Shown: piece by piece, positions 1 through 32,000 of the stretch
Position numbering within the stretch: the first letter of the stretch is position 1
Layout: the number at the start of each line of letters is the position of its first letter
Source: Geomonas oryzisoli
GTDB taxonomy: Bacteria; Desulfobacterota; Desulfuromonadia; Geobacterales; Geobacteraceae
Assembly: GCF_018986915.1 (NCBI RefSeq)
Contig: NZ_CP076723.1
Coordinates: 3,964,228-3,996,227, forward strand
Length of the DNA stretch: 32,000 nucleotides
Reading direction: 5' to 3'
Made by a program: the position numbers and the translations under genes
Notes under the pieces: generated by a model
The model's input: the letters and a program-made list of their open reading frames with translations, nothing else
What the model was told of the DNA's origin: nothing
Database searches by the model: none

Positions 1-1277
1 ACCGGGTTGCCGTCCTGGAACATGATGGCGGGGATGGGGCCGGAGGGAGGATCGTAGACCCTGGTGACGGTCTCGGCGCCGGCGTCCTCGGGACAGAGCT
101 GCGGCTCGTCGGACAGTTCCTGGAGGGCGTCGTCGTGCCAGAACTCCACCGCGACGCGCCGGTTCAGCGCCCTCCCCTGCGGGGTGTCGTTGGAGGCCAC
201 CGGTTGCGTGGCGCCCTTCCCCTCGCTCTCGAAGGAGACCGGGGCACCCTTCAGGGCGTCCTGCACGGCGAGGGCGACGCGCCGGGCGACCGCCTTGGAG
301 AGTCCCGTCTGGTCGCCGTAGATGCGCTCGTCCCGCTCCGCCAGCGGCGTGGTGTCGCTGTAGGCGATGAACTTCACGGCGACGTGCTGCTTGCCGGAGA
401 GGTTGTTGAGCGCCTGCCTGATCTGGCGCGGGAACTCATCCGGCACGGAGACGAGGGCCGCGTCGTACTGCAGGGGGGCGACGAGGTTCTTGATCCGGAC
501 CCGGTGCGAGAGCCCTTCCTTGTAGCGCATCTTGCAGACCGTTTCGGTTCGGCAGATCTTGACCCGGTTCACCTGCGCCGGGACGATCACTTCCCTTTCC
601 ACCATCTTCTCGCCGATCTCGTCGTACCAGACCTCGACCTCAACCCGCCGGTTCAGGGCCCTCCCCTCCTCGGTGGCGTTGGAGGCGACCGGCTTGGCGT
701 CGCCCATCCCCTCGTAGGAGATCGCCTCCGGCGGAAGCCCCAGGGCGCGCTGGCAGTATTCTGCCGTGGTGCCGGCTCGCTCGCGGGACAGCCCGGTGTT
801 GTCGCCGAATTTCCCCTGCAGCGCCCCGCTCAGGCGCTGGCTGTCGGCGTGCCCCACGAAGTGGAGCCGGACGTTGGCGCGGCCGCGCATCTTCTCGAGC
901 ACGCCGCGCAGAAGCTCCAGGTACTCCCGGGTGATCTCCGCCTCGCCGGTGCGGAAGCGGATGGGGGGCACCAGGTCGGTCAGCTTGACCGTCTTCACGT
1001 CCTTCTCGGCGACCTTGCGCTTTTCGGTGCGGTCCCCCTGGTCCTGCGCAAACACGGACGGGTCGAGAAGCCACGGGGTATAGGTCGCTTCCTTGGGCAG
1101 ATGCCCCTCGGTCGTCTCACCGCGACCGGCGGCGTCCCGGACGTTGGGGGTCGTGGCCGCCGGCACGGCGGCAGCCTTGGCGACCGGCGCGGGTGTGCTC
1201 TCCGCACGGGCCGCGGGCCCGGCTGCGGCCAACGACACCAGGATCATGAATGTAAGGGCGATACGTCGCTTCACCAT
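1..1277 (-). CDS. OmpA/MotB-family envelope protein with two tandem OmpA_C-like peptidoglycan-binding domains; partial, C-terminus lies beyond the window start
   Basis: Absent from the ORF track because it has no stop in the window. The minus-strand frame is open from ATG 1277 (alternative in-frame ATG at 1286) to base 1; I checked that no TCA/TTA/CTA falls in that phase. The translation starts MVKRRIALTFMILVSLAAAGPAARA (signal peptide). It contains two OmpA-C signatures: ...VRLHFVGHADSQRLSG...GLSRERAGTTAEY...NATEEGRALNRRVEVEVWY and ...VKFIAYSDTTPLAERDERIYGDQTGLSKAVARRVALAV...NDTPQGRALNRRVAVEFWHDD. Confidence 0.8.
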   Translation of the reverse strand, partial: MVKRRIALTFMILVSLAAAGPAARAESTPAPVAKAAAVPAATTPNVRDAAGRGETTEGHLPKEATYTPWLLDPSVFAQDQGDRTEKRKVAEKDVKTVKLTDLVPPIRFRTGEAEITREYLELLRGVLEKMRGRANVRLHFVGHADSQRLSGALQGKFGDNTGLSRERAGTTAEYCQRALGLPPEAISYEGMGDAKPVASNATEEGRALNRRVEVEVWYDEIGEKMVEREVIVPAQVNRVKICRTETVCKMRYKEGLSHRVRIKNLVAPLQYDAALVSVPDEFPRQIRQALNNLSGKQHVAVKFIAYSDTTPLAERDERIYGDQTGLSKAVARRVALAVQDALKGAPVSFESEGKGATQPVASNDTPQGRALNRRVAVEFWHDDALQELSDEPQLCPEDAGAETVTRVYDPPSGPIPAIMFQDGNP

Positions 1278-1376
1278 TGGTCCCATCCATCTACCCAAAC
1301 AGGTTAGGTTCTCTTGCTGTCCCAATATCAATGCAGGTCACCGATCTTTAGCTGCACAGGTTTCTGCGCTTCCGTT

Positions 1377-1457
1377 CCCTCCCCCGGAGGGGGAGGGTTA
1401 GGGAGGGGGATCGCCGGAAGATTCCCCCCCTCCCGACCTCCCCCCTCCGGGGGGAGG
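1377..1457. repeat. C/G-tract hairpin repeat cluster (REP-like) between the giant gene and the OmpA gene
   Basis: Perfect palindrome CCCTCCCCCGGAGGGGGAGGG at 1377-1397, followed by TTAGGGAGGGGGA. A second hairpin CCTCCCCCC-TCC-GGGGGGAGG lies at 1437-1457. Both sit in the 207-nt gap between stop 1485 and start 1277. Confidence 0.6.
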
Positions 1458-1484
1458 AGCCCGCGCTTCTTACCGTCTGCTGCA

Positions 1485-4400
1485 TCACGGCGGCGCCCCC
1501 CGGCGCCAGAACACCTCGGTCTCGATGGTGAGCGGGTAGCCGTCCCCCCACTTGCCGGAGATCTCCGCCTTGAGCGCCTTGAGGCGCCGCTCCACCAGGG
1601 CCTTGCTCTCCACCTCGGCGAGGTAGGAAAGCCTGAGCACCGCCGGGGCCTTGCGCAACTCCTTCAAAAGGAGGTCGATCCGCGGCTGCCACTGCCTGCG
1701 CAGCCTGGTTCCGTTGGGTTCGAAGGCGCCGTCGGCGACGTCCAGGGAGACCACGTGGTGGATGGCGGCGCCGAAGTTGAAGCGCAGCATCTTGCCCCGT
1801 GTCGCCCGCTGCACCTGGGGGTTCTCGCCGGTGACGCGGTACCCGGTAGGGAGGGTGCGCTCGTCGAGCTTGAGGATGAAGTTGCTGCCCCGGTCCTGGT
1901 CCGGGACCATCGCGCAGGTGATGTGGAAGCGGCCGAACTCGTCGGTGGTGGCGACGAGCCCCCGGGCGGTCACGGCGCGCACACCGGCGAGCCCCTTTTC
2001 TCCCTGGTCCGGGTAGCCGTTGGTGTTGACGTCGTCAAACACCTTGCCGATCACGTCGGTGCAGTCGAGGTCCGCATCGGGGATGACGCGGACGGTCGCC
2101 GAGGCGACCCCGGAGGCGACGCTGTCGGTGATGTTGCTCAGCACCTGGGCGCGGTTCACGTACTCCCCTTCGGAGACGCCGGAGCCGACGATCATGAGGA
2201 AGGTGATGCTGTGGCTGGTGCTGCTGGTGAGCTGCGAGATGTTCCAGGTCATCTGGCGCGTGTTCTGCGTCGGCTCCGCCTTGCGGCCGTCCAGGCGCGC
2301 CGACCCCGCCACGTACTTGAATCCCGCCGGGAAAGTGTCCACCACGCTCAGGTCCCTGAGGGTCGCCCCCAGGGTGTTGTTGAGGGTGATGGTGTAGGGG
2401 ACCAGGGTGCCGCGCGACACGTCGGTCACGGCCGCGGTCTTGGTGATGGCGATCGCCGTGTTGAGCGTGGGATCGACGGCGATGTGGTTGTTGTAGATCT
2501 GGCTGTAGCCGGGCTGCAGGTTGTCCAGGGTAAGCCGCAGGTAATAGGCGGTAGCGGCGCCGGGGAGGACGGAGGTGCCGGGCGCCAGGTCGGAGGCCTG
2601 CGCCTCGCAGTACCCGGCCGTGGTCGGCACCGCGTCGAAGGCGCCGCCGGGGCAGGAGGGTACCGCGAAGGAGGCGGTGCTGTCGCTGGAGGCCGGGGGC
2701 ACCAGTTTCGAGACGCCCGCCGTGTACCCGGATGCCGGCGGCGTCACCTGGATCAGGTAATCCCCGCCGGAGGGGCAGGAAGGATCGCTGAAGTTGAGGT
2801 CGAACTTGTAGAGGCCGCTGGCCGTGGTGACCTGCCCCTGCTGCACCGGGTCATTGAAGCAGCTCGCGGCGAGAGCTGTCCTGCTTGCCGCCTGGACCAT
2901 GGTCAGCGTCGCGCCCGGCACCGGGGTGCGGACGATGGAGTTGTAGACCACGCCGTTGGGGGTGAGCGGCAGGTTCAGCCCCTGCAGCAGCGTCCCCCCT
3001 CCGGCCACGATGTCGGAGATGCGCTGCATGCCGTTGGTGAAGGGAGAGCTGCACCATCCCAAGAGGGCGGTGGCGGCGCCGGCGCCCGGCGCGCGGAAGC
3101 GGAGTTCATACCTGATCGCGGTGCCGGCGTTGGGGGTCACCCCGCTGAAGCGGTAGGAGCCGTCGGCGGAGCTGTTCACCGTCCCCACCGCGCGGCCGTC
3201 CTGGTACAGCTCCACCGCCCACCCCGCCGACGGGATCTCGCCGCCGTCAAGGACGTTGTCGTGGTTCGCGTCCTGCCACACCGAGCCGGCGAGGCTCGCA
3301 CTCCCCGGCATGCCGCCCACGGTGACCGCGGTCCCGGCGCTCGCCACCCGGGTGGGGGTGTCCCAGCTCGCCTGGGCGGTGTTGTTGACCACGCTGCCGC
3401 TGGACACGGTGGCGTTCAGCTTCACCTGGAAGCGCAGCGCGACGGAAGCACCCGGCGCCAGGGCGCCGTGGCTCGCGCCGTAGTTGGCAGTCAGGACCGG
3501 CGCCGCGTAACTGACCCCGCTGGAGGAGCCGTTCATGACAGCGGAGCCGGAGAGGTAGCTCCCCTGGGGCAGCAGCGGGGTCAGGTCGTCGGTCAGCACC
3601 ACGCCCGTAGCCGGGACCTGCCCTATGTTGGTGGCGCGCACCGTGTATTCCAGGATGCTCCCCGGCAGCGCGGCACCGCCGCCGACCACCACGGCGGACT
3701 TGGTGATGCTGAGCTGCTGGGCGTTCCCCACCGCGATCACCGTGGGCTGGTAGCCGTTGGCGGGGGTGCCGTCGGAGTCGGTGGCAAGCAGCGGCAGTTC
3801 CGCGCTGGCGACGCTCCCCTGGTTGCTGATCACGGTACCCGCAGCGACTCCCTGGTTGACCTGGACCTTGAAGGTTACGACACCGGTGCCGCCTGCCGCG
3901 AGTGTCCCGGCGGTCGCGGGGGGCGCGGGCGGGGTGACTCCCGGGGAGACGACACCGATGCCGTTGGTGAGGGGGGAAACTCCGGCCGCCGCGTCGGCTA
4001 CCGCCGCACCGTTCAGGCGTACGCTGTTCGGGACGTAGGTGGTGTTGGCGGGGATGGCGTCGGTGAACAGCACGCCGGTCGCGGGTGGCGCCCCCGAGTT
4101 GGTCATGGTGATGGTGTACTGGAGCTCGTCGCCGGGATCGACCAGGCCGTCGCCGTTGGCGTCGGCGACGAGCTGGACCGTCTTCAGCGCGTAGAGAAGC
4201 GGCAGGTTGCCGACGATCACGGTGGTCGGATCGTTGGGCACCGGCGTCGCCGGGTTGTCGGAAGCCTCTTCCGGGAACGGGCCGCTTGCCGCACCGGTCC
4301 CGGCCAGGAAGGCCTGATTGGAGATGAGGGTCCCGGCCACGACGCTCCTGCTGATCCTGACCTCGAAGGTGACGGTGGCCACGTTGCTCGCGGTACCGGC

Positions 4401-7400
4401 GGCCGCGGGCATGGTGCCCGGCACCGGGTTCGCGGGCGAGTTGACCGTCATACCCCCCTGCAGCGGGCTCGCAGCGCCGACGTCCGCCACCGGCTTGCCG
4501 TTCAGGGTGGTGCTGTTGGGGACATAGGCGGTGTTCGCGGGGACCTGGTCGCGCAGCGTGACCCCGGTCGCGTTCTCGGTGCCGTCGTTCTTGACGGTGA
4601 TGGTGTAGCGCAGCGTATCGCCCGCCTTGACCGTGGCGCTCCCGGAGGTAACGTCCCTGACCGTCTTCTGGAGCAGGAACCGCGGAGCCGACGCGATGAC
4701 GGTCCGGGTCGGGTCGGCCGTCCCCGGCAGCGAGGGGTCGTCGCTCAACTGCGACGGCAGCAGGGGGGACGCGACCTGCGCCTGGTTCTGCACCAGCGAA
4801 CCGCTGTCGAGCACCGGCGCCAGGGTGTCCTGGAACTCGACCAGCAGCACGTCACCCGCCTGCCCCTGCGGGGCCACGGTCAGGTTGCCGACGCTCACCA
4901 CCCCGGTCCCCTTGCCACCGCCGTTGACCGAGGTGGCGGCGACGTTCGCGCCGGCCGGGACGCTCAACAGCTTCAGCGTTCCGGGTGCGAACATGGCGGT
5001 CGCGTTCAGCTTGTCGAGTTCGTCGGTCAGGGTGAAGTTCGCCGCGCCCAGGGCGCCCACGTTGCGGATGGTGAGGGTGTACTTGAGGGTGTCGCCGGGC
5101 CTCGCGTTGGCACCGGACTGCCCGGTCGTTGCGTTCTGCACGGTCTTGGTGAAGCTCAAAAGCGGCGCCTGGGTGGTCACGGTGAAGGCGTCCTGGCTGT
5201 CGAGTACCCCGGGGGTGCCGTTGGTCAGCGCGGCGGTCGTGGCCTGTATATCCCCTGTAGCGGTGACCGCAGGGTCGGCGCTCAGCCACCTGGTGGCGCC
5301 CGCCACGTTGGTGAGGGTGATCCCCCCCGCCGTGTAGGGGTCGAGCGAGGCGCTGTACGTCACCAGCAGTCGCTCTCCCGGCGCGATGGCCGCCGCGGAC
5401 GACTTCATGGCGACGGTCATGGTGCAGGCGGGCGCGGGGGCGAAGCCCACGGTGAAGTCGGTGCCGTTCACGAGGTTCGCCGAGACGGGGGTGACCCCGT
5501 CGGCCTGGTAGACGCGCGCCGTGACGCCGGTCGGCGCCGAGCCGCACATGCTCCCCGGGGCGGGGGTGGTCACGCTGGGGAGGAGGTCGGTGAGGGTGGC
5601 CTGCCACGCGGTGCTGCCGCCGGTATTCTGGACGTTGAGCGTGAACAGGCCCGGGGCGAGCGCGTTGATGGTGGCCGGTCCGCTCTTTTGCACGGTCAGC
5701 GCGGGGCCGACGATGATGATCGCGGCGCTGGCGCCCGGCGCGCCGTTGGCCTGGGTGGCGGGGGTGCTGTTGACGCCGTTGTAGGTGTAGGTCGCCGTGT
5801 TCTGGAACTGCTTGCCGAGCGTGTTGGCGGCGGAATTGGTGAGCAGCACGGTGACGTTGATCACGGCCTGCTGGCCGGCCGGTATGTCGATGCCGCTGCC
5901 GCTGTCCTGGATCACGAGGCTCGTGGCGCTGCCGCTGTTGACCGGGGTGAAGGCAGGGCCGGAAACCCGCTGGACGCTCACGAAGCGCAGGTCCACCCCG
6001 GTCGCCGCGGCGCTCAAGTCGTCCAGGATGCGCACGTCGTACATGGCGGTGGGCTGAGGCACCGCGGGAACGGTGATGGTGTAGCCGAAGGGGCGGCCGA
6101 TGGCGGCGCTGGTCACCTGGGCCTGCTTCGAGAGCGCCGTGGCCGCCGCGGTGGTGAGCTGCACGGTGGCCGCGCTGGTCGGGCCGTAGAGCTGGCGGTT
6201 GGCGGGTACGCTCGCCGCCGGGATGTCCTGGCTGTCGAAGGAGTAGTAGCCGGTCACCTGCGCCTGGTTGTTCAGGGTCACCCCGGCGCCCAGCCCCGCG
6301 TCCCCCTTCACCTGGTAGGTCACCTGCAGGGTCTGCCCCGGGGGGACCGCGTAGAGCCCCGCCGAACCGGCCGCGTCGAAATTCCAGGTGGCGATACCGC
6401 TGGCCGCGCTGTAGCTCGGGGCGAGCGTGGGCAGGGTGGCGCTGGTCGTGCCGGTGGCGCTGTCCACGAGCGTGACGCCGGTGGTGGTGACGCCCCCCTG
6501 GCGCAGGCCGACCGGCAGGGTGTCGGCGAGGACCGGGTCGTAGGCCGGGGCGGTACCGCTGTTGGCCATCCTGACGGTGTAGGTGATCGCCTCGCCGGCG
6601 CTGATCACCGTGCCGCCGCCTGCCGTGGCCGCGCTCTTGGTGACGTTCAACAGCGGTTGCCAGACGTTCAAGGTGGCGCCGGAGTTCTTCGGGGTCGCGG
6701 CCACGCCGTTGATGGCGTAGTTGAGCGTGGCGCTGTTGACGAGCTGCTGCGCCGTCGGGGACTGCGCCAGCGCGTTCTTGACCACGTGGGCGCGGTACTG
6801 GATGGTGAGCGTGTTGTTCGCCGCGTTGTTGTCGGCCGTGTTGACGACGTTGCCCAGGTTCCAGGTCAGGGTGCCGGTGGCGCCGGGCGCTGGCTGGGAG
6901 GAGACCGTGTAGCTGAAATTGCCGCTCCCCGAGGCGGGGGCGATGCTCACCAGGGCGTCGTAGGCGAGGCCGGCCGGGAGCTGGTCGGTGAGCACCACGT
7001 TCTGCGTGGTCCCTTCCCGCAGGGTGAGGGCAAGGTTGTAGACCACGGTATCGCCCACCCGCACGGTCGCGTCGGTCGCACTCCCCGGTGCGGCGCTCCA
7101 GGAATCGGAGACCACGGTTTTGGCGAGGGCGGTCGGGTCCAGCGAGGAGACGGTGGCGGAGACCGGGCCGGAACAGTAGTTGTTGGGAAGGGTGGTGGCG
7201 GGGCAGCCGGCGCCTGTGCGTTCGCCGGGGACCGAGCCGGAGAGCGAGGTCCAGTCGACGTAGACGTCGTTGGTGATGGGGGCGCCGCTGGTCTCCAGCA
7301 CGGTCACCAGGTAGCTCAGCACCAGGGTCCCGCCGGCCGGGATGTCCAGGCTCGCGTCGCCGTTTTGGCTCCCCCAGTCCACGGCGCCGCTGGGAAGAGC

Positions 7401-10115
7401 GGCGGGCGTGGGCATGAAGCCGGTCACCGGCGCGCCGTTGATCTGCGCGGTGGCCGAGCCCGGTACCAGCGAGACGTTGGCGGGAAGGAAGTCCATGACG
7501 TCGGCATCGTAGGCCCGGGAGCCGCCGTCGTTGGTGACGGTGACGGTGTAGCGCAGGACGTCTGCGGGGGCCGCGGCGGCGGACGCGGCTTTCCCTGCCG
7601 GGGAGGCGTAGCCGACCGCCTTGGCCGCGGTGAGGTGCGGTTCGACCACCGTCATGTTGGCCGTGGTCGCCGCGCCGCCGGCCGACTGGGTCAGGCTGTC
7701 GCCGTTTAGCTTGTTGTAGGTGTAGGAAGCGGTGTTGCTGAAGCTGAGTCCAGCGCGGTTCGCACTGCTGTTCTGCAGTGCCGCCGTCACCTGGATAACC
7801 GCCTGCCCCCCCGCCGGTATGTCGATGCCGGTGGCGAGGTCCTGGAGGATGACGTTGGTCGCCGTGCCGGTGTTGGTGAGGTTCCAGTTGCCGCCGGAGA
7901 TGACGTCGGCACCGACGAAGCTCATGCCTGCCGCCGAGAGCCCCAGGTTGTCCAGTATCCTCACGTCGTAGAGCGGGACGTCCGCCGGGGTGGCGGGTAC
8001 CTTGATCAGGTAGCTGAACTGCTGACCGACGGTCGCCGTGGTCGAGGCAGGGTTCGCCTTGGAGAGTGCCCCCGGCGCCTGGATGGTGACCCTGGTGGGG
8101 TCTCCGCCGGAGCCGAGCAGCACGGTCCCATTGCTATAGGGATCGTCGCTCGGGCCGGCCCAGACCGTGACGGGGTTGGTGCTGGTGTCGGTCCCGGTGA
8201 CGCCGGCCTGGTTGGAGACGACGGTGCCGTTGGTGAGGGTCGCGTCGAGGGTCGCGTCGAACTCGACCTGGATCTGCGCAGTGGTGGTGGCGCCACCGGG
8301 GAGGGTGAGGCCGGAAACGGTGACGGACCCCGGGGTGCCGCCGCCGGGCTGGGTGACGCTCACCGTGCCGCCCGCCGGGGTGACGGTGACGTTGGAGACG
8401 GAGCGCAGCCCGGCCGGGAGGGTATCGGTGATGGTGACCCCGTTCAAGGGGGGCCAGGTGAAGTTCTGCAAAAGCAGGGTGTAGTGCAGCCGGTCTCCCG
8501 GAAAGGCCGCCGTGGCCGGATTGGCTCCGGTGGTCAGGTCGCGCACCGTCTTCTGGAAGTAGTAGCCTGCCAGCGCGGCGGTCACCGTGTAGGCATCCTG
8601 GAAGTCGAGGGTGCCGGGGGTGCCGTCGGTTATGGTCCGGTCGTACTCGCGGCGCCCGGGATAGCCGCTGTTGGCGCTGAACCACCTGGTGGCGCCGGCG
8701 ATGTTGGTGAGCGTCGCCCCCGAGGCGACCCCGGTGCTGTCGACCTGCGCCCGGTAGGTGACGATGAGGCGCTGGGTGGGGGCGATCTTGGCGGAATCGA
8801 GCAGGGTCAGGGTGAGCTGCCCGGGGGAACCGGGGCCGCCGCTCCAGGTGGTGGTGAAGTCGGTGCCGCTCACCAGCGGGGCCGACACCGGGGTCACCCC
8901 GTCGGAGGCGAAGACCTGGGCGCTGATGGTCCCGACCGGGGAGACGGTGCTCATGCCGGCCGGGATGTGGTCGGTGATGGTGGCGTTCCACGCTTCGCTT
9001 CCGCCGGTGTTCTGGACGTTGAGCGTGTACCTCACCTGTGAATCCATGTTGACCGTCGCAGCCGAACCGCTCTTGGTAAGGGTGAGGTTCGGCTCGACCA
9101 CCGTCATGGGCGGGGTGGTACCGGGCCATGCCTGCAGGTCCACCATGCTGGTGCTGTTGATCGGTTTGTTGAACCACATGTTGGCGGTGTTGGAGAACTG
9201 CGACCCCGCCTGGTTCACGCCGGCCGGGTTGCTGTCGAGGACGACGGTGACCTGGATCTCCAGGTTGTACCCTGCCGGGAGCGAGGCCAGCGCCGGGTTG
9301 TATTCGTAGGAGAAGACCAGGTGCCTGGTGGCGTCCGAGAGGACGCCGGGATGGCTGCTGAGCCAGCCGCCGCTCGCCCCGAGGGTGAGCGGCGCCCCTC
9401 CGTTGAGCGGCGCCCTCGCGCCGGTAGCGGGGTTCACGAGGTAGGCGGCGTTGGTCACGTAGCTCAGGGCGGCGCCCGTGGCGGTCAAGTCGTCGGGGAT
9501 GACCACGTTGGTCACCGTGGCGTCGTCGCTGTTGGCGATGTACTGGAACGTCCCCGTCGCGTCGAGTTTCCCCAAAAGCGGCACACTGATCGTATAGGTG
9601 AAGGGGACACCGACGGCGGCGGTGCTTTGCGCCGGGGGATTCTTCTTGCTCACCGCGTCGACCGGCACCATGAAGGCCTGGCAGGCCGGGCTGATGTTGT
9701 TGTACCCGCCCGGAGCCCAGTAGATCCAGAAATCGGACTGCGTCGGGTCGTTGCACGACATGTTGCCGTAATAAAAGACGTTCAGGAACGCGATGTAGTA
9801 GGATTGCTGCTGCGGGAAGTTGAAGTTTATGTTGGTGATCGGGAAGCCGCCGATGGAATCGGGGAAGTTCTTGATGGTGCAGTTGGTGTCGATCCCGAAG
9901 GTGGACGCCCCCCTGACCGCGGCGAGGGTGGCGGGGTTGTTGCCGTCGACCACGCCGCCGAACTGGGAGCAGAAGATCCCCGCTGCCCGGGCAGACGTGC
10001 CCCATCCGACCAGCATGACCAAAAGGGCGGCGGTCGCAGCCAGGCGCGCCACGGACCTGGCGGCGCCCATCCTGGCGGCGGCCATCGATAACATCAGCTT
10101 TGTCTGTGTCAGCAT
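1485..10115 (-). CDS. Giant secreted repeat protein (roughly 2,880 aa): N-terminal signal peptide, Cys-containing head domain, three isopeptide-D2-like modules, about eleven DUF11 (TIGR01451-type 'conserved repeat') domains, and two SdrD-B/Cna-B-like domains; putative adhesin or surface-layer component
   Basis: ORF 1485..10181 (2898 aa). The likely start is ATG 10115 ([46 protein letters not shown]); alternatives are 10094, 10085 and 10070. Recurrent DUF11 signatures are present (LTKSG...[81 protein letters not shown]). Cna-B-like segments are [16 protein letters not shown]...DGSYRFSGV and [23 protein letters not shown]...DEFGRFHI. There is no LPXTG motif, T1SS-type RTX repeat or autotransporter beta-domain. 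Confidence 0.9.
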   Translation of the reverse strand: [2876 protein letters not shown]

Positions 10116-10186
10116 TCTCACTTCTGCCCTCGATGAAGATCGCTCAACTACTGTTGCGGCCCTTGGCAGGCCGACCTGCACGCACC

Positions 10187-10236
10187 ACGAAAAAAACCCG
10201 CGCCACAGCCGGTACTTCGGCTGATGACGCGGGTTT
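10187..10236 (-). terminator. Strong rho-independent terminator between the 57-codon ORF and the giant gene
   Basis: The minus-strand RNA reads AAACCCGCG-uca-UCAGCCG-aaguac-CGGCUG-ugg-CGCGGGUUUUUUU. This gives 9-bp outer and 6-bp inner stems followed by a run of 7 U. On the plus strand the hairpin has no U-tract. Confidence 0.7.
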
Positions 10237-10308
10237 CACTTGCCCCGTAGGGATGAGACTTACCGCTGTTTCAATGCTGCTGTCGATTTTCCGGCCGGGG
10301 TGGCCGGG

Positions 10309-10482
10309 TCACTTCATTCTTTCGTTCCTGATCGCGTCGCAAACGCGGTAGTCGGCGATGTTCACCGTGACCTGCAGGTGCGGCGCGGAAAGAAGCCCGA
10401 TCTCCTTCATGCACTCGGTCAGCTTTCGTTTCCACTCCGGGTCAAGGGTTCGTTTGGTCAATTTTTCCATTGCATGCCTCAT
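10309..10482 (-). CDS. Hypothetical 57-aa protein, the first ORF downstream of the tandem riboswitches
   Basis: Not in the ORF track (below 60 aa). It runs from ATG 10482 (in-frame ATG 10470) to TGA 10311-10309. The RBS-like AGGAAAG sits 5 nt upstream. The translation is MRHAMEKLTKRTLDPEWKRKLTECMKEIGLLSAPHLQVTVNIADYRVCDAIRNERMK. No family was recognised. Confidence 0.45.
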   Translation of the reverse strand: MRHAMEKLTKRTLDPEWKRKLTECMKEIGLLSAPHLQVTVNIADYRVCDAIRNERMK

Positions 10483-10499
10483 GTAACTTTCCTAGGGAT

Positions 10500-10539
10500 A
10501 AAAAAAGAGCGCTCCCATCTACCGAAGATGAGAGCGCTC
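10500..10539 (-). terminator. Intrinsic terminator of riboswitch unit A (promoter-distal unit)
   Basis: The minus-strand RNA is GAGCGCUCUCAUCU-ucggu-AGAUGGGAGCGCUC followed by UUUUUUU. One position is a G-U wobble on the minus strand but a C-A mismatch on the plus strand, which fixes the functional strand. Confidence 0.8.
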
Positions 10540-10575
10540 CTAGATCGGGGGGGGTGCCGGATGCCAAGATGCTGA

Positions 10576-10661
10576 CTCATCTCTTCGGCAACCCGGCTAT
10601 CCTTCACAGGACCCGTGGCTTTGCGTCACCAGATCACTCTGGTTTTGCCCGTTCGGAGAAC
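10576..10661 (-). promoter_or_regulatory. GEMM-I (c-di-GMP-I family, Rfam RF01051-type) riboswitch aptamer, unit A
   Basis: The minus strand reads GUUCUCCGAACGGGCAAAACCAGA-GUGA-UCUGGUGACGCAAAGCCACGGGUCCU-GUGA-AGGAUAGCCGGGUUGCCGAAGAGAUGAG. It has the conserved GCAAA(A)CC box, a GNRA-capped P1 hairpin, the GACGCAAAGCC core, a P2 hairpin and the GGUUGCCGA 3' strand. Confidence 0.85.
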
Positions 10662-10702
10662 GTATTCTGTTTTAAATCGCGCCGACGCCTCGCGGAGCCA
10701 AT

Positions 10703-10741
10703 AAAAAAAGGCGCTCCCATCTGCCAAAGATGAGAGCGCCT
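10703..10741 (-). terminator. Intrinsic terminator of riboswitch unit B (promoter-proximal unit)
   Basis: The minus-strand RNA is AGGCGCUCUCAUCU-uuggc-AGAUGGGAGCGCCU followed by UUUUUUU. It carries the same minus-strand-only G-U wobble as unit A. Confidence 0.8.
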
Positions 10742-10774
10742 CTTGATCGGTAATAGCGGATGCCAAGATGGGAA

Positions 10775-10862
10775 CTCATCTCTTCGGCAACTCGGCTATC
10801 CTCATTCAAGGACCCGTGGCTTTGCGTCACCAGATCACTCTGGGTTTGCCCGTTCGGAGAAC
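10775..10862 (-). promoter_or_regulatory. GEMM-I (c-di-GMP-I family) riboswitch aptamer, unit B
   Basis: The minus strand reads GUUCUCCGAACGGGCAAACCCAGA-GUGA-UCUGGUGACGCAAAGCCACGGGUCCU-UGAAUG-AGGAUAGCCGAGUUGCCGAAGAGAUGAG. It has the same architecture as unit A, about 200 nt upstream of it. Confidence 0.85.
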
Positions 10863-10891
10863 TTTTTTAACAATTTGTAATCGACGGCCAC

Positions 10892-10920
10892 CTTTTAGCA
10901 GATGGCTTAACGCTTTGCAA
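10892..10920 (-). promoter_or_regulatory. Candidate sigma70 promoter for the tandem-riboswitch transcript
   Basis: The minus strand has TTGCAA (10920-10915), a 17-nt spacer and TAAAAG (10897-10892). It is preceded by A-tracts with repeated ATTGT (UP-element-like). The predicted start lies about 20 nt upstream of aptamer B, the same geometry as the 11676-11704 promoter. Confidence 0.4.
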
Positions 10921-11023
10921 CAATTTTTTTTCACAATCGCGGCAATTTTTTACAATCGCCGCGGCCACCGGCCGGAAAGCTTCTTTGGCCGCCGGGGCCG
11001 GGGAGGGAAAACCCGGCATGGTT

Positions 11024-11437
11024 TCAAGCGGTTTTGCACCGCCCCCCTGACAGGTCCCCCACGAACGCCCCCAGCTTCGCATCGCATTCGCGGATGTGGT
11101 GATTGACCCAATGGTCCAGGATAACCAGTTGGTCGATGCTCAGGCTGGCGCTCGCGGTTCGAGGCGTGCGGATGTCTATCATCCTCTGCCTGAAGATCTC
11201 ATGTTCATCCCTGTGCGCCAGGAAATCGGGATAGCAGGTGTCCATCATCAGCATCTGCTCGTAGTCGAAACACTGCGCCATGTACACCAGGATCTCGTCG
11301 AAGATGTACCCGTCCGGAGCCGGGCCTGTCATAAAGCGGTCATACGCTTCATTTATCTTCTCAACCACGTACTTGTGACACTGATCGATGTCTTCAATAC
11401 CGACCACCAGGTCTGAGGTCCATTTCGTGTTAAACAT
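11024..11437 (-). CDS. Hemerythrin-like metal-binding protein (bacteriohemerythrin family), 137 aa
   Basis: ATG 11437 is preceded by GGGAGGG 3 nt upstream; the track's 11449 start is a GTG inside the RBS. Hemerythrin motifs are present: W..DLVVGIEDIDQCHK, HRDEHEIF and WVNHHIRECDAKLG. Confidence 0.8.
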   Translation of the reverse strand: MFNTKWTSDLVVGIEDIDQCHKYVVEKINEAYDRFMTGPAPDGYIFDEILVYMAQCFDYEQMLMMDTCYPDFLAHRDEHEIFRQRMIDIRTPRTASASLSIDQLVILDHWVNHHIRECDAKLGAFVGDLSGGRCKTA

Positions 11438-11541
11438 AAGCCCTCCCACGGCATCATGCCAAGCACCCGAACGTTCACACTGGATATTTTGTCGTATCGA
11501 AACCGGCCCATGCCATGCTGGTCTCCCTGCGCCTGAACGCG

Positions 11542-11649
11542 AAAAAGCCGGGGCTTCGATATCAGGAGTGATATTTCGGCGACCCGGCTGTCTCGGTGAG
11601 ACCCTTTAGGCTTTCCGTCCCATCCTCGCGGATGGTTTAGTATTTTCGT
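11542..11649 (-). promoter_or_regulatory. Variant GEMM-I-like cyclic-dinucleotide aptamer (about 11573-11649) plus a putative terminator-type expression platform (11542-11589), in the hemerythrin leader
   Basis: The minus strand reads ACGAAAAUACUAAACCAUCC-GCGA-GGAUGGGACGGAAAGCCUAAAGGGUCUC-ACC-GAGACAGCCGGGUCGCCGAAAU. It has the GEMM-I layout (AAACC box, GNRA hairpin, GAC-G-AAAGCC core, second hairpin, AGCCGGGU.GCCGA). The canonical GC...GC closing pairs are replaced by the covarying CU...GG. The aptamer strand AGCCGGG (11589-11583) can instead pair with CCCGGCU (11552-11546), which is followed by UUUU. Confidence 0.55.
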
Positions 11650-11675
11650 GTATCGGTTCTTGTTATTGCGGACGC

Positions 11676-11704
11676 AACATAGCGCAGCAAGGCAAGCGTG
11701 TCAA
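11676..11704 (-). promoter_or_regulatory. Near-consensus sigma70 promoter for the hemerythrin leader
   Basis: The minus strand has TTGACA (11704-11699), a 17-nt spacer and TATGTT (11681-11676). This places the start about 20 nt upstream of the variant aptamer. Confidence 0.6.
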
Positions 11705-11821
11705 TGACATTTAATGTGCCGTACCCTAGCGTGCGGGCGAAACGGCAGCTTCCAAGGCCTGATCCCACCACCCCGATCCGGCCTTGGTCAAAACTGCCGC
11801 GGCACGGTGCACACGGGCCGC

Positions 11822-12103
11822 CTACTTGCCCCCCCCGAGAGCGCTCTTCACCTTCTTCAGCGTGTCGATGTTCTTCTGAAGGCCGCTCACGTTCTTCTCC
11901 ATTTCGGTGATGGTGGTGCCGAGCTGGGCCACGCTGCCGATGATGCCTCCGCTGCCGGCCGCCCTCTGCAGCAGTTCGTTGCCCAACTCTCCCATCTGGG
12001 CGTTGGCACGCTGCTCGCTGATCGAGCCGCAGAGGTATCCCGCCACAAAGACCACGGCAAAGGCCGCGACCCGCAAACTGTAGACGACGCTTTTCTGTTT
12101 CAT
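11822..12103 (-). CDS. Hypothetical small exported or membrane-anchored protein, 93 aa
   Basis: ATG 12103 has GGGAGG 7 nt upstream; the track start at 12142 lacks an RBS. There is an N-terminal hydrophobic segment (MKQKSVVYSLRVAAFAVVFVAGYLCGS) followed by a helical region. It lies 54 nt downstream of the 12158-12445 gene, so the two are likely co-transcribed. Confidence 0.65.
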   Translation of the reverse strand: MKQKSVVYSLRVAAFAVVFVAGYLCGSISEQRANAQMGELGNELLQRAAGSGGIIGSVAQLGTTITEMEKNVSGLQKNIDTLKKVKSALGGGK

Positions 12104-12157
12104 GTCAGTTCCTCCCATGACCCGATGCCTTATCACCGCCACGCCCGGTTGCTCACC

Positions 12158-12445
12158 CTACTTTTTCTTTTCCTTCTTCTCCGGCTTGGCGGCAGCCTCC
12201 TTGGCCTCGATACTGGCGGCTTTCATGGTGTACATGATGGTGACCTTGCTGCCGACCTTGATGTCGCCGGTGACCTTGGTGTCCTTGTCCTTGGCGATCT
12301 GCCACTTCTCGCTCCCCTTCTGAACTACGATCATGTCGTCCTTCACTTCGAGTACCGGCCCGGTCACCTGATAGCTCTTGGGAGCGGCATAGACGGTCGT
12401 TGCGGCAAGCAGAGTGATCCCCGTTAAAGCTGCGACAAGTTTCAT
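12158..12445 (-). CDS. Hypothetical small secreted protein, 95 aa, with a Lys/Glu-rich tail
   Basis: The RBS AAGGAGGA lies upstream of ATG 12445. The signal peptide is MKLVAALTGITLLAATTVYA/AP. The core is beta-rich (KVGSKVTIMY) and the tail is EAKEAAAKPEKKEKKK. Confidence 0.7.
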   Translation of the reverse strand: MKLVAALTGITLLAATTVYAAPKSYQVTGPVLEVKDDMIVVQKGSEKWQIAKDKDTKVTGDIKVGSKVTIMYTMKAASIEAKEAAAKPEKKEKKK

Positions 12446-12486
12446 ACTGTTTCCTCCTTGAGAGTTGTGAGTGCTGGAACGCTACA

Positions 12487-12514
12487 TTGATAACAGCTTA
12501 CCGCCGCAAGTCAA
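12487..12514 (-). promoter_or_regulatory. Candidate sigma70 promoter for the two-gene small-protein operon
   Basis: The minus strand has TTGACT (12514-12509), a 16-nt spacer and TATCAA (12492-12487), about 40 nt upstream of ATG 12445. Confidence 0.45.
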
Positions 12515-12568
12515 ACCGCTGCGGGTCATGACTCCGGATCCCCCTACCCTTTGACCGACGCCGCCCCT

Positions 12569-13393
12569 CTAGCAGGCAAAGGGTTTTTGCAGCATTATCG
12601 TCTGCACCGGCATCGGCGCCGGGAAGCCTGCGGCAGCGAGGCTCTCACGGATCACCTTGTTACCGTCGAAATAGACCTGCCAGTAGTGGTCATTGTGACA
12701 ATACGGCCGCACAGCGAGCACCGGGCCGAGCGCGGTGAATTCCAGGATATCCACCTGCACCTGGGGATCGGGCAGTACGTTGGGAACCTGGGCGAGCTTC
12801 TCCCGCAAGAGAAGCATGGCGGCAACGTGGTCGGCATCGCCGGAAAGCTGGCACTTCATTTCGACCCTCCTGAACGGGTTGGTCGAATAATTCTGGATGG
12901 TGTCGCTGAAGATCTTGTTGTTGCCGACCATGGTGAGGACGTTGTCCGCCGTGTTGATGGAGGTTATGAACAGCCCGATCTCCTTGATGGTCCCGGTCAC
13001 CCCTGCGGCTGTCACGAAGTCGCCGACCTTGAACGGGTGCAGCACGATCAGGAAGATGCCTGCGGCGAGGTTGGCGAGCAGGCCGCCCCAGGCGGCGCCA
13101 ATCGCGATGCCGACACCGGCGACCAAGGCTGCGAAGGTCGTGGTCTGAATGCCGCAGTAGCCGAGGATGGCGACCACCAGGACGATGTTGAGGGTGACGG
13201 ACACGAAGTTGCCGATGTAACGCATCAGGGTGGGATCGACCTTCTGCCTCTCCAGCACCCCCTGCAGCATGCGCCCGACCAGACCGATGAGCCAGCGTCC
13301 CACGAGCCAGAACAGGATCACTGCGACAAGTTTGGTGCCGTACTCGGTGGCATACGTCACTGCGAGTTGCTGATACTGCCCCACGTTGTCCAT
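12569..13393 (-). CDS. Small-conductance mechanosensitive channel (MscS family), 274 aa
   Basis: ATG 13393 is preceded by AAAGGAGGA. There are three N-terminal TM helices. The MscS pore and beta-domain signature is AGVGIAIGAAWGGLLANLAAGIFLIVLHPFKVGDFV...GTIKEIGLFITSINTADNVLTMVGNNKIF. Confidence 0.85.
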   Translation of the reverse strand: MDNVGQYQQLAVTYATEYGTKLVAVILFWLVGRWLIGLVGRMLQGVLERQKVDPTLMRYIGNFVSVTLNIVLVVAILGYCGIQTTTFAALVAGVGIAIGAAWGGLLANLAAGIFLIVLHPFKVGDFVTAAGVTGTIKEIGLFITSINTADNVLTMVGNNKIFSDTIQNYSTNPFRRVEMKCQLSGDADHVAAMLLLREKLAQVPNVLPDPQVQVDILEFTALGPVLAVRPYCHNDHYWQVYFDGNKVIRESLAAAGFPAPMPVQTIMLQKPFAC

Positions 13394-13468
13394 AGTTCCT
13401 CCTTTTACGGTGTGGCTGCCTCCTGCACTTGAAGTTCTCCAGCGGGTAACAAGTTGCAAAATAGGTCA

Positions 13469-13496
13469 ATTTTACACTCACAGTACCCTTTTACAA
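13469..13496 (-). promoter_or_regulatory. Possible sigma70 promoter for the MscS gene
   Basis: The minus strand has TTGTAA (13496-13491), a 16-nt spacer and TAAAAT (13474-13469). It was matched by eye only. Confidence 0.3.
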
Positions 13497-13578
13497 TCCA
13501 CGTGTGCCAGTGGCCGGAATCGGCAATGTCACTGCAAGGAAGGGTTATGTCAGTGCTACACCTATGGTCGCCGAGCCT

Positions 13579-13615
13579 AAAACAAAAAGGGGGCACCGCT
13601 CACGCGGCGCCCCCC
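13579..13615 (-). terminator. Orphan rho-independent terminator on the minus strand, with no minus-strand CDS upstream
   Basis: The minus-strand RNA is GGGGGCGCCGC-guga-GCGGUGCCCCC followed by UUUUUGUUUU. The nearest upstream minus-strand CDS is about 1 kb away, beyond two plus-strand genes. Confidence 0.55.
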
Positions 13616-13809
13616 TTCAATTGCCCATCGTAGCAGCTACGCCAGATGCCGCTGCCGTGCTGTTCGCCCCTGGTCAGATTTGTCGGTCGAGGCACCATAC
13701 CTCATTTGAGGTAGCGCATGAAGCAAATAAGGCATGATTTCGTCTCCCGCGCTGGCAGGTAAAAATTTATTTCCTGCGACATCAGCAGGTTAGCAACTTT
13801 TTTCAAAGC

Positions 13810-13825
13810 TGGCACGACTGATGCT
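13810..13825 (+). promoter_or_regulatory. Sigma54 (RpoN) -24/-12 promoter
   Basis: TGGCAC-GACTG-ATGCT follows the GG-N10-GC spacing of the TGGCAC-N5-TTGCW consensus. It sits 43 nt upstream of ATG 13868. An inverted repeat CCTGC-N7-GCAGG lies about 30-45 nt further upstream. Confidence 0.6.
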
Positions 13826-13867
13826 CTAAGAGGGAAGAAGTCCAAATTCATCTTAGGAGATTTTCAA

Positions 13868-14104
13868 ATGAAAAAGATCGTTTCTTCCGTAGTTGCTGCT
13901 CTCGTTGCTGTTGCTTTCGCTGGTGTTGTTTTCGCTGCTGACGCTGCTCCGGCTGCTCCGGCCGCTCCGGCTGCTGAAGTGAAGAAAGAAGAAAAAGCTC
14001 CGGTGAAAAAAGCCGCTAAGAAGAAAAAAGCAAAGAAAGCTGCTAAGAAAGCCGAGAAGAAAGAAGCTGCTCCGGCTGCTGAAGCTGCTCCGGCTGCGAA
14101 GTAA
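13868..14104 (+). CDS. Small secreted low-complexity Ala/Pro/Lys-rich basic protein, 78 aa
   Basis: The RBS TAGGAGA is present. The signal peptide is MKKIVSSVVAALVAVAFAGVVFA/AD. It is followed by (AAP)n and KKAAKKKKAKKAAKKAEKKE tracts. A strong terminator follows directly. Confidence 0.75.
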   Translation: MKKIVSSVVAALVAVAFAGVVFAADAAPAAPAAPAAEVKKEEKAPVKKAAKKKKAKKAAKKAEKKEAAPAAEAAPAAK

Positions 14105-14130
14105 TTCCGTTTTCACCTGTAGCATCAAAA

Positions 14131-14163
14131 GCCGCCCGTTGCCAGACATCGGGCGGCTTTTTT
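14131..14163 (+). terminator. Rho-independent terminator
   Basis: GCCGCCCG-ttgccagacat-CGGGCGGC is followed by TTTTTT. Confidence 0.85.
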
Positions 14164-14225
14164 AGTATTAACGTCCTAGCGTAGCGATTCGCCCCCCTGG
14201 ATCGGGGCAAAACAGAGGTGTCTTC

Positions 14226-14555
14226 ATGCGGAAGTTCCTCAGCACCGGGAACGGATGGGTTATGGCGGGATATCTGGTCGTCATCGTGCTCGGGTATGTC
14301 GACTACCTGACCGGTGACTATTCTCTGCTGATTTTTTACCTCGCCCCGGTATCCCTGGTTTCCTGGCAGGCGGGGCGGCGCGGCGCGCTCCTCGTGTCAC
14401 TGCTCGCCGGCCTGGCGCGTTGCGTCTCCGACTATTACAGCCACTCCGCACTGACCTTCAAGCCCTGGCAGTCCCTGGAAGACACGGCCCTCGTCGTGGC
14501 GGTCGCCTTCCTCGTCCTCGTGATGAAGAAACTGATGACCGAGGTCCGGGTCTGA
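14226..14555 (+). CDS. Stand-alone multi-pass membrane protein resembling the DUF4118-type N-terminal membrane module of sensor kinases, 109 aa
   Basis: It has three to four hydrophobic helices. The motif YVDYLTGDYSLLIFYLAPVSLVSWQAGRRGALLVSLLAGL resembles the sensor N-terminal (KdpD/DUF4118-like) pattern. Its stop codon TGA (14553-14555) abuts the convergent gene's stop (14556-14558). Confidence 0.6.
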   Translation: MRKFLSTGNGWVMAGYLVVIVLGYVDYLTGDYSLLIFYLAPVSLVSWQAGRRGALLVSLLAGLARCVSDYYSHSALTFKPWQSLEDTALVVAVAFLVLVMKKLMTEVRV

Positions 14556-15818
14556 TCAGCCGGTAATAAGAATCGCCCTGAAATCGTTCACGTTGGTGAG
14601 CGTGGGACCGGTCACGAGCGTTTCCCCCAGAGCCTCGAAAAAACCGTGTCCGTCGTTGTCATCGAGGCTTCGCTTCGGGTTGATCCCCAGCTCCCAGGCC
14701 CGCTGCAGCAGGTCCGGGCTCACAAAGCCTCCCGCTGTCTCCTCCTGGCCGTCCACCCCGTCGGTATCCCCCGCCACCGCATAGATTCCCTTTTCGCCCT
14801 CAAGCGCCAGCGCCAACGCCAGCAGAAACTCCACATTGGGTCCGCCGCGCCCGCTGCCGCGCACCGTTACCGTTGTTTCTCCCCCCGACAGCAGGACGCA
14901 GGGCGGGGCAAAGGGCTGCCGGCGCCGTGCCACCTGCAGCGCTACCGCCGCCAGCGCCTTCGCTACCTCTCTGGACTCGCCTTCGATGCGGTCGCTCAGG
15001 ATGTGGGCGGGAATCCCCTGCCGGAGGGCAAACTGAGCCGCGGCTTCCAGGGCCGCCTGCGGCGTCGCGACCAGGTGGAACTGCGCGTTGGCCAGGCGCG
15101 GGTCGTCCGGCTTCACCGACTCCCCGCGCCCGGAGGCGAGACACTCCCGCACCGACGCGGGGAGCGGGATGCGGTAGCGCTCCACGATGGCAAGCGCATC
15201 CTCGCAGGTGGTGGCGTCACCTACGGTAGGACCGGAGGCGATATCGGTGGGGTTGTCGCCGGGAACATCGGAGATGGCCAGGGTCCAGACGCGGGCGGGA
15301 TGACATGCGGCGGCAAGCCTCCCCCCCTTGACGGCCGAGAGGTGGCGCCGGACACAGTTGATTTCGGCGATGCCTGCTCCACAGCGCAGGAGTTCCCGGC
15401 TCAGTTCCTGCTTTTGCGCCAGGGTCACCCCCGGCAGGGGAAGGGGCAACAGCGCGGATCCGCCGCCGGAAATGAGGCAGACGACCAGATCGTCGCAGGT
15501 GAGGCCTTCGACCAGTTCGAGCATCCTGGCCGCCGCCGTGCACCCCGCCTGGTCCGGAACCGGATGCGACGCGCTCACCACCTCGATGCCGCGGCAGGGA
15601 ACTTCGTAGCCGTAACGGGTGACCACGAGCCCCGCTGAGATCTCCCCGGTCCAGGCGTCTTCGAAGGCGCGCGCCATGGCAGCCGAGGCCTTACCCGCAC
15701 CGATCACCACCAACCTTCCCTTCGGCAGAGGCGGGAGGTGGCGCGACAGGCAGTACTCGGGACGCGCCGACTGAACGGCGGCTTCAAACATCTGCTGCAA
15801 AAGCTTACGCGGCTTCAT
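14556..15818 (-). CDS. Glycerate 2-kinase / hydroxypyruvate-reductase-like protein (DUF4147 + MOFRL family), 420 aa
   Basis: The RBS GGGGAGGA is present. The N-terminus is ...RLVVIGAGKASAAMARAFE.... The middle is ...CLISGGGSALL.... The C-terminus is ...LLSGGETTVTV.G.GRGGPNVEFLLALA...AGDTDGVDG, typical of this family. Confidence 0.85.
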   Translation of the reverse strand: MKPRKLLQQMFEAAVQSARPEYCLSRHLPPLPKGRLVVIGAGKASAAMARAFEDAWTGEISAGLVVTRYGYEVPCRGIEVVSASHPVPDQAGCTAAARMLELVEGLTCDDLVVCLISGGGSALLPLPLPGVTLAQKQELSRELLRCGAGIAEINCVRRHLSAVKGGRLAAACHPARVWTLAISDVPGDNPTDIASGPTVGDATTCEDALAIVERYRIPLPASVRECLASGRGESVKPDDPRLANAQFHLVATPQAALEAAAQFALRQGIPAHILSDRIEGESREVAKALAAVALQVARRRQPFAPPCVLLSGGETTVTVRGSGRGGPNVEFLLALALALEGEKGIYAVAGDTDGVDGQEETAGGFVSPDLLQRAWELGINPKRSLDDNDGHGFFEALGETLVTGPTLTNVNDFRAILITG

Positions 15819-15900
15819 GATTTTCCTCCCCGTACGGCGTCATTCCCCGATTAGATACAACAACGGGACGGTCCGGCGCAACGGGGAAAACGCCATCATG

Positions 15901-15929
15901 AAAAAGGCCCGCAGGATTTCCCGCGGGCC
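15901..15929 (-). terminator. Rho-independent terminator after the Cys-rich protein gene
   Basis: The minus-strand RNA is GGCCCGCGGG-aaau-CCUGCGGGCC followed by UUUUU. The stem is 10 bp including one G-U pair. Confidence 0.8.
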
Positions 15930-15956
15930 CCGGTACCACCACGGCCGCTACACCGG

Positions 15957-16355
15957 TTAATACTGCTCCCTCTTGATCCAGCCGTATTTCTCCCCCGCAT
16001 AGAAATGCCCGTGGCAGGAATAGGGCCCTGCGTTGTAGATGTCCACGACCAGCACCTCCCCGCACACCGGGCAGGGAGCCGTCGGCTTCTCCCTCTTCCT
16101 GGCCTCCTCCCTCAGGTCGTCGAGCTGGTTTTCCAGCATCTCGATGCGGGCGACCAGTTCCCGGTCCAACAGGTGTTCCAGGCACCCCTGGACGCCGCAC
16201 TTCTCCTCTCTCCCCTCCACCAGCACCGGGTGCTCGCATTCCGTGCAACTGCAGTCCACCTGGAAATTACCGCACAGGGGACAGCGGTTCTCTTTGATCT
16301 CCGGCAGCGCAAAGCATCCCGGAGGGTAAATGTAGCTCAGGATCGATCTGGTCAT
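15957..16355 (-). CDS. Cys-rich hypothetical protein with zinc-ribbon-like CxxC pairs flanking a coiled coil, 132 aa
   Basis: The RBS GGAGGAAGAG is present. It has 11 Cys: C25xxC28, C35xC37xxC40, C53x4C58, C95xxC98 and C114HGH. The central segment LLDRELVARIEMLENQLDDLREEARKRE is coiled-coil-like. Overlapping track ORFs (15805..16248 minus, 16005..16685 plus) look like shadows. Confidence 0.65.
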   Translation of the reverse strand: MTRSILSYIYPPGCFALPEIKENRCPLCGNFQVDCSCTECEHPVLVEGREEKCGVQGCLEHLLDRELVARIEMLENQLDDLREEARKREKPTAPCPVCGEVLVVDIYNAGPYSCHGHFYAGEKYGWIKREQY

Positions 16356-16633
16356 GACTCTTCCTCCACCGGGCGGCCAGCCGCCTCACTATCTGCCTGC
16401 ATGCATGAAAGCTGGGGATCGACACAACGGTTAGAATACTGCCATAAAAAAATAGTAATGCAAAAACTCGCCACACGGCTTCCTGATGCCGCCATACCGT
16501 ATCTCCTGGGACTGCAGCAGCGGGCAGATCGGGACAATTCGAATATGCTGCTGACAAATGACCGATTTCGAAAGGGAAATACTTTCCGAAGAGAACCCCA
16601 AGAATTCACACAAGTTGACCACGAGGAGGAACC

Positions 16634-18256
16634 ATGCTGGCAAGTGTCAAAGTCGGTACCAAGTTGCTTTCAGCCTTTCTGCTGATTGCCGTGATAAGCG
16701 CGTTGGTGGGCGGTGTGGGGGTCCTGAAGATCCGCCAGATCGATGAGGCCGACACCCGCCTCTACGAGGAGATCACGGCGCCTTTGGCCACCGTCGCCCA
16801 GATGTCCATCGCCTTCCAGCGGGTCCGCATCAACCTGCGCGACTTCATGGAGGCCAAGGATGAGAGCGAGAGGCAGGCCGCGCTTGCCATGGTGGACAAG
16901 CTGCGCAAGGAAATCGGGGAGCGATCGACCGGGTTCGAGAAGAGACTCGATACCGACGAGGAGCGGAAGCTCTACGGCGAGTTCAAGGAATCGCGCAAGG
17001 TCTACGGCGGCTACATCGACCAGGTGACCGGACACGTGCAGGCAGGGAGGGTCGACGAGGCGATGACCCTCATGCACGGCGAGGCCCGAAAGGCGGCGCT
17101 GCACGAGCAGGAGCAGCTCAACAAGCTCATGGAAGCAATGGAGAAACAGGCGGAACTGACGGCGAAGGACAATGCGAGGATCGCCGAGGTCGCCACCATC
17201 GTCATGACGGCGCTGGTCATCGCGGGGATGGTGATCGCCGTCGTCTGCGGCCTGGTGATAACCAGGATGATCACCAAGCCCCTCCACGCCGCCGTTGCCG
17301 CGGCCAGCGCCATCGGCGCCGGCGATCTCACCACGCGGATCGAGGTCACCTCGCGCGACGAGACGGGGCAGCTCATGGCGGCGCTGCAGGCGATGGCGGA
17401 AAACCTGCGCAGCACCATCGGCAAGGTCGCCGACACCTCCGCCCAGGTTGCCTCCGCCTCCAACCAGTTGCATTCCACCTCGGAACAGATCGCAACCGGC
17501 GCGGAGGAGGTCGCGGCCCAGGCCGGCACCGTGGCCACTGCCGGGGAGCAGATGTCGGCCACCTCGTCGGACATAGCGCGCAACTGCCAGATGGCGGCCG
17601 AAGGGGCCAAACGCGCCTCGAAATCGGCCCAGAGCGGGGCGGAGGTGGTCCAAGGGACCGTAACGGTGATGGGACAGATCGCAGCGAAGGTGCAGGAAAC
17701 GTCCAGGACCGTCGAGAGTCTCGGCGAGCGCAGCGATCAGATCGGAGCCATCATCGGCACCATCGAGGACATAGCGGACCAGACCAACCTCCTGGCTTTG
17801 AACGCGGCCATCGAGGCGGCCCGGGCCGGCGAGCAGGGACGCGGCTTTGCCGTCGTCGCCGACGAGGTGCGCGCCCTGGCCGAACGGACCACCAGGGCGA
17901 CCCGGGAGATAGGGGAGATGATCAAGGCGATCCAGAGCGAGACCAAGGGTGCCGTGGTCGCCATGGAAGAAGGTGTGCACCAGGTCGAGGCCGGAACCGC
18001 CGAAGCCGCCAAGTCCGGCGGCGCGCTGCAGGAGATCCTGGAGCAGATCAACGACGTGGCCATGCAGATCCACCAGGTGGCTACCGCCGCCGAAGAACAG
18101 ACGGCGACTACCAGCGAGATCTCCAGCAACATCGTGCAGATAACCCAGGTCGTGCAGCAGACCTCGCAAGGGGCACAGGAGTCGGCGAGTGCGGCGGCCC
18201 AGTTGCACAGGAACTCCGAGGAACTACAGCAGTTGGTCAAGCAGTTCCGACTCTAG
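16634..18256 (+). CDS. Methyl-accepting chemotaxis protein (4-helix-bundle-type periplasmic domain, HAMP, MCP signalling domain), 540 aa
   Basis: The RBS GAGGAGGA is present. TM1 is [21 protein letters not shown] and TM2 is near aa 190-215. The HAMP segment is [22 protein letters not shown]. The conserved hairpin tip is [40 protein letters not shown]. Confidence 0.9.
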
Positions 18257-18267
18257 CTGTCCAAACG

Positions 18268-18291
18268 GGAGCCGGGGTCATTCCCGGCTCC
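18268..18291 (+). terminator. Hairpin after the MCP gene; possible terminator without a U-tract
   Basis: GGAGCCGGG-gtcatt-CCCGGCTCC forms a 9-bp stem, but it is followed by a C-rich rather than a T-rich tract. Confidence 0.4.
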
Positions 18292-18472
18292 TCCCACCCT
18301 CAAACTGTGACAGAGCACTCTCCACAAGAACATTCATCTGTCATAACCTATCGGCCGATCTCCGTAGTTTTAATATTTCAAGTTTTATGAGTGCCTGTCG
18401 AAAAGAAACCCTGCGTCTGTGATGAACGTGCGTGGTTTCTCGATCTTTCAATGAAAACCAGGAGGAACAACT

Positions 18473-19237
18473 ATGAGAGTAATACGTGTTGCAGCAGCCC
18501 TTCTCCTCTCTTTGCTGGCAGGTCTCACCGCCCAGGCAAGCGCCGATGAGCTGAAGATCGGAGCCGGTGGCGCGCCCACGGAGAACATCCTGAAGCCGAT
18601 CCGTGTCGCGTTCGAGACGGCAACCGGCCTGAAGCTCTACATCGTCGCCTCCGGGCCGAAAAACGCCTTCGTAGACCTGCAGAAGGGGGAACTGGACGCT
18701 GCGGCGGCAGGGCTTAGCTACCAGGACTGGCTGGCCCTCATGAAGAAGGAAGGGGCCGAGGTGGGCGCGCCGGCTGCGTTCACCCCTGTCGTCATCGGCA
18801 AGGACAAGGTCAAGGTGCTGGTGCACAAGGAGAACAAGGTGAACCAGCTGAGCGCCGAGCAGTTGAAAGGGATTTTTTCCGGGGAGATCTCCTCGTGGAA
18901 AGAGGTCGGCGGAGAGGACGTACCGATCCTGGTGGTGATCGGCAAGCTTACTCCCGGCACCAACAGCATGTTCTTCAAGAAGTTCCTGGGGGACAAGGCC
19001 GTTGCCAAGGACGTGATCGACGCCACCACGGCCGAGGACGTCAGGCTGAACGTCGCCTCGAACCCTTCGGCCATCGGCTTCGGTCCTCTCTCGCTGGTGG
19101 ACGACTCGGTAAAAGCGGTACAGACGCCGGAGCTCGCGCGCGACATCACCGTGATCACCAAGGGGAAACCCTCGGCCAAGGTCCAGAAGCTCCTCGATTT
19201 CGTCAACGGCGAGGGAAAGAAGTACATCAAGCAGTAA
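18473..19237 (+). CDS. Periplasmic substrate-binding protein, PstS / PBP_like_2 family, 254 aa
   Basis: The RBS AGGAGGA is present. The signal peptide is MRVIRVAAALLLSLLAGLTAQASA/DE. The family signature is LSAEQLKGIFSGEISSWKEVGGEDVPILVV...NPSAIGFGPLS. Confidence 0.8.
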   Translation: MRVIRVAAALLLSLLAGLTAQASADELKIGAGGAPTENILKPIRVAFETATGLKLYIVASGPKNAFVDLQKGELDAAAAGLSYQDWLALMKKEGAEVGAPAAFTPVVIGKDKVKVLVHKENKVNQLSAEQLKGIFSGEISSWKEVGGEDVPILVVIGKLTPGTNSMFFKKFLGDKAVAKDVIDATTAEDVRLNVASNPSAIGFGPLSLVDDSVKAVQTPELARDITVITKGKPSAKVQKLLDFVNGEGKKYIKQ

Positions 19238-19305
19238 CGACGGCAGTCGCATCCGACGCCAGTTCCGTCTCGTAAAGAGACCCACAACCAGGAGGGGACG
19301 TACGT

Positions 19306-20064
19306 ATGAAAAGAGCAATGATTGGTCTGGCACTCGCAGCATCGATGGTCTTCGGCGGCACCGCCATGGGCGAAGAGATCAAGGCGGGAGGGGGCGGCGC
19401 CCCCGTTGACGGCTATCTGAAACCGGTGAAGGAGGCATTCGAGAAGAGCACCGGCATCACCTTGAACCTCAACTTCAGCAGCGCCACCCTCGCCTTCAAG
19501 CAACTGATCGCAGGGGAGCTCGACCTCTCCACCGCCGGCCTCGCCTACCCGGACCTCGTGAAGACGGCGAAGAAAGAGAAGATCGAGGTCGCCGACCCGT
19601 CCGCCTACGTCGCCACGGAGATCGGCGCCAGCAAGATCTACACGGTTGCCCACAAGGACAACCCGGTGGCCACGCTCACCATGGACCAACTGAAGGGGAT
19701 CTTCACCGGCAAGATCGCCAACTGGAAAGAGGTGGGCGGCAACGACGCCCCCATCCTGATCGTCCTCTCCTCGATCAACCCCGCGACCAACGCCGCGTTC
19801 AAGAAGCTCGCCATGGGAGACGCCCCTTTCGCGACCGATGTCCTGGACGCGGGACGGTTCGAGGACGTGCGTGAAAAAGTCGCCGCCAACCCGGAGGCGA
19901 TCGCGTTCGGCCCGGTGACCATGCTGGACGCCACCCTCAAGACCGTGAAGACCCCGGACGTGGCGCGTCCGGTCATCGTGGTCACCAAGGGGGCCCCCTC
20001 GGCCAAGGTGCAGAAGCTGATCTCCTTCATAAAGGGTGAAGGACAGAACTACATCAAGCAGTAA
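19306..20064 (+). CDS. Periplasmic substrate-binding protein, PstS / PBP_like_2 family (colinear paralog of 18473-19237), 252 aa
   Basis: The RBS AGGAGGGGA and a signal peptide are present. The signature is LTMDQLKGIFTGKIANWKEVGGNDAPILIV...NPEAIAFGPVT. It shares the C-terminus KGxPSAKVQKLxxFxxGEGxxYIKQ with the upstream paralog. Confidence 0.8.
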   Translation: MKRAMIGLALAASMVFGGTAMGEEIKAGGGGAPVDGYLKPVKEAFEKSTGITLNLNFSSATLAFKQLIAGELDLSTAGLAYPDLVKTAKKEKIEVADPSAYVATEIGASKIYTVAHKDNPVATLTMDQLKGIFTGKIANWKEVGGNDAPILIVLSSINPATNAAFKKLAMGDAPFATDVLDAGRFEDVREKVAANPEAIAFGPVTMLDATLKTVKTPDVARPVIVVTKGAPSAKVQKLISFIKGEGQNYIKQ

Positions 20065-20106
20065 AAACCTACCGTTTCCCCAGCGCCTTCAGACCGGAGC
20101 AAATGC

Positions 20107-22557
20107 ATGACTATCAAGACCAAGCTGACCCTGAACGTAGTCACCGTGATCCTCATCGTGGCAGGAGTTGCCATCGCCAGCATCGTCGGCATGCGCTTTG
20201 TCGACAGCAAGCTCCAGGACCTCACCCAGCGCAGCACCCCGTTCCAGATGAGGACGGTCGAATTCCAGCGCCAGATCCAGGAGGCGACGGCCGACCTGAT
20301 CAAGGCGAGCGTCTCCCGCAACCGCAGCGAATTCGAAGCGGCCAAGACCGAGTCGGACAAATCTCTCGCCCAGGTGGAGACCGGCCAGGGGGCGCTGCAG
20401 GCACTCTCCGGCGACGTGAAGCTGGAGGCGCACCAGGCACTGACCGGCATAGCCGGCGAGATCTTCACGGTCACCAGGGGGAAGCTCAAGGCCGAGGAGG
20501 ATGCGGCCGCGGCCAACAAGAGCATCACCGAACGGATCAGGGAAGCGACGGCACGCCTTAAGGAGCTCGACGCCAAGATCAAGGGGCTGCAGTCGGCCAG
20601 CTCCAGCTCCTACAGCAGGTCCGTCACCGAGACCAAGGGGGTGTCGGACCGGGTGCGCAACGTTGAGGCGCTCAAGCTGACCCTCAAGGACTTCCACCTG
20701 GGACTGCTGGAGGTGAGCAAGACCCAGAGCAAGAAGGCGGTGCTGATCTCGCTCGCCAAGTGCAACTCCGCGATGAACAAGGCGCTGCAAAACGAGATCG
20801 CCAAAAGCTCCGGCAGCATCTCGGCGGACCTCAAGTACCTGAACGGCAGGATCGCCCCCTTCGGCAAGGCGCAGACGGCCGCGATCGAACCGGGCGTCAC
20901 CGACACCTCGGCGCGGGACCAGCTCTTCGCCGAGATCACCCAGAAGATGAACGCGGTGAACCTGGTCCTGGAGCAGGAGGCCGCCATGGCCTCCGACACC
21001 CTCTCCTCGGAAAGCCGCAAGCAGTCTTCCTATTTCAACAACTCCACCGTGGCCACCTCCGTCATGGCCGGCAATTCCGAGCTCCTCTCGCTCGGGCTCA
21101 AGGTGGACGGGCTCGCCTCGCGTCTGTTCACGGCCGGCAGCGCGAAGGACGTCGACGCCATCGAGGCCGAGCTGAACGGGATCTTCGGCCGCGTAGGCCA
21201 GGTGGACGCCCAGCTCGCCAAGGCACTGGCGAAGCTCAACGCGCGCGGCGAGGCCGCCCTGCTGCACCAGGCCGAGGGGGCGCTCTCCACCATCAAGGGG
21301 CTGCTCTTCGTCAAGGACGGCGTCCTTTCCAAGATCCGCAACCGGCTCGACATGGAAGCCAAGGCGGCCACCGCCATGGGCAAGCTGCGCGAGATCGTCA
21401 AGCAGCAGGCCGAGAGCGGACAGAAAACGGTGAGCGTCGCCCAGGTGGACCAGGAAAAGGCGATCACCACCGTGAACAAGATGGTCCGCTTCTCGACGCT
21501 GCTCATCGCCGCCATCAGCGTCGGGGCGGTGATATTCGGCATCATCTTCGGGATCTGGGTGTACCGCTCCATCTCGCGCCCTCTGGCCCAGTTGTTGGGG
21601 GTGTCGCAGGCGGTGGCCAAGGGGGACCTCGGGGTACGCATCGACAGCAACAACGGCGACGAGGTGGGCAAGGTCCAGACGGCCATGGCGGAGATGGTGG
21701 ACAACCTGCGGGGGATGGTGGGCAAGATCAAGGACGCCACCCAGAGCCTCGCCAGCAGTTCCGAGGAGCTTTCCGCCACGGCGGTGGCCCTGGAACAGGG
21801 GGCCGAGGAGCAGACCGCGCGCATCGACCAGTCGGCCACGGCCATGACCGAGATGACCCAGACCACCATGGAGGTGGCCAGGAACTCCAGCGACACCTCG
21901 GACGCGGCCACCCAGATGAAGGGGATCGCCGAGCGGGGCAAGCTTGCCATGCAGGAAACGGCGCAGGAGCTGGACCGCTTCGCCGAGTCGGTAAACCAGG
22001 CGGCCCAGAAGGTGGAGTCGCTTGGGAAACAGTCGGAGGAGATCAGCGACGTGGTGACCCTGATCAACGACATCGCCAACCAGACCAACCTGCTGGCCCT
22101 CAACGCAGCCATCGAGGCGGCGCGCGCCGGGGAGCAGGGGCGCGGCTTCGCCGTGGTCGCCGACAACGTCCGGGAGCTGGCCGAGCGCACCAGCACCGCG
22201 ACCCAGGAGATATCCCAGACCGTGAAGACGATGCAGAACAGCGTCAGGTCCTCGGTCGACTACATGCAGGAGGAGAGGGAATCGGTGCTGAAGGTCCAGG
22301 GGCAGGTGCAGCAGACCCTGGTCGCCATCGGCGAGATCGTGAGCTACGTGGAGCAGGTGGCGGACATGGTGCAAAGGATCGCGGTAGCCGCCGAGGAGCA
22401 GTCCTCCACCAGCGGCGAGGTGTCCCAGAACATGGAGGGGGTGCACCAGATCGCCAAGGAGCTCAGAAGCTCCTTCACCGACATCCGCCACTCCTCCGGG
22501 AGCCTGTCCCAGCTCGCCACCGAATTGAACGGCATGGTGGGGTGGTTCAGGGTGTAG
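20107..22557 (+). CDS. Methyl-accepting chemotaxis protein with an unusually long (about 430 aa) predicted helical periplasmic domain, HAMP and an MCP signalling domain, 816 aa
   Basis: TM1 is at aa 8-30 and TM2 is [25 protein letters not shown], near aa 460-485. The HAMP segment is [21 protein letters not shown]. The hairpin tip is [40 protein letters not shown]. Confidence 0.9.
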
Positions 22558-22632
22558 GCATTCTTTTTTATTAAGTTTTCGACTCCGATGATATATACTC
22601 GTCCGGGTATTTTATGAGGAGCAGGGAGTCGG

Positions 22633-23307
22633 ATGCGCATCCTGATCATCGAAGACGAGCAAAAGGCCGCCAATTACCTGAAGAAGGGGCTCACCGAGAA
22701 CGGCTTCAGCGTCGACATCGCCAACGACGGCGAGGACGGCCTGCACCTGGCCATGACCGAGCAGTACGACCTGATCATCCTCGACGTGATGCTCCCCATC
22801 AAGGGGGGATGGGCCATCATCCAGGAGCTTAGGGAGGCCGGCAAAGAGGTCCCGGTGATCTTTTTGTCCGCGCGGGACTCGGTGCACGACCGGGTGCACG
22901 GCCTGGAGCTGGGGGCGGACGACTACCTGGTGAAACCGTACGCCTTCTCGGAGCTTTTGGCCCGGATCAGGATCATCCTGCGCCGGCACCCCCTGCAGCA
23001 AAGCGAGCTGCTCAAGCTGGCCGACCTGGAGCTGGACCTGGTCCGGCACAAGGCCCGGCGCGGCGGCCAGACCCTCGACCTCACCGTGAAGGAGTTCCAG
23101 CTCCTCGCGCTGATGTTGAGGCGCCGCGGCGAGGTGCTTTCCCGCACCACCATCTCCGAGCAGGTGTGGGGCATCAACTTCGACAGCGACACCAACGTGG
23201 TGGACGTCGCCATCAGGAGATTGAGAAAGAAGGTGGACGATCCCTTTACCCTGAAACTCATCCACACCATCAGGGGGGTCGGCTATGTCATCGACGAAGC
23301 TGCCTGA
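22633..23307 (+). CDS. OmpR-family response regulator of the heavy-metal (CusR/CopR/CzcR-like) subfamily, 224 aa
   Basis: The N-terminus [32 protein letters not shown]......[11 protein letters not shown]...GW is followed by ...[25 protein letters not shown] and a winged-helix C-terminus (...[11 protein letters not shown]). Confidence 0.85.
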
Positions 23308-24724
23308 CCAGCCCAACTCCTTCTCCATCACCGCCCGGCTGGTAGGTTTCTACCTCGTCGCCACCCTCTTGATCCTCCTTTGCACGAACTGGTTCCAATT
23401 CAAGGCCCTCTACAAAGACCTCGACTACGAGGACAACGACTTCCTGGTGGAGCGGATCGGGACGCTGCGGGACATCATCGCCCGCCACCCGGACGCGCTC
23501 AGGGACCAGATCCCGACCAACAAGCCGGGGCAGCCGAACCGGCACCTGGTGCGGGTCCAGGACGCCGAGGGGCGCACCCTGATGCAGTCGCCGGAGATGG
23601 CGGGGCTGGCGGTGGAACTTTTTCCCCCGGCGGTGACCAGTGCCGAGAAGATCAGCCGCGGCCGCAAGTACCGCGCTCCGGACAAGCGGCACTACCTGCT
23701 CAACGCCGCCTGGAGTGAGCGAAACGGCGATCCCCACTACCGGCTGATCCAGGTCGCGCTGGACATAAGCGACGAAGACGCGCTCATGTCCAAGTACCTT
23801 ATCCGGACTGCGGCCTCGGTGGCGACCGGCCTGCTGCTGGCGGCGCTGCTCGGGGTGACCATCACGCGGCGGGGCCTGCGGCCGTTGCAGGAAATGGCGG
23901 AAAAGGTGGCGCATATCACCGAGGCGGACCTGCACCAGCGCATCGGGACGGCGAACTGGCCGCGGGAGCTGACCCAGCTCACCGTGGCGTTGGATGCCAT
24001 GCTGGGGAGGCTCGAGGAATCCTTCGCCCGGCTTTCCGAATTTTCGGCCAACCTCGCCCACGAACTGCGCACTCCGATCAACAACCTGCGCGGCGAGGCC
24101 GAGGTGGCGCTGTCCCGGGCACGGTCGGAGGAGGAGTACCGACACATCATCGAATCCGCCATCGAGGAGTACGAGCGACTCTCCCGCATGGTGGGGGACA
24201 TCCTGTTCCTGGCGCGACCGGACCGCGCCTGCCAGCCGGTGCTGATCGACGCGCGGGCGGAGGTGGAGCGGCTGGCGGATTACTACGGCAACCTGGCCGA
24301 GGAGCAGCAGACCACGATCGTCATCGAAGGGGACGGTGAGGTCAGCGGCGATGCCAACCTGTTCCAGCGCGCCGTAGGCAACCTCATCTCCAACGCCCTG
24401 CATTACGGCTCCCGTTTCGGAGAGATCAGGGTGAAACTCAGCGAAACCGGCGACGGCGGCCTGGAAATCGCCGTGGAGGACGACGGCATGGGTATGGACC
24501 CGACCGAGCTGCCGCGCGTCTTCGACCGTTTCTACCGCTCGCCGCAGGCCCGCCAGATCTACAACCAGGGAAGCGGGCTCGGGCTTGCCATCGTGCGCTC
24601 CATCATGAATCTCCACGGCGGCACGGCCACGGTGGCCAGCCGTCCCGGCGCGGGAACCGTGGTAACCCTGCGTTTTCCGGCACCCCGACAGCGGGACACA
24701 GGAGCATCCGTTGCCGACACATGA
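23285..24724 (+). CDS. Heavy-metal-type sensor histidine kinase (CusS/CopS/CzcS-like; two TM helices, periplasmic loop, HAMP, HisKA, HATPase_c), 479 aa
   Basis: It overlaps the regulator gene by 23 nt. The N-terminus is [20 protein letters not shown]. The H-box is [24 protein letters not shown]. The N and G boxes are NLISNALHY and DDGMGM...[18 protein letters not shown]. Confidence 0.85.
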
Positions 24725-26927
24725 CCTAAAACCTGCGCAGACCGCCTCCACCCCGCGCCCCCCGATCCAGAGCCAGACCGTGCGCATCGTCGGGATCTAC
24801 GCTCTCTTCGGGCTCGCCTGGATCTACGGTTCCGACCACTTCATCGACCTCATCATCGACGACAAGGGGACGCTCCTCAAGATCGCCGTCATCAAGGGGT
24901 TCGTCTTCATCCTCTGCACGGCGACCCTGCTCTACTTCCTCATCAACCGCTTCCTCGGTGAGGTCGCGACGGCGGACCGCGAACGCCTGGAAAGCCTGGA
25001 GAGCCTGAGCCAGAGAAACGCACAGCTGCGCCTGTTCTTCGAGGCGGCGCCCGCGTCCCTGGCCATGTTCGACCGGGACATGCGCTACATCGAGGTGAGC
25101 CGTCGCTGGCTCTCCATGTACGGCCTGGGGGAGCGCGACATCCTGGGGCTGTCGCACTACGAGGTCTTCCCCGAGATCCCCGAGTACTGGAAGGAGTTCC
25201 ACCGTCGCGGCCTGGCCGGCGAGACCATCCGGGAGGAGGCGGACGAATTCCGGCGGGCGGACGGGTCGCTGCAGTACGTCAGGTGGGAGATCCGCCCCTG
25301 GTACCAAAAGCCCGGCGAGATCGGCGGCATCGTCATCTTCACCGAGGACATCACCGAAAGGAAGCAATTCGAGACCGCCCTGAGCGCCAACGAGCGTTTC
25401 CTGCGCCTGTTGACCGACCACCTCCCCGGCCTGGTCGGCTACTGGAAAGAGGACCTGACCTGCGGCTTCGCCAACAGGACCTACTGCGAGTGGTTCGGCA
25501 AGAAAGCGGAGGAGATCATCGGTGTGGGCATGCGCGAGCTCTTGGGAGAGGAGCTCTTCGCCCAGAACGAGCCGCACGTGCGCGCGGTGCTCGCGGGAGA
25601 GCCGCAGCAGTTCCAGCGGACGCTGGTGAAGCGCGACGGCGAGGTTGCCTACGTCTGGTCCCACTACATCCCCGACCTCGTGGACGGCTCCACCCGCGGC
25701 TTTTACGTGCTGGTGTCCGACGTCACCGAGCTGAAACGGGCCGAGGCGGAGAGGCAGCGGCTGGAGCACCAGCTGCAGCAGGCCCAGAAGATGGAGTCGG
25801 TGGGGAGGCTCGCCGGAGGGGTGGCGCACGACTTCAACAACCTGCTCACCGTCATCATGGGGCTGGCCCAGCTGGGGATACGGGAACTGGGGCCGGAACA
25901 CCCGACGCTGGTGCGGCTGGAGGGTATCCGCCAGGCGGCGGAAAAATCCGCGGCTCTCACCAGCCAGCTGCTCGGCTTCGCCCGCAAACAGACCATCGCG
26001 CCCAAGGTCCTTAACCTGAACCGTGCCGTCGAAGAGATGCTGAAGATGCTCAAGCGCCTGGTGGGAGAGGACATCGATCTCGCCTGGAGCCCGGGGAAGG
26101 AGCTGTGGCAGGTGTGCATGGACCCGTCGCAGCTGGACCAGATCCTCGCGAACCTCTGCGTCAACGCGCGCGACGCCATCGCGGACATCGGCAAGATCAC
26201 CATCGAAACCGGCAACGTCTCCTTCGACGCCGAGTACTGCAACGCGCACTTCGACTTCGTCCCGGGCGATTACGTCCTGGTGGCGGTGAGCGACGACGGC
26301 TGCGGGATGGACCAGGAGACCCTGGCGCAGATCTTCGAGCCTTTCTTCTCCACCAAGGAGGTGGGGCGGGGCACGGGGCTGGGGCTCGCCACGGTGTACG
26401 GCATCGTGAAGCAGAACAACGGCTTCATCAACACCTACAGCGAACCGGGAGAAGGGACCACCTTCAAGGTCTACCTGCCGCGGTACACCGAGGAGGGGGC
26501 GCAAGCGGTGCCGGAAACGGCTCCGGCGCCGGCCACCGGCGGCAGCGAGACCATCCTGCTGGTCGAGGACGAGCCGAGCATCCTGAACGTTGCCGTATCG
26601 CTGCTGACCCTTCAGGGTTACCAGGTGCTGCCGGCGTCCAAACCCGAGGACGCGCTGGAATTCGCGCGGCAGTACCGCGACCGCATCGACCTGGTGGTCA
26701 CCGACGTCGTGATGCCGCAGATGAACGGCAGGGACCTGGTGCGCAGGCTGCTCACCTTCTGCCCCAAGGTGAAAAGCCTCTACATGTCCGGCTACACCGC
26801 CAACGTCATCGCCCACCACGGGGTGCTGGACCGGGGGGTGAACTTCATCTCGAAACCCTTCACCATGAACGATCTGGCCGCCAAGGTGCGCGCCGTGCTC
26901 GACGCGAAACCGGAAGAGGTCGCGTAG
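24711..26927 (+). CDS. Membrane-bound hybrid sensor histidine kinase (two TM helices, two PAS domains, HisKA, HATPase_c, C-terminal receiver), 738 aa
   Basis: The TTG start at 24711 has AGGAG 8 nt upstream and overlaps the upstream stop by 14 nt; a GTG near 24779 is an alternative start. PAS-like segments are present (FDRDMRYIEVSRRW..., FANRTYCEWFGK...). The H-box is VAHDFNNLLTVIMG. The ATPase motifs are DDGCGMD...GTGLGLATVYGIV. The receiver is ILLVEDEPSI...DLVVTDVVMPQMNG. Confidence 0.85.
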   Translation: MPTHDLKPAQTASTPRPPIQSQTVRIVGIYALFGLAWIYGSDHFIDLIIDDKGTLLKIAVIKGFVFILCTATLLYFLINRFLGEVATADRERLESLESLSQRNAQLRLFFEAAPASLAMFDRDMRYIEVSRRWLSMYGLGERDILGLSHYEVFPEIPEYWKEFHRRGLAGETIREEADEFRRADGSLQYVRWEIRPWYQKPGEIGGIVIFTEDITERKQFETALSANERFLRLLTDHLPGLVGYWKEDLTCGFANRTYCEWFGKKAEEIIGVGMRELLGEELFAQNEPHVRAVLAGEPQQFQRTLVKRDGEVAYVWSHYIPDLVDGSTRGFYVLVSDVTELKRAEAERQRLEHQLQQAQKMESVGRLAGGVAHDFNNLLTVIMGLAQLGIRELGPEHPTLVRLEGIRQAAEKSAALTSQLLGFARKQTIAPKVLNLNRAVEEMLKMLKRLVGEDIDLAWSPGKELWQVCMDPSQLDQILANLCVNARDAIADIGKITIETGNVSFDAEYCNAHFDFVPGDYVLVAVSDDGCGMDQETLAQIFEPFFSTKEVGRGTGLGLATVYGIVKQNNGFINTYSEPGEGTTFKVYLPRYTEEGAQAVPETAPAPATGGSETILLVEDEPSILNVAVSLLTLQGYQVLPASKPEDALEFARQYRDRIDLVVTDVVMPQMNGRDLVRRLLTFCPKVKSLYMSGYTANVIAHHGVLDRGVNFISKPFTMNDLAAKVRAVLDAKPEEVA

Positions 26928-26931
26928 CTAC

Positions 26932-26947
26932 ATGACAGAAATGTCAT
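26932..26947. promoter_or_regulatory. Perfect inverted repeat ATGACA-GAAA-TGTCAT, matching the CusR/CopR/HprR-type box half-sites and spacing
   Basis: ATGACA is at 26932-26937, GAAA at 26938-26941 and TGTCAT at 26942-26947. It starts 5 nt after the hybrid kinase stop and about 34 nt upstream of a TATTAT -10-like hexamer. The E. coli CusR box is ATGACAA-NN-TTGTCAT, which is ATGACA-N4-TGTCAT. Confidence 0.55.
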
Positions 26948-26980
26948 CTGACTGCAATGCAACGGCAAGGAGCGCTACCG

Positions 26981-26986
26981 TATTAT
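26981..26986 (+). promoter_or_regulatory. -10-like hexamer TATTAT with a weak -35 (activator-dependent look) upstream of the LtaS-family gene
   Basis: TATTAT lies at 26981-26986. The best -35 at 17-nt spacing is TGCAAC, which is a poor match. ATG 27026 is 40 nt downstream. Confidence 0.35.
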
Positions 26987-27025
26987 AGGCGGTATTTTTG
27001 TGTCACTAATTCAAGAGGTTTGTCT

Positions 27026-28927
27026 ATGCAGCAACGCCGACTGGGGCTGGTCGCCTTCGTCTCCCTCACATTTCTCGCTGTTTCCACCGCCATCCGCATC
27101 ATGCTGGCAGCCGCCACCCCGAAGGGGGCCGGCCTCAAACTCTCGCTGCTGCTCAAAGCGGCAGCCGCAGGCCTGTATTTCGACCTGGCTACCTTGGCCT
27201 ACGCCATCGTGCCGCTGGCGCTGTACCTGATCCTGATCCCGCGTCGGGCGGCGACGCACCGCCGGCACATCTGGCTGGTGCGCCTTTTCTTCGCCCTGTT
27301 CGTGGGCGTGCTGGTCTTCGACGTCTGCGCCGAGTACATCTTCTTCGACGAGTTCGGCACCCGCTTCAACTTCATCGCCATCGACTACCTGGTCTATACC
27401 CAGGAAGTGGTCGGCAACATCCGGGAGTCCTACCCGCTCAGCGTGATCTTCTCCGGCATCGGAGCCGTGGCGGCGGCCGTCTGCTGGGTCCTGAGAAAGC
27501 CGCTGACCCGCGGGGCGGAAGCGACCTTCAACGGTGCCTACCACCGCACCGGTTTCCTGCTCCTGCTGCCGGTCGTCCTCTCCTACGGCGTGGTCAACAT
27601 CTCCCAGTCGGCCATCTCCAAGAACAACTACGCCAACGAGATCGCGGGCAACGGGGTCTACAACCTGTTCGCCGCCTTCATCAACAACGAGCTTCCCTTC
27701 ACCAGGTTCTACCGGACCCTGCCGCAGAACCAGGTGAACGCGCGCCTGAGGACCCTGGTCGCGGAGCGCAACAACAGCTTCGTCGATCCCAAATCCGAGC
27801 GTTTCACCCGCAGCATCCGCGCCGAGGGGCCGGAGAAGCGCCTGAACCTGGTGGTGGTGGTCGAGGAGAGCCTGTCGGCCGAGTACCTGGGAACGTTCGG
27901 CAACACCAAGGGGCTCACCCCGAACCTGGACCGCCTGGCATCGCAGTCGCTTCTGTTCACCAACCTCTACGCCAACGGCACCCGCACCGTGCGCGGCCTG
28001 GAGGCGCTCACCCTCTCCGTCCCGCCGCTGCCGGGCACCTCGATCGTGAAGCGTCCCAACAACGGCGGCTTCCGTTCCTGGGGCGAGATCATGAACGCCA
28101 AGGGGTACCAGTCGAAGTACATCTACGCCGGGCACGGCTACTTCGACAACATGAACGCCTTCTTCTCGAGTAACGGCTACTCCATCGTGGACCGCACCGA
28201 CTTCGCCAAGGACGAGATCTCCTTCGCGAACGTCTGGGGGGTGTGCGACGAGGACCTTTTCCGCAAGGTGATCAAGGAGGGGACCAAGTCCTACGAAGCC
28301 GGCAAGCCCTTCTTCTCCATGGTGATGACCACCTCCAACCACCGTCCCTTCACCTATCCGGCGGGCAGGATCGACATCCCGGCCAAAAAGGGGCGTAACG
28401 GCGGGGTGAAATACGCCGACTACGCCATCGGCAGGCTGATCGCCGAGGCGAGCAGCAAGCCCTGGTTCAAGGACACCATTTTCGTCATCGTCGCCGACCA
28501 CTGCGCCGGCAGCGCCGGCAAGACCGACATCCCCATCAAGAAGTACGAGATCCCGCTTTTGGTGTACTCACCGGCGCACATCAAACCGGCTCGGGTGGAG
28601 AAGCTGATGAGCCAGATCGACGTCGCCCCCACCGTGCTCGGCCTGATGAACATGAGCTACCAGAGCGACTTCCTGGGACGCGACATCTTCAAGGACTCCG
28701 GCCAGCCCGGGCGCGCCTTCATCTCGACCTACCAGAAGCTGGGCTTTTTGACCGACAACGAGCTGCTGGTGCTTGGGCCGAGGCAGTATTCGGCGCAGTA
28801 CAAGGTGAACCGCAAGACCGGCGACGCCAAGAGCGAGCCGGTGACCGACGCCATGCTGGGCGACATGCTCGCGTACTACCAGGGGGCGGACTACCTGTAC
28901 CAGCACAGGCTGAACCGGATCCGCTAG
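27026..28927 (+). CDS. LTA-synthase / phosphoglycerol-transferase-like membrane sulfatase-family enzyme (alkaline-phosphatase superfamily), 633 aa
   Basis: I prefer ATG 27026 (MQQRRLGLVAFVSLTFLAV...) to the track start at 26957. There are about five N-terminal TM helices. The extracytoplasmic sulfatase domain reads NLVVVVEESLSAEYLGTFGN...TPNLDRLASQSLLFTNLYANGTRTVRGLEA...SNHRPFTYP...IVADHCAG. Confidence 0.8.
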   Translation: MQQRRLGLVAFVSLTFLAVSTAIRIMLAAATPKGAGLKLSLLLKAAAAGLYFDLATLAYAIVPLALYLILIPRRAATHRRHIWLVRLFFALFVGVLVFDVCAEYIFFDEFGTRFNFIAIDYLVYTQEVVGNIRESYPLSVIFSGIGAVAAAVCWVLRKPLTRGAEATFNGAYHRTGFLLLLPVVLSYGVVNISQSAISKNNYANEIAGNGVYNLFAAFINNELPFTRFYRTLPQNQVNARLRTLVAERNNSFVDPKSERFTRSIRAEGPEKRLNLVVVVEESLSAEYLGTFGNTKGLTPNLDRLASQSLLFTNLYANGTRTVRGLEALTLSVPPLPGTSIVKRPNNGGFRSWGEIMNAKGYQSKYIYAGHGYFDNMNAFFSSNGYSIVDRTDFAKDEISFANVWGVCDEDLFRKVIKEGTKSYEAGKPFFSMVMTTSNHRPFTYPAGRIDIPAKKGRNGGVKYADYAIGRLIAEASSKPWFKDTIFVIVADHCAGSAGKTDIPIKKYEIPLLVYSPAHIKPARVEKLMSQIDVAPTVLGLMNMSYQSDFLGRDIFKDSGQPGRAFISTYQKLGFLTDNELLVLGPRQYSAQYKVNRKTGDAKSEPVTDAMLGDMLAYYQGADYLYQHRLNRIR

Positions 28928-28967
28928 AGCCGGGACGGAACAGGCGGGAGATACCCGCGACAACGAC

Positions 28968-29004
28968 AAACGGGACGCAGCCTGATGAAGGCGCGTCCCG
29001 TTTT
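28968..29004. terminator. Bidirectional rho-independent terminator between convergent genes
   Basis: AAA-CGGGACGC-agcctgatgaaggc-GCGTCCCG-TTTT forms an 8-bp GC-rich stem flanked by an A-run and a T-run. It serves the plus-strand sulfatase-family gene and the minus-strand azlD. Confidence 0.75.
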
Positions 29005-29060
29005 CCTTTTCTCCTGTTCCGTTTCCGCTCGCCCCTGCTTGCGGCAGAGTATCGGCTCGG

Positions 29061-29372
29061 TCATAGCCCCATCTTGCGCACGGCGAAGATGACCAGCATG
29101 CCGCAGAGCATGGCGGCGAGGGTGTTGCGGGTGCGTAACACGACGATGGCGGTAAGCGCGGCGGCCATGAGTCCCCAGACGCCTTCGGCGACGATGGACG
29201 GCACCACGAGCGAGAACAACAGGGCCCCGGGCAGGGCATCCATGGCACGGCGGAAGCGACCGGAACGCGGGAAACGGGAGGCCAACAGCAACCCGCCCAG
29301 CCGCAAGGAGTAGGTCACCGCGGCGGCCAGTCCCACGGCGATCAGTACTTGAGGCTCAATAGCCGGCAGCAT
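29061..29372 (-). CDS. azlD: AzlD-family branched-chain amino acid transport protein, 103 aa
   Basis: ATG 29372 (MLPAIEPQVLIAVGLAAAVTYSLRLGG...) overlaps the azlC stop by 17 nt. The protein is small, hydrophobic and has four TM helices. The track's 190-aa version (to 29633) is an off-frame N-terminal extension inside azlC. Confidence 0.75.
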   Translation of the reverse strand: MLPAIEPQVLIAVGLAAAVTYSLRLGGLLLASRFPRSGRFRRAMDALPGALLFSLVVPSIVAEGVWGLMAAALTAIVVLRTRNTLAAMLCGMLVIFAVRKMGL

Positions 29373-30084
29373 CTTCCACCTCCTCCACCTTCTCCACTTC
29401 GTCCGACTCGCATGGCCCGACCATGGCGCTGATGGCGCCGGCCAGTCCTCCCGCGACGATGTACCACTTGCCCGGCAGGAACTTGTGGGCCAACAAAGCG
29501 GCTGCCCCGGCGACGAACCACGGGAGGACGTCGCCCTTGCCGCGCCACAGCCCGACGGCCAGCGCCGTGAAGACCGCGGTGAAGGCGAAATCGAGGGCGT
29601 ACTCTTCGGGCCTGGTGATGAAGCCGCCGCCAAGAAGACCGATCAGCGTGCCACTGCTCCAGGCGAGATAGAGGAAGACGCCGCCGCCGAAGAGAAACCA
29701 GGTGGTGGCGCTGCCGTTGCGCTGCTCGGACATGGTGACGGCCCAGTTCTCGTCGGCCACCAGGTGCATCATGCCCATCTTGTGCAGCAGGCTCCGTCCG
29801 GAGAAGAGCGGGTCCAGGGAGGCGCCGATCAGCAGGTAACGCAGGTTGATCACCAGGACGGCCAGCGTCATCTCGAAGATGGGCATATGGTTCGACCACA
29901 TGTCGACCATGACGAATTGGGCCGCACCGGCGAAAACGGCGCTGTTCATGTACATCATGTCGAGCCAGCTCAACCCCTTTTGCGCGGCGAGCACGCCCAG
30001 CACGCTGCCATAGGCCATGGCGCTGGCGGCCACCGGCACGTTGGCCCTGGCCCCCCTGATCATCTCGGGCTTTCTGTGTTTCAT
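29356..30084 (-). CDS. azlC: AzlC-family branched-chain amino acid permease/exporter subunit, 242 aa
   Basis: ATG 30084 follows AAGGTGA. The sequence is typical of AzlC: ...PVAASAMAYGSVLGVLAAQKGLSWLDMMYMNSAVFAGAAQFVMV...LVINLRYLLIGASL.... Confidence 0.8.
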   Translation of the reverse strand: MKHRKPEMIRGARANVPVAASAMAYGSVLGVLAAQKGLSWLDMMYMNSAVFAGAAQFVMVDMWSNHMPIFEMTLAVLVINLRYLLIGASLDPLFSGRSLLHKMGMMHLVADENWAVTMSEQRNGSATTWFLFGGGVFLYLAWSSGTLIGLLGGGFITRPEEYALDFAFTAVFTALAVGLWRGKGDVLPWFVAGAAALLAHKFLPGKWYIVAGGLAGAISAMVGPCESDEVEKVEEVEDAAGY

Positions 30085-30216
30085 ACATTCACCTTGGTGT
30101 TGGCTGCCATGCAATTTGTTCGTCCGGAGTCACAGCCTACTACTTAAGGACTGGTGGGGAAAAGATACAGATGGCGGTAAAAAAAGGGCGGTATTGTGTG
30201 CGGCAGCTCGCGTCGG

Positions 30217-30248
30217 AAGGCAAATCCCCCCTTCGCAAAAGGGGGGGA
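30217..30248. repeat. Short repeat AAGGCAAATCCCCCC plus a C7/G7 hairpin (copy 1)
   Basis: AAGGCAAATCCCCCC lies at 30217-30231. The hairpin TCCCCCC-ttcgcaaaa-GGGGGGA lies at 30225-30248. It sits downstream of the REC-DHp gene on the minus strand, where it reads GGGGGGAUUUGCCUU. Confidence 0.6.
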
Positions 30249-30302
30249 CGTAGCGCGGGGCCTCATCGTTTAAAGCAACAGGTCCTTGTGCCGGACAAGG
30301 GA

Positions 30303-30953
30303 TCAGATGCTGTTCACGTCGATCATGGCTTCGCCCATGACATATTCGGTCTTGGCGTCGCGGGAGGCTTCGGCGAGGCGGGCTACGATGCGGCGGATCT
30401 TCTCGAGTTCGAGCTTCAGGTCGGACAGGTGGGTGCGGACCTTGTCATCGCCCTCCCCCAATTCCTTGGCAGCCAGGTGCAGATGCCACAGTATCGCGGT
30501 CAGGGGGTTGTTGAACTCGTGACTGATGGCAACCGCCATCTCCCGCAGCAGCTTCAGTCTCTCGATCTCGACCGCCATCTGCTTTTCCCTGCGCGATGCC
30601 AGGTGGAGGGAGACGCGCGCTACCAACTCCTCCGGGTAAAAAGGCTTCACGATGTAATCATCCGCCCCGGCCTCGAACCCCTTCACCTTTTCACCGCTGG
30701 TATCGCAACTGGTTAGAAAGATTACCGGGATCTCCCGTGTTGCCGCGTCCGCCTTAAGCTGACGGCAGATGTCGTAGCCGTTCATCCCCGGGAGGTTGAC
30801 GTCGAGCAGGATCAGATCCGGACCGATCTCAATGGCGACGGACTGCGCCGAGTCACCATCCTCTTGCAGGGTGACCTCGTACTCTCCGCTAAGGATGTCC
30901 AGCAACTGGGCCTGCGCCACCTTGCTGTCTTCTACGGCAAGGATCTTTTTCAT
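30303..30953 (-). CDS. Response-regulator receiver fused to a HisKA/DHp phosphoacceptor domain, with no HATPase_c catalytic domain, 216 aa
   Basis: ATG 30953 follows GGAGAGAG; the track start at 31031 lacks an RBS. The REC domain is MKKILAVEDS...DLILLDVNLPGMNG...GADDYIVKPF. The DHp H-box is MAVAISHEFNNPLTAI (His145). The protein ends about 70 aa after the H-box with no N, G1, F or G2 boxes. Confidence 0.8.
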   Translation of the reverse strand: MKKILAVEDSKVAQAQLLDILSGEYEVTLQEDGDSAQSVAIEIGPDLILLDVNLPGMNGYDICRQLKADAATREIPVIFLTSCDTSGEKVKGFEAGADDYIVKPFYPEELVARVSLHLASRREKQMAVEIERLKLLREMAVAISHEFNNPLTAILWHLHLAAKELGEGDDKVRTHLSDLKLELEKIRRIVARLAEASRDAKTEYVMGEAMIDVNSI

Positions 30954-31067
30954 AGCTCTCTCCAAATAGGAACCGAGGAACGACGCTGTACCGGGAGTCA
31001 GGGTGCCGCAGCTTAACATTCCCGTTAGCACGAATCAACTATGTGTAAGAGGCGGGGGCTAAAAGGA

Positions 31068-31103
31068 AAGGCAAATCCCCCCTGCCCCCCTTTAAGGGGG
31101 GGC
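31068..31103. repeat. Short repeat AAGGCAAATCCCCCC plus a C/G-tract hairpin (copy 2)
   Basis: AAGGCAAATCCCCCC lies at 31068-31082, an identical 15-mer in the same orientation as copy 1. The hairpin GCCCCCC-tttaag-GGGGGGC lies at 31084-31103. It sits between the OmpA-like gene and the REC-DHp gene. Confidence 0.6.
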
Positions 31104-31180
31104 GCTTGTTCAAATGCAGTGCGTTGTGGGAACCATACTCGGCGCGGGTTGGGAGTCAGGGGATGGACCGGATGCGGAGT

Positions 31181-31208
31181 GATGGGGGAGCCGAACGGCT
31201 CCCCCATC
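31181..31208 (-). terminator. Strong hairpin directly after the OmpA-like gene; probable terminator or mRNA stabiliser, without a U-tract
   Basis: GATGGGGGAGCC-gaac-GGCTCCCCCATC forms a 12-bp perfect stem 7 nt downstream of stop 31215. Confidence 0.45.
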
Positions 31209-31214
31209 TTGTAA

Positions 31215-31724
31215 CTACATCTTGGTGACGGTGAAGTCGACGCGGCGGTTCTTCGCCTGGCCGGCCTTGGTCTTGTTGTCGGCGATCGGCTTGGTGTCGC
31301 CGAAGCCCTTGGCGGAAAGCCGGTTGGCCGCTACGCCTTTCTTGTCGACCAGGTACTTCACGACGGCATCGGCACGGTCCTGGGAAAGCTTCATGTTCGC
31401 TTCGGACTTGCCGACGTTGTCGGTGTGGCCGTCCACCTGCACATGGAAGCCCGGGTAATCGGTCATGATCGCAGCGATGGCGGTCATGGTCTTGTCACAG
31501 GCGGGATCCACCTCAGCCTTGCCGGTCTTGAACTTGATCGGCCCCTTCTCGTTCTGAACCTTCTTCAGCTTCTTGGTCACAGCACTGAGAGCGCCCTCTT
31601 TGGCGGTCGCCGCGGCTTCCTTGCCCAGGTCTTTGCCAAGCCCCTTGACAGCATCAAGCGCCGCATAAGAAACACCGGAAACCGTCAGAGTCAGTACAAC
31701 AGCAGCAGCAATTTTCCGTAACAT
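31215..31724 (-). CDS. Small OmpA-family peptidoglycan-associated protein with a signal peptide, 169 aa
   Basis: The RBS GAGGAGGG is present. The signal peptide is MLRKIAAAVVLTLTVSGVSYA/AL. The OmpA-C signature is IKFKTGKAEV...FHVQVDGHTDNVGKSEANMKLSQDRADAVVKYLV...GFGDTKPIADNKTKAGQAKNRRVDFTV. Confidence 0.85.
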   Translation of the reverse strand: MLRKIAAAVVLTLTVSGVSYAALDAVKGLGKDLGKEAAATAKEGALSAVTKKLKKVQNEKGPIKFKTGKAEVDPACDKTMTAIAAIMTDYPGFHVQVDGHTDNVGKSEANMKLSQDRADAVVKYLVDKKGVAANRLSAKGFGDTKPIADNKTKAGQAKNRRVDFTVTKM

Positions 31725-31794
31725 TTGAATCCCTCCTCAGTTTTTTTGCCATTGAGAGATGGTACCGTCACCTCCTCTCAATTGCCAAGTCTGA

Positions 31795-31823
31795 AATATA
31801 ATACTTTTTAACCTGTGAGTCAA
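31795..31823 (-). promoter_or_regulatory. Near-consensus sigma70 promoter for the small OmpA-like gene
   Basis: The minus strand has TTGACT (31823-31818), a 17-nt spacer and TATATT (31800-31795). The roughly 65-nt leader contains an 8-bp hairpin ATTGAGAG...CTCTCAAT. Confidence 0.55.
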
Positions 31824-32000
31824 TGAAGGTGCCCTCTCAATGTGATTCGTATAAGTAACGCGGTTCGTCCATCACTCTTTAGGTGAAAATGGCCCATCGC
31901 TGCCGAAAAGCCCCAAAAATGCTTTGACTCTGGTCTTGGCAGAATGATAAGGTCCCACGAAATCATTAAGCTTCCCTTTATAAGACAATGTGAAGGAGGA

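What the first reader, a model, noticed from the sequence alone, without database searches (positions are those of the whole stretch)
1..11704. Locus-level architecture: three cyclic-dinucleotide riboswitch-like elements stacked in front of a giant repeat adhesin and a double-OmpA anchor
Everything from 11704 down to base 1 is on the minus strand, in this order:
- promoter
- variant GEMM-I aptamer
- hemerythrin-like gene
- promoter-like region
- GEMM-I unit B with terminator
- GEMM-I unit A with terminator
- 57-codon ORF
- strong terminator
- 8.6-kb DUF11/Cna-B repeat protein gene
- C/G hairpin repeats
- OmpA-family gene with two peptidoglycan-binding domains

GEMM-I riboswitches are established sensors of c-di-GMP, and in Geobacter of 3',3'-cGAMP. 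Both messengers control surface attachment and extracellular functions.

A Sec-exported protein of about 2,880 aa has no sortase signal, T1SS signal or autotransporter domain. It is paired with a PG-anchored OmpA-like partner behind up to four serial termination checkpoints. I cannot map this combination to a described adhesin system such as LapA/LapG/LapD, TPS or autotransporters.
Basis: partly seen in the sequence, partly recalled or inferred. Interest (0 to 1): 0.8.

Follow-up and report, generated by a model that had tools for sequence, protein, structure and literature searches.

The report
Riboswitch-gated giant adhesin operon
In a Geomonas-like bacterium, two c-di-GMP-sensing RNA switches in a row, a small conserved gene and an unusually invariant RNA hairpin sit in front of a giant surface-fibre gene and its outer-membrane partner; the switches are a known kind, while the hairpin, the small protein and the fibre/partner pair are uncharacterised.

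Summary

**Confirmed features**
- Three GEMM-I aptamers pass Rfam's thresholds.
- Both array terminators are real, with compensatory changes across 32 homologous units.
- The giant gene encodes 2,878 aa of CLIPPER/DUF11 isopeptide repeats.

**Corrections**
- Only two riboswitches gate the giant operon. The third has its own promoter and an overlapping terminator, carries an A at the ligand-selectivity position (cGAMP type), controls the hemerythrin gene, and occurs only in Geomonas.
- The "57-codon ORF" is a real, conserved 53-aa gene.
- The "strong terminator" follows a 39-nt block that is near-invariant across 31 loci and can fold as an antiterminator.
- The "double-OmpA anchor" is the N-terminus of a ~1,700-aa protein with a probable outer-membrane β-barrel.

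**Conservation**
- The order array, small ORF, element, giant, partner holds in all 12 Geobacteraceae species genomes found.
- Three of these carry a further riboswitch directly before the giant gene.
- Giant and partner are adjacent in all six distant, probably gammaproteobacterial, loci read. Three of the five whose leader could be read carry a single GEMM-I.
- The partner family has more than 3,700 members.

**Open and verdict**
- Folding could not settle whether c-di-GMP turns the operon on or off.
- Verdict: a new variant of a known kind.

The parts
11676..11704 (-). sigma-70-like promoter of the hemerythrin unit (TTGACA-17-TATGTT)
   Evidence: 10 of 12 positions match. The region had 3 such sites against 0.9 expected.
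11575..11651 (-). GEMM-I aptamer H, with A at the G20 ligand-selectivity position (cGAMP-type candidate)
   Evidence: RF01051, 45.3 bits against a threshold of 35. The same A is present in all five Geomonas copies. The G/A rule comes from PMC9481103.
11542..11589 (-). terminator of unit H, built from the aptamer P2 3' strand (AGCCGGG...CCCCGGCU + U5); mutually exclusive with the aptamer
   Evidence: MFE fold. The design resembles pilM (PMC9262584) and Bc3-5 (PMC4759541), both ON switches.
11024..11437 (-). bacteriohemerythrin-domain gene, 137 aa
   Evidence: PF01814 at 2.4e-9, and TIGR02481 at 69.9 bits against a cut-off of 51.75.
10892..10920 (-). conserved promoter-like block of the riboswitch array (A-tract, TTGCAA-17-TAAAAG)
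   Evidence: invariant in the window and four Geomonas species while the flanks diverge. Function as a promoter is inferred.
10783..10860 (-). GEMM-I aptamer, unit B (G at the selectivity position)
   Evidence: 61.5 bits. Alignment A3.
10703..10744 (-). intrinsic terminator of unit B
   Evidence: 17 pairs plus U7; across 32 homologous units, 7 pairs carry compensatory changes, and 0 of 500 shuffles reach the observed score.
10583..10658 (-). GEMM-I aptamer, unit A (G at the selectivity position)
   Evidence: 62.6 bits. It scores best on the GGC variant model but carries the ordinary GACGCAAAG sequence.
10500..10541 (-). intrinsic terminator of unit A
   Evidence: 16 pairs plus U7. Covariation.
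10309..10470 (-). conserved 53-aa protein gene (RBS GAGG, ATG 10470)
   Evidence: 42 protein clusters at 67% identity or more; substitutions at codon positions 1/2/3 number 1830/1338/5662; no known family; only 13 relatives among 1.84 billion representative proteins.
10228..10266 (-). near-invariant 39-nt element; folds as a 13-bp imperfect hairpin that takes 6 nt of the terminator's 5' arm
   Evidence: identical or nearly identical in 31 loci, always directly after the small ORF; the alternative hairpin; no Rfam family.
10190..10236 (-). strong intrinsic terminator between the small ORF and the giant gene
   Evidence: 13+6 bp stem plus U7; the stem interior varies between species with compensation.
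1485..10121 (-). giant CLIPPER/DUF11 isopeptide-repeat protein, 2,878 aa, Sec-type signal peptide, conserved C-terminus ...ETEVFWRRGAPP
   Evidence: Orthologues. 40-50% identity to the giants of other phyla.
1377..1457 (.). two perfect 9-bp C/G hairpins within a larger inverted repeat, in the giant-partner spacer
   Evidence: The same motif sits at the same position in L006 and L010.
1..1286 (-). 5' quarter (428 codons) of the partner gene: signal peptide plus two OmpA peptidoglycan-binding domains; orthologues are ~1,700 aa
   Evidence: Weak beta-barrel family hits in the C-terminal half.

Best explanation
**What it is.** The window holds two separate cyclic-dinucleotide-controlled transcription units.

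*Unit 1.* A promoter (11704-11676) drives a GEMM-I aptamer with A at the selectivity position. Its terminator is built from the aptamer's own 3' strand, so ligand binding should prevent termination. This would make it an ON switch, probably for 3',3'-cGAMP, controlling a bacteriohemerythrin gene.

*Unit 2.* Its parts, in order of transcription:
- a conserved promoter-like block (10920-10892);
- two complete c-di-GMP-type GEMM-I riboswitches, each with its own terminator;
- a conserved 53-aa gene;
- a near-invariant 39-nt antiterminator-like hairpin overlapping a strong terminator;
- the gene for a 2,878-aa CLIPPER/DUF11 isopeptide fibre;
- the gene for a ~1,700-aa partner.

**How it most likely works.** Transcripts must pass three terminators to reach the giant gene.
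- The first two termination decisions are set by c-di-GMP, sensed twice in series. Tandem units of this kind give a steeper, more switch-like response.
- My best guess, at about 50-55%, is that c-di-GMP promotes readthrough.
- The third terminator is opened by a factor that stabilises the invariant hairpin. The adjacent 53-aa protein is the leading candidate, but this is inferred.
- The fibre is exported by Sec.
- It is then displayed on, or held by, the partner. The partner's two to three OmpA-like domains bind peptidoglycan, and its C-terminal half probably forms a large outer-membrane beta-barrel. This is also inferred.

**Shown.** The identities of the elements, the terminators, the conservation of gene order, the coding status of the small ORF and the invariance of the element.

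**Inferred.** The ligands, the direction of switching, the role of the hairpin and small protein, and the export and anchoring route.
For: **Identity and specificity**
- The aptamers pass Rfam thresholds.
- All 32 array units carry G at the selectivity position. All five hemerythrin units carry A.

**Terminators and platform**
- Terminator covariation: 7 pairs and 28 cells carry compensatory changes, and 0 of 500 shuffles reach the observed score.
- An alternative helix joins the aptamer's 3' half and the P1 3' strand to a downstream segment. It is 92.7% paired, has 4 compensated cells, and 0 of 500 shuffles reach its covariation score.

**Conservation of order**
- The module order is conserved in 12 of 12 species genomes plus metagenome loci.
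- A further riboswitch sits between the element and the giant gene in L010, L012 and L015.
- A single GEMM-I sits directly before the giant gene in the distant loci L019, L039 and L040.

**Transcription through the third terminator**
- In G. edaphica and G. oryzae only 41 nt separate the terminator U-tract from the giant start codon. That leaves no room for a separate promoter.

**Small ORF and element**
- The small ORF is under purifying selection.
- The element is more conserved than the ORF and can take the terminator's 5' arm.
- Natural 17-nt insertion variants in L011 and L014 keep the outer frame of that hairpin.

**Proteins**
- CLIPPER domains are isopeptide-stabilised stalks of fibrillar adhesins (PMC12617251).
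- The partner family has more than 3,716 members, with a canonical length near 1,700 aa.
- Among 24 partner proteins scanned, 21 hit DUF2490, 5 hit MtrB/PioB and 4 hit BBP2, all weakly.
Against: - No experiment was possible, so ligand binding and transcript ends are untested.
- Folding does not settle the direction of switching.
  - At the decision length, the equilibrium fold of the ligand-free RNA is a full antiterminator using the P1 3' strand in 25 of 32 units. That is the design of an OFF switch such as Cd1.
  - Only that fold has a high barrier to terminator formation, about 14 kcal/mol against about 3.5 from the ligand-bound fold.
- The element is invariant, so its hairpin cannot be tested by covariation.
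- The structure model of the small protein is poor (pLDDT 64, one helix), and no RNA-binding family matches it.
- The structure model of the partner's C-terminal half failed (pLDDT 34). The beta-barrel reading therefore rests on sub-threshold Pfam hits and beta-hairpin-rich secondary structure.
- Readthrough from the hemerythrin unit into the array is not excluded.
Confidence: 0.6

Rival explanations
1. The same architecture, but the array units are OFF switches. Without c-di-GMP, the P1 3' strand pairs with the terminator's 5' arm and transcription reads through. With c-di-GMP, P1 forms and the terminator folds. The fibre would then be made at low c-di-GMP.
For: - The aptamer and terminator are separate and can coexist, as in the Cd1 OFF switch.
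- The antiterminator fold is the minimum-energy fold in 25 of 32 units once transcription has passed the terminator loop.
- It is on average 7.7 kcal/mol more stable than the P1-locked fold, a gap that ligand-binding energy could plausibly cover.
- It is the only fold with a high barrier to terminator formation.
- The P1-strand/terminator-arm pairing is 96.9% maintained.
Against: - That pairing shows no compensatory change. The three units with an A at the key position are compensated in the alternative helix, not in the antiterminator.
- The alternative helix forms almost without a barrier before the terminator arm is transcribed. It is then separated from the antiterminator by about 12-17 kcal/mol, as upper-bound estimates.
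- Characterised c-di-GMP-I riboswitches ahead of adhesin and surface-protein genes are ON switches.
Confidence: 0.33
2. The riboswitch array controls only the 53-aa gene. The strong terminator ends that transcript, and the giant operon is transcribed independently.
For: - The terminator after the small ORF is strong.
- The small ORF has its own ribosome-binding site and is conserved as a protein.
Against: - Only 41 nt separate the U-tract from the giant start codon in two species.
- No promoter-like site was found there.
- Three lineages place another riboswitch unit directly after this terminator, about 30 nt downstream.
- Distant phyla have GEMM-I directly before the giant gene.
- The small ORF is always followed by the giant gene: 12 of 12 genomes, and every metagenome contig long enough to show it.
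Confidence: 0.12
3. The invariant 39-nt block is not an antiterminator. It could be the body of a 3'-UTR-derived small RNA, or a processing or stability element of the small-ORF transcript. The giant gene would then depend only on basal readthrough.
For: - Extreme sequence invariance followed by a terminator hairpin and U-tail is typical of Hfq-type 3'-end sRNAs. This comparison is from my own knowledge.
- No covariation is available to support the alternative hairpin.
Against: - The block occurs only in this locus type: all 17 metagenome occurrences follow the small ORF.
- Its 3' end overlaps the terminator arm, giving a 13-bp alternative fold of -13 to -15 kcal/mol in every lineage.
- The insertion variants keep the frame of that fold.
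Confidence: 0.2
4. One reading: all three riboswitch-like elements act as serial checkpoints for the giant adhesin.
For: All are on the same strand with no strong terminator annotated after the hemerythrin gene, so some readthrough is conceivable.
Against: - The hemerythrin unit is absent from 8 of the 12 species genomes that keep the array and giant gene.
- The array has its own conserved promoter-like block.
- The hemerythrin aptamer has a different selectivity nucleotide and a different platform design.
Confidence: 0.08

Closest known systems
Bacillus thuringiensis c-di-GMP-I riboswitches Bc2 (cap collagen adhesin) and the Bc3-5 triple tandem (PMC4933901, PMC4759541)
   Same: - Complete class I c-di-GMP riboswitches, each with its own terminator, arranged in series in one leader.
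- They control a surface or adhesin gene, and stacking makes the response more switch-like.
- Like Bc4, the window has an alternative helix that uses the aptamer's 3' strand and the P1 3' strand.
   Different: - In Bc3-5 that helix is itself the terminator. In the window a separate perfect 16-17-bp terminator follows it.
- A conserved protein gene and a further antiterminator-like element with its own terminator are embedded between the array and the target.
- The host is Gram-negative, and the target is a CLIPPER giant plus an outer-membrane partner.
Tandem c-di-GMP riboswitch surveys (PMC9481103: 347 doublets and 12 triplets of c-di-GMP-I; tandem c-di-GMP-II before COG4932 surface-anchor genes; PMC12452182: enrichment in Thermodesulfobacteriota)
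   Same: The same class, the same tandem logic, the same phylum-level enrichment, and the same kind of target (surface anchor or adhesin).
   Different: - In related genomes the arrays reach 3+1 units, split by a small gene (L010, L012, L015).
- I found no mention of this locus in the papers I read. Their supplementary lists were not checked.
Geobacter GEMM-Ib 3',3'-cGAMP riboswitches (e.g. pilM; PMC9262584)
   Same: The hemerythrin-unit aptamer has A at the G20-equivalent position, a terminator that is mutually exclusive with the aptamer, and a Geobacteraceae host.
   Different: The target is a bacteriohemerythrin gene. Ligand preference is untested.
Cd1 c-di-GMP-I OFF switch of Clostridioides difficile (PMC9262584)
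   Same: The aptamer and terminator can coexist, and the aptamer-closing strand can pair with the terminator's 5' arm as an antiterminator.
   Different: The window units have an additional decoy segment whose pairing with that strand shows covariation. The direction of switching is unknown.
CLIPPER (DUF11) fibrillar adhesins of Gram-negative bacteria, e.g. Acinetobacter silvestris B9T28_05395 (PMC12617251)
   Same: A long stalk of CLIPPER/CLIPPER_2/DUF7619 isopeptide domains behind an N-terminal signal peptide, with an OmpA-like peptidoglycan-binding module providing the anchor.
   Different: - Here the OmpA domains are on a separate ~1,700-aa protein that also carries a probable beta-barrel.
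- The giant ends in a conserved ...FWRRGAPP tail with no Pfam OmpA match.
RAT/CAT protein-dependent antitermination (BglG/SacY/LicT family)
   Same: It works alike in outline: a conserved imperfect hairpin overlaps the 5' arm of a terminator and would block the terminator if stabilised.
   Different: No CAT/PRD protein is present, and the sequence is unrelated. The candidate binder is a 53-aa protein of unknown fold, and nothing has been tested. This is a functional analogy only, drawn from my own knowledge of that family.

Membership tests
c-di-GMP-I (GEMM-I) riboswitch, Rfam RF01051 / clan CL00126 | Covariance-model score at or above the curated gathering score | tested here: met
   61.5, 62.6 and 45.3 bits, against thresholds of 35 and 59.
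c-di-GMP-I (GEMM-I) riboswitch, Rfam RF01051 / clan CL00126 | Two-hairpin aptamer (P1a/P1b with a GNRA tetraloop, plus P2) closed by P1 | tested here: met
   alignments and pair tallies. The hairpin pairs are 85-100% standard across 32 units. P1 is invariant, so it is uninformative.
c-di-GMP-I (GEMM-I) riboswitch, Rfam RF01051 / clan CL00126 | G at the ligand-contacting position equivalent to Vc2 G20 | tested here: met
   Met for units A and B and for all 32 homologous array units. Not met for the hemerythrin unit, which has A.
c-di-GMP-I (GEMM-I) riboswitch, Rfam RF01051 / clan CL00126 | Binds c-di-GMP and changes gene expression | not testable with these tools
   Needs in-line probing and transcription assays.
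cGAMP-sensing GEMM-Ib variant | A at the G20-equivalent position in an otherwise GEMM-I fold | tested here: met
   Aptamer 11651-11575, alignment. The A is conserved in five Geomonas species. The rule is quoted in PMC9481103.
cGAMP-sensing GEMM-Ib variant | Preference for 3',3'-cGAMP over c-di-GMP | not testable with these tools
   PMC9262584 notes that this position is a selectivity factor, not a hard filter.
Tandem riboswitches with multiple expression platforms (pseudo-cooperative type) | Two or more complete units of aptamer plus terminator, of the same ligand class, in one leader | tested here: met
   The units lie about 200 nt apart. Related genomes have 1-3 detected units before the small ORF, and three of them one more after it.
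CLIPPER/DUF11 fibrillar adhesin | Tandem CLIPPER-type isopeptide domains forming a stalk, behind an N-terminal signal peptide | tested here: met
   PF01345 with 8 matched stretches, TIGR01451 with 10, TIGR04226 with 8. The signal peptide was read. Isopeptide bonds themselves were not verified.
CLIPPER/DUF11 fibrillar adhesin | Anchor module within the same polypeptide (OmpA-like C-terminal domain, as in the A. silvestris example) | tested here: not met
   no OmpA match in the giant protein. The OmpA domains are on the next gene.
LapA-type T1SS adhesin / two-partner secretion / autotransporter / sortase substrate | RTX or T1SS signal with an adjacent ABC-MFP-TolC set; TPS domain with an Omp85 partner; autotransporter beta-domain; LPXTG motif | tested here: not met
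   - no such Pfam families in the giant or in the partner's N-terminus.
- none in full-length partners.
- the C-terminus is ...FWRRGAPP.
- the neighbouring genes include none of these.
OmpA-C-like peptidoglycan-binding proteins | OmpA domain with the NRRVE-type motif | tested here: met
   two domains, NRRVEVEVW and NRRVAVEFW. PDB profile hits to TssL, MotB, PomB and YfiB.
Outer-membrane beta-barrel protein (partner C-terminal half) | Match to a beta-barrel family or a confident barrel model | tested here: inconclusive
   - Only sub-threshold hits: DUF2490 in 21 of 24 proteins, MtrB/PioB in 5 of 24, BBP2 in 4 of 24.
- The AF2 model has pLDDT 34.
- No PDB sequence relative beyond the OmpA domains.
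RAT/CAT antitermination | CAT RNA-binding domain protein and RAT consensus | tested here: not met
   no CAT or PRD family in the small protein; no known RNA family.

The most novel reading that the evidence does not exclude
The locus encodes a three-tier relay that has not been described.
- A tandem c-di-GMP riboswitch array controls synthesis of a 53-aa protein.
- That protein binds the invariant 39-nt hairpin immediately downstream and opens a strong terminator.
- Only then is a giant isopeptide fibre made, together with a dedicated ~1,700-aa protein combining OmpA domains and a beta-barrel. This pair would represent a new, widespread route for exporting and anchoring Sec-dependent giant adhesins across the Gram-negative outer membrane. 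More than 3,700 partner homologues exist. In the five gammaproteobacterial-type loci whose upstream flank was readable, the pair lies next to an ExbB/ExbD cluster.
Probability: 0.15. Interest if true: 0.85.

Novelty: new variant of a known kind. Interest (0 to 1): 0.6.

Why it matters
**What is ordinary**
- c-di-GMP riboswitches ahead of adhesin genes, and tandem copies of them, are established.

**What is new and testable**
- A conserved small protein gene and an RNA block more conserved than any neighbouring coding sequence are embedded inside the riboswitch leader. This suggests a second, protein-dependent antitermination step downstream of the RNA sensors.
- The regulated cargo is a giant CLIPPER fibre plus a ~1,700-aa OmpA/probable-barrel protein. 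The pair is conserved at 40-50% identity between Geobacteraceae and distant, probably gammaproteobacterial, lineages. It is annotated only as "DUF11" and "OmpA/MotB family".
- GEMM-I precedes the pair in both groups. That gives a direct handle (c-di-GMP) for studying how Sec-exported giant adhesins that lack T1SS, TPS, autotransporter or sortase signals reach and stay on the Gram-negative surface.
- A c-di-GMP-type array and a cGAMP-type switch lie side by side. This makes the locus a natural test case for discrimination between the two messengers in Geobacteraceae.

Tried and rejected
**Look-ups and models that failed**
- Exact-sequence look-up of the window's giant protein failed twice. The first try used a wrong start coordinate. 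The source genome is not on record, so the organism is placed only as Geomonas-like, from 94% and 91% identity of the small protein.
- AF2 of the small protein gave pLDDT 64 and one helix. AF2 of the partner's C-terminal 909 aa gave pLDDT 34 with an 8-sequence alignment. Neither was good enough, so I ran no fold searches.

**Searches that found nothing**
- PDB sequence and profile searches of the partner found only OmpA domains.
- Rfam at E <= 10 over 10050-11750 gave nothing credible for the invariant element.
- Pfam at E <= 10 on 26 small-protein homologues gave nothing.
- Literature searches for DUF11 with riboswitch, and for GEMM, Geobacter, OmpA and adhesin, found no description of this locus. 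The two 2015 PNAS papers on Geobacter GEMM-Ib are not held.

**Attempts to decide ON versus OFF by folding**
- Equilibrium folds favour an OFF design.
- Covariation and barrier estimates favour the alternative helix, which fits an ON design.
- A second, ligand-compatible antiterminator (linker plus decoy paired with the outer 5' arm, about -11 kcal/mol against -6.9 for shuffled sequence) has only a roughly 3.5 kcal/mol barrier to the terminator. I left the question open.

**Readings I rejected**
- The aptamers as the Rfam GGC or UAU variants: the best-scoring model flips between family members, but the discriminating nucleotides are the ordinary ones.
- The element as a sigma-70, sigma-54 or ECF promoter: no match by eye.
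- The small ORF as a leader peptide for ribosome-mediated attenuation: its stop codon lies 40-130 nt of variable sequence upstream of the element.


Full report
**1. Checking the observation**

- Rfam at curated thresholds finds three GEMM-I aptamers: 10860-10783 (61.5 bits), 10658-10583 (62.6 bits) and 11651-11575 (45.3 bits).
- A consensus scan finds terminators at 10744-10706 and 10541-10505, with 17 and 16 pairs and U7 tails. It also finds a TTGACA-17-TATGTT site at 11704-11676.
- The third hairpin, 10236-10190, folds as a 13+6 bp stem with U7.
- The hemerythrin gene (11437-11024) and the giant ORF are confirmed by Pfam and NCBIfam. The giant ORF has DUF11/CLIPPER in 8-10 copies, isopeptide-forming domains in 8 copies, SdrD_B and a Cna-B-like pilin domain.
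- The OmpA-family gene starts at 1286 and has two OmpA domains.
- Two perfect 9-bp C/G hairpins lie at 1377-1397 and 1437-1457.

**2. The small ORF is a gene**

- A search of 5.8 billion proteins with the 57-codon ORF returned 42 clusters at 67-91% identity. Those carrying a name are Geobacteraceae (Geomonas, Citrifermentans).
- The alignment fixes the start at ATG 10470, giving 53 aa, preceded by GAGG.
- Across 28 distinct DNA copies, substitutions fall 1830/1338/5662 on codon positions 1/2/3. It is therefore a protein under purifying selection.
- It has no Pfam or NCBIfam family.
- A profile search of 1.84 billion representative proteins finds only 13 relatives, all small proteins or short repeats.
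- AF2 gives one helix at low confidence.

**3. The architecture is conserved**

A scan of one genome per species with the small-protein alignment gave 12 genomes. They are Geomonas diazotrophica, G. propionica, G. edaphica, G. oryzae, Citrifermentans bremense, Geotalea sp., and several Geobacter and Geobacteraceae MAGs.

- In every one, the small ORF is preceded by one to three detected GEMM-I units. Where the contig extends far enough, it is followed by a 2,850-2,900-aa ORF (1,755 aa in one genome, fragmented in another) and then an OmpA-motif ORF.
- L010, L012 and L015 carry a further complete riboswitch unit between the small ORF's terminator and the giant gene.
- The hemerythrin gene and its aptamer occur only in the window and four Geomonas species. 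Elsewhere the upstream context differs: GGDEF plus IS1595, restriction/RadC genes, or tRNA genes.
- The array has its own conserved promoter-like block, an A-tract followed by TTGCAA-17-TAAAAG at 10920-10892.

Two riboswitches, not three, therefore belong to the giant operon.

**4. Ligand type**

The nucleotide just 5' of P1a corresponds to Vc2 G20. It contacts the ligand and distinguishes c-di-GMP (G) from c-AMP-GMP (A) binders (PMC9481103; PMC9262584 calls it a selectivity factor).

- All 32 array units have G at this position.
- All five hemerythrin units have A.
- The hemerythrin unit's terminator is built from the aptamer's own P2 3' strand (AGCCGGG...CCCCGGCU followed by U5, 11589-11542). 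This is the mutually exclusive ON design of pilM and Bc3-5.
- Rfam sometimes scores the array units best on the GGC or UAU variant models. However, the window units have GACGCAAAG where the GGC consensus has GACGCGAAG. I read them as ordinary c-di-GMP-I.

**5. Expression platforms of the array units**

I aligned 32 units (A3).

- The terminator has seven pairs with compensatory changes, and 0 of 500 shuffles reach the observed score.
- The P1 3' strand (GCCGAAGAGAUGAG) has three possible partners.
  - The 5' strand of P1, which is invariant.
  - A downstream decoy, CAUCUUGGCA(Y)CCGG. Together with the aptamer's P2 3' strand this forms a 16-bp alternative helix. It is 92.7% paired, has four compensated cells, and 0 of 500 shuffles reach its covariation score.
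  - The inner 5' arm and loop of the terminator, forming an 11-bp antiterminator. It is 96.9% paired but has no compensation. The three units with A at the key position are compensated in the decoy, not here.
- Minimum-energy folds change with transcript length.
  - Before the terminator arm is made, the alternative helix is favoured.
  - Once the arm and loop are made, the full antiterminator with intact aptamer hairpins is favoured in 25 of 32 units.
  - At full length, the terminator plus the alternative helix is favoured.
- Path-barrier estimates are heuristic upper bounds.
  - Entry into the alternative helix is almost free.
  - Leaving it for the antiterminator costs about 12-17 kcal/mol.
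  - Only the full antiterminator resists terminator formation: about 14 kcal/mol, against about 3.5-3.9 from the ligand-locked or alternative-helix states.

The logic could therefore be that of Cd1 (ligand gives termination) or that of Bc3-5 (ligand gives readthrough).

I lean to ON. The reasons are that the alternative helix shows evidence of selection, that the homologous validated switches ahead of surface proteins are ON, and that c-di-GMP generally raises adhesin expression. Folding alone cannot decide it.

**6. The third checkpoint**

Between the small ORF and its terminator lies the block GCGGTAAGTCTCATCCCTACGGGGCAAGTGAAACCCGCG (10266-10228).

- It is identical or nearly identical in the window, the 12 species genomes and the metagenome loci.
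- By contrast, 43 of the 46 compared small-ORF codons vary at their third position.
- The interior of the terminator stem also varies, with compensation.
- A pattern scan of the metagenome collection found 17 more copies, every one directly after the small ORF.
- No Rfam family matches it.
- Truncated before the terminator's 3' arm, it folds in all lineages as a 13-bp imperfect hairpin: GCGG-UAA-GU-C-UCAU-CCC-UACG-GGG-CAA-GUGA-A-AC-CCGC. This hairpin takes six nucleotides of the terminator's 5' arm.
- Two lineages with a 17-nt internal duplication keep the outer frame of the hairpin.
- In G. edaphica and G. oryzae only 41 nt separate the U-tract from the giant gene's GTG. In C. bremense the next riboswitch begins about 30 nt after the U-tract. 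The giant gene must therefore be reached through this terminator.

A trans factor that stabilises the hairpin is the simplest way to open it. The co-occurring 53-aa protein is the obvious candidate, but nothing tests this.

**7. The cargo**

- DUF11 has been renamed CLIPPER. It is shown to be a CnaA-like isopeptide domain forming the stalks of fibrillar adhesins, including Gram-negative ones with a C-terminal OmpA-like anchor (PMC12617251).
- The window's giant protein has a Sec-type signal peptide and no LPXTG, RTX, TPS or autotransporter module.
- The downstream "OmpA" gene encodes about 1,700 aa in every orthologue.
- Its family has more than 3,716 members, almost all 1,690-1,717 aa long, named only "OmpA family" or "MotB".
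- It has two canonical and one degenerate OmpA-like domains and an Ig-like region.
- Its C-terminal ~900 aa give weak hits to beta-barrel porin families: DUF2490 in 21 of 24 proteins, MtrB/PioB in 5 and BBP2 in 4. No PDB relative was found beyond the OmpA domains.
- My structure model of this region failed.

Distant loci, probably Gammaproteobacteria to judge from the names carried by related proteins (Woeseiaceae and others):

- Giant and partner are adjacent in all six I read. In the two where I noted the junction (L018, L019) the giant's stop overlaps the partner's start.
- The partner is 51% identical to the Geobacteraceae one, and the giants are 40-50% identical.
- The giant's C-terminal tail ...ETEVFWRRGAPP is conserved.
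- Three of the five whose leader could be read have a single GEMM-I aptamer just before the giant gene.
- The five whose upstream flank is readable also carry an ExbB-ExbD-ExbD-TPR cluster immediately upstream.

The link between the riboswitch and this operon therefore reaches beyond Geobacteraceae. The small ORF and the invariant element, by contrast, were found only in Geobacteraceae-type loci.

**8. Comparison and verdict**

The RNA sensors are members of known families, and tandem c-di-GMP-I units are the commonest tandem riboswitches: 347 doublets and 12 triplets. They are enriched in Thermodesulfobacteriota. c-di-GMP riboswitch control of adhesins is also known.

Three things are not described in what I could read:
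- the embedded small gene together with the invariant antiterminator-like element;
- arrays of 3+1 units split by that gene;
- the CLIPPER giant with its OmpA/probable-barrel partner as a regulated pair.

I classify the finding as a new variant of a known kind, of moderate to good interest. The most valuable leads are the relay hypothesis and the uncharacterised export and anchoring pair.

Noticed in passing
L019, L037, L038, L039, L040 (about 100-4800 in each locus): In the distant gammaproteobacterial-type loci, TPR proteins, ExbB, two ExbD genes and a 460-474-aa protein of no known family sit directly upstream of the CLIPPER giant and its partner. This hints at an energy-transducing system linked to the pair. 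No such cluster is present in the window.
   Followed up: partly
L019 4862-4946; L039 4696-4785; L040 3400-3487: Single GEMM-I aptamers lie 60-150 nt before the giant gene in distant lineages. They have no U-tract terminator and a conserved CACAGGGA...AUGG start region, which suggests translational control. No aptamer reached the threshold in L037 or L038.
   Followed up: partly
L010 1-3957: Directly upstream of the riboswitch array in Geobacter sp. UBA9964 lies the C-terminal 1,318 aa of a paralogous protein. It has a DUF11-like part, one OmpA domain and a barrel-like C-terminus ending ...FLRFRFKFDQ. The module may be duplicated there.
   Followed up: no
L003 9254-9340; L014 3299-3372; L017 8694-8765; L002 108-1557: tRNA genes, or an IS1595 fragment with a GGDEF gene, lie just upstream of the array in some genomes, and the upstream context differs between genomes. 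The whole module may sit in a variable or island-like region.
   Followed up: no
window 1377-1457; L006 19055-19072; L010 19306-19326: Two perfect 9-bp C/G hairpins (CCCTCCCCC...GGGGGAGGG) lie in the 198-nt spacer between the giant and its partner. The same motif occupies the same position in two other genomes. In L018 and L019 the two genes overlap, so the spacer looks like an insertion. Its role is unknown.
   Followed up: partly
L016 1691-1767: Another GEMM-I aptamer lies 8 kb upstream of the array, ahead of three ORFs of 727-907 aa.
   Followed up: no
window 11714-32000: The rest of the window encodes an MscS-type channel (12569-13459, minus strand), a DUF4147/MOFRL glycerate-kinase-like protein (14556-15818, minus strand), two methyl-accepting chemotaxis proteins (16634-18256 and 20107-22557), PBP-like binding proteins and an OmpR-type response regulator (22633-23307). 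The same neighbours occur in G. propionica (L001).
   Followed up: partly
window 10425-10375 (small protein residues 16-32): The segment KLTECMKEIGLLSAPHL loosely recalls the MshEN c-di-GMP-binding motif RLGxxLLxxGLLxxxxL. I recalled this from memory, and Pfam finds no match. If real, the small protein could itself sense c-di-GMP.
   Followed up: no
window 10583-10860 and loci L001-L017: Near-identical aptamers are assigned by Rfam to c-di-GMP-I, c-di-GMP-I-GGC or c-di-GMP-I-UAU at scores close to the thresholds. In this clade the variant-model labels do not track the ligand-contact nucleotides.
   Followed up: partly

What the first reader, a model, noticed from the sequence alone, without database searches (positions are those of the whole stretch)
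1..10115. Giant Sec-dependent DUF11/Cna-B repeat protein in a diderm context, paired with a two-domain OmpA partner and no recognisable export or anchoring signal
The protein has a classical N-terminal signal peptide, so it is neither a T1SS substrate nor a TPS TpsA.

After the signal peptide come:
- a roughly 110-aa Cys-containing head domain
- modules resembling Gram-positive pilin isopeptide-forming D2 domains
- about eleven DUF11 domains
- two Cna-B-like domains
- a charged helical C-terminal tail of about 90 aa (LRRQWQPRIDLLLKELRKAPAVLRLSYLAEVESKALVERRLKALKAEISGKW...)

The protein has no beta-barrel, LPXTG motif or lipobox.

The next gene encodes an exported protein with two OmpA_C domains. 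A plausible model is that the C-terminal helical tail docks onto the OmpA-like protein, tethering a fibre of stacked Ig-like domains to peptidoglycan. How it would cross the outer membrane is unexplained within this window.
Basis: partly seen in the sequence, partly recalled or inferred. Interest (0 to 1): 0.65.

Follow-up and report, generated by a model that had tools for sequence, protein, structure and literature searches.

The report
Giant fibre, mega-barrel, Glt-type motor
The giant repeat protein is real, and its neighbour is not a small OmpA protein but a 1,708-residue outer-membrane barrel; these two genes are kept next to a proton-driven Tol/Glt-type motor in hundreds of bacterial species, which gives a testable job to a motor whose function has been unknown since 2011.

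Summary
The giant gene (window 1485-10115, minus strand, 2,876 aa) is as described. It has a Sec signal, a novel Cys-containing head, about 13 CLIPPER/DUF11-type isopeptide domains, two SdrD-B-like domains, and no LPXTG, lipobox or RTX motif.

The "two-domain OmpA partner" is a window-edge artefact. The full gene encodes 1,708 aa: a signal peptide, one canonical and two divergent OmpA-like domains, Ig-like domains, and a predicted outer-membrane beta-barrel of about 890 aa.

Nine further co-directional genes follow. They are the Agl/Glt "core complex" of Luciano et al. 2011 (GltC/D/E/G plus TolQ-TolR-TolR), whose function is unknown.

- **Linkage:** the fibre's conserved C-terminal module lies directly upstream of the barrel gene in 71 of 71 loci.
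- **Gene order:** the nine core genes follow in Thermodesulfobacteriota and Nitrospirota. In all four Gamma/Betaproteobacteria checked they precede the fibre gene.
- **Co-occurrence:** barrel and GltD-like orthologues co-occur in 23 of 25 positive genomes out of 201 sampled.
- **Fusion:** a paralogue in the same genome fuses stalk, barrel and OmpA domain.

Best reading: a surface fibre switched on by c-di-GMP riboswitches, threaded through or docked in its own barrel, and served by the motor.

I found no paper describing the link. This scan noted the same system earlier on another genome (e1-2993085).

The parts
1485..10115 (-). Gene A: giant fibre protein, 2,876 aa from the ATG at 10115 (alternative starts: GTG at 10181; ATG at 10094 as called in the public collection).
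   Evidence: ORF and translation. Pfam and NCBIfam hits. 2,589 relatives share the C-terminal module.
9984..10115 (-). Sec-type signal peptide (aa 1-44, ...GWGTSARA|AG).
   Evidence: Read from the sequence. It is the only strongly hydrophobic stretch and has no lipobox.
9132..9983 (-). Distal head: a ~100-aa domain with four conserved Cys, followed by the first isopeptide-type domain (invariant K113, D164-D165, N265 in alignment A4).
   Evidence: No Pfam or PDB sequence match. Conserved at 32-96% in 80 of 120 relatives.
2199..9131 (-). Stalk of tandem CLIPPER/DUF11, CLIPPER_2, DUF7619 and DUF7927 type domains, one SdrD_B-like domain (about 3081-3296) and a ~200-aa Cys-containing insert.
   Evidence: Pfam on ten overlapping pieces. 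Ten Lys..Asp..Asn triads in register, plus three with Asp and Asn only.
1488..2198 (-). Conserved proximal module (last 237 aa): end of the last CLIPPER domain, an SdrD-B/CnaB-like domain and the final tail.
   Evidence: 61-93% identical in 74 loci. AlphaFold2 model with pLDDT 81. Best fold matches are SdrD structures, E 5e-7.
1488..1757 (-). C-terminal tail (~90 aa), predicted beta-alpha-beta-alpha-beta; candidate docking piece.
   Evidence: pLDDT 83-93. Absent from the fused paralogue, where a Pro/Ala linker joins the stalk to the barrel. Only a weak profile match to an OmpA-like domain (E 0.11).
1..1277 (-). Gene B, 5' part only (first 425 of 1,708 aa): signal peptide, conserved N-terminal peptide, OmpA-like domains 1 and 2, start of domain 3. 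The rest lies left of the window (L009:14151-19277).
   Evidence: Family is 54-91% identical over 1,700 aa.
1374..1460 (.). Dispersed palindromic REP-like repeat in the A-B spacer.
   Evidence: More than 45 copies in the same genome at 77-90% identity, some matching on both strands. No terminator-like site on the minus strand in the spacer.
10783..10860 (-). c-di-GMP-I riboswitch aptamer 1, with a terminator-like hairpin at 10706-10744.
   Evidence: Rfam RF01051, 61.5 bits against gathering score 35. Terminator scan.
10583..10658 (-). c-di-GMP-I riboswitch aptamer 2 (GGC type), with a terminator-like hairpin at 10505-10541, about 390 nt upstream of gene A.
   Evidence: Rfam RF03167, 62.6 bits against gathering score 59. 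Terminator scan. Similar aptamers lie upstream of gene A in Geotalea, a Desulfuromonadales MAG and a Nitrospirota MAG.

Best explanation
Gene A and the truncated "OmpA" gene B are the first two genes of an 11-gene envelope system in a Geomonas genome.

**Proposed mechanism**
- A is exported by Sec. It is a long, isopeptide-stabilised fibre with a fast-evolving distal head and a highly conserved proximal module.
- B is its dedicated outer-membrane partner. A very large C-terminal barrel gives the route through, or the socket in, the outer membrane. N-terminal OmpA-like domains fix the assembly to peptidoglycan.
- The C-terminal module of A stays at the cell-proximal side and docks non-covalently on B.
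- Genes C to K energise or organise assembly from the inner membrane. They comprise a secreted protein, GltC-, GltD- and GltE-like TPR proteins, a small protein, a TolQ/AglR-like channel, two TolR/ExbD-like proteins and a GltG-like TonB-type arm.
- Tandem c-di-GMP riboswitches switch expression on.

**Status of each step**
- Shown: gene content, domain content, conserved linkage, co-occurrence, the fusion paralogue and the riboswitches.
- Inferred: surface exposure of A, passage through or docking in B, and what the motor does (secretion, gating or tensioning).
For: **Gene content**
- B is 1,708 aa. OmpA-like domain 1 scores 66.8 bits. The last ~890 aa are predicted as 35 or more long antiparallel strands whose fold matches only large outer-membrane barrels: BtuB, MtrB, LptD, FimD and SprA.
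- Downstream genes give TPR, MotA_ExbB and two ExbD hits, plus an AgmX/PglI C-terminal domain at 57 bits against a cut-off of 40.
- Their sizes and order equal Gura_3070-3077 and GM21_0438 onward in Table S3 of Luciano et al. 2011.

**Linkage**
- The same 11-gene order occurs in Desulfuromonas soudanensis and in a Desulfobacteraceae MAG.
- The A tail lies directly upstream of B in 71 of 71 loci, with a median gap of 62 nt. Genes C-K are complete downstream in 40 of 52 loci.
- In the 12 Pseudomonadota loci without C-K downstream, all four that I checked have C-K immediately upstream of A on the same strand.
- On the B tree the gene order changed at least twice while linkage was kept.
- In one sample of 201 genomes of the order, B and GltD-like orthologues are found together in 23, singly in one each, and both are broken in one genome.

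**Fusion and conservation**
- A paralogue in the same genome fuses the last CLIPPER plus SdrD_B (matching A 2551-2760) through a Pro/Ala linker to a B-type barrel (matching B 810-1704) and an OmpA domain. This fused class recurs in other taxa.
- Conservation gradient: tail 61-93%, whole A about 45% and head about 36% in a Desulfobacteraceae MAG.

**Regulation**
- Riboswitches are present here and recur upstream of A in other lineages.
Against:
- The barrel model has only moderate confidence (mean pLDDT 67.6, pTM 0.53). Its best TM-score to any solved barrel is 0.22. Strand number, closure and lumen size are therefore not established.
- No complex prediction was possible, so A-tail to B docking and GltG-like to B coupling remain inferences.
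- Paralogous nine-gene cores (25-60% identical) stand alone without A or B in three gammaproteobacterial genomes. The motor therefore has, or once had, a job that does not need this fibre.
- One genome in the sample has B without a detectable GltD-like orthologue (G054).
Confidence: 0.55

Rival explanations
1. A and B form a self-sufficient two-gene adhesin system, an autotransporter-like "split" of the fused paralogue. The nine core genes are a separate envelope system, such as a Tol-like outer-membrane maintenance machine, that merely shares an operon or island with them.
For: - The fused paralogues in the same genome have no core genes beside them; their neighbours are a histidine kinase and other repeat proteins.
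- Stand-alone core paralogues exist without A or B.
- Type V systems need no dedicated energy source (established knowledge).
Against: - Linkage survives at least two rearrangements of gene order across phyla.
- Phyletic co-occurrence is 23 of 25, and both parts have decayed in G088.
- Among the loci and genomes examined I saw no complete genome carrying orthologous A-B without C-K.
Confidence: 0.2
2. The system is a surface-motility or force-generating apparatus. A is a substratum adhesin, and the motor pulls on the A-B complex as in Myxococcus focal-adhesion gliding.
For: - The core genes are homologous to the Agl-Glt machine (PMC3169522).
- Myxococcus gliding couples the motor to outer-membrane barrels and an adhesin, CglB (10.1101/2020.07.22.216333).
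Against: - The Group A genes needed for gliding (gltA, B, F, H, I, J, K) give no hits in the cluster.
- Luciano et al. argue that the core alone does not drive motility.
- B carries up to three peptidoglycan-binding-type domains, which suggests a fixed rather than a travelling complex.
Confidence: 0.1
3. A is not surface-exposed. It is a periplasmic or cell-wall-associated structural fibre, and the system as a whole tethers or spaces the outer membrane, like an enlarged Tol-Pal/OmpA network.
For: - A has only a Sec signal.
- B has OmpA-like domains.
- The GltD-like protein matches the Tol-Pal protein YbgF/CpoB at 105.9 bits against a cut-off of 90.1.
Against: - A varies from 1,600 to 4,380 aa among relatives. 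About 20 Ig-like domains in a row would far exceed the width of a periplasm (inference).
- The distal head evolves fast, as environment-facing tips do.
- c-di-GMP control is typical of adhesion and biofilm genes.
- The stalk is fused N-terminally to a barrel in the paralogue, which is the layout of an autotransporter passenger.
Confidence: 0.1

Closest known systems
Agl-Glt "core complex" (gltC, gltD, gltE, gltG, aglR, aglQ, aglS) of Luciano et al. 2011, PLoS Genet (PMC3169522), the ancestor of the Myxococcus gliding and Nfs spore-coat machines.
   Same: Genes D, E, F, H, I, J and K of this locus are that complex. Sizes and order equal Gura_3070-3077 and GM21_0438 onward in their Table S3. The GltG-like protein carries the AgmX/PglI C-terminal domain above its cut-off.
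   Different: - The published set stops at gltC. It does not include gene C, the barrel B or the fibre A, and its function is stated as unknown.
- Scores against the Myxococcus GltE and GltG equivalog models are far below cut-off.
- The gliding-specific Group A genes are missing.
CLIPPER (DUF11) fibrillar adhesins, for example Acinetobacter silvestris B9T28_05395 with its C-terminal OmpA-like anchor (PMC12617251; PDB 9IFR).
   Same: Tandem CLIPPER and CLIPPER_2 stalk with Lys-Asp-Asn triads, an N-terminal putative adhesive head, and association with OmpA-like peptidoglycan-binding domains in a Gram-negative organism.
   Different: - Here the anchor is a separate 1,708-aa protein with a giant barrel, linked to a motor cluster.
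- That paper does not address export (the word "secretion" does not occur in it).
- The fused paralogues in this genome (L109, L110) may be the closer counterpart of the Acinetobacter protein. I did not compare them.
Type V secretion: classical autotransporters, two-partner secretion, and intimin/invasin with a periplasmic LysM domain.
   Same: A Sec-exported passenger plus an outer-membrane barrel, with a peptidoglycan-binding domain on the periplasmic side. The fused paralogue has a passenger-linker-barrel order like type Va.
   Different: - There is no TPS domain, POTRA domain or autotransporter barrel family hit.
- The barrel region is about 890 aa, against 12-16 strands in type V.
- A dedicated proton-motor cluster accompanies the pair.
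Type IX secretion: the SprA translocon, the GldLM proton motor and the PorE OmpA-like anchor.
   Same: Sec-dependent large surface adhesins, a very large barrel, a proton-motive-force motor of the MotAB/TolQR superfamily, TPR lipoproteins and a peptidoglycan-binding component. SprA is among the fold matches (8gl6_A).
   Different: - A has no T9SS C-terminal sorting domain, and no T9SS family hits were found.
- The TM-score to SprA is only 0.22.
- The organisms are Thermodesulfobacteriota, Nitrospirota and Pseudomonadota, not Bacteroidota.
- This is analogy, not homology.
T1SS giant adhesins with auxiliary parts: LapA held in LapE by a retention module, and SiiE with the SiiAB proton channel.
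   Same: A giant Ig-repeat adhesin held at the outer membrane by one terminal module, c-di-GMP control (LapA), and a MotAB/ExbBD-like proton channel attached to an adhesin system (SiiAB, 10.1101/641415).
   Different: - A has an N-terminal Sec signal, no RTX repeats and no ABC transporter, MFP or TolC genes nearby.
- c-di-GMP acts here through riboswitches.
Tol-Pal and Ton systems.
   Same: TolQ/ExbB-like and TolR/ExbD-like proteins with the transmembrane Asp, a TonB/TolA-like arm, YbgF-like TPR repeats and OmpA-like domains.
   Different: - All equivalog cut-offs are missed: TolQ 67 against 221, TolR 36 against 127.
- There are two TolR-like genes.
- There is no TolB, no Pal and no TonB-dependent receptor family hit.

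Membership tests
CLIPPER/DUF11 isopeptide-domain fibrillar adhesin | Tandem PF01345 / TIGR01451 / TIGR04226 domains above curated cut-offs. | tested here: met
   223 bits against 24.6; 319 against 24; 237 against 30. Eight to ten stretches each.
CLIPPER/DUF11 isopeptide-domain fibrillar adhesin | Lys...Asp...Asn triad in the order and rough spacing of 9IFR (K715, D748, N806). | tested here: met
   A motif scan finds 10 complete triads (K to D 33-43 residues, D to N 61-93) plus 3 with D and N only. This is a motif-level test only.
CLIPPER/DUF11 isopeptide-domain fibrillar adhesin | Isopeptide bonds actually formed, and protein exposed on the cell surface. | not testable with these tools
   Needs mass spectrometry and surface labelling.
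Agl-Glt core complex (Luciano 2011) | gltC, gltD, gltE, gltG, aglR, aglQ and aglS homologues clustered in one co-directional block. | tested here: met
   Pfam and NCBIfam hits and gene order. Same sizes and order as Gura_3070-3077 in their Table S3.
Agl-Glt core complex (Luciano 2011) | TonB-like arm carrying the AgmX/PglI (GltG/GltJ-type) C-terminal domain. | tested here: met
   NF033768 scores 57 bits against a cut-off of 40 on residues 414-503.
Myxococcus-type gliding (Glt) or Nfs machine | Equivalog-level GltE and GltG, plus Group A genes gltA, B, F, H, I, J, K. | tested here: not met
   GltE 28.9 bits against 225; GltG 42.5 against 650. No hits for the other Glt models among the cluster proteins.
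Type V secretion (autotransporter / TPS / intimin) | TPS domain in the cargo with a POTRA-Omp85 partner, or an autotransporter/intimin barrel family. | tested here: not met
   No such Pfam or NCBIfam family among the hits of A or B.
T1SS RTX adhesin (LapA/SiiE type) | No Sec signal; RTX repeats and C-terminal secretion signal; adjacent ABC transporter, MFP and TolC genes. | tested here: not met
   A Sec signal is present and there is no GGxGxD motif. The neighbours are TPR, TolQR-like and GltG-like genes.
Sortase-anchored Gram-positive pilin or MSCRAMM | C-terminal LPXTG sorting signal with a hydrophobic tail. | tested here: not met
   No LPXTG anywhere and no C-terminal hydrophobic stretch.
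T9SS cargo and translocon | C-terminal T9SS sorting domain on the cargo; SprA/PorV family partners. | tested here: not met
   No such family hit. SprA matches only as a generic big barrel, TM-score 0.22.
OmpA-like peptidoglycan-binding domain (protein B) | PF00691 above its gathering score. | tested here: met
   Domain 1 scores 66.8 bits against 27.2. PDB profile hits fall on OmpA, MotB, TssL and YfiB domains.
OmpA-like peptidoglycan-binding domain (protein B) | Second and third copies are also OmpA-like. | tested here: inconclusive
   Scored alone, domain 2 gives 21.1 bits (E 4e-4) and domain 3 gives 14.3 bits (E 0.054). Both are below the gathering score. By eye domain 3 lacks the usual Asp.
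Outer-membrane beta-barrel (protein B, residues ~810-1708) | Closed transmembrane barrel of antiparallel strands. | tested here: inconclusive
   The model has 35 or more long strands and matches only outer-membrane barrels (E about 1e-6). Mean pLDDT is 67.6 and TM-scores are at most 0.22. I could not inspect the coordinates.
Tol-Pal system | Equivalog TolQ, TolR, TolA, TolB and Pal. | tested here: not met
   TolQ 67.4 bits against 221; TolR 35.8 against 127.3. No TolB or Pal model is hit. Only the YbgF-type TPR repeats pass their cut-off.

The most novel reading that the evidence does not exclude
This is a previously undescribed outer-membrane export and assembly pathway. Sec-exported giant isopeptide fibres are threaded through a dedicated barrel of about 40 strands. 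A Tol/Ton/Glt-type proton motor drives or gates the process, reaching the barrel through a GltG-like arm and TPR lipoproteins. [quoted passage not shown]
Probability: 0.33. Interest if true: 0.9.

Novelty: new variant of a known kind. Interest (0 to 1): 0.72.

Why it matters
**An open question becomes testable.** The Agl/Glt core complex has been called a conserved machine of unknown function since 2011. [quoted passage not shown] Finding that one large orthologous branch of it is always tied to a giant Sec-dependent fibre and a dedicated mega-barrel gives a concrete cargo and outer-membrane partner. Several carriers are cultivable: Geotalea uraniireducens, Citrifermentans, Geomonas, Alcanivorax nanhaiticus and Alkalilimnicola ehrlichii.

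**It proposes an anchoring route.** It offers an answer to how CLIPPER-type fibrillar adhesins of Gram-negative bacteria, recognised only in 2025, are anchored.

**It bears on environmental microbiology.** It points to a c-di-GMP-controlled attachment organelle in metal-reducing and iron-oxidising environmental bacteria.

Tried and rejected
- **Tail as a degenerate OmpA-like domain.** The only profile-profile match puts tail residues 153-201 on the start of B's third OmpA-like domain, at E 0.11 and probability 0.5%. The fold search of the module was dominated by the SdrD-B part and gave no OmpA-like hit. Unproven, so dropped as a claim.
- **PDB sequence searches.** The whole giant protein and the head profile gave no hits. 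The B profile hit only OmpA-like domains.
- **Literature.** Searches for a described link between DUF11/isopeptide adhesins and ExbBD/TolQR/Glt clusters found none. The 2025 paper on periplasmic force transducers does not mention GltG or this cluster.
- **Known routes.** T1SS, TPS/autotransporter, T9SS and sortase routes were considered and rejected on missing defining features.
- **Neighbours of the stand-alone cores.** I looked for a hidden cargo beside the stand-alone gammaproteobacterial cores. They have housekeeping neighbours (a pdxB-like gene, a helicase) and, in one case, a PD40 beta-propeller protein.
Full report
**1. What is in the window**

The minus strand carries one very long ORF from 10181 or 10115 down to 1485. 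From the ATG at 10115 it encodes 2,876 aa. The public collection holds the same protein called from the next ATG, at 2,869 aa.

| Family | Score (bits) | Cut-off | Stretches |
|---|---|---|---|
| DUF11, now named CLIPPER (PMC12617251) | 223 | 24.6 | 8 |
| TIGR01451 | 319 | 24 | 10 |
| TIGR04226 isopeptide-forming D2 | 237 | 30 | 8 |
| SdrD_B | 35 | 29.7 | 1 |

DUF7619, DUF7927 and DUF7507 (CLIPPER_2) also match. Scanning ten overlapping pieces places these domains along residues ~340-2690 and leaves the first 328 residues without any family.

A motif scan finds ten Lys...Asp...Asn triads in the order of the solved CLIPPER domain, plus three with Asp and Asn only. The N-terminus is a signal peptide and the only strongly hydrophobic stretch. 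There is no LPXTG, lipobox or RTX nonapeptide.

The gene is 68-72% G+C, against 55-65% in the flanks.

**2. The partner gene is cut by the window edge**

The window is G000:C1:3964228-3996227 of a complete 4.85-Mb genome. The genus is Geomonas: the closest named relatives are G. nitrogeniifigens/diazotrophica at 91%.

Reading 18 kb further left (L009) shows that the "two-domain OmpA protein" is the first quarter of a 1,708-aa protein, B. Its layout is:

- a signal peptide and a conserved ~45-aa N-terminal peptide;
- one canonical OmpA-like domain (66.8 bits);
- two divergent copies (21.1 and 14.3 bits when scored alone);
- beta-sandwich domains;
- a C-terminal region of about 890 aa.

An AlphaFold2 model of residues 530-1708, built on 80 homologues, has mean pLDDT 67.6. 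It predicts Ig-like sandwiches followed by at least 35 long antiparallel strands. Its only structural matches are large outer-membrane barrels (BtuB, Cir, MtrB, LptD, FimD, SprA, SlpA) at E about 1e-6, with TM-scores of 0.22 or less. It is therefore barrel-like but close to none of them. Sequence profiles find nothing in the PDB beyond the OmpA-like domains.

**3. Nine more genes follow on the same strand**

| Gene | Size (aa) | Features |
|---|---|---|
| C | 246 | secreted protein |
| D | 672 | TPR and coiled-coil protein |
| E | 1,078 | TPR lipoprotein; YbgF-type repeats 105.9 bits against 90.1 |
| F | 239 | TPR lipoprotein; weak GltE match |
| G | ~100 | small protein with a signal or anchor sequence |
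| H | 212 | MotA/TolQ/ExbB protein |
| I, J | 166, 165 | ExbD/TolR proteins, each with the transmembrane Asp |
| K | ~500 | one transmembrane helix, Pro/Lys-rich linker, AgmX/PglI (GltG/GltJ-type) C-terminal domain at 57 bits against 40 |

This is the "core complex" of Luciano et al. 2011 (PMC3169522). Their Table S3 lists Gura_3070-3077 and GM21_0438 onward with the same sizes and order, assigned to gltG, aglS, aglQ, aglR, gltE, gltD and gltC.

That paper calls the function unknown. [quoted passage not shown] Neither includes the fibre, the barrel or gene C.

**4. The linkage is conserved**

*Family size and conservation.*
- The taxa include Geobacteraceae, Desulfuromonadales, Desulfobacterales, Nitrospirota, Thiohalomonas, Alkalilimnicola ehrlichii, Alcanivorax nanhaiticus, Moraxellaceae and Sideroxydans/Sideroxyarcus.
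- The last 237 aa of A are found in 2,589 proteins of 1,600-4,380 aa.

*Adjacency.*
- In all 71 loci that have upstream DNA, this module lies directly upstream of B, with a median gap of 62 nt.
- Of 52 loci with at least 9 kb downstream, 40 have C to K complete and in the same order. The other 12 are all Pseudomonadota and have none downstream.
- In four of those 12 genomes I fetched the upstream DNA. The order there is C-D-E-F-G-H-I-J-K followed by A on the same strand (the A head is seen in two of them). In Alkalilimnicola ehrlichii the C-D-E genes end at a contig edge.

*Phylogeny and co-occurrence.*
- On a tree of B, the two orders need at least two changes. Linkage therefore survived independent rearrangements.
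- In one sample of 201 genomes of the order, high-identity B is found in 24 and the GltD-like orthologue in 24, with 23 in common. The two singletons are assemblies at 90% and 85% completeness.
- In one genome both genes are broken.
- Only 11 of 23 sampled genomes of the same genus carry the system, so it is an accessory trait.

**5. A fusion supports the stalk-barrel connection**

The same genome has two distant paralogues of the barrel. One (L109, 1,878-1,890 aa) reads as follows:

1. signal peptide;
2. CLIPPER domains;
3. SdrD_B, where residues 319-525 match A 2551-2760 at E 2e-25, the best match to any part of A;
4. a Pro/Ala-rich linker;
5. a barrel matching B 810-1704;
6. an OmpA domain.

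In that protein a covalent linker takes the place of A's final beta-alpha-beta-alpha-beta tail. Relatives of this fused class occur in other Geomonas species and in MAGs labelled Burkholderiales and Pedobacter.

The second paralogue (L110, 2,268 aa) also combines DUF11, OmpA and a barrel-like part. It is followed by an 887-aa SpaA_3/DUF7933/DUF11 protein.

**6. The ends of A**

- The C-terminal module models well (pLDDT 81). It comprises the end of a CLIPPER domain, an SdrD-B/CnaB-like domain (best fold matches are SdrD, E 5e-7) and a compact beta-alpha-beta-alpha-beta tail with pLDDT 83-93.
- My idea that the tail is a degenerate OmpA-like domain got only a weak profile match (E 0.11) and remains unproven.
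- The head (~285 aa) has four conserved Cys and an invariant Lys/Asp/Asn set in its second half. It is conserved in 80 of 120 relatives, but at only 32-40% in distant ones. It has no PDB sequence relative.
- The gradient runs from a fast head through an intermediate stalk to a slow tail. It fits a distal, environment-facing tip and a proximal, machine-facing base.

**7. Regulation**

Two c-di-GMP-I riboswitch aptamers, each followed by a terminator-like hairpin, lie 390-750 nt upstream of A. Aptamers of the same class precede A in Geotalea (two), a Desulfuromonadales MAG (one) and a Nitrospirota MAG (two). None was found in the three other loci searched.

The A-B spacer holds a palindromic repeat present more than 45 times in the genome and has no terminator-like site on the coding strand.

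**8. Interpretation**

*Shown:* the genes, their domains, the conserved 11-gene unit, the co-occurrence, the fusion and the riboswitches.

*Inferred:*
- A is a surface fibre.
- Its tail docks on B, or its stalk passes through B's barrel.
- B fixes the assembly to peptidoglycan.
- The motor, reaching the outer membrane through the GltG-like arm and the TPR lipoproteins, energises export, gating or tension.

*Counterweights:*
- Paralogous nine-gene cores stand alone in three gammaproteobacterial genomes.
- The barrel model has moderate confidence.

*Odds:* I put the 11-gene functional unit at about 0.9, surface display through B at about 0.65, and motor-driven export as such at about 0.35-0.4.

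**9. Comparison and novelty**

The system works like a hybrid of an autotransporter or two-partner adhesin (passenger plus barrel) and a Glt/Tol/Ton-type trans-envelope motor. It also has functional analogies to T9SS and to LapA or SiiE systems.

It is a member of the CLIPPER adhesin class and of the Luciano core-complex class. It fails the defining features of type V, T1SS, T9SS, sortase, Tol-Pal and Myxococcus gliding systems (see the membership table).

I found no paper linking the core complex to this fibre and barrel.

Within this scan the same system was noted earlier on another genome (e1-2993085). I had reached the same reading independently before that look-up. This report adds the permuted gene order, the co-occurrence table, the stand-alone paralogues, the fusion paralogue and the tail model.

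Noticed in passing
window 1374-1460: Palindromic REP-like repeat of about 85-90 nt in the A-B spacer. It has more than 45 copies in this genome at 77-90% identity, some matching on both strands.
   Followed up: partly
L109:8932-14601 (G000:C1:1620931-1626600): A 1,890-aa paralogue in which CLIPPER domains, SdrD_B, a B-type barrel and a C-terminal OmpA domain are fused in one protein. A 436-aa DUF11 protein precedes it and a histidine kinase lies close downstream.
   Followed up: partly
L110:5719-12522 and 12546-15206 (G000:C1:4143718-4153205): A 2,268-aa protein combining DUF11, OmpA and a partial B-like barrel, followed by an 887-aa SpaA_3/DUF7933/DUF11 protein. This may be a third fibre-barrel system in the same genome.
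   Followed up: no
L105-L108 (Moraxellaceae MAG, Alkalilimnicola ehrlichii, Alcanivorax nanhaiticus): A second, paralogous nine-gene core (C to K, 25-60% identical) stands alone without a fibre or barrel gene. In two genomes it lies next to a pdxB-like gene. In Alkalilimnicola it lies downstream of a 966-aa PD40 beta-propeller protein.
   Followed up: partly
G088:C4:1744126-1753400 (same family, another genus): The system appears to be decaying as a unit. The B match carries five in-frame TGA stops and the GltD-like gene is split into three pieces.
   Followed up: no
G025, G106, G111, G198, G201 (same order): A B-like subfamily at 41-44% identity, in open frames of about 610 to 1,550 aa, occurs in genomes with no GltD-like orthologue at E 1e-50. 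Its partners are unknown.
   Followed up: no
window 11575-11651 (-): A third c-di-GMP-I class aptamer (45.3 bits) sits ahead of the small gene at about 11024-11449, separate from the tandem pair that precedes the giant gene.
   Followed up: no
window 1-10000 against 10001-14000: The giant gene and the start of B are 64-72% G+C, while the adjoining leader and small genes are 56-58%. This may reflect the Ala/Gly/Thr/Pro-rich repeats, or horizontal acquisition given the patchy distribution.
   Followed up: no

Follow-up and report, generated by a model that had tools for sequence, protein, structure and literature searches.

Between a 53-residue protein gene and a giant surface-protein gene of Geomonas oryzisoli, a conserved hairpin overlaps an intrinsic terminator. 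The two structures are conserved, covary and are mutually exclusive, and together they constitute a well-supported, undescribed structured RNA family that is absent from Rfam 15. The small open reading frame (ORF) that precedes them is a genuine conserved gene under purifying selection. From comparison of related loci we infer that the terminator is conditional in vivo and that the small protein binds the hairpin. On this reading, to which we give an even chance, a protein-dependent antiterminator switch of phage origin may gate the giant adhesin gene.

Locus layout and the small protein gene

The window, that is, the whole stretch of 32,000 nt that was analysed, carries the entire locus on its minus strand, in the order riboswitch pair, small ORF, strongest local terminator, gap of about 70 nt and giant gene (Table 1). 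The initial annotation had placed the small ORF 3′ of two riboswitch terminators, and this is borne out by two Rfam-confirmed GEMM-I aptamers, each with one terminator. These two upstream units are ordinary members of the tandem GEMM-I/GEMM-Ib riboswitches of Geobacter, which have been documented before surface and extracellular-electron-transfer genes; deletion of gacA, the cGAMP synthase gene, causes the expression of genes 3′ of GEMM-Ib units to drop (PMC6456294). In contrast to those tandem arrangements, the window has a third terminator that lacks a GEMM aptamer, and the alternative hairpin in its place is an undescribed RNA tied to a protein gene. No GEMM-I match was found in this third element (10266..10190) in an Rfam search, even at E ≤ 10.

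Table 1 Features of the locus, in the direction of transcription
Feature	Position	Strand	Basis
GEMM-I (c-di-GMP-I) aptamer, first tandem unit	10783..10860	−	Rfam RF01051, 61.5 bits
Terminator (expression platform), first tandem unit	10706..10744	−	Terminator scan; −27.7 kcal/mol
GEMM-I (c-di-GMP-I-GGC variant) aptamer, second unit	10583..10658	−	Rfam RF03167, 62.6 bits
Terminator (expression platform), second tandem unit	10505..10541	−	Terminator scan; −27.4 kcal/mol
GAGG Shine–Dalgarno sequence, 6 nt before ATG 10470	10477..10480	−	Alignment of related loci
Small protein gene, 53 codons + stop (10311..10309)	10309..10470	−	Homologues, dN/dS, AlphaFold2
Short GC hairpin directly 3′ of the stop codon of the small gene	10291..10307	−	Centroid fold
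Conserved imperfect hairpin, candidate antiterminator, 38 nt	10229..10266	−	Conservation, folding, covariation
Shared strand ACCCGC	10229..10234	−	Sequence reading, prefix folding, L089 three-way change
Intrinsic terminator, 13 + 6 bp stem, one bulge, U7 at 10196..10190	10190..10236	−	RNAfold
GAGGG Shine–Dalgarno sequence of the giant gene	10127..10131	−	Downstream regions aligned by eye
Giant surface-protein gene (DUF11 repeats, isopeptide-forming fimbrial-type domains)	1485..10121	−	Pfam, NCBIfam

The frame originally described as a 57-codon ORF (10482..10309) exists, but its ATG at 10482 is missing in several relatives. Because the conserved start, ATG 10470, is codon five of this frame and lies 12 nt 3′ of the proposed one, the product of the gene has 53 residues and not 57. 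Of 18 related loci, 17 have a GAGG-like motif 6–7 nt 5′ of the aligned ATG, and locus L038 has GGGG. Homologues occur in 12 of 60 related genomes at 67–95% identity, with all frames open and free of internal stops, and also in many metagenomes. Pairwise dN/dS ranges from 0.02 to 0.18, and the variable columns at codon positions 1, 2 and 3 number 17, 8 and 37 (of 44). The ORF thus has a maintained frame, third-position bias and a dN/dS far below 1, as expected of protein-coding sequence, and passes the conservation and Ka/Ks check that had been suggested for it. In the public database the family comprises 60 protein clusters, which carry the name ‘hypothetical protein’ wherever they are named; close homologues are annotated as 53-amino-acid hypothetical proteins in Geomonas propionica and Citrifermentans bremense. 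Immediately 3′ of the stop codon is a short GC hairpin that differs in sequence among relatives; related loci have comparable small hairpins.

The AlphaFold2 model of the small protein (mean pLDDT 82) consists of one helix and a β-hairpin; a first model, made from a shallow alignment (pLDDT 60), was too poor and was discarded. Family searches returned no Pfam (E ≤ 1), NCBIfam or PHROG family and no recognizable RNA-binding domain. A profile search against PDB sequences gave nothing below E = 0.28, and Foldseek comparison of the model with PDB and BFVD gave nothing below E = 0.4 and no fold match. The protein resembles DUF2292/YezD (PF10055) in size and in a C-terminal β-hairpin motif (...G.I.I..N.G.V..IE..E.I.). 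The best PF10055 match in the family is that of a distant member, P0084 (17.7 bits, E = 0.0027, against a gathering threshold of 22 bits); the window protein and 30 other members tested singly gave no match, and we do not assign the protein to DUF2292/YezD. A literature search for DUF2292/YezD found no paper on its function.

A hairpin that shares a strand with the terminator

The initial annotation described the terminator as the strongest in the region, about 70 nt after the stop codon of the small ORF. The distance is 72 nt, and the terminator folds at −34 kcal/mol, compared with about −27.5 kcal/mol for the two riboswitch terminators. With 19 bp, a single bulge and U7, it is an intrinsic (Rho-independent) terminator; its U tract is 10196..10190, and the span is 10236..10190 and not 10187–10236. 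What had been missed is a structured, almost invariant element in the nucleotides between the stop codon and the terminator.

From its base, this hairpin consists of P1 (GCGG/CCGC), a 3-nt 5′ bulge (UAA), a GU/AC helix, a C·A mismatch and a UCAU/GUGA helix; a second 3-nt bulge, CAA on the 3′ side, precedes the apical stem of 3 bp, which is capped by a UACG tetraloop. It is present as a single copy in this genome, and proved near-invariant in 13 genomes and later in 18. Its 33-nt core has no mismatches in 12 of the 18 carriers, which were found among 239 genomes searched and span several genera and two families. Because the core is near-invariant while the adjacent ORF has a dS of about 1 (that is, saturated synonymous sites), the hairpin is under selection.

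All variants of the hairpin fold alike, closed by P1, and their substitutions fall in loops and bulges or preserve pairing. In the alignment, 85% of cells are paired, against at most 55% when the partners are slid, and 8 of 14 pairs show double changes; none of 500 shuffles reached these values, which come from a covariance-model alignment that is biased towards the model structure. Conservation is highest in the bulges and in the helix ends that adjoin P1. The apical loop varies freely (UACG, GAAA, UUCA, GCAA, AAUU), and the internal loops vary by subtype, with 3′ bulges of CAA, UAA, AGC or CU and inner helices that are not all of the same length. At permissive thresholds, Rfam returned only noise and no family for the window element, and nothing for a phage copy.

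Several other roles for the element were considered and rejected. A kink-turn was discarded by eye, as both 3-nt bulges are followed by Watson–Crick or G–U pairs and not by tandem sheared G·A. The element has no start codon and no third-position pattern, and does not code for a peptide. Anti-Shine–Dalgarno pairing with the ribosome-binding site of the giant gene could involve only 4 bp, which phage copies lack.

The hairpin and the terminator are mutually exclusive because they have one strand in common, which is the 3′ strand of the hairpin and forms the 5′ base of the terminator. This strand, ACCCGC (10234..10229), has two alternative partners: the GCGG on the 5′ side of the hairpin (10266..10263) and the terminator 3′ arm. 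A strand common to both structures is the defining feature of antiterminator/terminator alternatives in general. The basal helix of the terminator is paired in 100% of 21 sequences, with compensatory change at three of seven pairs. In one locus (L089), all three strands involved (P1 on its 5′ side, the shared strand and the terminator 3′ arm) have changed at the matching position, and both structures are therefore retained. Prefix folding shows that the hairpin forms first and is displaced only at the end; when the hairpin is enforced, the remaining stem lies 6 nt away from the U tract. The terminator outweighs the competing hairpin state by about 10 kcal/mol, and any clamp on the hairpin would have to supply this energy or act kinetically.

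The protein–RNA pair in phages and Geobacteraceae

A covariance model of the RNA gave exactly one match, on the same strand, in each of the 71 retrieved loci with a gene for a family protein, and in the loci that were read directly this match lies 3′ of the small ORF. Every protein subtype has its own RNA subtype. In the Geomonas genome G009, the whole protein–RNA pair has been swapped for that of another subtype, with the flanking riboswitch and giant gene still in place. Matching subtypes are no proof of interaction, however, because adjacency and joint inheritance predict them anyway. In genome G031, a related hairpin and terminator follow a 53-residue ORF that is unrelated to the family; a promoter-like sequence lies just 5′ of this hairpin and there is no family protein, which suggests that the RNA may not need this protein. 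The possibility that the G031 ORF is a hidden family member was rejected (hhalign probability 0.3%).

The same pair occurs on phage contigs. In two of these (L085 and L086), genes for a methyltransferase, a replication initiator and, in L086, a helicase loader are followed by the small ORF, the hairpin and terminator, and then by the small terminase, large terminase and portal genes. In a third locus (L062), the pair sits between a portal gene and a head gene. In a phage, a terminator behind the last early gene might do no more than close the early operon, the late genes having a promoter of their own. No match was found among cultured phages when three subtypes were compared with INPHARED by tblastn.

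Because the pair sits at the boundary between early and late genes in phages, the cassette was probably borrowed as a phage switch. The direction of transfer would thus have been from phage to host, and the copy in Geobacteraceae looks like a domesticated version of the phage cassette.

Probable readthrough, its proposed mechanism and rival explanations

The conserved start of the giant gene is GTG 10121, and neither ATG 10115 nor GTG 10181; its GAGGG sits in a 5′ untranslated block that is conserved in most related loci. The N-terminal 400 amino acids of the giant protein were found in 13 related genomes, 12 of which have the small ORF and the 13th (G009) a diverged copy. Across 61 genomes, the giant gene and the small ORF co-occur in 13, and a 14th has a diverged copy. 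At least 5 of the 18 genomes, and several metagenome loci, have another GEMM-I aptamer after the terminator, at tandem-like spacing. Such an arrangement makes sense only if transcription passes the terminator.

The absence of a recognizable promoter between the terminator and the giant gene, noted in the initial annotation, is upheld: a consensus scan found no minus-strand σ70-like site, and σ54 sites were sought by eye. A GG-N10-GC is present in the gap, but its flanks misfit TGGCAC-N5-TTGC and the site is not conserved. The purine-rich AATTGAATAGAAC motif 5′ of the hairpin was also rejected as a promoter, having no acceptable −35 element at 16–18 nt; Geomonas lack the motif. The related loci have no conserved promoter in this gap, and in some Geomonas species it measures only about 35 nt. 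Three options had been put forward for the expression of the giant gene. A hidden promoter found no support. The option that the riboswitches serve the small protein alone is partly correct: this protein is indeed a product under their control, but its strict linkage to the giant gene argues against its being the sole target. The comparative data (the covarying overlapping hairpin, the lack of a conserved promoter, the 3′ aptamers and the co-occurrence of the two genes) favour regulated readthrough of the third terminator.

We propose that the locus is transcribed as a single unit that contains three successive conditional terminators. The two cyclic-dinucleotide riboswitches would admit RNA polymerase into the 53-residue protein gene, behind which the nascent RNA would first fold the conserved hairpin (10266..10229). 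Once the final six bases of the terminator 3′ arm have emerged, they would displace the base of the hairpin and the terminator would form, stopping transcription about 70 nt before the giant adhesin gene. If the hairpin were held shut, only the distal stem could form, six bases from the U tract, and transcription would read through into the 8.6-kb gene. The likeliest clamp is the small protein itself. This would create a feed-forward delay, in which only a sustained second-messenger signal yields enough small protein to open the third gate. In phages, the cassette at the early/late boundary before the terminase genes would act as a late-gene switch.

In its most general form, the proposal is of a new self-contained antitermination cassette, in which a protein of about 50 residues, made up of one helix and a β-hairpin and without known relatives, clamps a cognate bulged hairpin behind its own gene and thereby opens the terminator that overlaps it; phages would use the cassette as an early-to-late switch, and Geobacteraceae would have captured it behind riboswitches as a persistence filter for the 8.6-kb adhesin gene. 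We hold this tentatively, as somewhat short of an even chance. If it is true, the cassette explains how a set of uncultured phages turns on its late genes and provides a case of domestication, in which a phage timing device behind second-messenger riboswitches gates a giant surface fibre. With a total length of about 250 nt, the cassette should be portable and might serve as a compact orthogonal transcriptional gate. Even without protein binding, the hairpin–terminator would stay an undescribed structured RNA family.

The best-surviving rival, which we nevertheless consider unlikely, is that the terminator is the constitutive end of a short riboswitch transcript, in which the hairpin belongs to the 3′ untranslated region (as a 3′-UTR-derived small RNA or as a stabilizing or processing structure), and that the giant gene has a promoter unseen by the consensus scan. 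Such a view fits the very stable stem and U7, which are typical of efficient terminators and of the 3′ ends of Hfq-type small RNAs, the conservation of the hairpin sequence beyond the needs of pairing and the purine-rich stretch that lies 5′ of the hairpin in many loci; it also fits the copy in G031, with its promoter-like sequence and no family protein. It leaves unexplained the joint covariation of the shared strand, the hairpin 5′ strand and the terminator 3′ arm, however, and it would need a promoter in a gap where none is conserved and which can be very short. The extra GEMM-I aptamers right after the terminator would be useless without readthrough, and an apical loop and inner helix that vary freely are a misfit for a seed region.

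Somewhat less probable again is a conditional antiterminator that responds to another effector, either a small molecule or ion (which would make it a new riboswitch class) or a host factor, with the protein acting elsewhere, for example in adhesin or phage assembly. The alternative-structure architecture is the same as that of riboswitch expression platforms, the most conserved positions are the bulges and helix ends beside P1, the protein has no known RNA-binding fold and G031 again provides a copy without a family protein. Internal loops that differ by subtype would be unusual for a ligand pocket, however, and a 38-nt hairpin of 13 base pairs has little room for a binding site. Moreover, element and protein go together in 71 of 71 loci, in phage and cellular contexts that have no other gene in common.

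Attenuating terminators inside operons are common, and an unregulated, leaky terminator could hold the two proteins at a constant ratio, the small one abundant and the giant one scarce, with the hairpin conserved for an unrelated reason. We regard this as improbable, given that the terminator is the strongest in the region (−34 kcal/mol with U7) and that near-invariance over 38 nt, preserved exclusivity and three-way covariation are hard to explain without a function. Translation-coupled attenuation, in which a ribosome that terminates at the end of the small ORF occludes the hairpin 5′ strand and so favours the terminator, while untranslated RNA is read through, suits phage subtype B and L089, where P1 starts 0–4 nt after the stop codon, but is very improbable given stop-to-hairpin distances of 40–190 nt in Geobacteraceae (42 nt in the window, with an intervening hairpin) and a peptide sequence and fold conserved well beyond the needs of a leader peptide.

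The proposed protein-dependent antitermination can be set beside known systems. The resemblance of the start of the element (GCGGTA) to ops prompted the idea of an RfaH-type mechanism, which was rejected: the resemblance covers only 6 of 12 bases, and the genome has a single PF02357 match, a 179-amino-acid frame of housekeeping NusG size, and thus no specialized NusG paralogue of the RfaH/LoaP kind.

As in lambdoid Q/tR′ and N/nut, the last early or replication gene is that of a small regulator, and the terminator next to it separates the late genes, here those for terminase and head. A hairpin on the nascent transcript would be the recognized element, as for N/nut. Q acts through DNA binding at a promoter-proximal pause. 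N/nut, with boxA and Nus factors, alters RNA polymerase so that it resists terminators over long distances. The window hairpin, in contrast, physically competes with one specific terminator, so that simple occlusion would suffice. In further contrast to λ N, the small protein lacks an N-like arginine-rich motif, and the freely varying apical loop argues against loop recognition of the boxB kind.

Antiterminator genes can adjoin their own RAT and terminator, as with glcT before ptsG in Bacillus subtilis and bglG between two terminators in Escherichia coli. The RAT switches of BglG, SacY, LicT and GlcT are characterized by a short, imperfect, bulged hairpin that overlaps the 5′ arm of a terminator and prevents termination when held shut; in the LicT and SacY systems, the protein bound to this hairpin permits readthrough (PMC5393181, PMC3575810). 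The window hairpin, with its two bulges and an overlap of 5–6 nt with the terminator, has a RAT-like architecture and no Rfam match of any kind. It differs from BglG/SacY-type RAT systems in that there is no evident PTS sugar input, the cassette is common to phages and the binding is one that we infer; the CAT_RBD and two PRD domains were found neither in the 53-residue protein (Pfam, E ≤ 1) nor in any of 31 family members. If the proposal holds, an unusually small antiterminator protein and its cognate RNA would join a short list that includes BglG/SacY, ANTAR, HutP, PyrR, N and Q.

The small ORF and its protein family

The window comes from a complete genome of 4.85 Mb, and its layout is as the initial annotation had described it, with small coordinate corrections: a small open reading frame (ORF), a long hairpin with U7, a gap of about 70 nt with no recognizable promoter and a giant gene. 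The tandem riboswitches are ordinary. The third terminator, behind the small ORF, is indeed the strongest locally (folding energy −34 kcal/mol versus about −27.5 kcal/mol for the riboswitch terminators), and a consensus scan found no minus-strand promoter between it and the giant gene.

Features of the locus, with the evidence or context for each
Feature	Position	Strand	Evidence or context
GEMM-I aptamer	11651..11575	minus	Rfam; upstream of hemerythrin gene
GEMM-I aptamer, tandem unit 1, with own terminator	10860..10783	minus	Rfam, terminator scan
GEMM-I aptamer, tandem unit 2, with own terminator	10658..10583	minus	Rfam, terminator scan
Small ORF as first annotated	10482..10309	minus	3′ of tandem GEMM-I pair
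Conserved hairpin	10266..10229	minus	Between small ORF and third terminator
Long hairpin with U7 (third terminator)	U tract 10196..10190	minus	After small ORF
Giant frame, 2,898 codons		minus	Starts after ~70-nt gap behind third terminator

The small ORF is a gene. Conservation at the protein level is evident from a six-frame search, which recovered open homologues with 67–95% identity in 12 of 60 related genomes; across the 44 ungapped C-terminal codons, pairwise dN/dS is 0.02–0.18 with dS of up to about 1, and the variable columns at codon positions 1, 2 and 3 number 17, 8 and 37. The annotated length of 57 residues did not hold. The first ATG is missing from several relatives, and the conserved start is ATG 10470, with GAGG 6–7 nt 5′ of it in 17 of 18 loci, which gives a product of 53 residues.

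The closest homologues are from Geomonas. A public protein collection holds 60 clusters with 67–91% identity, in which all named proteins are ‘hypothetical protein’; the entries from Geomonas propionica and Citrifermentans bremense also have 53 residues. Searches of Pfam, NCBIfam, PHROGs and PDB sequences, and Foldseek comparisons with PDB and BFVD using an AlphaFold2 model from a deeper alignment (helix 13–23 and β-hairpin 33–49; mean pLDDT 82), gave no relative of known function. When 1.8 billion representative proteins were searched with a profile, 55 proteins were recovered, nearly all of 43–90 residues, with two motifs in common: a W-K-K-x-L helix and a hairpin of the form G-x-[IV]-x-[IV]-N-x-N-x-G-x-[IV]. 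One of the 55 has a sub-threshold match to DUF2292/YezD. Short stretches of the profile are matched 7–8 times each in four longer proteins (P0074, P0080, P0109 and P0112; 410–474 residues), which may consist of repeats of a related segment.

Hairpin and terminator as alternative folds

The initial annotation overlooked a near-identical structured element between the ORF and the terminator. Alignment of downstream DNA from 13 genomes revealed approximately 40 nt that are almost identical throughout; in the same genomes, the flanks of this element have diverged freely, as have the synonymous sites of the ORF. Of 239 genomes of the order, 18 contain a 33-nt core pattern, each in one copy and 12 of them with zero mismatches; the element is single-copy in the genome of the window. 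Rfam returned no match for it, even at E ≤ 10. From the base upward, the hairpin comprises a basal helix, P1 (GCGG/CCGC), a 3-nt 5′ bulge, a 2-bp helix, a C·A mismatch, a 4-bp helix, a 3-nt 3′ bulge and a 3-bp apical stem with a UACG tetraloop.

Because the sequence ACCCGC (10234..10229), which comprises the 3′ strand of P1 and its neighbours, is also the base of the terminator 5′ arm, the hairpin and the terminator cannot coexist. In prefix folding, the hairpin is the first to form (−12.4 kcal/mol), is kept while the distal terminator stem forms, and is lost only once the last six bases of the terminator 3′ arm emerge. When the hairpin is enforced, the remaining stem stops six bases before the U tract and, by the usual geometry of intrinsic terminators, is not a terminator.

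The few substitutions within the Geobacteraceae behave as the predicted hairpin would require. In the tetraloop, A changes to G, U to C, or AAUU replaces the loop, and a bulge A changes to U; in the helices, the C·A mismatch becomes U-A in one variant, a C-G pair becomes U-G in another, and the terminal U·G pair is broken in one. More divergent copies, obtained by protein-based locus fetching and not by RNA search, keep the architecture with different sequences: apical stems are CCU/AGG, CCU/GGG or CUC/GAG, loops are GNRA or other stable types, 3′ bulges are CAA, UAA, AGC or CU, and inner helices vary in composition. In one divergent copy (L089), C-G replaces G-C at the first pair of P1 and the matching base in the terminator 3′ arm has changed too; this three-way compensatory change therefore preserves both alternative helices. 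For the terminator, 89% of alignment cells are paired; in its basal helix the figure is 100%, and 3 of the 7 pairs of this helix show compensatory change. For the hairpin, 85% are paired versus at most 55% with the partners slid, a count that rests on a model-fitted alignment and is thus biased towards the model, and that is conservative because subtype-B rows sit one column out of register in the apical stem. Double changes occur at 8 of 14 hairpin pairs, and none of 500 shuffles reached the observed values.

Five loci (L011:1728-1823, L035:1443-1539, L043:678-772, L069 and L072) carry a partial duplication of 16–17 nt of the hairpin 3′ half inside the element, reading GGGCAAGTGA[AT]ACCC; P1 is still closed when the enlarged RNA is folded. 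Many non-Geomonas loci (for example, L010, L022, L046 and L062) have a purine-rich AATTGAATAGAAC(A)AA 15–20 nt 5′ of the hairpin. This motif is present in Geobacteraceae and phage copies, is degenerate in Geomonas, and could be a binding, processing or spacing element.

Linkage of protein and RNA in bacteria and phages

A covariance model of the hairpin-terminator, built from 21 sequences, has exactly one match, on the same strand, in each of the 71 fetched loci encoding a family protein, several of which are duplicates of one genomic place. The match lies downstream of the ORF in all loci read directly. P1 begins as little as 0 nt after the stop codon (phage subtype B) and as much as about 220 nt after it, in an IMG/VR phage contig (L105:3124-3345) in which the hairpin-terminator is not directly behind the ORF; in the window, the spacing is 42 nt.

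Every protein subtype is paired with an RNA subtype of its own, which is consistent with a protein–RNA interaction, though linkage alone would give it too. A replacement in one Geomonas genome (G009; L018:1477-1750) is more telling. There, a subtype-B protein and hairpin-terminator occupy the slot held by subtype A elsewhere in Geomonas, with the upstream riboswitch terminator and downstream giant gene still in place; the pair therefore behaves as one exchangeable unit. The one converse exception, an RNA without a family protein, is in a complete Geobacteraceae genome (G031; L112:1500-1820): a related hairpin and terminator (35 bits with the covariance model), again sharing the GCGG...CCGC overlap, follow an XRE-type HTH gene and a translationally coupled ORF of 53 residues, in which no similarity to the small-protein family could be detected. 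Some 30 nt 5′ of this hairpin is a promoter-like TTGCCC-N17-AATACT. The cassette at this locus may be analogous, but built with another protein.

In Geobacteraceae, the cassette of small ORF and hairpin-terminator is invariably preceded by one to four GEMM-I units and followed by the giant gene. An extra GEMM-I unit, spaced as between tandem units, separates the cassette terminator from the giant gene in 5 of 18 genomes and several metagenome loci. In two phage contigs annotated with PHROGs (L085 and L086), the pair sits between genes for a methyltransferase, replication initiator and DnaC-like loader and those for the small terminase, large terminase and portal, and six further contigs (L099–L104) have the same downstream sequence. 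In another phage contig (L062), it lies between the portal and major head genes, and no GEMM aptamer was found at this locus. Neither the protein family nor the RNA motif appears to have been described in the family libraries and literature searched, and the same holds for their coupling and their occurrence in phages.

A proposed switch and the leader of the giant gene

Comparative support for a putative regulatory cassette is strong. We hypothesize that the third terminator is conditional: by default it would form and stop transcription about 70 nt before the giant gene, and stabilization of the hairpin would let polymerase read through. The effector would most likely be the small protein from the same transcript, through presumed binding. 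In phages, late genes would thus be delayed until the product of the last early gene accumulates. In Geomonas, the mechanism would convert the riboswitch array into a feed-forward AND gate that answers only a sustained cyclic-dinucleotide signal. Genes downstream of GEMM-Ib units in Geobacter drop in expression upon deletion of the cGAMP synthase (PMC6456294), and these units therefore switch expression on. We consider it likely that the hairpin-terminator is a regulated switch, and give the full model with the small protein as effector roughly even chances.

The LicT/SacY RAT systems (PMC5393181, PMC3575810) offer a mechanistic precedent. The proposed switch would work like the RAT/CAT antiterminators, but the small protein has no CAT or PRD domain and so is not a member. 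The cassette occupies the position of lambdoid Q without belonging to the Q family and, unlike that of boxB, its apical loop is not conserved.

A constitutive terminator with a 3′-UTR small RNA, and a hidden promoter for the giant gene, would be an unlikely alternative given the three-way covariation and the riboswitches downstream of the third terminator. That a ligand or host factor takes the place of the small protein seems somewhat less probable again; the variable internal loops speak against a small-molecule pocket. A merely leaky terminator is improbable, opposed by the same covariation and downstream riboswitches, and ribosome-coupled attenuation is very improbable at the 40–190-nt spacing in Geobacteraceae. 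An RfaH/ops-type mechanism was dropped, as the genome has a single NusG-family gene.

A search of 61 genomes recovered the giant gene, which encodes DUF11 repeats together with isopeptide-forming fimbrial-type domains, in 14 of them: the 13 with the small ORF, and G009, with a diverged copy of the small ORF. Its conserved start is GTG 10121, after GAGGG (10119-10131, minus strand); close relatives have ATT or ATC in place of ATG 10115, and translation probably leaves out the initial 20 codons of the mechanical ORF (from 10181). This start and GAGGG fall within a 5′-UTR block kept in most loci, whichever terminator is upstream, in which nothing promoter-like is conserved among the aligned loci. 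In the window, the gap between terminator and giant gene (10133-10189, minus strand; compared with the same gap in L002–L004) contains a GC hairpin, GGTCGGCC...GGGCCGC, the arms of which vary between closely related Geomonas; the G. edaphica/oryzae group lacks it, and there the gap is down to about 35 nt. Several non-Geomonas loci (L022, L011, L049, L050, L056, L057, L072 and L075) have in common an inserted stretch of some 130 nt ahead of the giant gene, about 20–230 nt past the cassette terminator, starting ...GGTTGCTGAAAA.CAGCCATCTCGCC... and ending ...GATCTGAC.GTTTTTGAGCA. This insert resembles a small repeat or mobile element, and it might have a promoter inside.

Follow-up and report, generated by a model that had tools for sequence, protein, structure and literature searches.

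Two complete class-I c-di-GMP (GEMM-I) riboswitches, each with its own terminator, lie one behind the other on the minus strand of a 32,000-nt stretch of Geomonas oryzisoli DNA (NZ_CP076723.1, positions 3,964,228 to 3,996,227), hereafter the window. This arrangement had been proposed in a preliminary description of the stretch, and it is confirmed here by covariance models, a terminator scan and 31 related loci, which all agree. The upstream riboswitch is called unit B and the downstream one unit A; the coordinates of both, and of the elements that follow them, are collected in Table 1.

Tandem aptamers and their terminators

The aptamers were searched for with the Rfam covariance models (cmscan, scan at the gathering thresholds), and both units gave significant matches within the GEMM-I clan, as anticipated. 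The unit B aptamer was matched at 10860-10783 (minus strand) by RF01051 at 61.5 bits (gathering score 35; E=6.7e-10); the match spans model positions 1-87 of 87 and is untruncated. Unit A was matched in full length at 10658-10583 (minus strand) by RF03167 at 62.6 bits (gathering score 59; E=1.1e-12). One overlapping, lower-scoring clan match that exceeded its own threshold was suppressed in the scan output, and it presumably corresponds to RF01051 on unit A. Full-model scores at or above the gathering score place both units in the GEMM-I clan (CL00126), the best clan match of unit A being RF03167. The period from unit to unit, previously put at about 200 nt, measures 202 nt; the two units are 88% identical across ~200 nt, and their similarity reaches ~30 nt upstream of the aptamers.

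Regarding the secondary structure, the GEMM-I architecture is complete in both units, with two hairpins, the first carrying a GNRA tetraloop, and a closing P1 formed from the 5' and 3' ends. In unit B, P1 pairs UUCUCCG (10861-10855) with CGAAGAG (10786-10780), thus extending 3 nt beyond the Rfam match, and the first hairpin, with its GUGA tetraloop, is followed by P2; in unit A, the P1 3' strand CGAAGAG is found at 10587-10581. The aptamer helices are 98.7-99.2% paired among the related units (30 to 68 distinct ones), in which the first tetraloop reads GUGA, GUAA or GAAA. The first hairpin shows A-U to G-C covariation in 4 related units, and P1 is invariant and hence without covariation support. 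The earlier statement that both copies keep all pairings holds for unit A, in which every helix is canonical, and fails for unit B, which has two non-canonical pairs in the cmscan alignment: a C.U at the base of the first hairpin (the AAAC site) and a C.A in P2, from CCGAG. The C of the C.U pair occurs in 1 of the 68 distinct related units, the others having A, G or U, and the orthologous B units are without it.

As for the terminators, the hairpin of unit B (10744-10706) and that of unit A (10541-10505) each run into a U7, and both are genuine and under selection. Seven pairs of the stem have changed on both sides among the related units, a score that was matched by none of 500 shuffles, and the stem bases of units A and B differ by two compensatory swaps (GGAGCGC/GCGCUCU versus GAGGCGC/GCGCCUU). 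The preliminary description had assigned to each terminator a 14-bp stem and a U7; the latter stood, while the stems are of 17 and 16 bp, including basal A-U and G-U pairs. Its G-U wobbles, valid on the minus strand only, are real (U.G at 131/147 and G.U at 122/156, in unit A positions). Behind each aptamer come a separate expression platform and a U-tract terminator, as in tandem riboswitches with multiple expression platforms. The distance from terminator B to leader A is 41 nt, a gap in which a consensus scan, itself weak, finds no promoter; both units may belong to one transcript.

Table 1. Features of the tandem riboswitch locus, in window coordinates.
Feature	Position	Strand	Basis or context
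Unit B (upstream) c-di-GMP-I aptamer and 5' leader GUUCUCCG	10783..10862	-	RF01051 and alignment with 68 related units
Unit B switching segments: S1 GCCGAAGAGAUGAG (10788-10775), S2 CCAUCUUGGCAUCCGC (10771-10756)	10756..10788	-	Constrained and unconstrained folds; H_alt paired in 94.6% of cells (slid controls, 25-46%)
Unit B intrinsic terminator: 17-bp stem AAGAGGCGCUCUCAUCU / AGAUGGGAGCGCCUUUU, 5-nt loop, U tract	10703..10744	-	Terminator scan
Unit A (downstream) c-di-GMP-I aptamer and leader	10583..10661	-	RF03167
Unit A switching segments: S1 GCCGAAGAGAUGAG (10589-10576), S2 GCAUCUUGGCAUCCGGC (10572-10556)	10556..10589	-	Folds
Unit A intrinsic terminator: 16-bp stem AGGAGCGCUCUCAUCU / AGAUGGGAGCGCUCUU, loop UCGGU, U7	10500..10541	-	Terminator scan
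First downstream gene: conserved 53-aa ORF, RBS-like AGGAAA upstream	10309..10470	-	Homolog search, alignment
Element X: nearly invariant 40-nt motif AGCGGUAAGUCUCAUCCCUACGGGGCAAGUGAAACCCGCG, then intrinsic terminator	10190..10267	-	Between small ORF and giant gene
Giant gene: ~2880 aa, DUF11 and related Ig-like repeats	1485..10121	-	ORF and domain search

Downstream genes and conservation of the array

In 12 reference genomes and 19 metagenome contigs, the array stands upstream of the same operon, made up of the 53-aa ORF followed by the giant DUF11-repeat gene; of 22 metagenome matches to a 20-mer of element X, 3 were chance matches inside GC-rich coding DNA. Over these loci, there are 1 to 3 upstream units and 0 or 1 downstream unit, a natural series of 1 to 4 copies of one unit at an orthologous locus, which could be used to test copy number against the c-di-GMP dose response. 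Identity to the positional orthologs in Geomonas diazotrophica and G. propionica is 92-96% for unit A; unit B shares 93-94% with its own orthologs, against 88% for A versus B. In this lineage, the copies are accordingly not a very recent duplication, in line with the earlier reading.

The 53-aa ORF has 42 homologs (E down to 1.6e-25), and all the annotated ones belong to Geobacteraceae. A Pfam search of this ORF returned no family match, and the AlphaFold2 model of the protein, with a mean pLDDT of 59, was too poor for a fold search. After the small ORF, a long open frame runs off the locus end in 11 of the 12 genome loci, the twelfth (L009) being a truncated contig. In the window, the start of the giant gene is probably the GTG at 10121 or the ATG at 10115, after GAGGG, and this gene is presumed to be the final target of the riboswitch leader.

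Element X combines a hairpin capped by UACG and an alternative GGG:CCC hairpin with a terminator (ACCCGCG...CGCGGGU followed by U7). Searched against Rfam, it had no family match, the hits at E<=10 being noise, such as a 17-bit match to Leu_leader caused by the terminator. The idea that it is a decayed riboswitch unit was discarded, no GEMM match appearing even at E<=10. Element X is the only part of the locus with real potential for novelty.

Switching segments and polarity

The four mutually complementary segments recognized in the preliminary description are real, as the folds indicate. S1, made of the P1 3' strand and its tail, has three alternative partners, namely the 5' leader (giving P1), S2 (giving the hairpin H_alt, which intrudes into the P2 3' strand as well) and the terminator 5' arm, and four mutually exclusive structures are possible in each platform. 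H_alt is the unconstrained minimum-free-energy fold, and it is paired in 93-95% of cells compared with 25-46% in slid controls (30, then 68 distinct units); in L010, its GCC:GGC becomes ACC:GGU via G.U. When P1 is enforced, an antiterminator is predicted in 31 of 31 units, with energies from -11 to -18.6 kcal/mol; in L011_3754 the linker is replaced, and a new 6-bp helix (UGGCAG:CUGCCA) preserves the inner antiterminator. Covariation of the antiterminator does not go beyond that of shuffles, and the three alternative pairings tested (30, then 68 distinct units) are 90-95% paired with none clearly above shuffles, because S1 is invariant; these tests cannot separate an ON from an OFF switch. Thermodynamic folding is uninformative on polarity as well, since, whether P1 is enforced or not, the minimum-free-energy fold contains the terminator.

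We lean towards two independent class-I c-di-GMP riboswitches in series within one 5' leader, each acting as an ON switch. Without ligand, the weak P1 (UUCUCCG:CGAAGAG) would be outcompeted by H_alt, in which the segment that follows the aptamer (CAUCUU-GGC-AUCCGG) would be paired with the aptamer 3' strand and tail (CCGGGUUGCC-GAA-GAGAUG); with its 5' arm left free, the terminator would fold and transcription would stop. With c-di-GMP bound, P1 and P2 would be locked and H_alt blocked, an antiterminator would then arise from pairing of the freed GC.AUCUUGG and AUGAG with C[A/U]AGGAGC and CUCAU in the terminator 5' arm, and it would allow read-through. A full-length transcript would need read-through at both units, and the off state should therefore be tighter, and the single-ligand dose response steeper, than with one unit; the behaviour expected is pseudo-cooperative, or "digital", as described for tandem riboswitches. 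The predicted target is a giant repeat surface protein, and proteins of this kind are usually switched on by c-di-GMP. The ON polarity has also been predicted for comparable delta-proteobacterial units (PMC9481103).

The kinetics were approached with findpath barriers and with a home-made, crude co-transcriptional master-equation model; the aptamer-locked runs were seeded with the native P1, and unseeded "holo" runs never reached it. Just before the terminator 3' arm emerges, the antiterminator amounts in this model to 0-1% without ligand and to 96-100% with the aptamer locked in four further units, while in W_A locking the aptamer brings it to ~86%, and the listed apo states do not include it. 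The terminator displaces the ligand-state antiterminator over a barrier of ~4.5-5.3 kcal/mol, versus 3.5 from the free state, and with a barrier this low it wins in both ligand states; the kinetic model indicates the direction of the switch rather than a working switch, read-through being never reproduced.

The same two riboswitches in series might instead each be an OFF switch, a serious possibility that we nonetheless consider doubtful. The ligand-free tail GCCGAAGAGAUGAG(U) would pair with the apical 5' arm and loop of the terminator (CUCAUCUUCGG), and S2 with the terminator base, in a long antiterminator that would deny the terminator any folding start site and permit read-through; upon ligand binding, P1 and C92 would sequester GCCGAAGAG, exposing the nucleation site of the terminator, and transcription would stop. 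H_alt would then be merely a transient competitor of P1, narrowing the time window for ligand binding. When the ligand-free RNA is cut just before the terminator 3' arm, its minimum-free-energy fold is a still longer antiterminator, which extends over the terminator loop and lies 13 kcal/mol below H_alt in unit A; to displace it, the terminator has to cross a barrier of 16.6 kcal/mol, compared with 4.5 for the antiterminator of the ligand state. The outer helix of this long antiterminator is paired in 90% of cells (slid controls, 35-46%), and the GG that it needs in the terminator loop is kept in 66 of 68 units, while other loops vary freely. The modelled long antiterminator and the conserved GG point to OFF and speak against ON, and so, by analogy, would the layout: aptamer and terminator do not overlap, and a detached terminator with an antiterminator using the P1 3' strand is typical of classical OFF switches, such as Cd1 (PMC9262584). 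Against the OFF design, the co-transcriptional model has the S1:S2 hairpin and H_alt forming first and trapping the RNA; with a median barrier of 13.3 kcal/mol on the way from H_alt to the long antiterminator, the latter is essentially never populated in this model. Moreover, the S1:S2 complementarity, needless in an OFF design, is kept, and once compensated, despite S2 changes in L009, L010 and L011, and two of the units, L014_2000 and L025_4499, are without the loop GG. It would also be unusual for c-di-GMP to repress a giant surface protein.

A simple ON leader has to face a further point, the terminator of element X standing between the riboswitches and the giant gene. A multi-gate cascade can be drawn, although the whole set of its claims is, taken jointly, rather unlikely: 1-4 c-di-GMP units would control the 53-aa protein, and element X would gate the giant gene as a new cis-regulatory RNA, responding perhaps to the small protein or to another ligand. 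The platform would be an unusual relay of successive blocks: the aptamer would prevent H_alt, H_alt the antiterminator, and the antiterminator the terminator.

We give little credence to the view that the aptamers bind c-di-GMP while the strong terminators are effectively constitutive, so that the ligand would only remodel H_alt and barely alter read-through, with regulation exerted via another factor, RNA stability or expression of the small ORF. The terminator does form in every thermodynamic and kinetic model, aptamer locked or not, and a precedent exists in Bc1, where the response of a ligand-sensitive first terminator is masked by a second, insensitive one (PMC11218506). However, the whole platform, beyond aptamer and terminator, is conserved over 68 distinct units, and complete units have been repeatedly amplified to 2-4 copies per locus, which is hard to explain by termination alone. 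The platform joins a detached terminator to H_alt and has a polarity that is not readable from its sequence, and it is therefore a good test case for co-transcriptional folding methods.

Ligand specificity and comparison with known systems

In the cmscan alignments, G20, A47 and C92 (Vc2 numbering) are present in both units, in the contexts ACG-G-GCAAA, GACGC-A-AAGCC and GUUG-C-CGAAG. We take A47 to be a ligand-contacting residue of the c-di-GMP-I pocket. The roles of G20 and C92 in ligand contact have been described (PMC6140456), and the pocket residues are also treated in PMC9481103. With this canonical pocket, both units should sense c-di-GMP. Assignment of unit A to the c-di-GMP-I-GGC variant (RF03167), a label that gives the residues at positions 20, 47 and 92, was rejected: unit A reads GACGCAAAGCC at the defining site and not the model consensus GACGCGAA (G for A47), so that it is a canonical c-di-GMP-I aptamer and the RF03167 label is a cross-hit. 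None of the 68 related units, even among those assigned to RF03167 or RF03168, has the defining G47, and membership in the UAU variant was ruled out at its defining position. For annotation purposes, it should be noted that canonical-pocket Geobacteraceae GEMM-I aptamers exceed the gathering thresholds of these two Rfam "variant" models, RF03167 and RF03168. Units A and B are not GEMM-Ib (c-AMP-GMP, 3',3'-cGAMP) aptamers either, having G and not A at position 20, where the cGAMP class has A (PMC6140456; PMC9481103).

The hint of two-ligand integration in the preliminary description, by which units A and B would bind different ligands, e.g. c-di-GMP and 3',3'-cGAMP, as a two-input logic gate, is highly improbable: GEMM-I variants for cGAMP do exist in Geobacteraceae, one of them in this window, and the best score of unit A does come from a "variant" model, but G20, A47 and C92 in both units set them apart from the A20 of the cGAMP class (PMC6140456; PMC9481103), the G47 of the GGC variant is absent, and the A/B differences (one C, one A, as in AAAC/AAAA, and the P2 loop) fall in helices and loops, off the ligand-contacting positions, the C of unit B being also missing from the orthologous B units.

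Tandem GEMM-I elements were reported when the motif was discovered, as one third of the delta-proteobacterial GEMM elements (Weinberg 2007, PMC1950547), and 347 doublets and 12 triplets of tandem c-di-GMP-I riboswitches were later listed (Sherlock 2022, PMC9481103, where a B. thuringiensis c-di-GMP-I triplet is cited as ref. 93). Like units A and B, these tandems combine aptamers of the same class, a terminator for each and near-identical repeats in one leader, and they are expected to respond to a single ligand in a pseudo-cooperative, more digital way. In B. thuringiensis, a large adhesin gene likewise lies behind the triplet. The difference is in the platform, here a four-structure relay and not a terminator directly overlapping the aptamer. 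Tandem c-di-GMP-I riboswitches have been known in this bacterial group since 2007, and the case is therefore ordinary: the Geomonas locus is a new example, in a locus and an organism not previously characterised, of an arrangement that is itself common, and as one more among hundreds catalogued it matters little by itself.

The same bacterial family offers the tandem GEMM-Ib (cGAMP) riboswitches of Geobacter, e.g. upstream of GSU2885 omcAHG (Hallberg 2019, PMC6456294), which share with units A and B the tandem layout and the control by transcription termination; they have A20 and sense cGAMP, whereas in units A and B position 20 is G and the terminator is detached. Among GEMM-Ib switches, pilM is an ON switch whose terminator overlaps the aptamer 3' strand (PMC9262584). 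A third GEMM-I riboswitch, of the cGAMP type, occurs ~700 nt upstream of the tandem (11542-11651), with A at position 20 of its aptamer (AAUACUAAACC, 11575-11651); it shares the pilM-type design, which units A and B do not.

Finally, two single systems resemble the platform more closely. In Cd1 of Clostridioides difficile (PMC9262584), as here, aptamer and terminator can coexist and an antiterminator bridges them via the aptamer-closing strand, but Cd1, of known OFF polarity, has no equivalent of the S1:S2 pairing or H_alt, which is present in units A and B. Bc1 (PMC11218506) has the same succession of aptamer, ligand-sensitive hairpin and strong second terminator forming regardless of ligand; its first hairpin is a terminator, whereas H_alt is without a U tract, and, in contrast to Bc1, the strand freed here is complementary to the 5' arm of the second terminator, offering a possible route to antitermination.

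Two tandem units and their ligand pocket

Rfam covariance models, at their gathering thresholds, matched three aptamers of the GEMM-I clan on the minus strand of the window; two of them, unit B (upstream) and unit A (downstream), form the tandem and are spaced 202 nt from start to start. Together with a terminator scan, these matches agree with the place, strand, period and anatomy given in the preliminary description, so that the two tandem GEMM-I units are real and were correctly identified, their kind being already well described. Two details differ: the terminator stems, reported as 14 bp, are 16-17 bp long, and the pairings, said to be all kept in both units, are not in unit B, where cmscan flagged two non-canonical pairs, a C.U involving the C of "AAAC" (present in 1 of 68 distinct related units) and a C.A in P2.

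Coordinates of the features on the minus strand of the window
Feature	Position	Strand	Remarks
Promoter-like site before third riboswitch	11704-11676	minus	sigma-70-like
Third aptamer	11651-11575	minus	RF01051, 45.3 bits
Terminator of third riboswitch	11589-11542	minus	AGCCGGG...CCCCGGCUUUUU
Hemerythrin-domain ORF	11449-11024	minus	downstream of third riboswitch
Unit B aptamer	10860-10783	minus	RF01051, 61.5 bits, E=6.7e-10
Unit B intrinsic terminator	10744-10706	minus	17 bp stem, then U7
Unit A aptamer	10658-10583	minus	RF03167, 62.6 bits, E=1.1e-12
Unit A intrinsic terminator	10541-10505	minus	16 bp stem, then U7
Small ORF	10470-10309	minus	53 aa, first gene downstream of the units; 42 homologs
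Element X	10267-10190	minus	between small ORF and giant gene
Giant gene, mechanical ORF	1485-10181	minus	start GTG 10181

Regarding the ligand, the cmscan alignments place G20, A47 and C92 (Vc2 numbering) in both units, within ACG-G-GCAAA, GACGC-A-AAGCC and GUUG-C-CGAAG, respectively. One ligand guanine is recognized by G20 at its Hoogsteen edge, and the other pairs with C92 (PMC6140456); the affinity of wild-type Vc2 for c-di-GMP is picomolar, cGAMP being bound only at 10 μM, and in the cGAMP class position 20 is A (PMC6140456; PMC9481103). By their pocket residues, units A and B should be canonical c-di-GMP sensors; we see no basis for the suggestion that they integrate two ligands, given the same three residues in both, and the C of AAAC in unit B and the P2 loop differences lie outside the pocket.

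The best model for unit A is RF03167 (c-di-GMP-I-GGC), but the unit has A at the defining G (GACGCGAA vs the consensus GACGCAAA), so this label is a cross-hit between very similar models, as are the RF03167 and RF03168 labels on related units. Canonical-pocket aptamers of Geobacteraceae pass the gathering thresholds of both RF03167 (GGC) and RF03168 (UAU) and, after clan competition, are listed under these variant names (10583-10658 in the window, and matches in related loci), which makes the names an annotation pitfall.

The operon, its relatives and a third riboswitch

The small ORF encodes a basic protein with invariant WKRKLT, IGL and ADxRV motifs, seen only among Geobacteraceae-type sequences; all homologs with an organism name are from Geobacteraceae (Geomonas, Citrifermentans). 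A Pfam search gave no match, and the AlphaFold2 model, with one helix and a beta hairpin, is poor (pLDDT 59). As its gene comes first behind the riboswitches, immediately ahead of element X, the protein is a candidate regulator. The giant gene that follows encodes ~2880 aa with DUF11 and other Ig-like repeats. A start at GTG 10181 places its first codons just downstream of the U tract of element X; the conserved RBS-like GAGGG and the ortholog alignment suggest that the real start is probably GTG 10121 or ATG 10115.

Element X has a 40-nt core (AGCGGUAAGUCUCAUCCCUACGGGGCAAGUGAAACCCGCG), near-invariant in 30 distinct copies, that can fold into either of two alternative hairpins, one capped by UACG and the other closed by GGG:CCC pairing, and that is followed by a GC-rich terminator with U7; its flanks and its distance from the small-ORF stop are variable. 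It matched no Rfam family and was found in this operon only, three further 20-mer matches being chance ones in coding DNA; possibly, it is a new conditional terminator or a protein-binding RNA. Since the giant-gene start lies only 45-70 nt beyond its U tract, polymerase probably enters the giant gene by reading through element X; if so, the tandem riboswitches would directly control the small ORF, and their control of the giant gene would pass a further gate.

As for the relatives, a protein-guided scan covering one genome per species yielded 12 loci (L001-L012) from Geomonas, Citrifermentans, Geotalea and Geobacter MAGs, the closest being Geomonas diazotrophica, with a small protein 94% identical. 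Units of the same type precede the small ORF in all 12, and a giant open frame follows it in 11, the twelfth (L009) being a truncated contig. L008 has one unit; the window, L001-L004, L006, L009, L011 and L012 have two; L005, L007 and L010 have three upstream and a fourth beyond the small ORF, ahead of the giant gene. The same pattern occurs in 19 metagenome contigs (among matches L013-L034), numbering 1-3 units upstream and at most one downstream; where present, the downstream unit follows element X and precedes the giant gene. Element X itself is found in the 12 loci and the 19 metagenome loci, with its core partly duplicated in L006 and L009.

Units of one genome are often mutual nearest relatives (98% identity in L006, 100% for two L010 units, 96% in L012), and L003 and L004 have B-type units at both positions; this near-identity indicates that the array has been reshaped repeatedly by duplication or conversion, with aptamer and platform copied together as whole units. 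Units A and B of the window are instead 92-96% identical to their positional orthologs in L001/L002 vs 88% to each other over ~200 nt, in line with the earlier view that they are not a recent duplication; as judged from these alignments, in the window's lineage the A/B pair is older than the split of several Geomonas species.

Finally, in the third aptamer, which is conserved in L001-L004, position 20 is A (AAUACUAAACC), as is characteristic of the cGAMP class, and the terminator reuses the 3' strand of the aptamer itself, a pilM-like ON design; the element resembles a cGAMP-type ON switch. No obvious terminator was found in the window between the hemerythrin gene and the tandem units, so that cGAMP could conceivably also allow read-through into the c-di-GMP leader.

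Expression platform and switch polarity

Four structures compete in each platform: aptamer, H_alt, antiterminator and terminator. The closing helix P1 of the aptamer is UUCUCCG:CGAAGAG; its 3' strand plus tail (S1) pairs with the following segment (S2) in a hairpin that, extended into the P2 3' strand, gives H_alt, a 16-bp hairpin (GCCGGGU/GCC/GAGAUG with CAUCUU/GGC/AUCCGGC) and the unconstrained minimum-free-energy fold. The antiterminator pairs GC.AUCUUGG with the terminator base C[A/U]AGGAGC, and AUGAG with CUCAU; with P1 enforced it is predicted in 31/31 units (-11 to -18.6 kcal/mol), and without P1 it is longer, GCCGAAGAG also pairing with the terminator apical arm and loop.

Scored over 30 to 68 distinct units, paired cells amounted to 99% for the aptamer (slid controls 28-49%), 93-95% for H_alt (25-46%), 92-94% for the short antiterminator (37-60%), 90% for the outer helix of the long one (35-46%) and 94% for the terminator (39-70%). 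Covariation is strong only in the terminator, where seven pairs have both partners changed and the observed score is reached by 0/500 shuffles. In the 30-unit set, isolated compensations occur twice in H_alt, GCC:GGC to ACC:GGU via G.U (L010) and U-A to A-U (L009_3792), the former alone remaining in the realigned 68-unit set; in L011_3754 the linker is replaced and a new 6-bp helix, UGGCAG:CUGCCA, supports the inner antiterminator.

Full-length thermodynamic folding does not settle ON vs OFF, the terminator being in every minimum-free-energy fold. The findpath barriers for unit A (medians over 31 units were similar) were 8.0 kcal/mol from the S1:S2 hairpin to full H_alt and 6.0 to the long antiterminator, 13.3 from H_alt to the long antiterminator and 3.5 to the terminator, and 4.5 and 16.6 to the terminator from the ligand-state and long antiterminators, respectively. 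In a crude co-transcriptional master-equation model of five units, ligand-free RNA passed from the S1:S2 hairpin to H_alt and termination in 81-100% of molecules. In the four units scored directly, the antiterminator formed before the terminator 3' arm emerged in 96-100% with the aptamer locked vs 0-1% ligand-free; locked unit A reached ~86%. Read-through was not obtained in any of the five, the terminator displacing the antiterminator even with the aptamer locked.

Antiterminator formation is thus the sole ligand-dependent event in the model and points to ON, the reading towards which we lean, by a modest preference. Ligand-free, the S1:S2 hairpin would mature to H_alt, the terminator would fold and transcription would end; with ligand, the locked aptamer would let the antiterminator form ahead of the terminator 3' arm. 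Also in favor are the S1:S2 pairing, kept even where S2 changed, the giant surface protein as target, and the ON prediction for comparable delta-proteobacterial units (PMC9481103).

That the units are OFF switches appears rather doubtful, with several points on its side: without ligand, the long antiterminator lies 13 kcal/mol below H_alt in free energy, it alone hides the terminator nucleation site, the loop GG that it needs is kept in 66/68 units, and the OFF switch Cd1 is likewise laid out with an aptamer and a terminator that do not overlap (PMC9262584); in the co-transcriptional model, however, a kinetic trap blocks this antiterminator, which favors ON. A masked non-response, like that of the c-di-GMP-I riboswitch Bc1 (PMC11218506), is improbable.

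Relation to known tandem systems

The platform of units A and B, with its detached terminator and H_alt, differs from the common family design, in which the terminator overlaps the aptamer, as it does in the third riboswitch of the window. As for the tandem arrangement, it was described in 2007, when the motif was discovered, for one third of the delta-proteobacterial GEMM elements (PMC1950547). In a 2022 survey c-di-GMP-I led all riboswitch classes, with 347 doublets and 12 triplets, which were placed among the pseudo-cooperative systems that have multiple expression platforms (PMC9481103); in G. sulfurreducens, tandem GEMM-Ib units act in series (PMC6456294). The tandem in the window is a further example of such repeated c-di-GMP-I units, a known kind.

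Follow-up and report, generated by a model that had tools for sequence, protein, structure and literature searches.

A standard GEMM-Ib element, predicted to be a 3',3'-cGAMP riboswitch, in the leader of a Geomonas hemerythrin gene

Does the leader RNA of a hemerythrin gene in Geomonas oryzisoli carry an unusual GEMM-I aptamer, or an ordinary member of a known riboswitch class, and which cyclic dinucleotide would it read? The gene lies in a stretch of 32,000 nucleotides, the whole of which is here called the window. In the initial annotation, the leader had been described as a variant GEMM-I-like aptamer with an A at the ligand-selectivity position and a flipped, covarying base pair next to the pocket. 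The best explanation is now that the element is a GEMM-Ib ON riboswitch and a predicted 3',3'-cGAMP sensor of the hemerythrin gene, which is held to be very probable.

The hemerythrin leader is a genuine structured RNA with the GEMM-I fold. What the analysis shows for it is its place in the family, the bases of its pocket, the pairing of its helices, a terminator fold that competes with the aptamer, and the conservation of the whole leader. In an Rfam cmscan of the whole window (4227 families, gathering threshold), the aptamer matches RF01051 (c-di-GMP-I) on the minus strand with 45.3 bits (gathering score 35, E = 6.1e-06). The match spans model positions 1-87 of 87, which confirms the GEMM-I layout that had first been drawn by eye. 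The score against RF03167 (c-di-GMP-I-GGC) is 47.9 bits and does not reach the gathering score of that family (59).

The Infernal alignment places A11641 at model column 11, which is the G before GCAAA in the consensus and corresponds to Vc2 G20. The A that had been proposed for this position is thus indeed there. At columns 12-13 and 36-37 (consensus GC/GC) the element has CU (11640-11639) and GG (11616-11615). The resulting pairs are C11640-G11615 and U11639-G11616, both without a non-canonical flag. The A47 equivalent (the A after GACGN) is retained at 11614, and the C92 equivalent (the first C of GCCGAA) at 11579, which is also the position of C75 in the pilM riboswitch. All helices are paired, and the two non-canonical flags are confined to the outer stem. 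The P1b hairpin is closed by a GCGA tetraloop, and the A20 and A47 equivalents are 27 nt apart, the same spacing as between A14 and A41 of Gs1761.

Table 1. Features of the hemerythrin locus in the window, and loci elsewhere that are used for comparison
Feature	Coordinates	Strand	Basis
Sigma-70-type promoter: TTGACA (11704..11699), 17-nt spacer, TATGTT (11681..11676)	11704..11676	-	10/12 consensus positions
GEMM-Ib (cGAMP-type c-di-GMP-I family) aptamer	11651..11575	-	RF01051 match, pilM identity, Geobacterales copies
Intrinsic terminator overlapping the aptamer 3' strand	11589..11542	-	Minimum-free-energy fold, conservation
RBS GGGAGGG of the hemerythrin gene	11447..11441	-	
Hemerythrin-family gene, 137 aa	11437..11024	-	PF01814, E = 2.4e-09, 38.2 bits vs cut-off 25.3
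Canonical c-di-GMP-I aptamer, tandem copy 1 (G20/A47/C92)	10860..10783	-	RF01051, 61.5 bits
Terminator of tandem copy 1	10744..10706	-	Terminator scan
Canonical c-di-GMP-I aptamer, tandem copy 2 (G20/A47/C92)	10658..10583	-	62.6 bits, RF03167 label
Terminator of tandem copy 2	10541..10505	-	Terminator scan
57-aa ORF downstream of the tandem aptamers	10482..10309	-	No Pfam match
2,898-aa DUF11/SdrD_B/Cna-B repeat surface protein ORF	10181..1485	-	Pfam
Hemerythrin paralogue loci in other Geomonas stretches	L108 6338..6896; L062 3481..5497; L069 4978..6986; L003 5383..7272		
Genome loci bearing on position-20/helix combinations	L014, L033, L045, L068, L081, L117		

The combination of A20 with CU/GG turned out to be common. 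A scan of the genome collection with the pattern CTAAACC-N(8-20)-GGACGGAAAGCC returned at least 141 matches in at least 120 stretches, almost all of them from Geobacterales. Among the matches listed, the sources are Geomonas, Geotalea, Geobacter, Oryzomonas, Geomesophilobacter and many MAGs, often with tandem copies. The spacer is an identical 13 nt in 137 of the 141 matches listed, and the base 5' of CUAAACC is A in 129 of them (G in 10, C and T in 1 each). The flanks of the listed copies are near-identical to those of the window element (…ACGAnAAUA, directly followed by CUAAACCAUCCGCGAGGAUGGGACGGAAAGCCUACAGGGUCUC…GAGACAGCCGGGUCGCCGAAAUAUC). Among the A20+CU/GG aptamers listed, 117 of 126 are followed within 70 nt by a pyrimidine-rich complement of the 3' strand and then a T-run. 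This count comes from a relaxed terminator regex; a strict one (exact CCCGGC) undercounts, giving 81 of 128.

The same core has been published. The native pilM riboswitch of G. metallireducens is printed as …GACAAUACUAAACCAUCCGCGAGGGUGGGACGGAAAGCCUACAGGGUCUCUCUGAGACAGCCGGGAUGCCGAAAUAUCACAAUUCGUGAUGCUCGGUCCCGGCAUUUCUUUUU (Landgraf et al. 2022 supplement, PMC9262584). It is identical to the window aptamer at 67 of 74 positions (90.5%), and the seven substitutions fall mostly at P1 and P3 loop positions. This riboswitch, which we take to be that of the Gmet_0970 locus, has in common with the window element the core of A followed by CUAAACC…GGACGGAAAGCC, the CU/GG pairs, the A47 and C92 equivalents, the P1b hairpin with its GCGA loop and a short P3. 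As A20+CU/GG occurs in at least 129 genome copies and in the published pilM sequence, the window element is ordinary and not an unusual variant, and the framing of the initial annotation has to be given up on this point. A20 with CU/GG appears to be what the consensus reads in the GEMM-Ib class already known from Geobacterales. The hemerythrin-leader element is a standard member of GEMM-Ib (Geobacterales subclass), an already-known class. Searching the full text of the literature for CUAAACC and ACGGAAAGCC gave nothing but unrelated primer matches.

The helix next to the pocket is real and covarying. In a mixed set of 56 family members, RNAalifold counts 44 CG and 12 GC at columns 12:37, and 43 UG and 13 CG at columns 13:36. 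No pair is broken in either case, which holds partly by construction, because the search patterns fixed both pocket-adjacent pairs for most rows. The 12 elements that entered without pattern selection (10 G+GC/GC, 1 G+CC/GG and 1 G+GU/GC) all keep the pairing. Double changes were found in 6 of the 8 recovered pairs, and in P1b 5 of the 6 pairs show double compensatory changes. P2 and P3 were not recovered by RNAalifold on this mixed set because MAFFT misaligned the variable P3 loop; these two helices rest on the Infernal alignment.

Two statements of the initial annotation about this helix hold in part. The first was that the pair change is compensatory: pairing is indeed preserved (C-G and U-G), but a true flip is seen in one pair only (G-C to C-G), the other being a one-sided change from C-G to U-G. 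The second was that two invariant boxes had changed together. Here, the CU/GG change is present, whereas the family shows variation in both GCAAACC and GACGCAAAGCC.

A metagenome scan for aptamers that combine A20 with an unswapped GC/GC pair (AGCAAACC…GACGCAAAGCC) found them in abundance, at no fewer than 120 loci (at least L121-L240), where position 19 is often G, U or A. For L156 (86.8 bits), L160 and L149 the columns were assigned by Infernal. The opposite combination, G20+CU/GG, is seen in Infernal alignments of L117, L033 and the second L045 copy, and as a match only in L014. The first L045 copy carries G20+CC/GG, with the pair fully Watson-Crick flipped (Infernal). Both G20 combinations occur in Desulfatirhabdium, Desulforhopalus, Syntrophaceae and UASB14 genomes; for G20+CU/GG these are non-Geobacter Desulfobacterota. 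The scans were pattern-selected, and their counts show that the combinations exist and do not give their frequencies. An obligatory linkage between A20 and the pair swap is ruled out by these off-diagonal combinations (A20+GC/GC, G20+CU/GG and G20+CC/GG). Across the sequences compared, the pair swap appears to be characteristic of lineages and to change independently of the base at position 20.

A more subtle role of the helix is improbable. The C-G/U•G helix below the selectivity adenine could be a second-shell determinant that gives the A20 aptamers of Geobacterales strong cGAMP selectivity, with A20+GC/GC aptamers staying bispecific. According to Keller et al. 2018, determinants beyond A20 are still unresolved. 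The engineered Vc2 G20A mutant, which is bispecific (PMC6140456), is itself an A20+GC/GC aptamer. Since all four combinations are found in nature, the second-shell idea can be tested with natural sequences.

Upstream of the aptamer, the promoter TTGACA-17-TATGTT is present as first proposed, and both of its hexamers are invariant in two Geomonas orthologues. A promoter scan of the region gave 3 promoter-like sites where 0.9 were expected from shuffles. Downstream, the expression platform is predicted to have a ligand-ON design in which a terminator competes with the aptamer 3' strand. This terminator is made up of the 5' arm AGCCGGG (11589..11583), an inner hairpin, the 3' arm CCCGGCU (11552..11546) and UUUU (11545..11542). 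The minimum-free-energy fold of the full leader (11660..11528; -44.6 kcal/mol, z = -2.9) contains the terminator pairing: P1b and the tip of P3 fold as hairpins, yet AGCCGGG pairs with CCCGGCU. The platform alone adopts the same terminator fold (-22.1 kcal/mol, z = -2.2). The simple terminator scanner omits the leader terminator because its loop exceeds 8 nt; the support for it comes from folding and homology. As the aptamer 3' strand is recruited into the terminator, the terminator and the ligand-binding fold would be mutually exclusive. The antitermination switch suggested at the outset, with AGCCGGG opposite CCCGGCU-UUUU, is in agreement with this fold and with the same design in pilM.

The following course of events is proposed. 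The TTGACA/TATGTT promoter would initiate the leader transcript. When the ligand is absent, AGCCGGG and the region beside C11579 would pair with CCCGGCU, and the resulting intrinsic terminator with its U-run would halt the RNA ahead of the hemerythrin gene. When the ligand is present, the cyclic dinucleotide would be held by A11641, the intercalating A11614 and C11579. In this case, A11641 would pair with the A of cGAMP and C11579 would form a Watson-Crick pair with the G, thereby locking the 3' strand in the aptamer helices. The terminator would then be blocked and the hemerythrin gene would be read (ligand-ON). That the ligand would be cGAMP rather than c-di-GMP, and that the switch would be turned ON by it, is suggested by homology to pilM/Gmet_0970 and Gs1761.

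The leader has been preserved together with its gene. Synteny with the window is found in Geomonas propionica (L006; ~84% identity over ~8 kb) and in G. edaphica (L048), and in both genomes a hemerythrin orthologue (~74% amino-acid identity) lies behind the same aptamer. In the three-way alignment of the Geomonas leaders both promoter hexamers, the terminator arms and the U-run are invariant, and the aptamer essentially so, while the stretch from the terminator to the RBS has diverged or is partly deleted. The search of related genomes suggested with the initial annotation has in this way recovered both the CUAAACC core and, in two Geomonas species, orthologous leaders that conserve the aptamer. 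Within the terminator-to-RBS stretch, a small hairpin (GGCAUgaUGCC, 11460..11450, minus strand) is found just 5' of GGGAGGG; it is kept in L006 and L048 with changes in the loop and the closing pair.

In four other Geomonas loci (Table 1), paralogues that share 29-35% identity with the hemerythrin of the window are also located beside or between GEMM-Ib aptamers. In the literature searched, no mention of a recurring hemerythrin/GEMM-Ib association was found. Hemerythrin, likely an O2- or iron-binding protein, joins the genes under predicted GEMM-Ib control in Geomonas, and this arrangement recurs in several genomes.

The neighboring unit belongs to the context of the hemerythrin switch and is not part of it. 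It contains two near-identical tandem aptamers, each with its own strong terminator of 16-17 bp and with Vc2-type pocket positions, that precede the gene of the giant surface protein. Infernal places a G at column 11 in both of them, as had been stated in the initial annotation. Geomonas propionica (L006) keeps the tandem c-di-GMP-I pair and the same arrangement. Tandem copy 2 received its RF03167 label by clan competition, despite an A at position 47 (GACGCA). Labels of RF03167 or RF03168 were likewise given to the canonical aptamers 2182..2258 and 1976..2051 of L006, and in all three cases the scores are barely over the gathering scores of those families. The labels RF01051, RF03167 and RF03168 are silent on the ligand class, and the A20 column must therefore be read from the alignment.

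Upstream of tandem copy 1, a block at ~10929..10874 (minus strand) is ~100% conserved with G. propionica, whereas the rest of the spacer has diverged. The block has an A-tract followed by TTGCAA-17-TAAAAG, which is probably a separate promoter; as a conserved element it supports two adjacent transcription units. From the hemerythrin stop to this block the sequence holds no recognizable canonical terminator, and transcription of the hemerythrin unit may therefore continue into the tandem aptamers. Because the tandem neighbors carry G20, it is plausible, as was proposed initially, that the adjacent units read different cyclic dinucleotides. With its cGAMP-type switch immediately ahead of two c-di-GMP-type switches for a giant surface protein, this locus would be a compact natural example of two cyclic-dinucleotide signals acting next to each other.

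Some further observations concern the surroundings. Two ORFs lie upstream of the riboswitch promoter on the minus strand, at 11822..12142 (106 aa) and 12158..12445 (95 aa). Neither has a Pfam match, and the 95-aa ORF shows a signal-peptide-like N-terminus and a Lys/Glu-rich tail. The next gene after them encodes an MscS-type channel (13393..12569, PF00924). Antisense to the giant surface-protein gene runs an ORF of 2,131 aa (1314..7709, plus strand) with an extreme Gly/Arg/Ala content; it almost certainly reflects the high GC content and does not represent a gene. No GGDEF domain, the domain of Hypr cGAMP synthases such as GacA, was matched among the window ORFs submitted to Pfam.

Among the other explanations, the one that survives best is still rather unlikely: the element could be a functional GEMM-I riboswitch that is bispecific in vivo, or mainly responsive to c-di-GMP, with hemerythrin and the downstream adhesin-like gene reading the same signal. 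A response to both ligands has been reported for the omcST riboswitch of G. sulfurreducens (PMC6456294). Bispecificity is known from some natural A20 riboswitches as well, and Gs1761 also binds c-di-GMP, in this case via a protonated adenine (PMC6140456). Since such bispecific A20 riboswitches exist, sequence alone is no proof of cGAMP selectivity. However, pilM, with which the aptamer shares 90.5% identity, is regarded as a sensor of c-GAMP, and in Gmet_0970 it takes the change from A to G at position 20 to turn the selectivity to c-di-GMP (PMC6456294). The locus also contains separate G20 aptamers for the neighbor unit, which would be redundant if both units read c-di-GMP.

It is highly unlikely that CU/GG is the signature of a new subclass whose ligand is neither cGAMP nor c-di-GMP. 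Rfam does hold pocket-altered variant subclasses in the same clan (RF03167 and RF03168), but the RF03167 score of the element stays below the gathering score, and all contact positions have the identities of the cGAMP class (A20, A47 and C92). The characterised pilM cGAMP riboswitch has CU/GG too, and other lineages combine this pair with G20, which is the behavior of a neutral covariation in the helix. A new specificity class is rejected on the pocket nucleotides and the identity to pilM. Hardly credible at all is a decayed, non-functional GEMM-I copy with a low score due to erosion: the 45.3 bits are indeed below the 61-63 bits of the neighboring canonical copies, but RF01051 scores of 41-46 bits were obtained for every Geobacterales GEMM-Ib copy tested, so the value is class-typical and no sign of decay, pairing is kept in all helices, and aptamer, promoter and terminator are nearly invariant in three Geomonas genomes with diverged flanks, by which this explanation is effectively refuted.

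The GEMM-Ib ON riboswitch thus remains the preferred reading, and its closest characterised relative is the pilM riboswitch. This RNA is described as a c-GAMP binder that switches transcription ON; its terminator takes up the aptamer strand and with it C75, the cytosine that pairs with the ligand (PMC9262584). The platforms are alike, as in both an aptamer GCCGGG pairs with a downstream CCCGGC followed by a U-run. The two differ in the genes that follow and in their hosts: pilM regulates the pilus assembly genes pilMNOPQ in the genus Geobacter, whereas the window element precedes a hemerythrin gene in Geomonas. A cGAMP pathway has been described in Geobacteraceae, the family of genus-level relatives (PMC6456294).

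Gs1761 (pgcA, GSUR3008) from G. sulfurreducens belongs to the same class as the window element and is turned ON by antitermination, as is predicted for the latter; mutations in its terminator lead to constitutive expression. A preference of at least 100-fold for cGAMP is reported for Gs1761. Its crystal structures are available (4YAZ, 4YB0). In cGAMP riboswitches an A takes the place of G20, and in Gs1761 this residue (A14) pairs with the adenine of cGAMP (PMC6140456). The residue-level comparison with characterised cGAMP riboswitches was made with pilM. [quoted passage not shown]

The canonical GEMM-I aptamer Vc2 from Vibrio cholerae (RF01051) has the fold, the three-helix architecture, A47 and C92 in common with the window element. 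It differs by G20, by its GC/GC pair and by a picomolar affinity for c-di-GMP. RF03167 (c-di-GMP-I-GGC) and RF03168 (c-di-GMP-I-UAU), presumably families defined by changed pocket nucleotides, have the same fold and compete with RF01051 for matches within clan CL00126. The consensus of RF03167 reads GACGCG, whereas the aligned aptamers have an A at the last position (GACGCA in the tandem copy, GACGGA in the CU/GG aptamers). The GEMM-Ib class was discovered in 2015 and has since been characterised by crystallography, genetics and kinetics; the element in the hemerythrin leader is one more copy of it.

Follow-up and report, generated by a model that had tools for sequence, protein, structure and literature searches.

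The CusRS, HprRS and PcoRS two-component systems of E. coli are the closest described relatives of the system analysed here, with which they share the regulator subfamily, the kinase subfamily, the operator half-sites and a 4-nt spacer. CusR-family systems of E. coli and Pseudomonas are autoregulated. Their sensor kinases have an invariant metal site at the dimer interface, with the ligands His42, Phe43 and His176 in CusS and His41, Phe42 and His140 in CopS (PMC12589874, PMC7763554). A second group of systems is similar in output: PmrAB (BasRS), whose regulon in Salmonella and E. coli includes arnBCADTEF and eptA/pmrC, and further lipid A regulators that respond to metals, such as ColRS of Pseudomonas, connect a periplasmic sensor to the L-Ara4N pathway and to a transferase of the alkaline-phosphatase superfamily. 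PmrB carries Fe(III)-binding ExxE motifs. On the enzyme side, the relevant family is LtaS, LtaP and OpgB (MdoB), in which five N-terminal membrane helices precede an extracytoplasmic Sulfatase-fold domain.

Here we analyse a 32,000-nt window from the soil bacterium Geomonas oryzisoli (contig NZ_CP076723.1, positions 3,964,228 to 3,996,227), where a CusRS-like pair and a hybrid kinase gene are followed by a CusR-type palindrome and an LtaS-like gene. Judged from its sequence and its conservation, this CusRS-family system probably forms a PmrAB-like envelope regulon that would control the LtaS-like gene, arnT and a DUF4337 gene. As part of the same judgement, the adjacent CusR-family regulator would bind an operator of three half-sites, ATGACA-N4-TGTCAT-N5-TGCAAT, of which the palindrome supplies the first two. 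The features of the locus are as follows.

22633–23307, plus strand: OmpR-family response regulator of the heavy-metal (CusR/CopR/CzcR) subfamily, proposed to bind the box (TIGR01387, Response_reg, Trans_reg_C)
23285–24724, plus strand: membrane sensor histidine kinase of the CusS/CopS family (TIGR01386; HAMP, HisKA, HATPase_c)
24711–26927, plus strand: PAS-PAS hybrid histidine kinase with receiver (Pfam PAS_4, PAS_9, HisKA, HATPase_c, Response_reg)
26932–26947, no strand assigned: CusR-type inverted repeat ATGACA-N4-TGTCAT, putative operator half-sites 1 and 2 (from sequence, rarity and conservation)
26953–26958, plus strand: putative third half-site TGCAAT, 5 nt past the 16-mer
26981–26986, plus strand: predicted −10 hexamer TATTAT, starting 33 nt past the 16-mer
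27013–27018, plus strand: ribosome-binding site AAGAGG, 7 nt before the ATG (read from sequence)
27026–28927, plus strand: LtaS/OpgB-like membrane transferase of 633 aa (Pfam Sulfatase, topology)
28971–29010, plus strand: likely intrinsic terminator with a G+C-rich stem of 8 bp and a TTTTCCTTTT tract behind it (read from sequence)

The palindrome, its promoter and the adjacent regulator

The 16-mer ATGACAGAAATGTCAT at 26932–26947 reads ATGACA-GAAA-TGTCAT, a perfect 6+4+6 inverted repeat. The hybrid kinase gene ends with a TAG stop codon (26925–26927) about 4–5 nt ahead of it, and the ATG of the LtaS-like gene (27026) follows after 78 nt. The initial annotation had described this palindrome and equated its half-sites and spacing with those of the E. 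coli CusR box; both statements hold, the second by comparison with the published box AAAATGACAAnnTTGTCATTTT (PMC11195947) and with the MG1655 sequence itself, where the box lies in the cusR–cusCFBA intergenic region. The site thus has the make-up of a CusR-type operator, namely ATGACA(A)-N-(T)TGTCAT as an inverted repeat, with the half-site centres 10 bp apart, in front of a promoter that appears to be activator-dependent. When the window was shuffled 100 times with its dinucleotides preserved, no perfect match to ATGACANNNNTGTCAT arose. The 4.85-Mb genome contains two perfect copies, compared with about 0.1 expected by our own estimate from base composition, and no copy of the reversed control pattern.

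The third half-site, TGCAAT, repeats half-site 2 in the same orientation with a phasing of 11 bp and adjoins the −35 position. This position reads TGCAAC and matches TTGACA at only 2 of 6 bases, which agrees with the earlier description of a poor −35 and an activator-type promoter. The TATTAT hexamer proposed at the same time is also present, but its distance from the box is 33 nt, not 34 nt. Given a transcription start about 7 nt past TATTAT, near 26992–26994, the centre of the palindrome would lie near −53.5. The same layout is found at cusC of E. coli MG1655, where 5 nt separate the 16-mer from a third half-site, TGTCAC, and a TAnnnT hexamer starts 33 nt past the 16-mer, the cusC −10 hexamer being our own reading of the sequence. 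A terminator-like hairpin reported by a scanner at 26976–26994 was discarded; it overlaps the predicted −10 hexamer, and its pairing is not kept in other Geomonas genomes.

Profile searches confirmed that the box lies downstream of a CusRS-like pair and a hybrid kinase, as originally stated. The regulator scored 344.6 bits against TIGR01387 (cztR_silR_copR; cut-off 279.2), and the kinase scored 390.4 bits against TIGR01386 (cztS_silS_copS; cut-off 292.55) over model positions 2–457. In the genomic TIGR01387 search, the regulator was the best of three such regulators (344.1 bits). It shares 55% identity with E. coli CusR, with a near-identical recognition-helix region, and has a DNA-binding domain similar to that of PcoR (2JZY; E = 3e-31). 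Together, recognition-helix similarity and the co-occurrence of box and pair described below suggest that this regulator binds the box. Against the PmrA equivalog NF007928 the regulator scored 181.9 bits (cut-off 330) and is thus no orthologue of PmrA, and the inverted repeat is of the CusR type whereas PmrA recognizes a direct repeat; the likeness to PmrAB is functional and concerns the targets. No box was found in the 75 nt preceding the regulator gene (22558–22632), which rules out an autoregulatory box there. The Geomonas regulator operon differs from that of E. coli CusRS in lacking both such a box and a divergent promoter under autoregulation.

Conservation of the box and its other genomic sites

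The box before the LtaS-like gene is present in 9/9 same-genus genomes and in 8/10 genomes of a Geobacter-like genus, and the flanking sequences are divergent. In these two genera and in several metagenome-assembled genomes (MAGs), it lies at −76 to −101 before the LtaS-like orthologues. The third half-site of these promoters is invariably TGCAAT within the genus, and CGTCAT or TGTCAT in the other genus. Among the 79 loci compared, all 16 in which the orthologous regulator and kinase are directly upstream carry the box with 0–1 mismatch. The box is missing from LtaS-like orthologues of 60–73% identity that have no such pair (L108–L111 and L113), from more distant loci, and from the two Geobacter-like genomes that have no upstream kinase. 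Before LtaS-like orthologues, it is thus restricted to loci with the pair upstream, the sole exception being one short contig.

The hybrid kinase gene that separates the CusS-like kinase gene from the box is found only in the Geomonas/Citrifermentans lineage, including 9/9 same-genus genomes. It is absent from the Geobacter-like genus and several MAGs, in which the CusS-like kinase gene stands directly before the box. The cassette in Geobacter-like genomes consists of the CusS-like kinase gene, the box, the LtaS-like gene and, directly after it, a PAP2 gene; no PAP2 homologue was found in the Geomonas genome searched. Compared with that cassette, the Geomonas locus is missing the PAP2 partner and has the hybrid kinase inserted, and its predicted regulon includes the arnT operon and the DUF4337 gene. 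An ORF at 28568–29248 (minus strand) was ruled out as a conserved neighbour, being an antisense shadow of the LtaS-like gene.

A genome-wide box scan had been proposed in the initial annotation, and it placed the only other perfect copy about 105 nt upstream of arnT, at the head of an operon for L-Ara4N modification of lipid A. Besides arnT, this operon encodes a UDP-4-keto-pentose synthase (above the NF008872 cut-off), ArnB-like and ArnC-like proteins, and a formyltransferase (above the NF005414 cut-off). The Arn pathway is thereby represented by an ArnT-like GT-C transferase, an ArnB-type aminotransferase, an ArnC-type GT2 and both ArnA halves (formyltransferase and decarboxylase), all five adjacent on one strand. 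ArnT, ArnB and ArnC are the best-match families of their respective genes, yet the scores fall under the equivalog cut-offs. From this gene content, the product of the operon is predicted to be placed on lipid A.

With up to two mismatches, the box occurs at 99 sites in the genome (198 strand-wise matches). We defined the full geometry as the 16-mer, 5 nt, a third half-site, 22 nt and TAnnnT (exactly 33 nt past the 16-mer), oriented towards the downstream gene. Only 3 of these 99 sites display it, namely those of arnT, the LtaS-like gene and the DUF4337 gene, and the third half-site is TGTCAT at arnT and TGTCAC at DUF4337. In all three the hexamer also fits TAnnAT. A TAnnnT hexamer 33 nt past the 16-mer is found in nearly all box-bearing promoters examined. 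The arnT box is conserved in 7/7 Geomonas orthologues, and the DUF4337 box is present in only 3/9 Geomonas genomes. A site with one mismatch, G000:936064, was considered as a GT2/CitC divergon and rejected; its position is at the 5′ end of an ORF for an M48 peptidase, and the promoter geometry is missing there.

Around the genome's two HME-RND pumps and two Cu P-type ATPases, no box with two or fewer mismatches was found to a distance of 8 kb, and we reject a link of the box to metal efflux. The nearest such pump or ATPase is about 0.8 Mb from the LtaS-like box, consistent with the original observation that the window has no cusCFBA, copA or czc efflux genes. A copper-resistance regulon would have boxes on efflux, chaperone or oxidase genes and on its own operon, and this pattern was not found. 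In contrast to E. coli CusRS, which acts on such genes, the apparent targets in Geomonas are envelope-modifying genes. The idea of a heavy-metal-family system rewired to envelope control is thus supported by the LtaS-like and arn targets, most strongly by the genome-wide scan, but its suggested glucan branch is not, as discussed below.

The sensor kinase and the LtaS-like enzyme

In the kinase and seven orthologues, residues H42, F43 and H176 of CusS align to Asp, Leu and Glu, in an alignment whose low identity carries some risk. By this alignment, the kinase does not have the His-Phe...His interface site for Cu(I)/Ag(I), and the low-identity periplasmic alignment also indicates deletion of the loop that carries Met133, Met135 and His145. 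The Geomonas system thus departs from E. coli CusRS in both the copper site and the Met/His loop, and additionally in the coupling of an extra hybrid kinase gene. A stretch past TM1 of the kinase, DLDYEDNDF, is conserved. Because the CusS copper ligands are replaced by Asp and Glu beside this acidic patch, copper is an unlikely signal, and the kinase probably does not sense Cu(I) or Ag(I). The same replacement makes Cu and Ag, which the initial annotation had suggested as inducers, unlikely to act as such. Our best guess is a hard cation (Fe, Al) or cationic envelope stress; the acidic sensor residues recall the ExxE motifs of PmrB.

The protein encoded at 27026–28927, to whose first residue the orthologues align, has five predicted N-terminal membrane helices (hydropathy) followed by an extracytoplasmic domain of the alkaline-phosphatase superfamily (Pfam Sulfatase, E = 8e-44). 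It was correctly recognized at the outset as an LtaS/phosphoglycerol-transferase-like protein. The closest solved structure is 3LXQ (VP1736, uncharacterised), with E = 1.6e-74; the values for LtaP and LtaS range from 1e-12 to 1e-7. Its best named families are phosphoglycerol transferase I and LtaS, both of which match weakly, and all scores lie far under the equivalog cut-offs: 83.5 versus 572 bits for OpgB (NF009027), 50.1 versus 970 for LtaS (NF053595) and 47.6 versus 574 for NF003000. Thus, the protein shares only fold and topology with OpgB and LtaS. It belongs to an uncharacterised subfamily, for which a phospho-transfer chemistry is predicted. Searches of the literature accessible to us on 3LXQ/VP1736, on CusR in Geobacter and on CusR/CopR control of arn found nothing relevant.

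The cellular context also differs from that of the named enzymes, the host being a diderm without teichoic acids. OpgG was not found in the 99.99%-complete genome; for this reason a glucan is an unlikely acceptor, and we reject an OpgB-like role on periplasmic glucans. In contrast to EptA, the transferase has no N-terminal EptA_B_N domain (PF08019), for which Pfam gave no match in this protein or anywhere in the genome, and an EptA/MCR-type identity is thereby ruled out. Downstream, the terminator at 28971–29010 would likely close a single-gene transcription unit; the consensus scanner omitted this terminator, whose loop exceeds 8 nt. Beyond it, the first real gene encodes AzlC and is convergent (29356–30114, minus strand).

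Proposed mechanism, alternatives and implications

Taking signal, binding, transcription start, activation and enzyme chemistry as the sequence suggests them, we propose the following as the probable mechanism of the locus. The partner kinase (23285–24724) would phosphorylate the regulator, which in this form would bind the three-half-site operator, with the palindrome near −53.5 and the third half-site abutting the weak −35. Binding would activate a sigma-70-type promoter (−10 TATTAT, 26981–26986) and thereby the single-gene LtaS-like unit. The same regulator would also activate the arnT/L-Ara4N operon and the DUF4337 membrane-protein gene through operators of identical geometry. The system would then be a functional PmrAB analogue on a CusRS-family chassis, one that re-dresses the outer membrane and does not export metal.

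The identity of the binding protein is the point at which a different reading is conceivable. The genome encodes three TIGR01387-like regulators, and the box could be functional but mainly bound by the paralogous CusR-like regulator of the pair at 3.78 Mb (G000), whose kinase keeps His at both CusS interface positions. Copper would in that case control the envelope genes, and the adjacency would be incidental or a sign of cross-regulation. Boxes shared within the CusR family are indeed documented for CusR/HprR in E. coli and for CusR/CopR/CzcR in Pseudomonas (PMC10920338, PMC11195947). We nonetheless consider this unlikely: the recognition helices of the two paralogues differ at several positions from those of CusR and the adjacent regulator, and over 79 loci and two genera the LtaS-like box goes together with the adjacent pair. 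Slightly less probable still is a negative role for the adjacent regulator, which on binding the box would repress transcription from the LtaS-like and arnT promoters or block read-through from the kinase operon. Read-through is possible because no terminator was found between the hybrid kinase gene and the box, and Pseudomonas CopR can repress by occupying a shared palindrome (PMC11195947). However, the operator lies upstream of a −10 hexamer with a poor −35 at a spacing identical to that of CusR-activated E. coli cusC, and arnT and DUF4337, which have no co-directional operon upstream that could be blocked, show this geometry too.

By far the least credible reading dispenses with a protein altogether and takes the palindrome for a chance match or for an RNA structure (hairpin or terminator) that closes the kinase operon at its 3′ end. 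The palindrome does sit just past a stop codon, and its arms could pair as a 6-bp stem around a loop of 4 nt. Such a stem would, however, be rich in A+T, and it lacks a T-tract behind it. The RNA fold of 26915–27030 is moreover no better than that of shuffled sequences (z = 0.48), and on these two grounds the hairpin and terminator reading was ruled out. Chance is opposed by the shuffle result given above, by retention of the DNA sequence of the box, and not just its pairing, across two genera, and by the recurrence of the 16-mer with the same geometry at unlinked promoters. Activation of the LtaS-like gene by the adjacent regulator thus remains our preferred reading.

If this reading is correct, “heavy metal sensor” annotations in Geobacteraceae can mislead with respect to both signal and output. 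The VP1736-type LtaS-like enzymes would gain a regulatory context, and LPS or lipid A is indicated as their acceptor, since no OPG pathway was found here and a PAP2 phosphatase is the partner in Geobacter. Acidic replacement of the CusS copper site provides a hypothesis for a change of specificity within one family, and the geometry shared with E. coli cusC suggests that the textbook CusR box may be incomplete. As a considerably more speculative extension, a Geobacteraceae branch of CusRS may have shifted from Cu(I) to hard-cation or envelope-stress sensing by substituting Asp-Leu...Glu for His-Phe...His. In these metal-reducers it might then govern lipid A charge through L-Ara4N and an undescribed LtaS-like phospho-transfer, linking Fe(III)/Fe(II)-rich surroundings to outer-membrane chemistry as an independently evolved equivalent of PmrAB, with the CusR operator being three-half-site in E. 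coli as well.

To our knowledge, lipid A remodelling regulons have been described almost only in enteric and pseudomonad pathogens (PmrAB, PhoPQ, ColRS and related systems). The locus analysed here suggests that in environmental metal-reducers an L-Ara4N and phospho-transferase output may be wired to a regulator family annotated as conferring copper and silver resistance. Surface charge matters for the contact of Geobacteraceae with Fe(III) oxides and electrodes, and a switch that controls it would be of practical interest.

The box and predicted promoter of the LtaS-like gene

The genes around the box are as follows.

22633-23307, OmpR-family regulator, passing the heavy-metal subfamily model TIGR01387 (344.6 bits; cut-off 279.2)
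23285-24724, kinase, passing TIGR01386 (390.4 bits; cut-off 292.55)
24711-26927, PAS-PAS hybrid kinase with a receiver domain
27026-28927, plus strand, LtaS-like protein of 633 aa with a Pfam Sulfatase domain
29356-30114, minus strand, AzlC-family gene, the real convergent neighbour of the LtaS-like gene

The hybrid kinase gene stops with TAG 5 nt before the start of the 16-mer ATGACAGAAATGTCAT (26932-26947), whose end is 78 nt 5′ of ATG 27026. The initial annotation had described a perfect CusR-type palindrome downstream of a CusR/CusS-like pair and a hybrid kinase, followed about 34 nt later by TATTAT with a poor −35; each of these elements is present, with a measured spacing of 33 nt. No perfect match to the pattern ATGACANNNNTGTCAT arose when the window was shuffled 100 times with dinucleotides preserved; a search allowing up to two mismatches gave a mean of 0.41 matches per shuffle and at least one match in 34 of 100, which is not significant alone. 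By our inference, the centre of the palindrome lies near −53.5 and the third half-site abuts the −35 position. In front of ATG 27026 stands AAGAGG, and the alignments of all orthologues begin at this codon. The LtaS-like gene forms a single-gene unit, being followed by a G+C-rich hairpin and its T-tract and then by the convergent AzlC gene. The 226-aa ORF at 28568-29248 (minus strand) is an antisense shadow of its 3′ end and owes its apparent conservation to the LtaS-like gene. Reading the palindrome itself as an RNA hairpin or terminator was unsupported by RNA fold analysis.

The box lies at −92 to −99 relative to the LtaS-like orthologues in 9/9 same-genus (Geomonas/Citrifermentans) genomes (79-95% protein identity) and in 8/10 genomes of a Geobacter-like genus (61-65%). 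Conservation extends to the third half-site and to the TAnnnT hexamer at +33; the intergenic flanks diverge in both groups. The box is real and conserved, and this conservation excludes a chance origin. Directly 5′ of it stands the hybrid kinase in same-genus genomes and the CusS-like kinase in the Geobacter-like genus. All same-genus genomes (9/9) have the hybrid kinase, whereas the Geobacter-like genus and several MAG lineages lack it and preserve the arrangement of regulator, kinase, box and LtaS-like gene; it therefore represents a lineage-specific insertion into an older cassette. The CusR-type box is missing before LtaS-like orthologues of ~55% identity in other Geobacteraceae genera (loci L039-L045), whose upstream regions have a different conserved motif in common, around AATAATCTGTACTTT or GAATAGTCTGGACTTTCCC, suggesting that another regulator controls the enzyme there.

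Proposed operator geometry across the genome

Scanning of the complete genome (4.85 Mb, 61.8% G+C), in which the window occupies G000:C1:3964228-3996227, had been proposed in the initial annotation and revealed exactly two perfect boxes and no match to a reversed control pattern. The second, ATGACAATGTTGTCAT at G000:1662368, lies at the head of an operon, about 105 nt 5′ of an ArnT-like gene accompanied by genes for a UDP-4-keto-pentose synthase, an ArnB-like aminotransferase, an ArnC-like GT2 and a formyltransferase. Of the five genes, two exceed NCBIfam equivalog cut-offs, and the top matches of the remaining three are Arn families; by these assignments, the five together are the predicted L-Ara4N lipid A pathway. 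We screened all 16-mers with at most two mismatches (198 strand-wise hits, 99 sites) for a third half-site following after 5 nt and for TAnnnT beginning 32-34 nt downstream. The full geometry was seen at only 3/99 sites, each oriented toward the gene behind it, with the hexamer beginning at exactly 33 nt past the 16-mer every time.

arnT promoter: third half-site TGTCAT, then TACTAT
LtaS-like promoter: third half-site TGCAAT, then TATTAT
DUF4337 membrane-protein gene promoter: box with one mismatch, third half-site TGTCAC, then TAAAAT

The operator precedes arnT with 0-2 mismatches in 7/7 Geomonas orthologues; outside Geomonas, arnT is preceded by another gene and no box. DUF4337 is a variable regulon member, since only 3/9 Geomonas genomes have its complete operator.

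The same layout, equal in spacing to the base, is found in the cusR-cusC intergenic region of E. coli MG1655 (L176:3513-3567), which reads ATGACAATTTTGTCAT, 5 nt, TGTCAC, 22 nt and TAAAGT toward cusC. There too, a third half-site stands 5 nt past the classical CusR palindrome and the hexamer exactly 33 nt past it, its assignment as the −10 being our reading of the sequence. The published accounts of the CusR operator that we found describe the palindrome alone.

Further boxes were seen elsewhere. A one-mismatch copy, CTGACAGGATTGTCAT (G000:C1:936064-936079; L063:4064-4079), was located at the 5′ end of an ORF for an M48 peptidase, across from an unannotated gene of 225 aa; having neither the third half-site nor the 33-nt geometry, it may be a chance match. 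In two other Geomonas genomes, which have no arnT match at E <= 1e-60, a perfect box lacking both features (L053:1501-1516, L060:1501-1516) occupies a divergent region between a citrate-lyase-ligase-like gene and a GT2 - LAB_N - GT-C (ArnT-like) operon, which we take to serve Lgm-like lipid A glycosylation. The Geomonas oryzisoli copy of that operon (L194:3093-5787) has no box, its best match having 4 mismatches.

The probable cognate regulator and its possible signal

The genome encodes three CusR-like regulators, none with efflux genes beside it. The adjacent regulator is 55% identical to E. coli CusR, with a nearly identical recognition-helix region, and its DNA-binding domain matches PcoR (2JZY) at E = 3e-31; no box lies 5′ of its own gene (22633-23307). 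A paralogue could conceivably bind the box instead, but the recognition-helix regions of the other two differ at several positions from CusR and the adjacent regulator, and box presence tracks the adjacent pair. In a survey of 79 loci (contigs from one genome per species), a box with 0-1 mismatch is present at 16/16 loci where an orthologous regulator (≥78% identity) and kinase stand immediately 5′ of it, a pattern among related genomes rather than a statistical test. Loci without the pair have no box, including those of 60-73% identity orthologues (L108-L111, L113); the exception is a 3.3-kb Trichlorobacter contig that has the box and ends before the upstream context. In the Geobacter-like genus, the two genomes with no kinase in this position have no box either. 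The adjacent regulator would thus bind the box and activate the LtaS-like gene, with arnT and DUF4337 as further targets of the same geometry, although repression of the LtaS-like and arnT promoters is also conceivable.

The second CusRS-like pair (L065:4991-7187; 3.78 Mb), whose regulator has a different recognition helix, has a B12-binding radical SAM gene rather than an efflux operon as its neighbour. The third regulator (L066:4987-7196; 4.12 Mb; 267.7 bits, just below the TIGR01387 cut-off) has no adjacent kinase; an HtrA/DegP-type protease gene is next on the same strand, which suggests an envelope-stress pairing.

The conserved Cu(I) site of CusS/CopS comprises His42, Phe43 and His176, and the Met/His loop is CusS-specific (PMC12589874, PMC7763554). 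When aligned to E. coli CusS, the interface positions of the Geomonas kinase and of seven orthologues read Asp, Leu and Glu; these kinases lack the Met/His loop and carry a conserved acidic DLDYEDNDF right after the first membrane helix. Although the low identity of the periplasmic alignment makes these ligand substitutions suggestive, not proven, they and the missing loop argue against Cu and Ag, earlier put forward as inducers to test, as the signal. A hard cation or cationic stress would fit, by analogy with PmrB and PhoQ. Because it keeps both interface His residues, the paralogous 3.78-Mb kinase may serve as the true periplasmic copper sensor of this genome.

A probable envelope-remodelling regulon

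The LtaS-like protein has five predicted N-terminal membrane helices, and its top named matches, phosphoglycerol transferase I and LtaS, fall far below cut-offs, in keeping with the enzyme class first assigned to it; among solved structures, the uncharacterised VP1736 (3LXQ; E = 1.6e-74) is closest, and our literature search found nothing on it. No OpgG was found in the genome, making an OpgB-like role on periplasmic glucans unlikely, glucan modification having been one of the earlier suggestions; no EptA-type N-terminal domain occurs anywhere in the genome. In members of the Geobacter-like genus, the LtaS-like stop is followed within a few bases by the start of a PAP2 phosphatase gene (L031:3396-4256), recalling phosphatase-transferase pairs that act on lipid A. 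LPS or lipid A would be the likely acceptor, and the group transferred may be a phospho-alcohol such as phosphoglycerol. One same-genus genome keeps only a 99-aa N-terminal PAP2 remnant 3′ of the gene (L028:3403-3702); Geomonas oryzisoli has no PAP2 there and no such PAP2 in its genome.

As first noted, no efflux genes are linked to the box: a match with at most two mismatches is absent within 8 kb of the genome's two HME-RND pumps and of its two Cu P-type ATPases, the nearest of these four being about 0.8 Mb from the LtaS-like locus. Our literature search found no paper linking a CusR-family system to arn or LtaS-like genes. The second perfect box at the arnT operon and the shared promoter geometry support the proposal that a heavy-metal-family system is wired to envelope modification. 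Judged from sequence comparison, the box is very probably the operator that lets the adjacent CusR-family system switch on a regulon for envelope remodelling, which would share box and promoter layout with CusRS operators and resemble PmrAB-like lipid A regulons in its targets.
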